Shown here: piece after piece, positions 1-32,000 of the stretch
Numbering within the stretch: the stretch's first letter is position 1
Layout: every line of letters starts with the position of its first letter
NCBI GenBank assembly: GCA_001029695.1
Contig: CP011211.1
Location: 570,001-602,000 of the forward strand
From: Candidatus Saccharimonadota bacterium
Lineage (GTDB): Bacteria > Patescibacteriota > Saccharimonadia > Saccharimonadales > Saccharimonadaceae
Direction: 5' to 3'
DNA length: 32,000 bases
The notes under the pieces: model-generated
Told to the model about the DNA's origin: nothing
Database searches by the model: none
What the model saw: only the letters and a program-made list of their open reading frames with translations
Translations under genes and position numbers: made by a program

Positions 1-588
1 ATTAAACAGTGACGTATCGGGTTGGAATCTCCGGCCATTCGATAGCACCCCCAAATCTACAGCATCAAATCCCATATCGTTAATAAGTAACTCGACTTTA
101 GCCTTAGCATCCGCGTCATTACCTGCAAGCGCAATCGCTCTTCGGCCAGGACTAGCCTCCGGAAGACTATGTTGCTCTAGCTCGTTATACGCCACATGAT
201 TCAAGGTCTTTACTATCCTTGCGCCAGGTAGGTATTGCTCGATATATTCGCTTGAAGTGACTTCTTGGTTCATGAACTCAGGGATCTCACCTTCTGTTGG
301 TGGCCAGTAATTCATCGCGTCTATAACTATCTTTCCCTTCAATAACTGAACGGGGAGTGACTTGTATTGATTGAGTGGCAATGCGAGCACGATACTATCG
401 CTCTGAAGAATCGCCTCATCTACCGTTGTAGCAATCACGCCAGGAAGTAGCACTTTGACAATCAACGACAAGCTCTCTGGTCCACGAGAGTTTGCGAGGC
501 GCACCACATACCCTGCCGCTGACGCTTGTCTTGCAATTGCCGTTCCTAAACGTCCCGATCCTATAATACCTAGTGATGGCTTACTCAC
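1..588 (-). CDS. NAD(P)-binding oxidoreductase, NADPH-dependent F420 reductase (NpdG)-like; C-terminus runs off the left window edge
   Basis: Not in the ORF track because it is truncated. My own minus-strand translation from GTG at 588-586 reads VSKPSLGIIGSGRLGTAIARQASAAGYVVRLANSRGPESL...VIDAMNYWPP...NHVAYNELEQ...AIALAGNDADAKAKVELLINDMGFDAVDLG, with no stop before position 1. The N-terminal Rossmann GxGxxG and the AGxDxxAK...GFxxVDxG tail are typical of the F420-oxidoreductase/ProC-like NADP-binding family. The GTG overlaps the upstream gene's stop (GTGAGTAA). Confidence 0.7.
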   Translation of the reverse strand, partial: MSKPSLGIIGSGRLGTAIARQASAAGYVVRLANSRGPESLSLIVKVLLPGVIATTVDEAILQSDSIVLALPLNQYKSLPVQLLKGKIVIDAMNYWPPTEGEIPEFMNQEVTSSEYIEQYLPGARIVKTLNHVAYNELEQHSLPEASPGRRAIALAGNDADAKAKVELLINDMGFDAVDLGVLSNGRRFQPDTSLFN

Positions 589-1621
589 TTTTCAAGGCCT
601 CCCTCACCATCGGAGCAACTTTCGTACCGAGCAGCTCGATAGACCTGAGGAATTTATCGTGCGGAAGCTGACCGGTGTCCATCTGAAAGATATGGCGACT
701 ATGACCAATCTTTTTATGTAGAGCAATGATACGTTCAGTAATCTCCTCAGGGCTTCCCGCAAATAATGCTCCGTCAACATTTGACTCGCTATCGTAATGC
801 TGGCGTGTGGGTGCGGCAAATCCACGAACCCTACCTAGTGTTGTCATCGTCCAACTCCACGACTTCCAGAACGTGTCTTTTGCATCTTTTGCGTCCTCTG
901 CGATATAGCCTGGTGTCGCAATTGCAACTCGAGTATCTGCATGCGACACATCATACTGACGTGACGCCTCCCGATAAAGATCAATTAGTGGGGCAAACCG
1001 TGAAACATGGCCACCAATAATCGCATACGTAATTGGCATACCAAGCGAAGCTGCTCGAATAGATGATTCCGGATTTCCTCCGGTAGCCAGCCAGATGTCC
1101 ATAGGTTTTTTAGGACGTGGGACAATTTCTATATCATTAAGCGCTGGACGAAACTGCCCATCCCACGTCACCTTACCGTCTTTGCTTGCGTTAATTTGAA
1201 GTAACAACTCAAGCTTTTCAGCATACAAGCGGTCATAGTCTCGAAGATCATATCCAAAAAGCGGAAATGACTCGGTAGATGACCCACGCCCAGCGATGAT
1301 CTCCACCCGATCGCCCGAAACGATATCAGCTGTCGCGAACTGCTGATACACCCGCACTGGATCTTCCGTGCTCAACACCGTTACAGCACTCGTTAATTTT
1401 ATGTTTTTTGTCGTCGCTGCCGCTGCAGCGAGGATTGTCGCCGGTGAAGACGCTGGAAAATATTCAGTATGATGCTCGCCGACCCCAAACACATCCAACC
1501 CCACTTCATCGGCTAACTGGATCGCTTCGAGTAAGTTTGTTACCGACTCGTGCGTCGGACCTAGCTTTCCCACCTTTCTTTGTACATCTCCAAAACTAAA
1601 TACACCTAATTCCATCGTCAT
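581..1621 (-). CDS. LLM-class (luciferase-like) flavin-dependent oxidoreductase
   Basis: 346-aa ORF. The sequence FSFGDV...LLEAIQLADEVGLDVFGVGEHHTEYF...LSTEDPVRVYQQFATADIVSGDRVEIIAGRGS...FGYDLRDYDRLYAEKLELL is a typical TIM-barrel luciferase-like monooxygenase pattern. Confidence 0.85.
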   Translation of the reverse strand: MTMELGVFSFGDVQRKVGKLGPTHESVTNLLEAIQLADEVGLDVFGVGEHHTEYFPASSPATILAAAAATTKNIKLTSAVTVLSTEDPVRVYQQFATADIVSGDRVEIIAGRGSSTESFPLFGYDLRDYDRLYAEKLELLLQINASKDGKVTWDGQFRPALNDIEIVPRPKKPMDIWLATGGNPESSIRAASLGMPITYAIIGGHVSRFAPLIDLYREASRQYDVSHADTRVAIATPGYIAEDAKDAKDTFWKSWSWTMTTLGRVRGFAAPTRQHYDSESNVDGALFAGSPEEITERIIALHKKIGHSRHIFQMDTGQLPHDKFLRSIELLGTKVAPMVREALKSE

Positions 1622-1686
1622 CTCTTTTCTATAATTTACTATAATTAGTATAGCAAATATGACGATAAACCTCTACTACACATATA

Positions 1687-1718
1687 ATTACTCCCTAGCG
1701 ACTAAGCTAGGGAGTAAT
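1687..1718 (-). terminator. 13-bp stem hairpin downstream of the MFS gene (possible terminator, weak U-tract)
   Basis: attactccctagc (1687-1699) pairs with gctagggagtaat (1706-1718) around a 6-nt loop. It sits between the MFS stop (1756) and the LLM start (1621). The flanks are AT-rich, but there is no clean T-run. Confidence 0.4.
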
Positions 1719-1755
1719 TATAATTCAGTATTGAGTGTTTACTGAGCCAGAAAGA

Positions 1756-3342
1756 TTATAGCGTATCGCTATCTTTGTCTTGATGCTTCGGAAGTCCGAC
1801 AAACGCAATGATCGAGCAAGTAAAAATAATCCCTGCCGCGACAAGCGACGCCGTAGAAAGGCCGTCCATCCATGCATCTTTTGCGGCAATCGTCACCGTG
1901 TCAGTCAGCGGACCCAGCTGTCCTGCGACTTGCAGCGCCACTGCGAGTGAACTCTCAAGACCGTCTTTCACCGCTCCGCTAAATGCGCTCGCCGTCTCTG
2001 CAATATTCTTTTCGTAGACAGAACTCAGTACCGCACCAAGAACCGCCACGCCAAGCGCGCCACCAAGCTCTCTCGTAGTGTCATTCATCGCCGAACCCAT
2101 ACCTGAACGGTTGCGAGGCACTGACGCCATCAAGATGTTTGTACCAGGCGTCATCGCTGCGGATATTCCAAGCATCATGATAATCATCACTGAAAATAGA
2201 TTCCAGTAGTTCATGTCTTTCGTCCAAAATGACATAAGAACAAACGCTACCGCCGTCAAAAACAAGCCGACCGCGATCGTATTTCGTGCACCGAACTTTT
2301 TAACTATGTTTGGGATAAACGGAGAAAGGAACATCATCGGCAACATTAGCGGCACCATCAAAAGTGATGACTCTAGTGCCGTATACCCGAGAATAAGCTG
2401 CATCAACTGACTCATTGAGAAGAAGACGCCAGACATCGCTAAAAATGTCAGTGTCAGCGTCAAACTTGAGATCGAAAAAGCTCGGTTTTTAAATAGCTTC
2501 ATATCGAGAGTCGGTGATTTTATGCGCAGTTGCCATAGTACAAACAACACCAACGCGATAAGCCCACCAATCAAACCAATCAAGACACCCATCTCACCCA
2601 AGCCCTTCGAAGGCGCTTCAGTCACCGCATAAACAATGCCGAATATACCGAGGGCAGAAAATACGCCACCCAACCAGTCGACTGGCGCCTCTTCTTCGTC
2701 TTTAGATTCGTGTGACAAGATGTGATTAGCAACAAGTCCAATAACTGCAATCGCAGCACTAAAGTAAAACAGTGAATGCCACGTAAAGTACTCGAGCAAG
2801 ATTCCACTGACAATCGAGCCGATCATCATACCGATACCCGCTACAGCACCCCAAATAGCTACAGCACGTGCTCGTTCACCTTTAGGGAAAGTATTGTTGA
2901 TAATCGAGAGTGTCGTTGGCATTACGAACGCGCCACCAATACCCATGACAACACGTGCAATAATAAGCTCCGTTCCAGTTTGTGCTATAAATCCAGCGTA
3001 GAGTGAACCAACCGTAAATACGCCAAGTCCAATCTGCATCGCTAACTTTCTTCCGTAACGATCTCCGATAGCACCTGCCATAAACAACAGACTTGCAAAG
3101 ACAAGCGTATAGACATTTACTACCCAAGTCATCTCTAGTTGACCGAGTTTGAGATCTGTTGCCATTAGCGGTAGCGCCATATTGAGACTACTGTTTGCGA
3201 GCATCACGCCAAGTAGCGTCAAACAGAGCGCAACAAGTGTCCACCAGCGACGAGCATATACTTGCGGATCAATACCCTCAAGGTCAACCGGCGTCTTCTC
3301 TTTTGGTGATTTCTTTTTTGACATTCTTAATTTACGTAGCAT
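1756..3342 (-). CDS. MFS transporter, DHA2 (EmrB/QacA-like, about 14 TMS) family
   Basis: 528-aa, highly hydrophobic ORF with many predicted helices. It carries the MFS motif region AGAIGDRYGRKLAMQIGLGVFTVGSLYAGF. Its length and helix count fit the 14-TMS drug:H+ antiporter subfamily. Confidence 0.85.
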   Translation of the reverse strand: MLRKLRMSKKKSPKEKTPVDLEGIDPQVYARRWWTLVALCLTLLGVMLANSSLNMALPLMATDLKLGQLEMTWVVNVYTLVFASLLFMAGAIGDRYGRKLAMQIGLGVFTVGSLYAGFIAQTGTELIIARVVMGIGGAFVMPTTLSIINNTFPKGERARAVAIWGAVAGIGMMIGSIVSGILLEYFTWHSLFYFSAAIAVIGLVANHILSHESKDEEEAPVDWLGGVFSALGIFGIVYAVTEAPSKGLGEMGVLIGLIGGLIALVLFVLWQLRIKSPTLDMKLFKNRAFSISSLTLTLTFLAMSGVFFSMSQLMQLILGYTALESSLLMVPLMLPMMFLSPFIPNIVKKFGARNTIAVGLFLTAVAFVLMSFWTKDMNYWNLFSVMIIMMLGISAAMTPGTNILMASVPRNRSGMGSAMNDTTRELGGALGVAVLGAVLSSVYEKNIAETASAFSGAVKDGLESSLAVALQVAGQLGPLTDTVTIAAKDAWMDGLSTASLVAAGIIFTCSIIAFVGLPKHQDKDSDTL

Positions 3343-3492
3343 GTGGCTCCTTTTATTTCTGTATGAATTGAGAGTTCTCGAACTGTACTTTCAAGAATAG
3401 TCCGTATAATTATAGGTACGATTACTCCGGATGTCAATCATGCAGCCCTTTTGTTCCATTCGCACTACGTCGCATGATGCTATGATAGTACT

Positions 3493-3759
3493 ATGAAGAT
3501 ACATGAGATTCTCGGCGGAACCGTCCACGCCATGCCTGCAGATTTGCAAAAAGCACTCACTTCTCATAGCGAGGCTTTAGCGGCGTGGAATGACATTACA
3601 CCACTTGCTCGCAATGAATGGATTTGCTGGGTAGAAGGGGCGAAACTCATCGAAACACGCGAGCGACGTATCGAGAGAGCTCATACAGAACTTACAGAAG
3701 GTAAGCGTCGACCATGCTGCTGGCCTGGCTGCATTCACCGTACTCGAAACGGTAAATAA
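3493..3759 (+). CDS. YdeI/OmpD-associated family small protein
   Basis: 88-aa ORF. The segment ALAAWNDITPLARNEWICWVEGAKLIETRERRIERAHTEL matches the C-terminal signature of YdeI-type proteins (W...AK..eTR.rRi). A strong hairpin follows immediately. Confidence 0.6.
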   Translation: MKIHEILGGTVHAMPADLQKALTSHSEALAAWNDITPLARNEWICWVEGAKLIETRERRIERAHTELTEGKRRPCCWPGCIHRTRNGK

Positions 3760-3761
3760 AT

Positions 3762-3796
3762 AAAAGCGAGCCACTATTGGCTCGCTTTTATTTATT
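3762..3796. terminator. Bidirectional intrinsic terminator between convergent genes
   Basis: aaaagcgagcc (3762-3772) pairs with ggctcgctttt (3779-3789) around a 6-nt loop. An A-tract lies upstream and a T-tract (ttttatttattt) downstream, so it can terminate both the plus-strand YdeI gene and the minus-strand surface operon. Confidence 0.8.
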
Positions 3797-3812
3797 TAGA
3801 GACTACTTTGTA

Positions 3813-4808
3813 CTATAGCTTCTTCAATCCGCCACTGCGGCGATTATGGCTACGTAGAACACGCTTCTTGCGATTTCGTACCACTAGCCAGATACCACCA
3901 GCGATGAGAGCAATCAGAAGTATAAGAATCACAACAGCAGCAATAATCGCTATCTGCGGAACAACCCAAAATGATCTTGTCACTTCAACCGTTTGATTAC
4001 TTTTTCCATATGTGAAAGTTGCACTTACTGTATAGTTACCAAAGCTACCGATATTCTTTAGCGGCACTTCCCAGCGTCGTGCACTGTCAGTCAGTACCAT
4101 GTCTCGCTGGTCTTTATTATTAAAGTCAGCTTCGTAAACTACTTTATTGCCTTGCTTGACAGTGATTTTTCCGAATGGACCAAGCTGAATACCGCCCTTG
4201 TTCTGAAATCTAAATGCAGCCTGAAGGTCATTCGAACTTGTAAAGTATCCACTTGACTTACCATTTTGCTGAATATTGAACTCAGTAAGATCTAGCTTCT
4301 CTACGACATCGCCAGGAACTGTCAAAAGAATCAACGAAGCAACACTTGCACTAAGGTTTACCTGGCCTCCGTCATCAGGGCTTGTTGGAGCAAATCGAAC
4401 TGCACCATAATAACCGCCCGGTTGCGCATCCTCTGGGACACTGATTTCAACATCAACCACCTTCGCTTGACCACCTGGAATCGTAACATCTGCAAGTGGG
4501 GTCATAAATCGCTTCAAGCTGTGTGTTGGCGCATATTTATTCTCATCTAAGATCAGCCCTGGTGTTCCGTTTTCATCAGCAGAAACAAAGTCATTTTCTA
4601 CAGGACGAACCGTGATTGGTGATTTCGTTAAGTTCGTAACCACAGTCTGTACTTTTTTTGTCTCACCAGCTTGAATAGTTACGTCCGTACGAACTGGTGA
4701 AACCTTGAGAGTATTAGCTGTATTAGTCTGAGCAAATGATGCCTGTGTACCTAGTAGCGATACAGCTAATGCAGCAGTTGCTACTATTATCGCTATAGTC
4801 AGCTTCAT
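3813..4808 (-). CDS. Cell-surface protein, DUF916/DUF3324 (WxL-interacting protein)-like, C-terminal TM anchor
   Basis: The ORF track gives 3813..4871. I prefer the ATG at 4808 (MKLTIAIIVATAALAVSLLGTQASFAQ, a clean signal peptide), which is preceded by caggaaaat. The protein is beta-rich, with VVDVEISVPEDAQPGGYYGAVRF and GNYTVSATFTYG...SFWVVP. It ends in a TM helix plus a basic tail (VRNRKKRVLRSHNRR). Size (about 330-350 aa) and architecture match the DUF916+DUF3324 proteins of Gram-positive WxL/Csc loci. It is a paralog of 7108..8169. Confidence 0.7.
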   Translation of the reverse strand: MKLTIAIIVATAALAVSLLGTQASFAQTNTANTLKVSPVRTDVTIQAGETKKVQTVVTNLTKSPITVRPVENDFVSADENGTPGLILDENKYAPTHSLKRFMTPLADVTIPGGQAKVVDVEISVPEDAQPGGYYGAVRFAPTSPDDGGQVNLSASVASLILLTVPGDVVEKLDLTEFNIQQNGKSSGYFTSSNDLQAAFRFQNKGGIQLGPFGKITVKQGNKVVYEADFNNKDQRDMVLTDSARRWEVPLKNIGSFGNYTVSATFTYGKSNQTVEVTRSFWVVPQIAIIAAVVILILLIALIAGGIWLVVRNRKKRVLRSHNRRSGGLKKL

Positions 4809-4889
4809 ATTTTCCTGAAAGTATCGCTTAACTGATATGATATTTTCTCGGTCTGAATAATTATTCTTCATAGTTCAACCAAGATAGAA

Positions 4890-6026
4890 TTAGAATTTAC
4901 CAGTTGCAATAAGTCGAAGGTCAGTTGAATAAAGACCCGCTGGTGTATTTTGATTCACACTTGCGCCAAATGTAAGCTGCATATTCTTACCGTTCACTGG
5001 TGCATTTTCCGTATCAAGGAAAGGATCGCCAAAAGTACTCGTTACTCCAGTCTGATTATCTTGTGCGAAGTTTAGTGCGTACGCAGAATCACTATATCCG
5101 GAACCTGGGAATATTCGGAGATTTCCAATCGGGCTTGTACCGGTATCGGCTAGTGCTGTTGCTGTAACACCAAACTTAGCTTGTCCAAGAGCAACACCTG
5201 TTTGTAGTGCTGGAGCGATATCACAGGTAGTCAAACCTACTCGATTCATACCGCCACATGGCGTATTGCTCTTTAGACTAACAACTGCACCGTTTACTGC
5301 ATTCGTAGAGATTTGAGTAAATATATTACCCGTACTAACTGTACTTGCATTCAATGCAAGCGTATCACTGCCCTCACTAACAGGCTCACCAAGCTTTAGC
5401 ACTGGTGGATTGGCAGCGGCATCTCCACAATTCGCCGTAATGGTTTTGCTTGCTACGCAGAAAACCATACTCTCAAGTACCGCACCAGACACACCAACTG
5501 TCTCAGTGATTGACATAGCTACGCCGCCTTGATCAACAACATCAGGTCCAAGAACGGTAGATGCGTATGCCTGTGCGCTAGTATTGTTCGAATATGTGAC
5601 AATACGCGCATACAGTGGTCCGGCGGCAGTCGGATTATCAATACCCGTTAACTCGACGTCTATAACGTCATTTGCTGCTATAGACTTAGTAATAACCAGT
5701 TTAGTTGCTGTTTGAGCAAGAATCGCGTACCCGCTATCATCAGTCTCCGCCGTGTCAGACTTGAATCCAACTGGAGCGTCACATATTTGGCCTATAGCAG
5801 GACTATTGCTACAAAAATCTAATACAAATGATGTAGCAGCTGCAGCTGCAGTAAACTTGACTTTATATGTTACGTTTTTTGCACTCTTCGATGAGCTGCT
5901 CAGTGCGACCGATCGTTCTGTCACCTGTGCAGCACCAACAAATGTCGGTAATGTAAATGCAAGTAGCAGTGCCATAGCCATAGCAAAATAGCCAACACGA
6001 CGATCTAGTAATTTAATAGAATTCAT
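4890..6026 (-). CDS. Secreted beta-rich surface protein, degenerate WxL-like C-terminal domain (paralog family member 1)
   Basis: 378 aa. GGGAGAG RBS upstream and a signal peptide (AFTLPTFVGAAQV). It shares an N-terminal module with 8226 and 9422 (ERSVALSSS...TYKVKF...FCSNSPAIGQICDAP). The C-terminus reads AKFGV...NTPAGLYSTDLRLIATGKF. Confidence 0.7.
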   Translation of the reverse strand: MNSIKLLDRRVGYFAMAMALLLAFTLPTFVGAAQVTERSVALSSSSKSAKNVTYKVKFTAAAAATSFVLDFCSNSPAIGQICDAPVGFKSDTAETDDSGYAILAQTATKLVITKSIAANDVIDVELTGIDNPTAAGPLYARIVTYSNNTSAQAYASTVLGPDVVDQGGVAMSITETVGVSGAVLESMVFCVASKTITANCGDAAANPPVLKLGEPVSEGSDTLALNASTVSTGNIFTQISTNAVNGAVVSLKSNTPCGGMNRVGLTTCDIAPALQTGVALGQAKFGVTATALADTGTSPIGNLRIFPGSGYSDSAYALNFAQDNQTGVTSTFGDPFLDTENAPVNGKNMQLTFGASVNQNTPAGLYSTDLRLIATGKF

Positions 6027-6128
6027 TCTAATCTCTCCCTTTTTATTTCCTCAACACCCTATTTTGGACTCAGTGTACCACAACACTACTTATGCTTGTC
6101 AATACTTTTTTACAATAAGCGGTATCTA

Positions 6129-7055
6129 CTAGCTAGCTTTGTAGTTTTCATGCTCTTTTAGCATCTTGTTACGAAGTGAGACGAGCTGACTACGCCTGCC
6201 TAGCCAGTACGCTGGTAGTAGTAACACTAGAGCTACAAGCGCTGGCACCCATAATATCTTTGTTGTCGCGCCTGTCTCTTTTTTCGTATCTGTAGATCCA
6301 GCAGCAGTACTATCTACTTTTCCACTCGCCAGAGCGATGACCTGCAGGAATGCACTTACACCGTTTACGTCAGTCACTTTTATATTTACCTGGTATATAC
6401 CAGCCTTTTTATAGGTATGTGCAATCGTCACTACACCGCTAAGCGCCTGGCTCTTCAGCTCCGTCGGCGTACCGTCACCCCAATCTATACTAAATGCGTA
6501 CGGTCCAGTGCCACCAGATAACTGCAATGGCCAGCTAAGCTGACTACTTGCCGGGGCAGAGCGACGACCATATGAGCTTGTAAGCGTAATAAGCGCACCA
6601 AATGCCGTGAACCTTGTATCGGTATAATTTACCGTGACGATATTTGAAGTAGGACCGGGCTGATCTAGCTCGTCATATACGATCGCGCTTAGCTCGTTTA
6701 CTCCGGCAAATAAACTCACCTGCAGACTAAAGCTCCCATTTGCACACATAACGGAGCCGACCATCACGCCATTGTTATATATCTGCACCAACAGCCCATT
6801 TGGACATATACCATTGACCGTGATCGGTGACGATGCGGAGGATGACCCATTTCCAGGTGTCGTAATTGTTGCTCCTTGCGTAGGTGGCGCCTGTGTTTTC
6901 GTAGCTTCAAGTCCGTACGACCCTGGCTTAGGGTTTGGTTCGGGGATTTTGTTGATTGCCGACGCAGGCCGCACAAAAACAAAGAGCGCCAGTAGACACA
7001 TACCGATCGTAATCGGTAGTATCCACTGTGCGCTAAAACGAATCTTATGTACCAT
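6129..7055 (-). CDS. Membrane-anchored surface protein with bacterial Ig-like and PKD domains
   Basis: 308 aa with an N-terminal signal/TM. Ig-like stretch: ITVNGICPNGLLVQIYNNGVMVGSVMCANGSFSLQVSLFAGVNELSAIVYDELDQPG. PKD signature: GGTGPYAFSIDWGDGTPTE...HTYKKAGIYQVNIKVTDVNG. C-terminal TM (ILWVPALVALVLLLPAYWL) plus a basic tail. Confidence 0.75.
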   Translation of the reverse strand: MVHKIRFSAQWILPITIGMCLLALFVFVRPASAINKIPEPNPKPGSYGLEATKTQAPPTQGATITTPGNGSSSASSPITVNGICPNGLLVQIYNNGVMVGSVMCANGSFSLQVSLFAGVNELSAIVYDELDQPGPTSNIVTVNYTDTRFTAFGALITLTSSYGRRSAPASSQLSWPLQLSGGTGPYAFSIDWGDGTPTELKSQALSGVVTIAHTYKKAGIYQVNIKVTDVNGVSAFLQVIALASGKVDSTAAGSTDTKKETGATTKILWVPALVALVLLLPAYWLGRRSQLVSLRNKMLKEHENYKAS

Positions 7056-7107
7056 GCTTGTGCTTATTGTAGCGTGCTAAGGCCTGTTATAAAAGGGATC
7101 GATGTTA

Positions 7108-8169
7108 TTATTTTTTGCGTGACAACTTTTTAGGTCGAGCACCTTGTGGTGTGCGGTTTCGCACTTTTCGAACAATCATCCATATACCAAACGCGATGGC
7201 TGTGACAAGGACGATAAGGACGCTAATAAACCATAGAGGCATATACCAGAACGAAGCAACTCCATTAATCTCTTTAGTGTTATTGCCGTTTTGTCCATAA
7301 AAGAGGTTAAGTGTGGCTGTATAGTAGCCAGGCCATAAGCCTGGGGAGACACAATCCTTTGATTCAGATTTTGTTCCATTAAAATCGACTTCTTGCGCCT
7401 TTAGCTCAATACATGCCGTGTAGGTTCGTGTCTGTCCTATAAGAGCCAGTGACTTATTAGGGTTTACGTTAGAGATAACCCTCTCTCGTCCAAAGATATC
7501 TTTTACAGTGATGGATCCGACCGGTGCTTCTGTCACATTACCATTGTTTTTTAATGTATACGCCATATTACGTGGTTCGTCCATAGTGAAGGAAGTATAC
7601 GCTGATTTTTTATCTTTTGCGGATGATGAGTAGGCGCCAAACTTCTCAAGCTTAAGATCTTCGTTTACTTTACCAGGAATTGAGACAAATGCTAATGTGA
7701 CCCCGGACGCGTTGAGACCAACGTTGCCGCCGTCTGGTGAGCCCGATGAATAGACAATTGCACTATAGTAACTACCAGCACCATGGCCAGCAGGTATATC
7801 AATATTCATATCGATAGTTTTGCTAGACTTAGCTGGAATATTTACAGTCTTGGGTATTTTTATAAAAGGCTTAAGAGACCATGTAGTCTGGGGTTCATCT
7901 TCGGCAAGCAGTAGTTTTGGAGTGCCGCCATCGTCAGTGTACGTAAAATCAACAACACGAAGAGTTAAGTCGAGCGGCTTACTGTTGTCGAGGTTACGAA
8001 TTGTTAATTTATCTTTCGCAGACTTACCTGCTTCGATTGTATAATTCCTTTTCGGTACAATGCTCAGCGACGCTGATGATTGTGCTGCAACTGGAAATGC
8101 CGGTGCAACAAATGCAGCAGTCACAGCTAAGGCTATAGCGGCTATAAAAAAGCTATTAAAGCGTTTCAT
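7108..8169 (-). CDS. Cell-surface protein, DUF916/DUF3324 (WxL-interacting protein)-like, C-terminal TM anchor (paralog of 3813..4808)
   Basis: 353 aa. Signal peptide AFPVAAQSSASLSIVP. Contains IDMNIDIPAGHGAGSYYSAIVY and PGYYTATLNLFYG...SFWYMP. C-terminal TM plus the basic tail VRKVRNRTPQGARPKKLSRKK. GAGGGA RBS upstream. Confidence 0.7.
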   Translation of the reverse strand: MKRFNSFFIAAIALAVTAAFVAPAFPVAAQSSASLSIVPKRNYTIEAGKSAKDKLTIRNLDNSKPLDLTLRVVDFTYTDDGGTPKLLLAEDEPQTTWSLKPFIKIPKTVNIPAKSSKTIDMNIDIPAGHGAGSYYSAIVYSSGSPDGGNVGLNASGVTLAFVSIPGKVNEDLKLEKFGAYSSSAKDKKSAYTSFTMDEPRNMAYTLKNNGNVTEAPVGSITVKDIFGRERVISNVNPNKSLALIGQTRTYTACIELKAQEVDFNGTKSESKDCVSPGLWPGYYTATLNLFYGQNGNNTKEINGVASFWYMPLWFISVLIVLVTAIAFGIWMIVRKVRNRTPQGARPKKLSRKK

Positions 8170-8225
8170 TATTTTATGTTTCCCTCACGTTATTTTACTT
8201 TTTAAGTATAAGCTGTATTGTACCA

Positions 8226-9302
8226 CTAAAAGCGACCGCTTGCTATGTACGTAATCGTTGTACTATATACACCAGCTCGCAGATCTTTGTGTGAGTTTAC
8301 TATGTAACTTATCGTGAACTTCTTCATCAGGCTAACATTCGGTGAATACGCTACAACATCCCCAGATACGTACTTATACTTGTTCGCAATACCATATTCA
8401 GGCGTAGTTACTGCATTTGCCCAAGTACCCTCTGGGTCCTTACCTACTGCAGGTGCGGTATTTGCAACCAGGTTTAACCCAAATTGATTACTTCCTAGCC
8501 TACTTTCCGTCGGCACAGCTGGCGAGTCGATCACACTCGTACCAGCACTCATCGGTATGCCGTTTGCTGTAATTGCGAAACCGCCACTAGCATTTGTACC
8601 AACAGACATTTGTGACTGAGCAAGGAGTGTTGACTGCGGACTCAACTGCCCCATATCTGTATAATTATTCTCATTGGTCTCAGCACAGTTATCGGCTACT
8701 TCTTCCGCTACGCAAAATATCAACATAGGAGGCACTTGAGTTGCAATAGCGATCCCGTCAGTTACCTGACCCTTCACCGAGCCAAAATCAATCTGTGGCC
8801 CAGTAGCATTGGTTGTCGAGTGACTCCTGAGACGAATTGAAAATGACTTACTAGTATCCGTAGGGTTTACTACACCCTCAAACGTATACGATGACCCACT
8901 TACGCCGACCATTCCTGGAGGTCGGGTCAGGACAATATGGTTGGTGGATTTAGATAAGATCGAGTATCCAACTTCACCAGTCTGGCTAGTAAGCGTTGCA
9001 TTTGAAACATCCAGACCCGCAGGTGTTTCGCAGTCATGGTACGGTATTGGGTCATTACAAAACAATAAATCCACTGAGCCAACCGTTAGTGGGCTCATGT
9101 ATCGAAATGACACAGTATATGACGTTGTCTCACCCGGAGCAGTACTGTTCATATATAGACCTCGCTCTTGAAACCGCATAGCAGCAGACGCCGGTACAGC
9201 AAAAATAAAGACCGCAAGAAGCAAAGAAAGCAATGGCTCTGACCGCAATATATGGTGCCAATTGAAACTATGGGCATGATACCGAAACAACTTATGCTGC
9301 AT
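8226..9302 (-). CDS. Secreted beta-rich surface protein, degenerate WxL-like C-terminal domain (paralog family member 2)
   Basis: 358 aa with a hydrophobic signal region (LLSLLLAVFIFAVPASA). Shared N-terminal module: ERGLYMNS...SYTVSF...FCNDPIPYHDCETP. Also contains LIFCVAEEVADNC. C-terminus: NQFGLNLVANTAP...YKYVSGDVVAY...AGVYSTTITYIASGRF. The exact start is uncertain (unusual His-rich N-terminus, no obvious RBS). Confidence 0.7.
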   Translation of the reverse strand: MQHKLFRYHAHSFNWHHILRSEPLLSLLLAVFIFAVPASAAMRFQERGLYMNSTAPGETTSYTVSFRYMSPLTVGSVDLLFCNDPIPYHDCETPAGLDVSNATLTSQTGEVGYSILSKSTNHIVLTRPPGMVGVSGSSYTFEGVVNPTDTSKSFSIRLRSHSTTNATGPQIDFGSVKGQVTDGIAIATQVPPMLIFCVAEEVADNCAETNENNYTDMGQLSPQSTLLAQSQMSVGTNASGGFAITANGIPMSAGTSVIDSPAVPTESRLGSNQFGLNLVANTAPAVGKDPEGTWANAVTTPEYGIANKYKYVSGDVVAYSPNVSLMKKFTISYIVNSHKDLRAGVYSTTITYIASGRF

Positions 9303-9351
9303 AGCTGTTATTGTAGCAGATGAAGTGCACTACTGATATGCATTGAGGCAT

Positions 9352-9382
9352 AAAATAACCGGCCACTGAGACCGGTTATTTT
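9352..9382 (-). terminator. Intrinsic terminator splitting the surface cluster into two transcription units
   Basis: aaaataaccgg (9352-9362) pairs with ccggttatttt (9372-9382). On the minus strand the hairpin is followed by ttttatg, directly downstream of the 9422 stop. Confidence 0.7.
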
Positions 9383-9421
9383 AGTTGTCACATATTATGC
9401 GACATTCAGTATAAAGCTAGC

Positions 9422-11026
9422 TTAGTACTGAGGAGCTGCAAGATAGTTAATCTTGGTTGTGTATACACCAGCTGGAGTGTCTGCAGCGATATTTGCTACA
9501 TAACGCATCTTCGCTGTTGCACAACTAATGACTTGCTTATTTTGCTGAGCAATCGGCACAGGAACTGTTGAGCTTGATTTCTGGAAAGCAAACTTTGCTG
9601 TACCTGCAGTATCACCACTCGCGAGGCTTCCTTCACCTTCATTGTATTCATCACTAGCTGTTTGAATTGGAGTATCAGCAGGATCAGTAATTAATGTAGT
9701 GAATGGAAAAGCACTAACAGGCTTATAGCCAGCATCTGCATCAAGATTGCTATCCTGACGAGCCTTAAGGGCTGGATCTATAAGATCTGCACCAGTATTT
9801 GAACCAGCATTGACAAACGCAAGGCCAAACTGCTCGGTACCAACCTGGTTTACTGTCTTAGTTGGTCCCATTTCACGAATCTCGTCACCTACGGTATTTG
9901 CAAGTGTATTACCTGAATAGTACACAGTTGCACCACCAGATGAGTTAGATGATAGACGCCAGTACGAATTCACATCGTAAGCTTGACGTGTATCAAGTGA
10001 GTTCTCTGCACTTGGGTTACCAAGGTCTAGACGGTTGTTGTTAACCTGAAGGATAGGGTCGCAGGTACCGTGAGTAACACTTGTTCCTTCGCAGTCAGGA
10101 TTTTCCGGAGCAACTGGACAATTGACAACCTTAGTATCACGATTCCGTGTACCTACTGAGAATGACATCGTCTCAAGAACTTTAGTCGTAATGTGGATTG
10201 AATCAGTCATTACGTTAGCGACCGTAACACCACCATCGATGATATTAGCAGCAGTCACTGCTGAGTCACTTTTATACGTATTGATCTTGACGAAGAATGA
10301 ACCTTCACCTGGATTAGTGATGTGATTCGTCTCTGTTGCCTTGAAAATCACCTTAACCTCTTGGTTAAATGCCGGGGTCACACCACTTACGTGTGTTAAA
10401 GTGATATAGTTCCTCTTACCCGTCAGAGCACTGTTGGTGCTAGGATCAGAGTAGGCAGCATCTTCAACGTTAGTTGCATTCATCGCCCAGCCTGTTGATT
10501 GATCAACACCATTCACCAAAACTACGAAGTCCGTACCTGCTTGAGGACTTGTGTAGTTGACGTCAAGGTCACTCTTTTTGACGCCTGCAGCAATGTTCTC
10601 TGCGTTTGTCTTACGGTCATCTGGGGTTGGAGTCCTAGCATCACCGTCATTGTTACCAGGCGCTTGACACAAGCCAGCAGCTTTTGTGCAGTACTGGAAG
10701 GTTATAGCCTTAACTGGGTCATTTGGTGCTGTACTATCGGAACTCACCTTAAAGCTGAAGGTCTCGCCAGTCTTCATGCCATTAGGACCAGAGCCAGCTG
10801 GCGCATACGTTCCCGTGGCATCAGCACTTGGACTAGCGGTTGAATTGCCCGATCCGTCCGTATCCATAAAGCCTGGAGCCGAACTACTAAGCAGTAGGGA
10901 GCGTTCGGTAAGCGGATTTAATGAATCCGCGAAAACCGGCACCGCTGGAACTACTGCTGCTGCAAAAATAGCAACGGCCGCTCCAAGCGTCACGCTCCGC
11001 TGAGCGATTGATTTGAGTGTATACAT
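9422..11026 (-). CDS. Large secreted beta-rich surface protein, WxL-like C-terminal domain (paralog family member 3)
   Basis: 534 aa. AGGAGA RBS and signal peptide (AAAVVPAVPVFADS). Shared module: ERSLLLSSSAPG...FSFKVSS...YCTKAAGLCQAP. Retains one W-x-L (SYWRLSSNSSGGATVYYSG). C-terminus: EQFGLAFVNAG...DTPAGVYTTKINYLAAPQY. Confidence 0.75.
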   Translation of the reverse strand: MYTLKSIAQRSVTLGAAVAIFAAAVVPAVPVFADSLNPLTERSLLLSSSAPGFMDTDGSGNSTASPSADATGTYAPAGSGPNGMKTGETFSFKVSSDSTAPNDPVKAITFQYCTKAAGLCQAPGNNDGDARTPTPDDRKTNAENIAAGVKKSDLDVNYTSPQAGTDFVVLVNGVDQSTGWAMNATNVEDAAYSDPSTNSALTGKRNYITLTHVSGVTPAFNQEVKVIFKATETNHITNPGEGSFFVKINTYKSDSAVTAANIIDGGVTVANVMTDSIHITTKVLETMSFSVGTRNRDTKVVNCPVAPENPDCEGTSVTHGTCDPILQVNNNRLDLGNPSAENSLDTRQAYDVNSYWRLSSNSSGGATVYYSGNTLANTVGDEIREMGPTKTVNQVGTEQFGLAFVNAGSNTGADLIDPALKARQDSNLDADAGYKPVSAFPFTTLITDPADTPIQTASDEYNEGEGSLASGDTAGTAKFAFQKSSSTVPVPIAQQNKQVISCATAKMRYVANIAADTPAGVYTTKINYLAAPQY

Positions 11027-11171
11027 ATTTTGTATATCTCCTGTTGAATTATATGTTTATATTTTTTGGTCCTTTTTCAAGGGGTACAGGCGCATTTTAC
11101 CATTAGCAGCATAGCAAGCGCAATAGATTTCACAACATTTCACGAAATTTTAAGACTTATCCACACCTAAC

Positions 11172-11912
11172 CTAGAAAATCGGTATAACAACTGCAGAAA
11201 AATCGCCTGTATAATGACCCGCTGGTGTCGAGCTTGAGACATTGACGATCATGCTAATAGTGTAATTAGTCTGCCCAGATTCGCTAAGACTGCGAGCCAC
11301 GACGTCACCACTCACGTACTTAAATAGATTTGGAGTACGGTAAGCTTCTTCGATAACACCGAAGCTTGTCTGACTCGATGGTATTTGGATAGGCCCCAGA
11401 CCAACCTGCGGTGCCGTATTTGGCGCGGCATTGATGGCAAATTGCTCCACACCTGGTGTCGCAGCGGTCGGTGTTTTTGGTGTTTTGAGGGTATGGCCGT
11501 CATATTTTGGCGGATCGCCAACTATCTGTAGCATGTAGCCGTCGCTCAGGTAATTGCGGACCTGCACAGTCATCGTCTTTGTCGAGGTCTTCTCGGTACT
11601 CAGTACACCCAGGTTTGACTCACCAGCGCCAACGATTACTTCAAGAAGTGGCTCGCCGTCAACTACAGGACCAAATGCCGCTGAATTGCTCGCACTTTTA
11701 CTTCTTCCACCCGCCATATCTCCTATCGAAGCTTGCGCACAGTACTGCCCAGAACAACTCTTCAGCGTCGAGCCTGAGCTAAACTGAGATTCGGTAACCT
11801 GGTAGTTTGAGGAGTTGGACGTCTCTGCAAATGCCGTTCCCGCGCCACCACAAACAATTGCGCCCATTAGCACCATCAATTTTAAGTAGCTCCCCAGTCT
11901 CCGTTTTTGCAT
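11172..11912 (-). CDS. Small secreted WxL-like protein (paralog family member 4; C-terminal domain only)
   Basis: 246 aa with a signal peptide (GAGTAFAETS). Contains MTVQVRNYLSDGYMLQIVG, where Y-M-L sits in the place of the first W-x-L. Then EQFAINAAPNTAPQVG...FKYVSGDVVAR...STPAGHYTGDFSAVVIPIF, which aligns with the C-termini of 8226, 9422 and 4890. Confidence 0.7.
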   Translation of the reverse strand: MQKRRLGSYLKLMVLMGAIVCGGAGTAFAETSNSSNYQVTESQFSSGSTLKSCSGQYCAQASIGDMAGGRSKSASNSAAFGPVVDGEPLLEVIVGAGESNLGVLSTEKTSTKTMTVQVRNYLSDGYMLQIVGDPPKYDGHTLKTPKTPTAATPGVEQFAINAAPNTAPQVGLGPIQIPSSQTSFGVIEEAYRTPNLFKYVSGDVVARSLSESGQTNYTISMIVNVSSSTPAGHYTGDFSAVVIPIF

Positions 11913-12019
11913 AAGCCTTATACTAGATATTATCTCTTACGACAGATAAAAATACAACTAGCGCCCCATCGACAAGTATAGTAAGCTATACATAAGCATA
12001 ACCAAAAAATACAACTACT

Positions 12020-13036
12020 ATGGAACCTGACAAAAAAAATACCCCGGCCGCAGAGGGCCAATCACCAGAAGAAGAGCAGCAAGCGCCAGCCGATGCTCTC
12101 AGTCGCACGCCCGATGATCTCGAGCAGGAGCAAGCAGAACAAAAAGCAGCTTCAACCGCGAACTCTAGCACTCCAGCCGAGAAAAAAGTATCTCCTATAA
12201 AGAGATTCTTCAAGAAAATAAATGTCTATCTTCTATTGTTTGTTTTGCTAGTCGTCATCGCAGGAGCCATCACTGCCGTAAACTACCTCAATAGCCAGAA
12301 GACTGCACCTGAACCAAATATAGCAAATCAAAGCCTCACCGAAGAAGCACTAAAACAACTCGCAAATACCGATGCAACTGTCGGTGCAGCGTCACAAACA
12401 CTCAACATCCAAGGCAACACGATCATCGCAGGACAGACATTGATGCGGGGAAATCTTAACGTTGCAGGTAACTTCCAAAGTGGCGGCAGTATCCAGGGAC
12501 CGAGCCTCACTATCTCCGGCAACACCAACCTTGGGTCAACCCAAATCAATAACTTACAAGTAGCCACAAACGCGGCCGTGCAAGGATCGACAACTTTACG
12601 TGATTTAAGTGTTTCTGGTACGTCTACTTTTAGTGGAGCAATCACCGCTTCGCAGATCACTGCCTCCCGGCTCGTACTCAGCGGCAATGCCGTCTTGCAG
12701 GTTCCAAATCATATCAGCTTTACCGGCCCTACACCTGGCCGCGGTGCTATTGGCGCCGCACTTGGAAGTGGTGGAACAGCATCGATTAGTGGCTCTGACA
12801 CAGCCGGCACAGTCAGCATCAACACAGGCAACAATACGGCCGTAGGTTGTTTCGTACGAATTAACTTCGCCCAAGCTTTCACAGCACAGCCACGAGTTAT
12901 TATTAGCCCTATAGGTCCTGGCGCTGGAAAAACAGAATATTATGTCGATCGAAACACAAGCGGCTTTAGTATCTGTGCGAGTAGCCCTGCACCGGCAAAT
13001 CAAGCATTTGCATTCGACTACTTTATCGCTGGATAA
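12020..13036 (+). CDS. Single-pass membrane protein: acidic disordered N-terminus, beta-helix-like repeats, lectin-like C-terminal domain
   Basis: 338 aa. The N-terminal 60 aa are rich in E/Q/P/A. TM: INVYLLLFVLLVVIAGAITAV. Imperfect repeats follow: GNLNVAGNFQSGGSIQGPSLTISGNTNLGSTQINNLQVATNAAVQGSTTLRDLSVSGTSTFSG. The C-terminus (VRINFAQAFTAQPRVIISP...SGFSICA...FAFDYFIAG) resembles the F..F...P.V...GF.i...w.A.G pattern of H-type lectin-like domains; that assignment is tentative. Confidence 0.6.
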   Translation: MEPDKKNTPAAEGQSPEEEQQAPADALSRTPDDLEQEQAEQKAASTANSSTPAEKKVSPIKRFFKKINVYLLLFVLLVVIAGAITAVNYLNSQKTAPEPNIANQSLTEEALKQLANTDATVGAASQTLNIQGNTIIAGQTLMRGNLNVAGNFQSGGSIQGPSLTISGNTNLGSTQINNLQVATNAAVQGSTTLRDLSVSGTSTFSGAITASQITASRLVLSGNAVLQVPNHISFTGPTPGRGAIGAALGSGGTASISGSDTAGTVSINTGNNTAVGCFVRINFAQAFTAQPRVIISPIGPGAGKTEYYVDRNTSGFSICASSPAPANQAFAFDYFIAG

Positions 13037-13054
13037 ACTTACTACTAAGTAACT

Positions 13055-13365
13055 CTAGACGTCGACAAACACGACGACGCGATCCGCTTTTACGTGCATG
13101 AGTGCACGATGAATCTTGATGGTTTTTTGACTACCATCTACTGGCTTCACGACAAGACTACACGGCACTAACATACAAAGAAAATTATGATGACGAGGCA
13201 AGATATCAAAAGGACCCGTCTCATTAACCGCGCTCACGCTATACGCGTCACCCTCAAAGTAGACTTGAAATGGCGCATACACCTTAACGGCCATCGTTGG
13301 CTTGCCACCTGATTGCGGTACCGTCTGACTAGAATCAGCTGGCGCAGTGGGAGTTTCGTCGGCCA

Positions 13366-13366
<1 letters not shown>
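13055..13366 (-). CDS. atpC: F1 ATPase epsilon subunit, N-terminal beta-sandwich only
   Basis: KVYAPFQVYFEGDAYSVSAVNETGPFDILPRHHNFLCMLVPCSLVV...HRALMHVKADRVVVFVDV matches the epsilon N-terminal domain (GelGILpgH motif region). The GTG at 13366 overlaps the beta stop (TAGTG). An alternative start is the ATG at 13297 (MAVKVY), preceded by AGGTGG. There is no C-terminal helical hairpin. Confidence 0.7.
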
Positions 13367-15664
<2,298 letters not shown>

Positions 15665-15668
<4 letters not shown>

Positions 15669-17218
15669 GCCTTCGACTCCTCGCTACTAGCTTTTTCAGC
15701 TTCGACAGCTGCAGCAGCCTCGTCGGCTTGGCGTTTCTTTTCGATTTCGGCTTTTGCTTGCTTTTCAATTGCAGCTTTTTTAACCGGATCAATACTCATA
15801 ACCTCAGCCTTCAACGCTGCACATAACTCATCAAAATTACCGTTCATATCCTTGTCTTCTTTGAACTTCGCTGCATAGTCGCGCACTTTCACTTTGAGCT
15901 TCGGAATATCGATAACCTCCTCTGGTGAACTATCGAGTACGATACCCATGATAAATTGCTGCTCAGCAAAACTAAAGATCTCACCAACTGCTTGGTTCAT
16001 AAGCTTGAAGAGCACTTTACCTTTATCGTAGTCGGCTTGCGCCGCTGGACTCAATTCGGTACCAAAGTGAGCATACTCTTCAGCAGTACGATACCCTGCA
16101 AGCGTAAGGTTAAGTTTATCGGCATAGCCCTTTTGACGTTTGTTTTGACCGACACCACCAACACGCGTCACGGAAAGAGCGGTGCTAACAGCAGGGCGCA
16201 TTGTATCTTTAAAGATCTGCCCATCGAGAATCCACTGACCGTCTGTGATCGACATGATGTTTGTCGGAAGATACGCAGTGATGTCACCACCTGGTGCATA
16301 CACGATTGGGATAAGCGTCTGGCTGGCATGATTTGATTCGGTTTTACCGCCACGCTCAAGGAGACTAGAGTGTGTGTAGAACATATCACCAGGATATGAG
16401 TCGCGCCCCGGCGACACTCCGGCGATAAGCGAAATCTCTCGATATGCCTGAGCGTGCGCCGTGAGATCATCGTAGATAACCAATGTATCCATATTGCACT
16501 TATGCCAAAAATACTCACCATGCGCCGCACCAACATATGGCACTAAATAGGTAAGAATTAACGACTCAAACGAGTTACTTACTACAACGATAGCTTTTTT
16601 GAGGGCATCATTCTTTTCAAGATTATTCACAAGCTCAGCCACGTCACGCTGACGCTTAGCGATAAGTACATAGATAACAGTAACATCGGTATTCTTTTGA
16701 TTGATCGCAACTTGCGCAGCCAATGCAGTCTTACCTACTTTGCTATCTCCGAGCATTGCCATACGCTGACCACGCGCGAGCGAGTACTCAAGGTCGAGAA
16801 TTGTCACACCTGTCTCTACGGGTGTATCTAATAGTTCACGCTCATACAGGGCTGGCGCATTATGAAAAACATCCCATTCCTGATCAGCAACAATCTCGCC
16901 TTTGCCGTCGATAGGTTCACCAAATACATTCACTACACGGCCAATAAAGTTTTTTCCCACAGGCGTCATGATGTCACGTGACTCAATCACACATACCGCG
17001 CCAATATGAAGAGGTGTTGGATCTAGTTTCATTACTACAACATGATCTTCAAATACTTCGTGTACATAGCCACGAGTACCATCGTCGAATCGTACTGTAG
17101 CGTGAACATTTGTAGGTTGCAGCCCTTTTATACTCACCATGAACGAGTCAATACCAATCACTTCACCGACTGGATTTCCTGCATCAACCAGTTTTTGGAA
17201 TATCTTATTTATGGCCAC
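15665..17218 (-). CDS. atpA: F1 ATPase alpha subunit (divergent P-loop, K/E/A-rich C-terminal tail)
   Basis: GQRMAMLGDSKVGKTALAAQVAINQ (P-loop GDSKVGKT, versus the usual GDRQTGKT). VIYDDLTAHAQAYREISL. SPGRDSYPGDMFYTHSSLLER. LPTNIMSITDGQWIL...RPAVSTALSVTRVGG. GTG start at 17218. 517 aa, with an extra tail KAAIEKQAKAEIEKKRQADEAAAAVEAEKASSEESKA. Confidence 0.92.
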
Positions 17219-17723
17219 GAAGCGACTCCAATTCTTTTACAAGTAGGTCATGCTGGCTATCGAGTTGCGCCCTCAAACTTAAGTCATGTACTTTATTTGG
17301 GGTTCGCATATACACTCCAGCGACCAAGGCTGGCTGAAGCCCCGCCGCAATAACTACTTGCGGATGTATAGTGGTGCGCAACCACTGAGCAAGCTGGCCT
17401 AAACTTTCACGATCCGCCGGAACAGCAAACGTCATGTGGATAACCGGGAGACTATCTTTTAAAAGACGTAGTTGCTTGATTAGTTCACTTCTCTGTGCGC
17501 TAGTGCCGAGACTGATGTCGTTGCAATCTAAAAACGCAGCCAACTGATCAGAGAAAACTGGCGAATCCGCTACTGATGCACCTGTCTTTGCCCGGACGGC
17601 CATTGTTGTCAGCTCGTTATCAACTCTTTCAAGTTCACGGACAAGACGCGACACATCAACCTTTGTCACGATAGTCGCTGGAAGTGAAAAGCTTGCATAC
17701 ATCTTAGTTTGCGAGTCGCTCAT
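17205..17723 (-). CDS. atpH: F1 ATPase delta (OSCP)-like subunit, divergent N-terminal half
   Basis: The C-terminal half (VIHMTFAVPADRESLGQLAQWL...VVIAAGLQPALVAGVYMRTPNKVHDLSLRAQLD) aligns with the delta C-domain (V.v.sA..L......vdpsliGGv.vr.gd.v.D.Sv...L). The gene's position between the stalk-position gene and alpha also supports the call. I could not align the N-terminal half to canonical delta. Confidence 0.65.
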   Translation of the reverse strand: MSDSQTKMYASFSLPATIVTKVDVSRLVRELERVDNELTTMAVRAKTGASVADSPVFSDQLAAFLDCNDISLGTSAQRSELIKQLRLLKDSLPVIHMTFAVPADRESLGQLAQWLRTTIHPQVVIAAGLQPALVAGVYMRTPNKVHDLSLRAQLDSQHDLLVKELESLRGHK

Positions 17724-18535
17724 AATTTCATATCATCCATGATTTCTTGCTTGTTCGCTTCCATTTGTTGGATAATTGACGGAAGCTGAGCCTTCATGTC
17801 GTACTGATCACCCAAAGCGCCTAGTAGGTAGTGCTCTATGACCTGCGCCATATTCCCCTCAAATGCCTCAACGAGCATAGTCTCTTGGTCCGCTACATTC
17901 TTTTGCAGCGTCACACTTAGCTGTTCGTGCTGCTTCTGTAGTGCTTCCGCACTCTCTGTCACAAGCTTCAAAGCCGACTCGTGAGCCTCTTTCATTGCAG
18001 AAATGCGAGCGCTATTTTCTTCAAATACCGTCGAAAGCATCGCATCCTGACTAGCCACATTTTTCTGCAAGGTCTGCCCAAGTTCATGATGCCGTTCCTG
18101 AAGAGCATGTGCACTTTCCATAACAAGATGAAGTGCTGTGTCTTGAGTTTCTTTCATTGCTTTGCTATTTTGCGCAAACTGGTCGTATAGAGATGCGCTC
18201 AGTTGCTTGTGCTGCTCTTCAAGCTCTGCGGCACTGTGACTCATTGAACGAAGCGCCATGTCCTGTGCGTCTTTTAAGACTTTGCTATTTTCGGCAATCT
18301 GCTTATCGAGCTGTTCGGCAATGTGGTCCTTAAGTTCGGCGCTCGCTTTTGCGATAGTCGCGTTTAGATCTTGCTTAAAAGTTGCGGCGTTGTCATCGAT
18401 TACTTTTTCAAAATGAGACTGTCCTCGTTTGCGGAGATCCTGAAAATACCCATCAAAAAAGCGCTGCACACCATCAGTTGTCTCGTCAACCACTGATTCT
18501 TTGTGCGAATGCTGCTTTTTTTGAAATAATCCCAT
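17720..18535 (-). CDS. Soluble coiled-coil protein with three internal repeats, in the position of the b (atpF) subunit but with no TM helix
   Basis: 271 aa. AAGGTGG RBS, with an ATGA overlap onto atpH. There is no hydrophobic segment anywhere. The sequence is rich in heptad-like Q/E/K/A/L. Three about 40-54-aa repeats begin NSKVLKDAQDMAL..., NSKAMKETQDTAL... and NSARISAMKEAHESAL.... The b-subunit assignment is positional only. Confidence 0.6.
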   Translation of the reverse strand: MGLFQKKQHSHKESVVDETTDGVQRFFDGYFQDLRKRGQSHFEKVIDDNAATFKQDLNATIAKASAELKDHIAEQLDKQIAENSKVLKDAQDMALRSMSHSAAELEEQHKQLSASLYDQFAQNSKAMKETQDTALHLVMESAHALQERHHELGQTLQKNVASQDAMLSTVFEENSARISAMKEAHESALKLVTESAEALQKQHEQLSVTLQKNVADQETMLVEAFEGNMAQVIEHYLLGALGDQYDMKAQLPSIIQQMEANKQEIMDDMKL

Positions 18536-18563
18536 ATTCGTTAACCCACCTTAATCTCTAGCA

Positions 18564-19406
18564 TCATAGCTTCAGTAGTAAATATACCGCAAATAGGCCA
18601 ATAATTAAAATCAATATACTCGTCAAGATAATCTCGAGTAGTGCCCGAAAAATTGACTTCTTCGTCATTGGGTTGCGGCCAATCGAAATCACACCACTGC
18701 GCACCCCGGAATACAATACGGCAATCGCCGCAATAAGACTAACCGCTGTAATTGCCATACTCAAATAAATACGAATAGGGCTCACTTCTTTCTCAGCAAT
18801 CGCCTGTCCAATTCGTTCGAGAATTTCAGGAACTTGGACTTTAGTGCTCTTCTCATTAGGGTTACGTTTGATGTCAATCGTCACGGCAACCTGCCCAAGC
18901 GTAACCGTCTGATTAGTCTTACCTTCCGTATCTTTGAGCGTCGTTGTTCCAAGTGTTACGCCCTTGCCATCAAAGGAGCCAGCGGCACGGCCAAACACAG
19001 TTTTCTCCTCGGTACCCGCTTTCATAGCTACGCCGTTCACAGACGACAGCGTCACATAGTCACCTGTCGCTATCGGCCCACCTTGAGTGCTCACCAGAAC
19101 GTTGTACGTACCCGAGACGGCTACGAATGCTTCATTCTCTAGCCCGCCATTGCTAAGCGTCAATGATAGCTGATTTCGGTCAACTGTCACACCAAACATA
19201 TTCTGGAGCTCTGACTGGGTAGCAATTTTTACACGATCAGAATCTTTGCCTGCCATCTGGACAATCGTCCCAGTGTCGAGTGGTGTATCTGACGCATAGC
19301 CCTGCACGCTACCGCCGCCATAGCTCGCCGCAAGAGCTGGAAGAGAGACAGCTGAAGCAACACCGATGATAACGGCAATGGAAACGATAATTCTCGGTAA
19401 TTTCAC
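18564..19406 (-). CDS. Signal peptide + about 180-aa extracytoplasmic domain + C-terminal 2-TM hairpin with a c-subunit-like GRNP loop; first gene of the ATPase operon
   Basis: 280 aa with a GTG start. Signal peptide MKLPRIIVSIAVIIGVASAVSLPALA/AS. A beta-rich Gly/Thr/Val domain follows. Then IRIYLSMAITAVSLIAAIAVLYSGVRSGVISIGRNPMTKKSIFRALLEIILTSILILIIGLFAVYLLLKL, which has a helix-loop-helix layout and an RNP loop like F-type c subunits (compare ...GYARNPSLKQQLF...). It lacks the GxGxGxG motif and the canonical mid-helix carboxylate. Confidence 0.6.
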   Translation of the reverse strand: MKLPRIIVSIAVIIGVASAVSLPALAASYGGGSVQGYASDTPLDTGTIVQMAGKDSDRVKIATQSELQNMFGVTVDRNQLSLTLSNGGLENEAFVAVSGTYNVLVSTQGGPIATGDYVTLSSVNGVAMKAGTEEKTVFGRAAGSFDGKGVTLGTTTLKDTEGKTNQTVTLGQVAVTIDIKRNPNEKSTKVQVPEILERIGQAIAEKEVSPIRIYLSMAITAVSLIAAIAVLYSGVRSGVISIGRNPMTKKSIFRALLEIILTSILILIIGLFAVYLLLKL

Positions 19407-19449
19407 TTGTTTGTTTAGACTCCATGCGCTCTGTCGTACGCTTGGGATT

Positions 19450-19487
19450 ATTATACCATAACCACCATGACTTTTTTGTCAACAATA
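19450..19487 (-). promoter_or_regulatory. Candidate promoter of the ATPase operon (extended -10)
   Basis: The minus strand reads TTGACA-(21 nt)-TGGTATAAT. The -10 TATAAT is at 19455-19450 and is preceded by TGG. The -35-like TTGACA is too far away for a standard spacer, so the call rests on the extended -10 only. Confidence 0.3.
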
Positions 19488-19549
19488 AGACTTATTTCAA
19501 AGCTCATTTACATAACTCAAAAAAACACCATTTAACACCTTGAAAAACG

Positions 19550-19578
19550 TTGTCACAAGGTGCCGCTTATGCTACAAT
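19550..19578 (+). promoter_or_regulatory. Sigma70-type promoter for the 1037-aa surface protein gene
   Basis: TTGTCA (19550-19555), 17-nt spacer, TACAAT (19573-19578). It lies about 80 nt upstream of the ATG at 19659, in a 252-bp AT-rich divergent intergenic region. Confidence 0.5.
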
Positions 19579-19658
19579 AATTCCAAGCTTTTTGATGGCA
19601 CCACACGTCTAAGTGAAATAAACATATTGCTCGCATCTAACAGATGTAGAAATAAAAC

Positions 19659-22600
19659 ATGAATATGTGGTGCTACCTTCCTGATAGTGTTAAAACTGTT
19701 CGTCCACTACGACTAGTAGTGGTAGTTTTGTTGTTAGTAGCATTATCTACAACGCTTTTTCTTACATCTATCGCGCGCGCGGTGCCTAGTACAAACAAAA
19801 CTATCAATTTCCAGGGGCGACTCCAGACCTCTGCGGGCGCTGTCGTTGCCGATGGCCACTACAACATCCAGTTCAAGATCTACCAGGACGGCACAGGAAC
19901 AACCGTGGGCAATCCTGGCGGCTCATTGAAATGGACAGAAAGCCATGTCAACAACGGTGGAGCAAATGGCGTAGAAGTCAGAAACGGCTACTTCTCTGTT
20001 AACCTTGGCTCGGTTACTCCATTCGGAACGAGTGTCGACTGGGATCAAGATGCGCTATTCCTATCGATGAATGTCGCTGGAAATAGCGCTACCTGTACAA
20101 CATTCGGCTCTACACCTTGTGGAGCCGATGGTGAAATGCTTCCGATGAAGCGCATTACCGCTACTCCTTACGCCATAAACGCCGGCGCAGTAAATGGCAA
20201 AACTGCAGACAACTTCATCCAGCTTGCCCAAGGAGTACAAACAGATGCAAGCACAAATACAAGCAGTATCCACATCAACAAAACAGGCACCGGCAACCTA
20301 ATCCAACTCCAAAATGCAGGAAATAACGTCTTCAGCGTTACAAACTCCGGTGATATCGAGTTTGGCAGTGGTGGAAACCGCGCCATCTACGTCGGTGGGG
20401 CACCCGAAAATACCACTGGCAATAACCTCACCCTGTTTGCCGGCTATGGGGGAAGTGGCTCAGGCAGTCAAGGTGGCGGACTCTTCCTACAGGGAGGAAG
20501 CGCAGGCGGTGATAATGGAGAGGGTGGAAGTGTTGCAATCACCGGTGGTGTCGGTACTGGAACAGGCAAAAATGGTAGCGTCTACATCGGCGCAAGCGAC
20601 ACCGACGCAGTCCAGATTGGTAGTACAAATCTCACGAGCGGCACTCAGACGATCAATATCGGCAACAACAATGCAGCAGGCGGCACAACAAACATCACTA
20701 TCGGTAGCGGCCCCGGCGCGACAGGCGGCTCGACGAATATTCAGTCAAAAGACGAAACATCCATCACGACAAATGGCACGCGACGCGCAACATTTGCAGG
20801 AGATTCAAATACGCTCTACGTTGGCAATGCCGATGGAAGTGGAAATGCCACAACCGCTAATGGATTCACAATCCAGGGGACGAGCAGTACTGGTAGTAAT
20901 ACGCAAGGTGGTGCACTTACTGTACAGGCCGGTTCAGCCACCAACGGCAATGCCAACGGCGGCAATCTTACACTGAGTGGCGGTTCCGGAAGTGGCTCAG
21001 GTGCAACCGGGCTTGTCGTCATCAATACGCCAACCTTCCAAACAACAACAAACGATACGAACTGCTATACCGGTAGTGCTTTAGTTTCTAGCAGCTGTAC
21101 GTTTACGAGTACAAGCGTCAATAGTTCGTCAGTACTCATTGCGGGATTCACGGCGGCTGGCCAAGTCGCAACCCTCCCTGACCCAGCTATCACTACCGCT
21201 GGCCGTATCATCTATGTCACGGCAGCAAACAGCTCAAAAGAATTTACTCTACGAGCAAACGCTGGTGCTGGTATCGGCGTGGAGCAAAACGTCACCCTAC
21301 GTCAAAATACTACTGCCACAATGATTTGGAATGGATCTGATTGGACTGTAGCAGGGGGATCCAACTCGACAAGCCTTCAAAACACCTACGATAACACCCC
21401 GCAAAATGCAGGCAGTGCCGATATTGTACTTGGAGGCGGTTCAGGAAACGACGGTTTAACTATTCGCGACAATAACACCAATCCTGTTAGCGGCCCTCTT
21501 CTTGACGTGCAAGGCTCAAACACGACATCGCTCTTCTCTGTTAATAGTGATGTCAATGAACTTGCGAGCAACCCAGGAGCAGAAACAGCTGGAGCAACAT
21601 CAACAACCTTCCCGGCAAATACATGGGACGTATCAGGTGCTGCCACCGTCACTCGTCATACTACAGCTGGAAACTACATCGCGTCTGGTCAAGCCTCGAC
21701 TAAGGTTGTCGCTACGGGCGAGATTTCAGGTGCCACAAACACCCTAAAGTCCGCGCTTATACCTGGAAAAACATACACCGTATCAATGTCACTACGCCTA
21801 GAAAGTGGCCCTGGTAACGGATTTGGTATCATCTATGCAGCTGATGGAGTGACCCCTACCGAGAACTGTGTTATCGACGTCACTTTGTCGACAAGTGAAT
21901 GGAAAAAGGTTAGCTGCTCATTCCAAGCCCCAGCATCTGGTATTACCAGCCAAAATGCGATAGCAATCGGTAAAACCACAGAAGCTGCACAAACATTCTA
22001 TGTCGACAACGTCAGTGTCAAGCTAGGCGGCAGCGACAGCACTGGCGCTACTGGAAACGTCCAGGTAGGCGGCGGTGCAAATGGCGGTTCGCCAACTCTA
22101 TTCACACTTGATAAAAACTCATCAGCTCCAGCTGGTTCCAATCACGATGCGCTTCTTGGTAGCATGTACTACGACACTACACTCGGTAAGGTGCAGTGCT
22201 ACGAGTCAGAAGGATGGGGAGCATGTGGTGCAAGTCCTGACAATTTCATCACAATTAGCCCAGAATACTCAGGGGCAGTGATGCATGGTGACGGAATAGG
22301 AACCATAGCAACAGACATATGCTCTGACTCACTCAATATAAATGACGGCAGTAGCGCACAGCCAACCATCTGTGGAAGCAATGAGACCTATAACTTCTAC
22401 AAATGGACCACACCGGAAGCTTCAACTCAATCACGTGCCATCTTCGTAACGTATCAACTCCCTGCTACATTTAAAGATTTCATCCCTGGCTCAACTTCAC
22501 TCATGGGGCGCACTAATAGTTCAGACTCTGCCGTCACATACCAGATCTATCGCAACAACAGTAGTACAGGATTAACCGCTTGCGGCTCCACCGTATCCGT

Positions 22601-22772
22601 CTCGACAGGCTCACAGTCATCGTGGCAAAAAGCAGGAGCCACTGGGTCGGCTGATCCATCGACGTGCGGCTTCGCTGCCGGAGATAGCATTGTTATCAGA
22701 GTTAACCTCAATGCATCAAACAACGCCAACGCCTATGCAAGCAACCTCAACTTCACCTTCAGCAACCACTAA
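19659..22772 (+). CDS. Large (1037 aa) secreted or anchored Gly/Thr/Asn/Ser-rich surface protein with a CBM4/9-like jelly-roll segment
   Basis: N-terminal signal anchor LRLVVVVLLLVALSTTLFLTSIARA. Gly-rich repeat zone at about 20380-21020 (GYGGSGSGSQGGGLFLQGGSAGGDNGEGGSVAITGG...GGNLTLSGGSGSGSGATG), reminiscent of tail-fibre or beta-helix adhesins. The segment at about 21570-22026 (NPGAE...WDVSGAATV...GKTYTVSMSLRLESG...EWKKVSCSFQAP...FYVDNVSVK) looks like a carbohydrate-binding-module fold. C-terminal Cys-containing domain: GSMYYDTTLGKVQCYESEGWGACG. Confidence 0.8.
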   Translation: MNMWCYLPDSVKTVRPLRLVVVVLLLVALSTTLFLTSIARAVPSTNKTINFQGRLQTSAGAVVADGHYNIQFKIYQDGTGTTVGNPGGSLKWTESHVNNGGANGVEVRNGYFSVNLGSVTPFGTSVDWDQDALFLSMNVAGNSATCTTFGSTPCGADGEMLPMKRITATPYAINAGAVNGKTADNFIQLAQGVQTDASTNTSSIHINKTGTGNLIQLQNAGNNVFSVTNSGDIEFGSGGNRAIYVGGAPENTTGNNLTLFAGYGGSGSGSQGGGLFLQGGSAGGDNGEGGSVAITGGVGTGTGKNGSVYIGASDTDAVQIGSTNLTSGTQTINIGNNNAAGGTTNITIGSGPGATGGSTNIQSKDETSITTNGTRRATFAGDSNTLYVGNADGSGNATTANGFTIQGTSSTGSNTQGGALTVQAGSATNGNANGGNLTLSGGSGSGSGATGLVVINTPTFQTTTNDTNCYTGSALVSSSCTFTSTSVNSSSVLIAGFTAAGQVATLPDPAITTAGRIIYVTAANSSKEFTLRANAGAGIGVEQNVTLRQNTTATMIWNGSDWTVAGGSNSTSLQNTYDNTPQNAGSADIVLGGGSGNDGLTIRDNNTNPVSGPLLDVQGSNTTSLFSVNSDVNELASNPGAETAGATSTTFPANTWDVSGAATVTRHTTAGNYIASGQASTKVVATGEISGATNTLKSALIPGKTYTVSMSLRLESGPGNGFGIIYAADGVTPTENCVIDVTLSTSEWKKVSCSFQAPASGITSQNAIAIGKTTEAAQTFYVDNVSVKLGGSDSTGATGNVQVGGGANGGSPTLFTLDKNSSAPAGSNHDALLGSMYYDTTLGKVQCYESEGWGACGASPDNFITISPEYSGAVMHGDGIGTIATDICSDSLNINDGSSAQPTICGSNETYNFYKWTTPEASTQSRAIFVTYQLPATFKDFIPGSTSLMGRTNSSDSAVTYQIYRNNSSTGLTACGSTVSVSTGSQSSWQKAGATGSADPSTCGFAAGDSIVIRVNLNASNNANAYASNLNFTFSNH

Positions 22773-22878
22773 TCTCTGTTATGCTAAAATAGCAAGAGTA
22801 ACTAAACGCTGAGTGTTTAGCGAGGAATATGGATCAAGCAGATAGGACAGAGAGAGCCTATCCACCCGATTTATCGCA

Positions 22879-23595
22879 ATGGAGTTCAAAAAGCCACATC
22901 GATACAAACAAGGTCAATCAAAAAACACGCCGAAACAGCGTGTCGGTTCGCCATACGAAAACGCAGTACCCCCCGCGACAGCCACTCATGCTAAAAGCTC
23001 CACAAATTCAAAAACAATCAATATAAAGATTAGTTTTGACTCATTGTCGAAAACTGCGTTATTTGCGCGAATCCGCCGCCTTAATCTCACAAAACGAACA
23101 GTAGTTGTCAGTGCTAGTATATTTATACTAGTAAGTTGCTTAGTCGCTGGGGTATTCATCTATCACCATACCACTACGCGAAGCTCCGCCGACATCACCA
23201 ACCCAAACGAAGTTGTCAAAAATCTCGACTATGGAACTGTTCTACCAGATAACAAATCTATTGATGAGCTTGGCGGGTGGCGTCGCGTTAGTCCCGCCAA
23301 GAGCGATCCAGTATTTGCCTATAGTGACAAGATTGGCACTGCCACTATCACCGTTAGTCAGCAGCCATTGCCAGACTCTTTCAAAGGTAACGTGGATAGC
23401 CAAGTTGCTGAAGTTGCCAAAAAATTCAGCGCCACCACTAAAATCGACGTCGATCACACAAAAGTCTATATTGGTACATCTACAAAAGGTCCGCAATCTG
23501 TAATATTTACAAAAAACAATCTACTCATCCTTATCAAGTCTCAAGTGAAAATCGATGATAAAGACTGGGCTTCGTACGCAAAGTCACTTCGCTAA
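22879..23595 (+). CDS. Single-pass membrane protein, hypothetical (basic N-terminus, extracytoplasmic alpha/beta domain)
   Basis: 238 aa. TM: VVVSASIFILVSCLVAGVFIY. The C-terminal domain (AYSDKIGTATITVSQQPLP...VIFTKNNLLILIKS...DWASYAKSL) loosely resembles DUF4367-type domains; this is tentative. The start codon is uncertain because there is no RBS. Confidence 0.55.
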   Translation: MEFKKPHRYKQGQSKNTPKQRVGSPYENAVPPATATHAKSSTNSKTINIKISFDSLSKTALFARIRRLNLTKRTVVVSASIFILVSCLVAGVFIYHHTTTRSSADITNPNEVVKNLDYGTVLPDNKSIDELGGWRRVSPAKSDPVFAYSDKIGTATITVSQQPLPDSFKGNVDSQVAEVAKKFSATTKIDVDHTKVYIGTSTKGPQSVIFTKNNLLILIKSQVKIDDKDWASYAKSLR

Positions 23596-23626
23596 CACCC
23601 TCACTAGAGTCTCACGAAGCAATACT

Positions 23627-24220
23627 CTATGGCTTCTTGTATTTCTCAATCGACTGGGCGACTTTACCATCAGTCTTAAGATTCTCATAGAAAAGCACCT
23701 GGTCTTTTGAAAGGATCATTTCATCTTCTGGACCATGAATCTCATCACCAAGCTTAATTAGCTGAACATTACCTTGATCATTTGAAGTCTGCTGAGGATT
23801 TTTTGAGTCTTTTGCCTCTTCTGTAGATTGCTGCGACTGAAGATAATAAATGTCAGTGAGCTTCATGTATTCGTTATTAAAAGACTGAAGTTTACCAAAG
23901 TACACCTGACCATTCGTAAAAAATACCGCCTGATACTTACTACTATCGATAGCGGTCGCAACCGTCTGTGTCTTTGACCATGCGAACCATCCAACGGCAC
24001 CCAAGATAATGAGAATAACCGCGACAATAATAGGGAGAACAAATCGCTTTACCGACCTCTCCTCGCGCATGGCATGACGAGGCGTCACCGCTTGATGTAC
24101 GGTCTTTGGCGTCTCATTCACTGATCGTGGCTCTTCTGCCTGCTGACGATGTGTCGGCTCTGGCCTACTCGCGACCCTTCTGTCTGTCGGTCGCGGCACA
24201 CGAAACGGTCCCCCATCCAT
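23627..24220 (-). CDS. Single-pass membrane protein, hypothetical
   Basis: 197 aa. Basic/Pro-rich N-terminus, TM FVLPIIVAVILIILGAVGWFAW, then YQAVFFTNGQVYFGKLQSFNNEYMKLTDIYYLQ. GGAG RBS, with a candidate promoter upstream. Confidence 0.6.
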   Translation of the reverse strand: MDGGPFRVPRPTDRRVASRPEPTHRQQAEEPRSVNETPKTVHQAVTPRHAMREERSVKRFVLPIIVAVILIILGAVGWFAWSKTQTVATAIDSSKYQAVFFTNGQVYFGKLQSFNNEYMKLTDIYYLQSQQSTEEAKDSKNPQQTSNDQGNVQLIKLGDEIHGPEDEMILSKDQVLFYENLKTDGKVAQSIEKYKKP

Positions 24221-24256
24221 TAGCTATTTCTCCAATTACCAATTCTTACTCACCCC

Positions 24257-24286
24257 ATCATACCATAAGGGGCATCTGCCTATCAA
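24257..24286 (-). promoter_or_regulatory. Sigma70-type promoter (extended -10) for 23627..24220
   Basis: The minus strand reads TTGATA (24286-24281), 18-nt spacer ending in TGG, then TATGAT (24262-24257). It lies about 35 nt upstream of the ATG at 24220. Confidence 0.45.
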
Positions 24287-24448
24287 TCACTGATACATAT
24301 CACGCAAACGTCCGCGTGAATAAACAATAAGTTCGACCTCGCGTCCGCATAACTCAGACACTGAATCAAGCCTTATCGATCAGTTGTTGTATTTAATACT
24401 ATCCGACCATCTACCTCTTGCAAACAACATATATAGCGTTCCAGTTCG

Positions 24449-24477
24449 TTGACATACGCTAATTTATTGCTTATGCT
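24449..24477 (+). promoter_or_regulatory. Sigma70-type promoter for the LysM-CHAP gene
   Basis: TTGACA (24449-24454), 17-nt spacer, TATGCT (24472-24477). It lies about 100 nt upstream of the ATG at 24577. Confidence 0.5.
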
Positions 24478-24576
24478 TATTTTTGTGTTTTTTGCAACAG
24501 TACGCAAAGAATATTCAATCATCTATATCGCACGACTATATTTAGCATTGATATAGAGTTTATAAGGAGAAAATTC

Positions 24577-25281
24577 ATGAAAATCAAATCAAGCCTTACG
24601 GCAACAGCCGTTGCTTTTTCGCTAGTGTTCTTTTTTGGACCTACGACTCACGCCAAGGAAGCTACGAGTACCGAAAAAGAAGACAATACCCCTGTAAAAG
24701 TAACTATCCAGGTAGGCGATACGCTTTCGAGTATAGCCGACACACACAATACAACGTACGTACGTATATTTAACGCAAACGACTTCCTAGTAAATCCAGA
24801 CATCATCAACGCAGGCGACAGTGTTCGCATCCCCACGGCAGAAGAAACTCTTCCGGATCGTTATAGCGAAAGAGTCGTACCGCAAGTAGCGCCAACTACA
24901 GCATCACAATCATCAACCATAGCGCAGACACCTTCAGTATCTGCCGCACCTATTCAGCCGAGCTCACCTACCTACGCTTCAAACGCAGGCAATACTTATT
25001 ACCGTGGTTATTGCACCTGGTACGCAAAAGAACGTCGACCTGATCTTCCAAACATGCTTGGAAATGGTGGACAATGGGTGGCAAATGCTGCGGCGCGTGG
25101 ATATTCGACCGGCTCAACCCCTCGGCCCGGCGCAATTGCTGAGATGCCAGGGCACGTAGCGGTTGTTGAGTCAGTCAATGGAGATGGTACCATCGTTATT
25201 TCAGAGATGAACGGACCTGCCGGATTCGGGGTTGTCGGCACACGTACCGATGCAGCAAGCAAGTATCGATATATCTATTAG
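24577..25281 (+). CDS. Secreted peptidoglycan hydrolase, LysM + CHAP domains
   Basis: AAGGAGA RBS and a signal peptide (AFSLVFFFGPTTHA). LysM: VTIQVGDTLSSIADTHNTTYVRIFNANDFLVNPDIINAGDSVRIP. Ser/Pro/Ala linker. CHAP: catalytic Cys in YYRGYCTWYAKERRP and His in GHVAVVESVNGDGTIVISEMN. Confidence 0.85.
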   Translation: MKIKSSLTATAVAFSLVFFFGPTTHAKEATSTEKEDNTPVKVTIQVGDTLSSIADTHNTTYVRIFNANDFLVNPDIINAGDSVRIPTAEETLPDRYSERVVPQVAPTTASQSSTIAQTPSVSAAPIQPSSPTYASNAGNTYYRGYCTWYAKERRPDLPNMLGNGGQWVANAAARGYSTGSTPRPGAIAEMPGHVAVVESVNGDGTIVISEMNGPAGFGVVGTRTDAASKYRYIY

Positions 25282-25318
25282 ACAGTGAGATACTCAGTAT
25301 TTCTTTGCTGAATACAAA

Positions 25319-25528
25319 CTATGATTTATCTTTTAAATACTTGCCGGCAATACTCAAAGCAAACGACGGCAGTATGATGAAAACTGTTATGAATAAAAGC
25401 CGTATGAGTATTTCACTGATCGCAGAATCTTGCTTATCCGGACCCGAGCCTGTCAGTACAACTAAAATACCCAAAACCCCAAATAAGATTGACGAGTAAA
25501 TAAACACTCTTGTAGCTATCTTTTGCAT
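25319..25528 (-). CDS. Small 2-TM membrane protein, hypothetical
   Basis: 69 aa with two clear hydrophobic helices (VFIYSSILFGVLGILVVLTG and LLFITVFIILPSFALSIAG). I prefer it over the overlapping plus-strand 64-aa ORF, which has no such structure. Confidence 0.45.
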   Translation of the reverse strand: MQKIATRVFIYSSILFGVLGILVVLTGSGPDKQDSAISEILIRLLFITVFIILPSFALSIAGKYLKDKS

Positions 25529-25571
25529 ACCCTCATTATACCAAACCTTGGAGACACATACGTGAGCAATG

Positions 25572-25945
25572 CTATCGATGTTTTTCCTCGGCCAGTGCTT
25601 TGACCTGCTCTAGCGCACGAGGATAGCTACGATTAAACTCCGCTTCCAACTCCGTCGGAACATCAAAAACTACCGTTAAGATCGTGCAGTCATCTTTTTC
25701 CGTCAATGAATAGATCTCTCTACCGCCAGTCCACTGCTCTTCACGTGCTTGCTTTCCACTCTCCTGCGTATCAGCATGGTGTCTCAGTAGTAAAACTCAC
25801 CTTTTACGAGCTTCTCAACCAAGCTCGTCACCCCGTATCCGTTGACGGAAGAGATAAACTGCGGTGAAGCGACAAATAGCGGTAGAAAACCTTGTGTCGT
25901 GTATCTTGCATTGCTACGATGACCCACAATCTCTTGCCGGAACGG
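25572..25945 (-). pseudogene. Probable frameshifted remnant of an SRPBCC/AHSA1-like gene
   Basis: No ORF of 60 aa or more lies here. My minus-strand translation gives ...HHADTQESGKQAREEQWTGGREIYSLTEKDDCTILTVVFDVPTELEAEFNRSYPRALEQVKALAEEKHR*, with the stop at 25574-25572. That resembles the C-terminal half of SRPBCC (activator-of-Hsp90-ATPase-like) proteins. An upstream piece (...GFLPLFVASPQFISSVNGYGVTSLVEKLVKGEFYY*) is in another frame and neither piece has a start codon. Confidence 0.35.
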
Positions 25946-26794
25946 CTACTGCTTAGCGTTTTTATTACGAATAATCTTACCAACTTCCGCAGTAACTCCT
26001 AGTTCGTTATCCACCATTGACTTCACAACCTGATTGTTCGGATCGAATGGATCCGAGTTGGATTGAGACTCCAGTCGCAAATTTTCTATCTTCAATGCCT
26101 TCTCTAGTTCATATCTTGGCGTATGTTCAAGCAACTCTCGTTGTCGCCCAGCATCTTTCATTCCCAAGATTATCTGTGCAGCTACATAATACGCTTCTAG
26201 CTCATGCCTAATCTTATCCCGCGTCAAAGTTTCAACCCTACCAATCGGACCACCTTCTTTTTGCACAACATGAGTTAGCTCATGCAAAGCAACTATTGGA
26301 CTCAGCCTACCCGACATAGCTGCATCGACATTCATAGATATATACGGTCTGCCATAGACAATTGTGTTCGGCTCCGGCAACCAGAAATTCGCACCCGTCA
26401 CAGCAAGGCTATCTTCATCCTCGAAGACAGGAAGTTCACGGTGTGATTGAGAGTCTGAAAAATACTGCCTGGTCTTTTTCTTAGCCGTACTCGTTTTTCC
26501 AGGCCCAAGTTTTAAACTTAACGAATTAACTTGTTCACTATTCATACCTGAATTATTAGCGTGAATTGCCGCTCGCCTGCCCAAGTGGCGCAGAACAAGA
26601 GGAACTTGATTAGTATGTTCATCTTCTAGCTCCAAAAAACCCATTGAATCTAATTCGGTATGCACAAGCCTGTCCGTGACACCGCTAAGATGGACTGCAT
26701 AATCACCAAGCCTGTCTGCTACAGTTGGAACAGCCAATAACTCTTGTGCATCTAGTCGTAGACTCTCTGTGGTGGACATGCTGTTCTTAATCAT
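25946..26794 (-). CDS. HExxH-motif protein, putative zinc metallopeptidase (family unknown)
   Basis: The ORF track gives 25946..26830. Positions 26821-26849 hold a consensus promoter, so the ATG at 26794 (MIKNSMSTTE) is the likely start. IVALHELTHVVQKEGGP carries HExxH, and a downstream HELEAYY could supply a third ligand. I recognise no other family signature. Confidence 0.55.
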   Translation of the reverse strand: MIKNSMSTTESLRLDAQELLAVPTVADRLGDYAVHLSGVTDRLVHTELDSMGFLELEDEHTNQVPLVLRHLGRRAAIHANNSGMNSEQVNSLSLKLGPGKTSTAKKKTRQYFSDSQSHRELPVFEDEDSLAVTGANFWLPEPNTIVYGRPYISMNVDAAMSGRLSPIVALHELTHVVQKEGGPIGRVETLTRDKIRHELEAYYVAAQIILGMKDAGRQRELLEHTPRYELEKALKIENLRLESQSNSDPFDPNNQVVKSMVDNELGVTAEVGKIIRNKNAKQ

Positions 26795-26820
26795 ATTTAT
26801 TTCTATGGATTTATATACAT

Positions 26821-26849
26821 ATAATAGCAAATTTCTTATGTTTTGTCAA
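26821..26849 (-). promoter_or_regulatory. Consensus-like sigma70 promoter for the HExxH gene
   Basis: The minus strand reads TTGACA (26849-26844), 17-nt spacer (aaacataagaaatttgc), TATTAT (26826-26821). Confidence 0.6.
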
Positions 26850-27342
26850 TATTATAAAATCTGCAAAACAAAAACCATGACTTTCATTATATACTTATTA
26901 ACTGACTGACTACGATAGAACGAGTTGAAGGACAAACTGCGACAATTTCACTTATACATGCGTCAATACTTTTATTTGAGTGTAGTCCATACTGCACAAA
27001 AAAATAATGCGACTATAGGCATAGCAACAATGGAGAGTACCACAAAAAAATTGGCTCTTTTCATAATGTTATATGATGACGAGAAATATATTCATCACTG
27101 TTACTCAATTTTACATCAATCCAACCCGCGAGCTGATAATCGGAGACGTATTCAAGGATCAAATACTCACCATCTTCCCTAAAATTAATCATGATATACC
27201 TCTATGCTATGTTTAGATTTTTCTAGCCTAATTATGACCTCATAGACTATTGTGTCAATTCTAACGGAGTACCGGTAGTAAAAACTGCCATTCGGAAAAT
27301 ACATACACATCATTCCTACCAGTAGAAAGTAACCAAATTGCA

Positions 27343-27942
27343 TCAAACATGAACTGCTCTTACTCGTTGAACGTGCTTTACATGTTCAATAGGCTTCTTG
27401 ATGTTAAATTGACAAATAACCTCTATCATCTTTGACGCTTCTTCGTAACTATACACTTTTTCGCCATACCTAAAAACCGACTCGATCATATCATTGACTG
27501 AACCAACATCCTCATATCCGTTAATAAAGAATTTCTCAGCCGACGGAAAGACGACGATATTAACAATCGGAGCCTTTAATCTCTCACCGATTAGCCCTCT
27601 TACAGTTCTAATGTGGCTATTATTTTGCTCTACTGGGTTAGGAGTAAGGCGAAAGCTATTTCTGAACAAAATTTGCTTAAAAAGCCTGTGGGCCTTTGAG
27701 CCAGATATCCATCCTTTGTGAGATTTGGTTTCAATACAAAATATTCCGTATATAGATATAATTAAATGATCTATCTGGGACGTGCGGAATTGTCCGTCAT
27801 TAGGTAAAAGCAGATCAGAAATAACTGCATACTGGCGGTGAGGAAGGCTCTTCAAAAGTTGCTGCGTAACATACCGCTCATCTGCGTAATACTTGCTACG
27901 CTTTTTCTTAAAATTATAGATTGAACCTTTTAGACTATACAT
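27343..27942 (-). CDS. NERD (nuclease-related domain) protein
   Basis: 199 aa. SQIDHLIISIYGIFCIETKSHKGWISGS matches the NERD core (iDhlvi...gifviEtKn..G.i.g). A perfect consensus promoter lies upstream. Confidence 0.8.
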   Translation of the reverse strand: MYSLKGSIYNFKKKRSKYYADERYVTQQLLKSLPHRQYAVISDLLLPNDGQFRTSQIDHLIISIYGIFCIETKSHKGWISGSKAHRLFKQILFRNSFRLTPNPVEQNNSHIRTVRGLIGERLKAPIVNIVVFPSAEKFFINGYEDVGSVNDMIESVFRYGEKVYSYEEASKMIEVICQFNIKKPIEHVKHVQRVRAVHV

Positions 27943-27968
27943 ACTGTTTGTTTTAGTTAATTTTAAAC

Positions 27969-27997
27969 ATTATAGCATAAGTAATATATTATGTCAA
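27969..27997 (-). promoter_or_regulatory. Perfect consensus sigma70 promoter for the NERD gene
   Basis: The minus strand reads TTGACA (27997-27992), 17-nt spacer (taatatattacttatgc), TATAAT (27974-27969). The ATG at 27942 lies about 27 nt downstream of the -10. Confidence 0.65.
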
Positions 27998-28077
27998 TTT
28001 ATACTCAGACAGACAAAAAACATCATGACTTTCATCATAGTATCTATGTCTTTAAAGATACTTCTTCTCTAGCTCTT

Positions 28078-28395
28078 CTAACCTTGGTCTGCGGTAGTTA
28101 CAGCTTCAACTTTCCTCACAAGCTTTACCCACACCTGCGGATTGCTATGGTTGTGATCTACTTCATCAGCGGTCATGATAATATCCCATAGCTCTGGTTC
28201 GGATTCTTCAGTTATCCATTTTTGTGTCTCGAGAGGATATGTGAGTACATCTGTCTCGATCGTTGCTTCAATATAGTTATCGAGCAATATTTGATCGATT
28301 GAACCATCACCATAATTCCAAGCATCGACCCATTTTCTGCAATGGGCAATTATTTGCTCTCTCGTGAGTTGCAGTTGGTCATCTAGATACGACAT
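28078..28395 (-). CDS. Small acidic cytoplasmic protein, hypothetical
   Basis: 105-aa ORF with no signal peptide or TM and no family recognised (MSYLDDQLQLTREQIIAHCRKWVDAWNYGDG...). It begins just downstream of a terminator hairpin and so probably has its own promoter. Confidence 0.5.
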   Translation of the reverse strand: MSYLDDQLQLTREQIIAHCRKWVDAWNYGDGSIDQILLDNYIEATIETDVLTYPLETQKWITEESEPELWDIIMTADEVDHNHSNPQVWVKLVRKVEAVTTADQG

Positions 28396-28419
28396 AGCAT
28401 GGTTTTTATTATACTGTTG

Positions 28420-28458
28420 AAAAAGCCCCTAGTCCAGATAATATCCAGACTAGGGGCT
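28420..28458 (-). terminator. Intrinsic terminator downstream of 28470..28697
   Basis: agcccctagtc (28424-28434) pairs with gactaggggct (28448-28458) around a 13-nt loop. On the minus strand the hairpin is followed by TTTT (28423-28420). Confidence 0.65.
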
Positions 28459-28469
28459 TTCGCTCCTTT

Positions 28470-28697
28470 CTACTTGCGGGCGTCAGACGGCGGCTCGTGT
28501 ACCTCCGGATCCCTAGAATTCAGATTTTGGTTTGTCCAATGGCGTTTTCGATCGGTTTTGCCGTCAGTATCCCATGACACGCGAGTATTATCGTCATAAT
28601 ACTGCGTTACATGCAAATCGACATCACGATTGCGATCGTAGAATGTACCACTGCGGTCTCTTGTGGTGTTGTCGCGATTAGCGACTCCACGAGGCAC
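28470..28697 (-). CDS. Small hydrophilic D/N/R/T-rich protein, hypothetical; start uncertain
   Basis: 75 aa from the GTG at 28697. The same frame stays open for a further 27 codons upstream (VWFETDTHVAQNFTEDNNPGGTLYDRRARSSK). That upstream stretch has the same composition and repeats motifs found downstream (GTLYDRR/GTFYDRN; DTHVAQNFTEDNN/DLHVTQYYDDNT). It contains no ATG, GTG or TTG. Confidence 0.4.
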   Translation of the reverse strand: MPRGVANRDNTTRDRSGTFYDRNRDVDLHVTQYYDDNTRVSWDTDGKTDRKRHWTNQNLNSRDPEVHEPPSDARK

Positions 28698-28885
28698 CTT
28701 GCTGGAACGAGCTCGTCGGTCGTACAGCGTCCCTCCCGGATTGTTGTCTTCCGTGAAGTTCTGCGCAACGTGCGTATCGGTCTCGAACCATACTTACAGG
28801 AGTGATCTATACTCCTGATAACTATACAAGTACTCAGCTGCTTGTGATGCAAATATGCTTATTGGAGTTACGGTAAATAACAGAG

Positions 28886-28917
28886 GTGAAAAAGACCAGT
28901 CAGGGAAGACTGGTCTT
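28886..28917 (-). terminator. Intrinsic terminator of the NUDIX-HD-2H cassette
   Basis: aagaccagtc (28892-28901) pairs with gactggtctt (28908-28917) around a 6-nt loop. On the minus strand the hairpin is followed by TTTTTC. Confidence 0.7.
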
Positions 28918-28928
28918 GAACTTTTTGG

Positions 28929-28963
28929 ATATCTAGTTTGGCTCCGCTTATAGGTCACGGACT
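28929..28963. repeat. Direct repeat copy A (35 nt), 15 nt downstream of the 2H gene stop
   Basis: atatctagtttggctccgcttataggtcacggact, compared with copy B atatcttgtcttggctccgcttacaggtcacggact. The 26-nt core ttggctccgcttaYaggtcacggact has a single mismatch. Confidence 0.85.
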
Positions 28964-28977
28964 CTTCTGTGTAATTG

Positions 28978-29466
28978 TCAGCCAATTTTAATTGTCTTCA
29001 ATACCTTACGCATATACGGATCTTCGTTTGGAAACATATCGATTATACTGAGGGCCGTGAATCTCATTTCGTTGCCTTTGTCGAGGCGTGCATGTTTCTG
29101 GATAGTTGCATGCGGAAGAAAGCCATCGCGCGCAAATTGCGGATCATTAAGAGCAAGCCCGCCATCTTCCAGTATCGTGAGTATGTCCAAATGAAGCTTG
29201 ATTAAACTTTCCGTTCGATCCAAGAGCACAACCTGAACTTGTCCGTTTTCACCAAAAAATCTATCATCACCAGCCTCAGAATTTGCCGTTGCATGGTGCT
29301 TCAAGGCATCTGTCAATTTGGTCACCATTTCATCAATCGACCACTTTATGGCAAACGTATCGACGACCGTTGAATGAAGAGGCCAGCTGGTAGATGGATA
29401 CACATAGCCTTCTTCAATATCTTCAAAAAGCTGAACAATCGTATATTTTTGCGTGAACTGACCCAT
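28978..29466 (-). CDS. 2H phosphoesterase superfamily protein (LigT / 2'-5' RNA ligase-like)
   Basis: Two H-x-T/S motifs (WPLHSTVVD and FLPHATIQK) at the spacing typical of the 2H fold. The ORF track starts at 29490, but the ATG at 29466 (MGQFTQKY) lies 1 nt after the HD gene stop and is the more likely start. Confidence 0.7.
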   Translation of the reverse strand: MGQFTQKYTIVQLFEDIEEGYVYPSTSWPLHSTVVDTFAIKWSIDEMVTKLTDALKHHATANSEAGDDRFFGENGQVQVVLLDRTESLIKLHLDILTILEDGGLALNDPQFARDGFLPHATIQKHARLDKGNEMRFTALSIIDMFPNEDPYMRKVLKTIKIG

Positions 29467-29467
29467 A

Positions 29468-30169
29468 CTAACTCTTATCTTCATACACATTAAGGTACTT
29501 CTGCCACTCTTGAGAGTCTTCTTCCTGAAACAGTTCTCTTAAGAAACTGACCATAATCATCTTACGTTTCTCTCCCTCTCTTCTGCCAGAGTCTGTCATT
29601 AGTATTGCTGGGATTCTCAAAAGCTTATCAAAGAAATGTTGGACGCTATGGCTCTTTCTCGAAGTCTTGTATTCAGTAGCGTCAACTAGCTCAGTTTCTG
29701 GCCGGATGTCCTTATCAAAAAAGACATTTCCTTTTGACAACGCATAAGCGTGTGTCCGCAAGATACCAATCGAACCTATGGCATCACACATGTCCGCGTC
29801 GCTCACTATCATACCCTCGAGCGTACCCGGACGAACTCCTTCAATATATTTGTTGTATCCCATCGAGCGAACAATGTTTAGTACCTTACTTTTTGTTTTG
29901 TCTGCAACATTGTATTTATCCAGAATAGTATTAGCGTTCAATAGCTTTTTAGCATGCTCTTCGCCAAAAATCTTATAGTCATCTACGTCGTGGAGCAGAG
30001 TGGCAAGTGTGACGATTTCTTTATCAGCTCTTTCGTTCTCCGCAAACATCATTGCTAGTTTAAGGACACGGTCTACGTGATCTATATCGTGTCCGCTCTT
30101 ATCTTTACCGAGAAGCTCTTTTACATCTTTGTGTATCGCAGAAATATCTATCATACTCTTACTTGTCAT
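29468..30169 (-). CDS. HD-domain metal-dependent phosphohydrolase (YedJ/YpgQ-like)
   Basis: GHDIDHVDRVLKLAMMFA...IVTLATLLHDVDDYK...VSDADMCDAIGSIG gives the H...HD...D metal-ligand pattern of stand-alone HD phosphohydrolases. TATACT lies 6 nt upstream of the ATG, so the transcript may be leaderless. Confidence 0.8.
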   Translation of the reverse strand: MTSKSMIDISAIHKDVKELLGKDKSGHDIDHVDRVLKLAMMFAENERADKEIVTLATLLHDVDDYKIFGEEHAKKLLNANTILDKYNVADKTKSKVLNIVRSMGYNKYIEGVRPGTLEGMIVSDADMCDAIGSIGILRTHAYALSKGNVFFDKDIRPETELVDATEYKTSRKSHSVQHFFDKLLRIPAILMTDSGRREGEKRKMIMVSFLRELFQEEDSQEWQKYLNVYEDKS

Positions 30170-30260
30170 GTCGTTAGTATATCAAAGTACTAGGGGGTGA
30201 GGTCTTGAGCTGAAATGCCTAATAACGAGCGAAGAGTGACAGGTCAAGGACTAAAACTAG

Positions 30261-30656
30261 CTATTTCAAGACATCGTACACCATGTGCATAAATGTGTCT
30301 TTAGCGTTCTTTGACTTTTCGAGAAACGCGTGACGATCCAACCACACATACGATGAATGTTCCCAGCTCATCGTTATCTCAGGGCGTGATTTTACATTTG
30401 AAACAAAAAGCGCATAGTGCGTACCATGACCCGAGTAGTCAGTGCCCGAGTATATTTCACGAACATCCTCTCGATCAATTATCACCCCTGATTCCTCCCG
30501 AACCTCACGCAACATTGTTTCAACTGGCGTTTCTCCGTCCTCCAAAGTCCCACCCGGTAGATCTGGGTCCGCTCCAAATGCAGGATGGTCGCTGCGAAAC
30601 ATGATTAGGTATTTATTGTCAGGATCAATCATGACCAGCTTAGCAACTTTTTTCAT
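30261..30656 (-). CDS. NUDIX hydrolase
   Basis: Nudix box GGTLEDGETPVETMLREVREESGV (GX5EX7REUXEEXGU). The ORF track starts at 30710, but the ATG at 30656 (MKKVAKLVMID) is the more plausible start. TATACT lies 7 nt upstream of it. Confidence 0.8.
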   Translation of the reverse strand: MKKVAKLVMIDPDNKYLIMFRSDHPAFGADPDLPGGTLEDGETPVETMLREVREESGVIIDREDVREIYSGTDYSGHGTHYALFVSNVKSRPEITMSWEHSSYVWLDRHAFLEKSKNAKDTFMHMVYDVLK

Positions 30657-30710
30657 TATCTCTAGTATAACAAAAAATCCACCATAAATACTTACTGGAC
30701 TTCTGCTCAA

Positions 30711-30746
30711 ATATCTTGTCTTGGCTCCGCTTACAGGTCACGGACT
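30711..30746. repeat. Direct repeat copy B (36 nt), between the clpB terminator and the NUDIX gene
   Basis: atatcttgtcttggctccgcttacaggtcacggact, in the same orientation as copy A. The two copies start 1782 bp apart and bracket exactly three genes. Confidence 0.85.
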
Positions 30747-30771
30747 TTATATAGCCAACAAACAGAGCAAA

Positions 30772-30796
30772 CCCAGTAGTTTGAGTGCATACTGGG
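30772..30796 (-). terminator. Possible clpB terminator (weak)
   Basis: cccagta (30772-30778) pairs with tactggg (30790-30796) around an 11-nt loop. On the minus strand it is followed by tttgctctgtttgtt. The stem is short and the U-tract interrupted. Confidence 0.35.
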
Positions 30797-30936
30797 CTTA
30801 CTGTTCATATGTTGTACTGACTCAGGGTAGGGGCCTAAATCGAAAGTGCCAGTTCATTGATTTATTCATGCCGGAGCCCTCTACTTGATAGGGTGACTTT
30901 TGGCTTGAGACTAGTCGACACTACTCACAAACCATC

Positions 30937-32000
30937 CTATTTTACTGTAAAGCTGAATGAACCTTTTGCGTAATCTACTTTTACCAACGAATCAGCCTGT
31001 ATTGACCCGTCAATAATTTTCTTAGCAAGTTCGTTCAGTATCCGTTTCTGAATAACCCGCTTTAACGGCCGGGCGCCAAATGCCGGATCATACCCTTCAT
31101 CCGCAAGTGCTTTTTTAGCATTATCTGAAAACTCGAGCTTAATGTCTTTCGACTTCTCGACTTCTTCCAGAAATGCCGCGAGTTGCATCTCGATAATATG
31201 CTGTATGTCGTTTTTGTCGATGCGATCAAATATGACTATATCATCAATACGGTTTATAAATTCAGGGCGGAAATTATGGCTTAACTCCTGCTGCAGACGA
31301 CTTTCCAAACTACTGAAATTTTTACCATCCCATTCCTGAATGTACTGCGAACCGATATTGCTGGTCATGATAATGATCGTATTTGAGAAATCGACCGTTC
31401 GGCCTTGACCATCCGTCAAACGGCCGTCATCAAGTACCTGCAACAATATATTAAATACATCCTGGTGAGCTTTTTCAATCTCATCAAGCAACACAATACT
31501 GTACGGGCGACGACGCACTGCTTCGGTGAGTTGACCACCTTGGTCGTAGCCGATGTATCCTGGCGGCGAACCTATCAGGCGCGACACGGCGTGCCGTTCC
31601 ATGTATTCGCTCATATCGATACGCGTGATAGCTCGCTCGTCGTCGAATAGCGCGACGGCAAGACTTTTGGCTAACTCGGTTTTACCGACGCCGGTCGGGC
31701 CAAGAAAGAGAAACGATCCAATCGGTCGGCGATAATCGCCAATACCAGCCCGCGAGCGGCGAATAGCATTTGCGACCGCTTCAACAGCGCGATTTTGGCC
31801 AATCACACGCTTATGCAAGTCATCTTCCAGATGAGCGAGCTTTTGAGTTTCGCTTTCTTTGAGCCGATCAACCGGAATACCCGTCCACCTCGACACCACA
31901 GCGGCGATATCGTCTGCCGTCACTTCATCGCGGAGCAGGCGCTGGTCGGCCGGTATCGTATTTATTTGGCGCCTGAGCTCGGTGAGATTTTGCTCGATTT
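30937..32000 (-). CDS. clpB: ClpB chaperone/disaggregase, C-terminal part (5' end beyond the right window edge)
   Basis: The frame stays open to position 32000 (...[43 protein letters not shown]). NBD2 Walker [17 protein letters not shown]. Walker [41 protein letters not shown]. Coiled-coil middle-domain sequence precedes NBD2, as in ClpB. Confidence 0.9.

Follow-up and report, generated by a model that had tools for sequence, protein, structure and literature searches.

A seven-gene cluster of a groundwater Saccharibacterium as a probable pam pilus operon, and the kinship of its chaperone-like proteins with WxL-interacting proteins

The window analysed here is a stretch of 32,000 nucleotides of a Candidatus Saccharibacteria genome (GenBank assembly GCA_001029695.1, contig CP011211.1, positions 570,001 to 602,000 of the forward strand). 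Seven genes lie on its minus strand between positions 3813 and 11912, in the order T-A-E-D-R-B-C, which is that of the pam operon described for ‘Ca. Mycosynbacter amalyticus’ (Troman et al., bioRxiv 10.64898/2026.03.03.709456). The first-pass annotation had seen in them seven minus-strand genes of exported proteins in a CPR-like genome, and both statements stand: all seven are open reading frames at the coordinates given below, an N-terminal hydrophobic, signal-like segment is present in every product (7/7), and the products have the same sequences as AKM80501-AKM80508, proteins of a Candidatus Saccharibacteria bacterium. A C-terminal transmembrane (TM) segment followed by a basic tail is found only in the 352-, 353- and 308-aa proteins of the seven. 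Bordering the operon in the window are ATP synthase genes, the gene of a 338-aa membrane protein, and an MFS transporter gene.

Four of the products are pilins: PamT, the putative tip pilin (246 aa; 11172..11912); PamA, a major pilin (534 aa, 55.7 kDa; 9422..11026); PamE, the minor or adaptor pilin (358 aa; 8226..9302); and PamB, the other major pilin (378 aa, 38.6 kDa; 4890..6026), all encoded on the minus strand. PamT matches the NCBIfam equivalog NF058579 over its full length (292.6 bits, cutoff 240) and is composed of the pilin C-terminal domain and a short conserved, Cys-containing N-terminal segment. The model of the Pam pilin C-terminal domain, NF058581 (cutoff 55), gives 154.7 bits for PamE, 141 for PamT, 66.3 for PamA and 43.7, which is under the cutoff, for PamB; PamE is further assigned by hhalign, and the two major pilins by hhalign together with size and position (the published masses of PamA and PamB are 55.3 and 38.7 kDa; Troman et al.). 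That these four beta-rich proteins are paralogues had been proposed at the outset and proves true, with hhalign probabilities of 90.6-99.9% (PamA-PamE, 98.6%; PamA-PamB and PamE-PamB, 99.8% each; PamE-PamT, 99.9%).

In the AF2 model of PamT, the N-terminal third of which is of low confidence, the C-terminal domain has the PapGII pilin domain 2wmp_B as its best Foldseek match. The top matches (2wmp_B, 3me0_B, 9fy9_F, 8psv_A, 2j2z_B, 7zl4, and 4y2n) point to an incomplete Ig pilin domain of the chaperone-usher type, and the donor-strand pilin domains matched by the model are those of PapGII, FimF/G/A/I, PapH/A, CfaB, Csu, and TasA; the similarity is weak (TM-score 0.3-0.55; one match with E <= 1e-3). 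Searches of PDB sequences, in a set without the Pam cryo-EM structures, yielded nothing useful for PamA, PamB, the PamT profile, or the PamC/D profile. Across loci, identity amounts to 30-62% for PamA and 31-57% for PamB, and conservation is highest in the linker and first strand of the C-terminal domain, in the C-terminal strand, and at the N-terminus of PamR. Glycine occupies position -15 in 280/280 pilins and the C-terminal residue is Phe or Tyr in 279/280, a combination that is, at the level of sequence, a simple signature of Pam pilins.

The gene pamR (6129..7055, minus strand) encodes an RbmA-like/PKD protein of 308 aa with a C-terminal TM anchor. It matches the NCBIfam equivalog NF058578 (393.9 bits, cutoff 300) and contains a PKD domain (28.9 bits, cutoff 27) and a TM segment at residues 261-286, in agreement with its original description as an Ig/PKD protein with such an anchor; the mature N-terminus is conserved. 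We propose that PamR serves as pilus terminator and membrane tether.

The remaining two genes, pamD (7108..8169) and pamC (3813..4871), both on the minus strand, encode membrane-anchored, chaperone-like proteins of the WxLIP/DUF916 family. PamD has 353 aa, with a TM segment at 303-337 and a basic tail; PamC has 352 aa as the longest open reading frame and probably starts at Met22 (position 4808) rather than at 4871, because residues 1-21 are unconserved and the cluster representative has 331 aa. The two are paralogues (hhalign probability 100%). The Pfam model PF06030 (DUF916; cutoff 27.3) scores PamC at 31.3 bits and PamD, just under the cutoff, at 25.3 bits. Compared with 11 Firmicutes WxLIPs, these proteins of about 350 aa reach an hhalign probability of 98.7% (E 1.7e-16), PamD against the WxLIP profile 98.2%, and the N-domain by itself 97% (E 8e-11); reciprocal HMM searches also connect them with WxLIP. 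Two beta-sandwich domains and a TM helix are seen in the AF2 model of PamC (pLDDT 81), whose best Foldseek matches in the PDB are the solved WxLIP structures 9i25_C (from E. faecium) and 9i1y, followed by the chaperone-usher chaperones CfaA, FimC, DraB, and Caf1M (E 2e-8 to 7e-6). An HMM-to-sequence search of PDB sequences with the PamC/D profile did not reach EfmWxLIP1. By profile comparison and predicted structure, PamC and PamD are homologous to the WxL-interacting proteins.

An architecture of DUF916 plus DUF3324 had been assigned to the pair in the first-pass annotation. The DUF916 half is borne out by PF06030, hhalign, and Foldseek; the DUF3324 half is undetected by Pfam (PF11797 has no match in PamC or PamD and is listed for 0/120 homologues), and the C-domain by itself aligns with WxLIP at an hhalign probability of 14%, which is not significant. 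Both domains are spanned by the full-length hhalign and Foldseek alignments to WxLIP (Foldseek, 280 columns on a 251-residue target). A two-domain fold like that of PapD and FimC is predicted for both membrane-anchored proteins, for PamC from the model and for PamD from its hhalign alignment to PamC. Since no NCBIfam model recognises either protein, the names PamC and PamD rest on position, architecture, and fold.

Upstream of pamT and divergently transcribed lies the gene of the 338-aa membrane protein (12020..13036, plus strand), a constant companion of the operon that corresponds to the co-localised ‘tail fibre-like protein’ of Troman et al.; it has a TM segment at 62-92 and a weak bactofilin-like match, and in related loci its gene separates atpC from pamT and is on the opposite strand. 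The order T-A-E-D-R-B-C recurs in the 80 Saccharimonadales loci that were retrieved (M. amalyticus is not among them) wherever the contig is long enough. Local rearrangements of the gene order were seen in two loci, L056 and L076; strain TM7i (locus L053) is one of the relatives with the operon. The proteins of the window show no more than moderate similarity to those of relatives. In Southlakia epibionticum ML1, no pam operon follows atpC; folC is found there instead.

We conclude that the cluster at 3813-11912 is, with high probability, a pam operon, building a CPR-specific pilus. The system itself is already known, having been published for a related species of the same class, Saccharimonadia (Troman et al.). 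Three NCBIfam models (the PamR equivalog, the PamT equivalog, and the Pam pilin C domain) are passed at their cutoffs, and the operon of M. amalyticus and that of the window share the seven genes and their identical order, two TM-anchored chaperone-like proteins, a TM-anchored RbmA-like PamR, and a location adjoining ATP synthase genes, the ‘tail fibre-like’ gene, and an MFS transporter gene. The present organism is another species, a groundwater Saccharibacterium, matched to M. amalyticus by gene order, sizes, and neighbours. For the window, orthology, synteny, predicted folds, and the pattern of conservation are established by this analysis; filaments of PamA and PamB, and the strand exchange within them, were determined by cryo-EM in M. 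amalyticus only (Troman et al.).

Drawing on both, we infer an assembly order and roles for chaperones and anchor. All seven products would be exported via Sec. The four paralogous pilins would share a C-terminal incomplete Ig-like domain, and in PamA, PamB, and PamE the conserved interdomain linker strand may be donated into the C-terminal domain of a neighbouring subunit (donor-strand exchange). Indirect support for a filament so formed comes from conservation of the linker and C-terminal strand and from the pilin-like fold of the C-terminal domain. Exchange through the linker would result in an extended, uncoiled filament. PamT, having the acceptor domain only, would cap the distal tip; PamA and PamB would make up the bulk of the filament; and PamE would connect it to PamR, whose N-terminal strand would fill the last groove and whose TM helix would tether the pilus to the membrane. 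PamC and PamD, which are predicted to have the two-domain build of PapD and a C-terminal helix that keeps them in the membrane, may act as chaperones and cap the grooves of subunits until exchange takes place. The scheme dispenses with an usher, since the envelope has no outer membrane; from the literature, neither retraction machinery nor a dedicated secretion apparatus is known for the Pam system.

Such a pilus would have much in common with the chaperone-usher pili of Gram-negative bacteria (Pap, Fim, CFA/I, Caf1, and Csu): the incomplete Ig-like pilin fold (best matches PapG, FimF, and FimA), a two-domain PapD-like chaperone, assembly by donor-strand exchange, a tip subunit that lacks a donor strand, and a subunit serving as terminator. 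In contrast to those systems, Pam operates without an usher and without an outer membrane (no outer-membrane usher family was found in the cluster or its flanks), its chaperones are membrane-anchored, its donor strand is an internal linker and not an N-terminal extension, its pilins have two domains, and its filament is extended rather than coiled.

The first-pass annotation had classified the locus differently, as a cluster of the WxL/Csc type, in which a DUF916-DUF3324 membrane protein attaches WxL proteins to peptidoglycan without covalent bonds and the product is a surface complex rather than a filament. Clusters of this kind, from Lactobacillales, Listeria, and Bacillus, consist of WxL proteins, a WxLIP (DUF916-DUF3324-TMH), and an LPXTG protein. 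One element of the classification survives, namely the relationship of the 350-aa proteins to WxLIP (by Pfam, hhalign, reciprocal HMM searches, and Foldseek), and the two systems are indeed alike in possessing a membrane-anchored two-domain protein with a homologous DUF916 half, a shared overall architecture and the best structural match, and an accessory protein for which insertion of a beta-strand into the subunit's C-terminal domain is predicted. Their layouts are also parallel, each with a domain-only subunit, larger subunits sharing a C-terminal domain, and a small anchored protein. In a positional PSSM test, moreover, the best window of the Pam C-terminal motif coincided with WxL motif 2 in 14/32 WxL proteins, always in the same register; however, the motif scores of WxL proteins were no better than those of control families, and we regard the register as coincidence.

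What the locus lacks is the WxL domain. PF13731 was looked for in the four paralogues, which had no Pfam match to it at E <= 1; hhalign against two independent WxL profiles gave at most 17.6%, on 11-22 columns, equal to the negative controls; and WxL HMMs had no matches over the 80 loci and the window. PamT and PamB contain no Trp at all, and the solved WxL domain 9i25_A, which only the WxL profile retrieved from PDB sequences, is not among the top 50 Foldseek matches of the PamT model. The LPxTG motif is likewise absent (0/7 proteins), the anchored protein PamR having a TM helix in its place, the DUF3324 half is not significant by itself, and orthologous proteins make filaments by cryo-EM in M. 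amalyticus (Troman et al.). Further differences from Csc/WxL clusters are the two chaperone paralogues of Pam as against one, and a filament as against a peptidoglycan-bound complex. The WxL-cluster label had been staked beforehand on WxL similarity in the four paralogues and is refuted by the lack of it; that the locus is a true WxL/Csc-type cluster is improbable and, as a claim of membership, largely refuted. An alignment by eye of the two WxL motifs with PamT ‘DGYMLQIV’ and ‘AGHYTGDFSAVV’ received no support from hhalign in any mode. A Streptomyces GH43-ricin protein, considered as a bridge between WxL proteins and Pam pilins, was rejected, having a WxL-like C-terminus (87%) and no match to Pam pilins, and the large WxL protein of E. 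mundtii found nothing among PDB sequences.

Still less likely, in our judgement, is that this lineage has envelope or surface-layer proteins and no pilus, the operon being kept as a static coat or a set of adhesins. Such a reading could appeal to the fast divergence of PamA and PamB between species, and to the circumstance that the filaments seen directly are those of M. amalyticus; but the predicted strand-exchange positions are the most conserved parts, and the whole seven-gene set is kept, with its order, in related genomes. A sortase-assembled pilus of the Gram-positive type, which the monoderm-like envelope and the Ig-like subunits might bring to mind, is refuted, and with near certainty dismissed, because sorting signals are absent (LPXTG motifs are missing from all seven proteins, searches of the cluster brought up neither a sortase nor a Gram-positive pilin family, and the pilins end in a free aromatic residue).

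With the pam operon as the preferred identification, the earlier general idea of an exported host-attachment structure holds, host attachment being its presumed function. In many Saccharibacteria the product of the operon is probably the chief filament for contacting hosts at long range; as these are obligate epibionts of Actinobacteria, the operon is relevant to the question of how ultrasmall bacteria locate their hosts and keep hold of them.

The additions made here to the published system are modest but testable. First, WxLIP has in the Pam chaperones its closest relatives by modelled structure and by profile; WxLIP structures have now been solved, including one in complex with a WxL domain. 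This link was not found in the searchable literature, and the Pam paper (Troman et al.) is silent on it; it joins two fields without mutual citation and hints that members of the widespread DUF916 family may be chaperones. One may go further and suppose, tentatively and short of calling it probable, that a single family unites PamC and PamD of the CPR with the WxLIPs of Firmicutes and with DUF916 proteins of a similar kind in Actinobacteria, its members being membrane-anchored, PapD-like, usher-less chaperones in single-membrane envelopes, each of which caps a subunit by beta-strand complementation. The Pam pilus and the Csc/WxL clusters might then represent two branches of an ancient ‘chaperone without usher’ pathway of monoderms, their subunits having been swapped or having diverged. 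If this is true, WxLIP would be a chaperone or assembly factor and not mainly a peptidoglycan- and host-binding protein.

The other additions are the signature of Gly at -15 with an aromatic C-terminus, and conserved hairpins at the major pilin genes. In the window, a terminator-like hairpin lies 40 nt past the stop codon of pamA (9352..9382, minus strand), with a stem of 11-13 bp followed by UUAU; the intergenic region has a folding z of -4.4, and the position is conserved; the hairpin noted in the first-pass annotation is real. It is unreported by a consensus terminator scan. A strong hairpin follows pamA in 50/51 related loci, with stem sequences that differ among loci, and another follows pamB in 51/67; hairpins are rare at the remaining junctions, and the usual post-pamB hairpin is absent from the window. 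RNAalifold found no structure in the MAFFT-aligned hairpins, which does not speak against them because they are out of register, a failure of alignment. A consensus promoter scan performed at chance (15 sites vs 15.7 expected) and gave no promoter in the interval from the hairpin to pamE. A partial terminator or an mRNA-stabilising element is the probable nature of the hairpin at 9352-9382. Conserved directly 3' of both major pilin genes, such hairpins suggest transcriptional control of subunit stoichiometry, and those after pamA (and, in most relatives, pamB) probably raise the ratio of major pilin to accessory proteins. The major pilin gene papA, too, has a stem-loop 3' of it, as is found after pamA.

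The pam operon consists of seven tandem minus-strand genes: pamT (11172-11912; 246 aa), pamA (9422-11026; 534 aa, 55.7 kDa), pamE (8226-9302; 358 aa), pamD (7108-8169; 353 aa), pamR (6129-7055; 308 aa), pamB (4890-6026; 378 aa, 38.6 kDa), and pamC (3813-4871; 352 aa as an open reading frame [ORF]). All seven products have a hydrophobic, signal-like N-terminal segment, and only in PamC, PamD, and PamR does the C-terminus comprise a transmembrane (TM) segment and then a basic tail; the first-pass annotation had described the genes accurately. Identical sequences are deposited as AKM80501-AKM80507 (Candidatus Saccharibacteria bacterium), in which PamC and PamD are named ‘DUF916 domain-containing protein’. 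Residues 1-21 of PamC are unconserved and a 331-aa cluster representative corresponds to a start at Met22 (position 4808); judged from these sequences, the ORF is therefore probably over-extended across 4808-4871.

NCBIfam models (June 2026 release) identify PamR as ‘pilus system RbmA-like protein’ (393.9 bits; cutoff 300) and PamT as ‘CPR-type pilus protein’ (292.6 bits; cutoff 240). The C-terminal domain of the ‘Pam pilus system pilin subunit’ (cutoff 55) is found in PamE (154.7 bits) and PamA (66.3 bits), with PamB scoring below the cutoff (43.7 bits). The Pam system was described from cryo-EM of filaments of Candidatus Mycosynbacter amalyticus, in which the pilins PamA (55.3 kDa) and PamB (38.7 kDa) assemble via donor-strand exchange; further products of the operon are PamE, the tip protein PamT (consisting of the C-terminal domain only), the anchor PamR, and PamC and PamD, which are PapD/FimC-like and carry a TM helix at the C-terminus (bioRxiv 10.64898/2026.03.03.709456). 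Gene order (C, B, R, D, E, A, T by accession) and protein sizes agree with those of the window, which also contains all elements of the described neighbourhood, i.e. ATP synthase genes, a ‘tail fibre-like’ gene, and a major facilitator superfamily (MFS) transporter gene (bioRxiv 10.64898/2026.03.03.709456). The locus is thus an orthologue of an already described system, and its novelty is accordingly low; what remains of interest is the relationship of PamC and PamD to WxL-interacting proteins (WxLIPs) and the conserved hairpins 3′ of the major pilin genes.

A scan with one genome per species yielded 80 Saccharimonadales loci (30% to 79% identity to the window), which, where the contig is long enough, share the arrangement atpD-atpC, a 338-aa gene on the opposite strand, and pamT-A-E-D-R-B-C, except for local rearrangements in two loci (L056 and L076). 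Profile-profile comparison bore out the paralogy suggested earlier, both among the four beta-rich proteins (the pilins PamT, PamA, PamE, and PamB; probability 90.6-99.9%) and between the two proteins of about 350 aa (PamC and PamD; 100%), with unrelated families of the same loci remaining below about 25%.

The first-pass annotation had interpreted the four paralogues as WxL proteins and the locus as a WxL/Csc-type cluster. We compared it with plasmid-borne WxL clusters of Enterococcus, Listeria, Bacillus, Lactococcus, and Lactiplantibacillus, supplemented by WxLIP genes of Melissococcus and Latilactobacillus; in these reference clusters, a small and a large WxL protein are accompanied by an LPXTG protein and a WxLIP (domains Pfam-confirmed in one, E. 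mundtii pQY182). The pilins have no Pfam WxL match at E ≤ 1, and against profiles of small WxL proteins (120 collected) and of WxL proteins from six genera they score at control level in every hhalign mode, whereas the six-genus profile recovers the small-WxL profile at 100%. Searched with WxL hidden Markov models (HMMs), the 80 loci gave zero matches, as did the WxL loci searched with Pam pilin HMMs. Tryptophan is absent from PamT and PamB, the LPXTG motif is absent from all seven Pam proteins, and none of 120 PamT homologues has a Pfam domain. The AF2 model of PamT, confident across the C-terminal domain, has its best match in the pilin domain of PapGII in complex with PapD (2wmp_B; E 6.7e-4, TM 0.55), with further matches to FimF, FimA, PapH, CS20, FimI, Csu, PapA, CfaB, and TasA; 9i25_A, the solved WxL domain, is missing from its top 50 structure matches. 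We therefore reject the WxL/Csc label, while the DUF916-type proteins and a surface attachment structure remain from that interpretation.

PamC exceeds the Pfam cutoff for DUF916/WxLIP_PGBD (31.3 bits; cutoff 27.3) and PamD scores 25.3 bits. A combined PamC and PamD profile aligns with 11 diverse WxLIPs over 263 columns spanning both domains and the TM helix (hhalign 98.7%, E 1.7e-16). Of the DUF916+DUF3324 architecture proposed earlier, the DUF916 half is recovered by itself (97%, E 8e-11), whereas the DUF3324 half alone reaches 14% only. In reciprocal searches, each family's HMM retrieves the other family from its loci. The AF2 model of PamC (pLDDT 81), a TM helix with two beta-sandwich domains, has as its top PDB match 9i25_C, ‘WxLIP from E. 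faecium locus A bound to long WxL’ (E 5.7e-11), and also matches 9i1y; these solved structures of WxLIPs became available in January 2026 and are followed in the ranking by CfaA, FimC, DraB, and Caf1M, chaperones of chaperone-usher systems. Since EfmWxLIP1 is out of reach of HMM-to-sequence search, the relationship, although supported, is remote. PamC and PamD are hence one component family common to the pam cluster and WxL clusters, yet the pam cluster itself does not belong to the latter. Neither WxL nor DUF916 is mentioned in the Pam preprint (bioRxiv 10.64898/2026.03.03.709456), and our literature search returned no paper on 9i25 or 9i1y and none tying WxLIPs to pilus chaperones.

The nearest relative of PamC and PamD outside CPR in our sample (hmmsearch E 2e-14) is encoded on a Streptomyces goshikiensis plasmid (NZ_CP115937.1; region L083:5846-8804) and has the same architecture, including a signal peptide and, at the C-terminus, a TM segment and an RRRRK tail. 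It matches the PamC/PamD profile over both domains (97.8%) and the Firmicutes WxLIP profile over the N-domain only, and is thus nearer to the former. Directly upstream lies a GH43-ricin protein with a WxL-like C-terminus (DFRGGTSGWSL ... GDYAGTLTLTLL; Pfam 19.5 bits, under the cutoff; hhalign 87%), a region without a match to Pam pilins. The cultivated saccharibacterium Southlakia epibionticum ML1, in which folC rather than the pam operon follows atpC, has a separate small cluster resembling WxL clusters: SEML1_0625 (LPXTG-like), SEML1_0626 (DUF916), SEML1_0627 (small; best AlphaFold-DB match named ‘WxL domain-containing protein’, TM 0.85; ECOD match the CsuE tip subunit 6fjy_B), and SEML1_0628 (a giant RCC1/FnIII protein) (structure-based annotation, supplement of PMC10633639). 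6fjy_B is also among the PamT structure matches, and AF2 predicts insertion of a DUF916 strand into the WxL domain (PMC10599100). Given these observations, a single chaperone pathway working without an usher may have branched into WxL systems and Pam pili. On the Listeria monocytogenes plasmid pLIS25 (L093:3254-10639), the genes for a WxL and a DUF916 protein precede those for a protein weakly matching Gram-positive pilin D1, a thioester-domain protein, and a T2SS/T4P/T4SS-family ATPase, unusual surroundings for a WxL cluster.

Conservation in the pilins peaks at the lead-in to the C-terminal domain (PamA 262-291, PamE 187-198, PamB 181-190), with further peaks within families at an ‘...S.N..GG...’ strand and the final strand; PamR peaks at its mature N-terminus. 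The Pam preprint assigns the donated linker, acceptor groove, and terminating strand to these positions (bioRxiv 10.64898/2026.03.03.709456), and the conservation pattern fits the donor-strand model. Gly occupies position -15 in all of 280 pilins from the window and related loci, and the last residue is Phe or Tyr in 279 of them (Tyr in every PamA, Phe in every PamE), a simple signature for spotting Pam pilins. Chaperone-usher pilins have a conserved C-terminal motif, in which Gly stands 14 residues from the end and Tyr is penultimate; the signature resembles this motif. A well-conserved motif, approximately ‘TER(S/G)..L.SS..’, is shared by PamA (35-50), PamB (34-47), and PamE (42-56), the three pilins with two domains, directly after their signal peptides. 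PamT has its own conserved N-terminal segment (residues ~30-77; 11682-11822) with invariant S34, C53, S54, C58, and G64, and with a low-confidence short beta-hairpin (49-62) in the AF2 model; a tip element clamped by a disulfide and a self-capping strand are both conceivable roles.

The hairpin at 9352-9382, between pamA and pamE, is stable (stem 11-13 bp, preceded by an A-tract and followed by UUAU), and its intergenic region folds at z = -4.4; a consensus terminator scan did not report it, probably because the U-tract is partly paired. Counted at dG ≤ -12 kcal/mol, hairpins occur at the pamA-pamE junction in 50/51 loci (median dG -21.6 kcal/mol) and at pamB-pamC in 51/67 (-19.6), compared with 9/54 at pamT-pamA (-9.6), 1/73 at pamE-pamD (-4.1), 20/77 at pamD-pamR (-8.4), and 9/69 at pamR-pamB (-8.3). 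They thus track precisely pamA and pamB, the genes of the filament-bulk proteins, and pairing is retained between loci while stem sequences vary. The window itself lacks the hairpin after pamB (4809-4889; MFE -11.8, z = -0.6). The hairpin at 9352-9382 had been read as a terminator splitting the cluster into units of two and five genes; the structure is real, but the interval to pamE has no promoter-like site in a scan that performed at chance level overall, and we infer that the division into two operons is not complete. The hairpin would act as a partial terminator or 3′-stabilising element setting stoichiometry.

The 338-aa protein (12020-13036, plus strand), its gene always divergent between atpC and pamT in related loci, has an acidic N-terminus, one TM segment (62-92), a repetitive Gly/Ser/Thr/Asn-rich region, and a weak bactofilin match (19.3 bits), and probably corresponds to what the Pam preprint calls the ‘tail fibre-like protein’. 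The regions 17720-19406 and 19659-22772 contain two ORFs of 271 and 280 aa, located upstream of the ATP synthase delta gene, and a plus-strand ORF of 1037 aa, none with a Pfam match. At 20-23 kb, GC content (0.49-0.53) is above that of the rest of the window, and AT skew is strongly positive by comparison.

Follow-up and report, generated by a model that had tools for sequence, protein, structure and literature searches.

Rotary F-ATPases are familiar as energy converters that are coupled to ions, and the locus described here raises the question of what a membrane protein with a large external domain is doing at the head of an operon for such an ATPase. The gene lies in the window, the whole stretch of 32,000 nucleotides that was analysed, and its product combines a signal peptide, a beta-rich domain and a C-terminal hairpin reminiscent of the rotor subunit c. 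The best overall explanation, to which about an even chance is given, is that the protein is a c-derived, ion-blind membrane dock for the gamma and epsilon subunits of a non-respiratory F1-like ATPase. The features of the gene and its surroundings are as follows:

18564..19406, minus strand: whole gene of the probably c-derived hairpin protein with its ectodomain (open reading frame, large family, AlphaFold2 model)
19326..19406, minus strand: signal peptide, residues 1-27, MKLPRIIVSIAVIIGVASAVSLPALA, followed by AS (sequence; model helix 3-21)
18864..19325, minus strand: extracytoplasmic beta-rich domain, residues 28-181 (Foldseek against the PDB, BFVD, Pfam matches in relatives)
18780..18863, minus strand: linker with a short amphipathic helix, residues 182-209, helix 194-204 (model secondary structure)
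18567..18779, minus strand: C-terminal two-helix membrane hairpin, subunit c-like, residues 210-280 (model, Foldseek, hhalign)
18669..18680, minus strand: codons of the G-R-N-P turn (G243-R244-N245-P246) at the predicted cytoplasmic end of the hairpin (sequence)
19455..19482, minus strand: promoter-like site ahead of the operon's first gene (TTGACA, 16 nt, TATGGT)

The open reading frame on the minus strand begins with GTG and codes for 280 residues followed by a stop codon; its extent and its last 72 residues are exactly as an earlier, sequence-only reading of this DNA had described them. The AlphaFold2 model, for which 129 diverse sequences served as input, reaches a pLDDT of 91 and supersedes a model from 37 close homologues (pLDDT 54). 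Two more claims of that reading, a two-helix transmembrane hairpin with an R-N-P loop and a beta-rich extracytoplasmic domain behind an AxA signal peptide, agree with this model, in which the hairpin helices span residues 210-244 and 246-279 and the outer domain is a beta-rich body of around 150 residues (about 30-181). Judging from the AxA motif, cleavage of the signal peptide would be expected after LPALA and before AS; across the family this peptide is conserved less than any other part of the protein (15% identity). Because the signal peptide precedes it, the N-terminal domain should lie outside the cell, and the loop region of the hairpin bears R236, R244, K249, K250 and R254, which is consistent with the positive-inside rule. 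The topology predicted for the hairpin is N-out, loop-in and C-out, as in c subunits. The promoter-like site lies 49 nt upstream of the GTG, has 10 of 12 consensus matches and is joint best within positions 12900-19700, but it is a consensus match only and such sites are no more numerous in this region than in shuffled sequences.

The family to which the protein belongs is common in the candidate phyla radiation (CPR), where it has so far gone unannotated as a "hypothetical protein": clustering at 90% gives 1830 relatives, clustering at 50% identity gives 2320 representatives, and 486 species-level genomes are matched. The protein itself has no Pfam match and no NCBIfam match at E <= 0.01, and a literature search found no description of it or of a fusion between a c subunit and an ectodomain. 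Among 129 diverse members R-N-P is invariant and the preceding glycine is 99% conserved; the loop region is the best-conserved part of the protein, at 54% identity compared with 35% for the ectodomain. Helix 1 is variable, and its small residues are confined to one helix face, an arrangement that would fit packing within the hairpin and does not demonstrate packing into a ring.

Downstream of the hairpin gene follow six genes on the same strand, which overlap or are tightly packed:

17720..18535, minus strand: second gene, a coiled-coil protein of 271 residues, called b-like for its position (TM-less in this clade)
17205..17723, minus strand: delta (OSCP)-like subunit (PF00213, E 1.5e-4; TIGR01145, 25 bits, cut-off 57.5)
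15665..17218, minus strand: F1-like alpha (PF00006, E 1e-63; best equivalog 378 bits, cut-off 554)
14802..15668, minus strand: F1-like gamma (PF00231, E 5e-26; TIGR01146, 78 bits, cut-off 194)
13366..14805, minus strand: F1-like beta (PF00006, E 4e-66; atpD, 436 bits, cut-off 463)
13055..13366, minus strand: epsilon-like subunit, beta-sandwich only, 103 residues (PF02823, E 9e-12; TIGR01216, 33 bits, cut-off 67)

The hairpin gene is thus first in an ATPase operon, as had been supposed from the sequence, and is followed by the coiled-coil protein, delta, alpha, gamma, beta and epsilon. The canonical operon is atpIBEFHAGDC, in which the first place taken here corresponds to the atpE slot, and the operon has the canonical order c-b-delta-alpha-gamma-beta-epsilon minus subunit a. 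A subunit a-like gene was found neither in the operon of the window nor in that of any related locus. The related loci were gathered with a 30-sequence alignment, and the full colinear operon is present in 50 of the 51 Saccharibacteria loci that have at least 6.3 kb of downstream sequence; a relative with just 31% identity to the protein still lies within it. Co-occurrence with F1 genes had been named beforehand as a check on the idea of a c-like hairpin, and the hairpin gene adjoins F1 genes in essentially all loci examined. The second gene follows it in 78 of 78 loci. This second gene gave no family match and no PDB match, and PF00430 (b subunit) is not matched even with an orthologue that bears a transmembrane helix, so that the label b-like refers to position and architecture only. 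In six of 81 loci its homologues are 210-212 residues long and consist of an N-terminal membrane helix and a long helix, which is the architecture of subunit b, while in the other 75 the membrane helix is missing. The TM-less form has a conserved N-terminus that reads MGLFQxKQ.

A protein of the same build is known from mycoplasmas. In the F1-like X0 clusters of Types 2 and 3, one gene product begins with a signal peptide, continues with a large domain and ends at its C-terminus in two membrane helices that a short loop connects (PMC3369863; PMC12994834). Members of this group, termed Protein 5, include MSC_0620 (NP_975600.1) / MMCAP2_0577 of Type 3, on which MIB-MIP antibody cleavage depends, and, from the gliding motor of Type 2, MMOB1650 (Q6KIC5) (PMC3369863; PMC12994834). 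Protein 5, by its description, and the protein studied here share the signal peptide, the non-membrane domain and the C-terminal two-helix hairpin, and both are encoded inside an F1-like cluster that lacks a and c. Protein 5 is thought to couple an ATP-driven F1-like motor with cell-surface machinery, as is proposed here for the hairpin protein. The mycoplasma protein is 3-4 times larger (87-127 kDa), and its clusters contain a 12-TM protein and lack b and delta, whereas a delta gene and a b-like gene persist in the Saccharibacteria operon, which has no 12-TM protein. No similarity in sequence to Protein 5 was seen at the level of NCBIfam models, as no model of the MSC_0620 type is among the families most often matched by the 129 members at E <= 1. 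The sequence-only reading had not picked up this mycoplasma protein of the same build, nor the b-like second gene or that the operon, which lacks subunit a, is probably a second, non-respiratory F1-like one.

Since the b-like protein has no membrane helix in 75 of 81 loci, something else must hold the stalk, and in this clade the hairpin protein is the sole membrane protein of the operon. This opens the reading that the hairpin, c-derived or not, is a stator anchor which tethers the F1-like head through the TM-less coiled coil and delta in the manner of the b/a anchor; it would be in line with the peripheral-stalk role that the mycoplasma authors proposed for the analogous Protein 5 (PMC3369863; PMC12994834). 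Gamma and epsilon would on such a reading act elsewhere or merely switch conformation. This proposal is considered unlikely, if deserving of some weight. The conserved part of the protein is its RNP turn, and the RNP loop of true ATP synthases is the docking place of gamma and epsilon, not of b. In addition, loci whose b-like protein has a membrane helix of its own have not dispensed with the hairpin protein, which is conserved there too, and the one domain that epsilon retains is precisely the beta-sandwich, which rests on the c-ring. These points count against a stator anchor.

A membrane dock for gamma and epsilon also invites the question of whether the hairpin is related to subunit c at all. 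Among the Foldseek matches that cover only the hairpin, F-type c subunits rank first: the Chloroflexus c subunit 9itt_I superimposes over 67 columns with an rmsd of 1.2 Å and a TM score of 0.89, and the mammalian c subunit 6j54_K with an rmsd of 1.6 Å. At the profile level, hhalign of 129 hairpins against 94 c subunits of the Chloroflexi/CPR type gave a probability of 88.4% (P 2.8e-6, 71 columns) and a second profile-profile run on subsets gave 80.7% (P 1.3e-5); probabilities of 81-88% are suggestive and not conclusive, as membrane helices inflate such scores. The score of the hairpin profile against these c subunits, 33.5, is reached by none of 100 permutations, for which the null is 10.6 +/- 2.4 or, when the loop is held fixed, 22.4 +/- 2.6 with a maximum of 32.6. 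The loop motif accordingly supplies about two thirds of the local profile score (22.4 of 33.5). The signal rises only with the Chloroflexi/CPR type. The probability from hhalign is a mere 1.5-6% for a set of eight c subunits of classical type (E. coli, bovine, yeast, Ilyobacter, chloroplast, PS3, M. tuberculosis and B. pseudofirmus). With classical c subunits the helices contribute little over and above the loop, and 6 of 150 permutations reach the observed score; a 64-sequence set biased to cyanobacteria brought no improvement over the classical set.

Searches with single models give a similar picture at a lower level. Among 18,950 NCBIfam models scanned, the c-subunit model PRK07159 is the family matched by most members (15 of 129), and a single hairpin matches PRK06876 from end to end with an E of 0.0098; these c models are reached at just 15-16 bits, with cut-offs of 71-122. 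The family profile matches two PDB sequences only, one of which is the Chloroflexus c subunit, aligned on AIGRNP, while phmmer with the protein itself and a shallow hairpin profile had no match among PDB sequences. PF00137 is matched by none of the 129 members, even at E <= 1, and HMMs from classical or cyanobacterial c subunits do not detect the hairpin. Our own c-subunit HMMs, run on all open reading frames of 85 loci, found no canonical c in the flanks and did not score the hairpin protein as significant.

With c subunits of the Chloroflexi/CPR type the hairpin shares its length, the R-N-P turn, [AS]-I-G before RNP and a conserved G-L approximately 24 residues past the proline, and in both cases the gene precedes b, delta, alpha, gamma, beta and epsilon. 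It differs in having no GxGxGxG motif, no ion-binding Glu (Ile/Leu instead) and no subunit a in the operon, in scoring below Pfam and NCBIfam thresholds, and in the addition of the N-terminal signal peptide and the 150-residue external domain. The sequence-only reading had likened the loop to the ARNPS of mitochondrial and alphaproteobacterial c subunits; the c-type character of the loop stands, and the closest relative is instead the AIGRNPE of the Chloroflexi/CPR type. Profile-profile and structure comparisons of the kind it had suggested as checks found c subunits, as it had proposed, and no unrelated two-helix family fits better. CPR F-ATPases are reported to be sister to those of Chloroflexi (PMC10656485). 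Taken together, the hairpin and subunit c probably share descent.

Under a convergent origin, the protein would be a surface protein anchored by an ordinary hairpin of two helices; it would have come to its RNP turn and c-like geometry on its own, and would be tied to the ATPase by co-transcription only. Helical hairpins are geometrically simple, the profile signal sits mostly in one short motif, PF00137 is not matched and some members (P0259, P0177) are not found beside ATPase genes, all of which would fit a look-alike. Even so, with the loop fixed the order of the helix residues still beats 100 of 100 permutations, and c-subunit models are the most recurrent of all the NCBIfam matches. The hairpin is moreover most similar to the c subunits of the lineage to which the organism itself belongs, its gene stands in the place of atpE ahead of a b-like gene, and the synteny is nearly absolute. 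Convergence is therefore judged to be quite improbable, and descent from subunit c is retained in what follows.

It may be asked which ATPase the protein serves. All five F1 subunits score below the NCBIfam equivalog cut-offs, and their scores resemble those of mycoplasma F1-like subunits: alpha reaches 328 bits with the mycoplasma MMOB1660 model, which is similar to its best equivalog score, and beta 400 bits with the MSC_0618_beta model. Complete Saccharimonadales genomes are listed with a, b and c once and with alpha, beta and gamma twice, and the CAILAD01 bins have alpha, beta, gamma and epsilon in the absence of a, b and c (PMC12592800 Table S5). Seymour et al. (2023) place Saccharimonadia beta subunits with an Omnitrophota non-respiratory F-type ATPase; for alpha, the grouping is with mycoplasma Types 2 and 3 (PMC10066038). 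The operon described here probably belongs to the same F1-like lineage as this Omnitrophota/Saccharimonadia ATPase; that work covers alpha and beta only and does not describe the membrane subunit (PMC10066038). In Omnitrophota the genes adjoin type IV pilus genes, whereas none of these was found among the open reading frames of the window scanned around the operon. The best reading is that the operon encodes a second, non-respiratory F1-like ATPase of Saccharibacteria, a separate canonical a/b/c set being reported for complete Saccharimonadales genomes (PMC12592800 Table S5).

The presence of a, b and c in complete Saccharimonadales genomes also allows for a different arrangement, in which the operon supplies the F1 part of an ordinary F1Fo whose a, b and c are encoded elsewhere and the hairpin protein is an accessory factor that helps c-ring assembly or regulates activity. 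TM7x and RAAC3, which are listed with a single alpha/beta set (PMC12592800 Table S5), would suit this arrangement. The other genomes with two sets of alpha, beta and gamma and the CAILAD01 bins with F1 in the absence of a, b and c do not, and neither do the divergent F1 subunits of this operon, which fall under all equivalog cut-offs. A chaperone of a membrane ring, furthermore, needs no external domain of 150 residues. Such an accessory role is very unlikely, and the reading of a second ATPase with its own membrane dock is kept.

The hairpin appears to have lost the means of ion coupling. As had been noted from the sequence, helix 1 lacks GxGxGxG, the aligned stretch being SLIAAIAVLYS, and the residue 18 positions past the turn proline, which is aligned to the ion-binding Glu of c subunits, is Ile (Ile/Leu in the family), with Glu258 12 residues past the proline. 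With no PF00137 match, no GxGxGxG and no conserved carboxylate, the protein is not expected to be a working c subunit. Glu258 was considered as an alternative ion site and rejected because the position is not conserved: at this place, the only polar one, 63% of the 129 members have Gln, 11% Glu, 9% Lys and 6% Arg, and the close relatives have Gln or Gly. An ion-coupled rotor that used this polar residue and an unrecognised channel partner is hence hardly credible, for although Glu258 is inside helix 2 and an Arg/Lys at 236 lies at similar depth on helix 1, the position is variable and only about one turn from the cytoplasmic face rather than mid-membrane, and no locus has an a-like gene in the operon.

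What the protein has gained is the domain on the outside. In the Foldseek search of the PDB the ectodomain matches the Pam3 cement protein (8hdt_G, E 1.9e-5), and BB1, Sf11, HFTV1, TW1 and a C-terminal fragment of phi29 gp12 are matched as well. For the cement proteins of Pam3, BB1 and Sf11 the E values are 1.9e-5 to 1e-3 with target-normalised TM scores of 0.45-0.6, and matches to BFVD structures go down to 1.2e-9. Weak Pfam matches occur in members of the set of 129 (PF23982 in 37, PF22758 in 9 and PF09956 in 5; best E 8.5e-6). The ectodomain, as modelled, has the fold of phage capsid cement/decoration proteins, which is shared with Pam3 gp6, BB1, Sf11, TW1 and the C-terminal domain of phi29 gp12; it differs from these in being cellular and fused to a membrane hairpin, and identity is 10-24%. 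In phages, cement and decoration domains are oligomerising modules that clamp surfaces.

It is proposed that the hairpin goes back to a rotor subunit c of F-type ATPases, in the Chloroflexi/CPR lineage, and that the operon is a copy of the c-b-delta-alpha-gamma-beta-epsilon set after loss of subunit a. From the c copy, the glycine motif for packing and the carboxylate that binds the ion would have disappeared, and a signal peptide and a cement-fold extracytoplasmic domain would have been added, with the c-subunit topology and the R-N-P loop being retained. Several copies of the protein might then associate in the membrane and seat the foot of gamma and epsilon on their RNP loops; such an oligomeric ring with gamma/epsilon docking is plausible, its chances being put slightly short of even. 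Hydrolysis of ATP by alpha3beta3 would turn or twist gamma and epsilon, and the hairpins would transmit the torque to the surface-exposed domains. Because no proton path is present, this torque would drive no ion pumping. That there is a mechanical output at the cell surface at all is a tentative suggestion, with the odds against it. The most far-reaching version, in which an ion-free rotor derived from the c-ring acts as a transmembrane drive shaft and ATP hydrolysis in the F1-like head sets both the ring and an external cement-like crown spinning or twisting, is more doubtful still.

In mycoplasmas, F1-like X0 ATPases represent an F1 motor that has been reused for gliding and for the release of cleaved antibodies (PMC12994834; PMC3369863). 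Their membrane parts resemble nothing (PMC12994834; PMC3369863), and it is for this reason unexplained how force crosses the membrane. The Saccharibacteria operon would represent a still-readable intermediate, in which the operon order has been kept, the ion site and subunit a have been lost and an external domain has been gained. It offers a testable model, with the foot of gamma and epsilon on the RNP loops and torque passed to a surface domain, and the system is present in organisms that are now open to culture and genetic manipulation. As the family is both large and unannotated, the finding also attaches a role to a protein that is common in the CPR and has been known only as "hypothetical". 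If the drive shaft is real, it may drive some activity of these epibiotic bacteria at the cell surface, for instance moving over the host surface, attaching to it or remodelling it, and would provide the coupling principle that has long been sought for the mycoplasma F1-like X0 motors of gliding and MIB-MIP.

The target gene starts with GTG and encodes a 280-residue protein in which an N-terminal signal-type sequence (MKLPRIIVSIAVIIGVASAVSLPALA|AS) is followed by about 150 G/T/V-rich residues, a short helix and the 72 C-terminal residues quoted in the sequence-only reading. Re-reading the sequence confirms the ORF, the hairpin loop and the spacing described there, with a Glu 12 residues (+12) and an Ile 18 residues (+18) after the RNP proline. 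Six genes lie downstream, closely packed or overlapping, and the region's best promoter-like match is found just upstream.

19455-19482, minus strand: promoter-like site just upstream of the target (consensus match only)
18564-19406, minus strand: target ORF, 280 codons
18669-18680, minus strand: G-R-N-P codons of the target
17720-18535, minus strand: second gene, coiled-coil protein, 271 aa
17205-17723, minus strand: delta/OSCP
15665-17218, minus strand: alpha
14802-15668, minus strand: gamma
13366-14805, minus strand: beta
13055-13366, minus strand: epsilon, beta-sandwich domain only

Relatives of the target number 1830 in a 90%-clustered collection, where the few named ones are Saccharibacteria/Saccharimonadales proteins annotated as hypothetical. 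Searched with a profile, 1.84 billion 50%-representatives yield 2320 proteins at E <= 0.001, of which 209 reach E <= 1e-30; among the matches listed, most are 255-310 aa long and matched end to end. In an alignment of 129 diverse members (27-85% identity to the window protein), G125, R244, N245 and P246 are invariant and G243 is conserved at 99%; mean identity to the window protein is highest in the loop region (54%), followed by the ectodomain (35%) and the signal peptide (15%).

Of the genomes scanned, one for each species, 486 contain a relative. The best 80 loci are nearly all from Saccharibacteria MAGs, and the complete genome TM7i and a Nanosynbacter are among them. A homologue of the second gene directly follows the target in all 78 loci whose downstream flank is 0.9 kb or longer, and the complete colinear order target-coiled coil-delta-alpha-gamma-beta-epsilon is present in 50 of the 51 loci whose downstream flank reaches 6.3 kb or more. 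In the sole exception (L048, 12218-12400) the operon ends about 60 codons into alpha with no N run, which could reflect a rearrangement or a chimeric assembly. P0268, a member only 31% identical to the target, is again the first gene of the same operon, and the genes downstream of P0235 match the expected sizes. Two distant members lie elsewhere: P0259 (L084 9001-9849, loop ALSRNPM) is away from ATPase genes and has a 103-aa ORF and a K1-lyase_C protein downstream, and P0177, on a 1.5-kb contig (L088), is likewise not beside ATPase genes and is followed by an opposite-strand gene. The family therefore does not occur mostly away from ATPase genes, a pattern that the sequence-only reading had named as telling against its proposal. 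A typical Saccharibacteria operon, 67-78% identical, also turns up at three loci (L015, L017 and L035) of MAGs whose labels read Chloroflexi, Dongiaceae and Parcubacteria, probably through errors of binning or labelling.

The operon sits in a block of secreted and surface-protein genes that is syntenic across Saccharibacteria. It includes a divergent 1037-aa protein (CBM_4_9 in orthologues), with proteins of 197 and 238 aa on the upstream side and, on the downstream side, a 338-aa membrane-anchored repeat protein (weak bactofilin match) and proteins of 246, 534 and 358 aa; WxL-interacting-protein-like and PKD proteins also belong to the block. The seven proteins of stated size are present in 41-57 of 43-61 loci compared, and the WxL-interacting-like and PKD proteins have no matches across the loci, perhaps since they lie beyond the flanks covered. 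The block may be tied functionally to the ATPase or may reflect mere synteny of close relatives.

3813-11912, minus strand; 12020-13036, plus strand; and 19659-24220: secreted/surface-gene block
24577-25281, plus strand: secreted LysM-CHAP peptidoglycan hydrolase
27343-27942, minus strand: NERD nuclease-related protein
30937-31923, minus strand: 328-aa ORF matching only the ClpB C-terminal AAA_2 and D2-small part

In six of 81 loci (L076, L078, L082, L083, L085 and L086) the second gene encodes a protein of 210-212 aa with an N-terminal membrane helix and a long helical region (for example L085 3020-3658), which is the architecture of subunit b. The C-terminal part of this protein shares homology with the 271-aa window protein. 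The membrane helix is absent from the window protein and from the other 75 loci, where a conserved N-terminal MGLFQxKQ is found; across most of the clade, the membrane anchor of the stalk has apparently been lost. Because the second-gene proteins do not match PF00430, the label b-like rests on position and architecture. Given this label, the operon reads c'-b'-delta-alpha-gamma-beta-epsilon, where c' and b' are the target and the second-gene product taken as counterparts of subunits c and b; this is the canonical bacterial order minus subunit a, with the target in the atpE slot. The hairpin might instead serve as a stator anchor and not as a rotor, an explanation that the missing membrane helix of the stalk would favour and that is considered fairly unlikely.

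The proposed resemblance of the hairpin to subunit c is not picked up by direct searches. Pfam and NCBIfam scans assign the window protein to no family, none of the 129 members matches PF00137 at E <= 1, and phmmer and a shallow profile find no match among PDB sequences. AlphaFold2 on a deep alignment gives a confident model (pLDDT 91), for which the first hairpin-covering Foldseek matches in the PDB are F-type c subunits, including those of Chloroflexus (9itt_I, 67 columns, rmsd 1.2 Å, target-normalised TM 0.89) and a mammal (6j54_K, rmsd 1.6 Å). Among all PDB sequences the family profile has just two matches at E <= 10; the Chloroflexus c subunit (E 0.71) is among them, with ...siGRNPLsk... 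placed on ...AIGRNPEIE.... The NCBIfam family most often matched by the 129 members is the F0F1 subunit C model PRK07159 (15 members, best E 0.0043), and residues 6-71 of the isolated hairpin align to positions 9-72 of 80 in the c model PRK06876 (E 0.0098). The outcome of profile-profile comparison hinges on the c-subunit set chosen: with eight classical c subunits the probability is 3-6% (P 0.006), or 1.5% with a closely related hairpin set, whereas with 94 Chloroflexi/CPR-type c subunits (loop AIGRNPE, one from Candidatus Wolfebacteria) it is 88.4% (P 2.8e-6, 71 columns), and 80.7% (P 1.3e-5) in a second run with subsets. As controls, c-subunit alignment columns were permuted within helix 1, loop and helix 2. 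The observed score of 33.5 is reached by 0 of 100 permutations of all three segments (10.6 +/- 2.4) and by 0 of 100 in which the loop is left intact (22.4 +/- 2.6, maximum 32.6); therefore the loop holds most of the signal and the residue order of the helices adds to it. With classical c subunits the contribution of helix order is marginal, 6 of 150 permutations reaching the observed score. A common ancestry of the F-type ATP synthases of the CPR and Chloroflexi has been reported (PMC10656485), which fits a hairpin that most resembles the c subunit of its own lineage. The proposed resemblance is supported by the structure matches, by the Chloroflexi/CPR-type profiles and by the permutation controls. 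The hairpin is probably descended from subunit c; a convergent hairpin on a co-transcribed surface protein would accord with the missing PF00137 match and with the concentration of the profile signal in the loop, and is unlikely beside the permutation controls and the NCBIfam matches to c models.

All five F1 subunits of the operon score below the NCBIfam equivalog cut-offs (alpha 378 bits against 554, beta 436 against 463, gamma 78 against 194, delta 25 against 57.5 and epsilon 33 against 67), and mycoplasma F1-like models score about as well on them (MMOB1660 328 bits, MSC_0618_beta 400 bits). Apart from the target, neither the window operon nor any related locus examined contains an a or c gene. 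Alpha has a Lys/Glu/Ala-rich C-terminal tail and beta an acidic Ser/Glu/Asp-rich one, both unusual for F1 subunits, as is the alpha P-loop GDSKVGKT in place of the usual GDRQTGKT. Published counts for complete Saccharimonadales genomes list single a, b and c genes and, for S. aalborgensis, GWC2_44_17 and M. amalyticus, two copies each of alpha, beta and gamma; bins of the order CAILAD01 contain alpha, beta, gamma and epsilon and lack a, b and c (PMC12592800, Table S5). A non-respiratory F-type ATPase has already been noted in Omnitrophota and Saccharimonadia, and the Omnitrophota enzyme clusters with Saccharimonadia by its beta subunit and with mycoplasma Types 2 and 3 by its alpha subunit (PMC10066038). 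Thus, judged from the 32-kb window and the published gene counts, the operon most likely encodes the second, non-respiratory F1-like ATPase of Saccharibacteria. That the target is an accessory factor of a canonical F1Fo, such as the single set of a, b and c genes would supply, is very unlikely next to the sub-cut-off scores and the CAILAD01 bins that lack a, b and c.

The hairpin departs from a working c subunit in the ways that the sequence-only reading had listed. In a gap-free alignment the c-subunit glycine motif GAIGPGLGIGI lies opposite SLIAAIAVLYS and the essential Glu (FTEAL) opposite Ile264, and an ectodomain is added. The +12 position, roughly one turn in from the cytoplasmic face, is Gln in 63% of the 129 members, Glu in 11%, Lys in 9% and Arg in 6%, with Gln or Gly in some close relatives. 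Ordinary ion coupling is excluded by the missing ion-site Glu, the variable +12 residue and the absent subunit a, and residual coupling through the Glu that the target itself has at +12 is scarcely credible given the variability of this residue. On each helix the small residues fall along a single face (216, 223, 227, 234, 238 and 241; 248, 255, 263, 270 and 273), which suits packing within the hairpin and is neutral on ring packing, neither showing nor excluding it.

The ectodomain (residues ~30-190) matches phage capsid cement/decoration proteins in Foldseek, including those of Pam3 (8hdt_G, E 1.9e-5), Borrelia phage BB1, Sf11, HFTV1 and TW1 and a C-terminal fragment of phi29 gp12, and BFVD adds 'preneck appendage' and DUF2190 proteins with E down to 1.2e-9. 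Other members show weak Pfam matches to PF23982 (37/129), PF22758 (9/129) and PF09956 (5/129). Weak NCBIfam matches to fumarate reductase flavoprotein subunit (n=10) and L-aspartate oxidase (n=7; best E 3e-4) probably arise from local similarity of the beta-rich ectodomain. Phage cement and decoration modules oligomerise and clamp onto a protein surface.

The target presents a c-like hairpin with a cytoplasmic RNP turn and an exported domain on the opposite side, with no ion site and no subunit a, and almost invariably co-occurs with gamma, the epsilon beta-sandwich, alpha3beta3-type subunits, delta and a b-like stalk. It is proposed that hairpin copies would associate and that the gamma/epsilon foot would rest on their RNP loops, as in F1Fo; ATP hydrolysis would turn or twist gamma/epsilon, and the torque would cross the membrane to the external domains and not be spent on ions. 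A gamma/epsilon-docking oligomer of hairpins is a serious possibility that falls slightly short of being probable, and mechanical output at the cell surface is more tentative. The rotor with an external domain stands as an attractive and testable hypothesis.

The closest functional parallel is 'Protein 5' of mycoplasmas, which has the build of the target at three times its size: first a signal peptide, then a large domain and, at the extreme C-terminus, a pair of membrane helices with a short loop between them (PMC3369863; PMC12994834). It is encoded in the Type 3 cluster (F1-like X0) as MSC_0620/MMCAP2_0577 (87 kDa) and in the Type 2 cluster (gliding G1) as MMOB1650 (127 kDa). NCBIfam model scans of the target and the 129 members detect no sequence similarity to it. 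The MIB-MIP antibody-cleavage system depends on the mycoplasma Type 3 ATPase. Mycoplasma F1-like ATPases without Fo are already known. Full-text searches turned up no account of the target or of any fusion between a c subunit and an external domain. The Saccharibacteria operon would represent an F-type operon midway between an ion pump and a surface motor, with its membrane subunit still recognisable.
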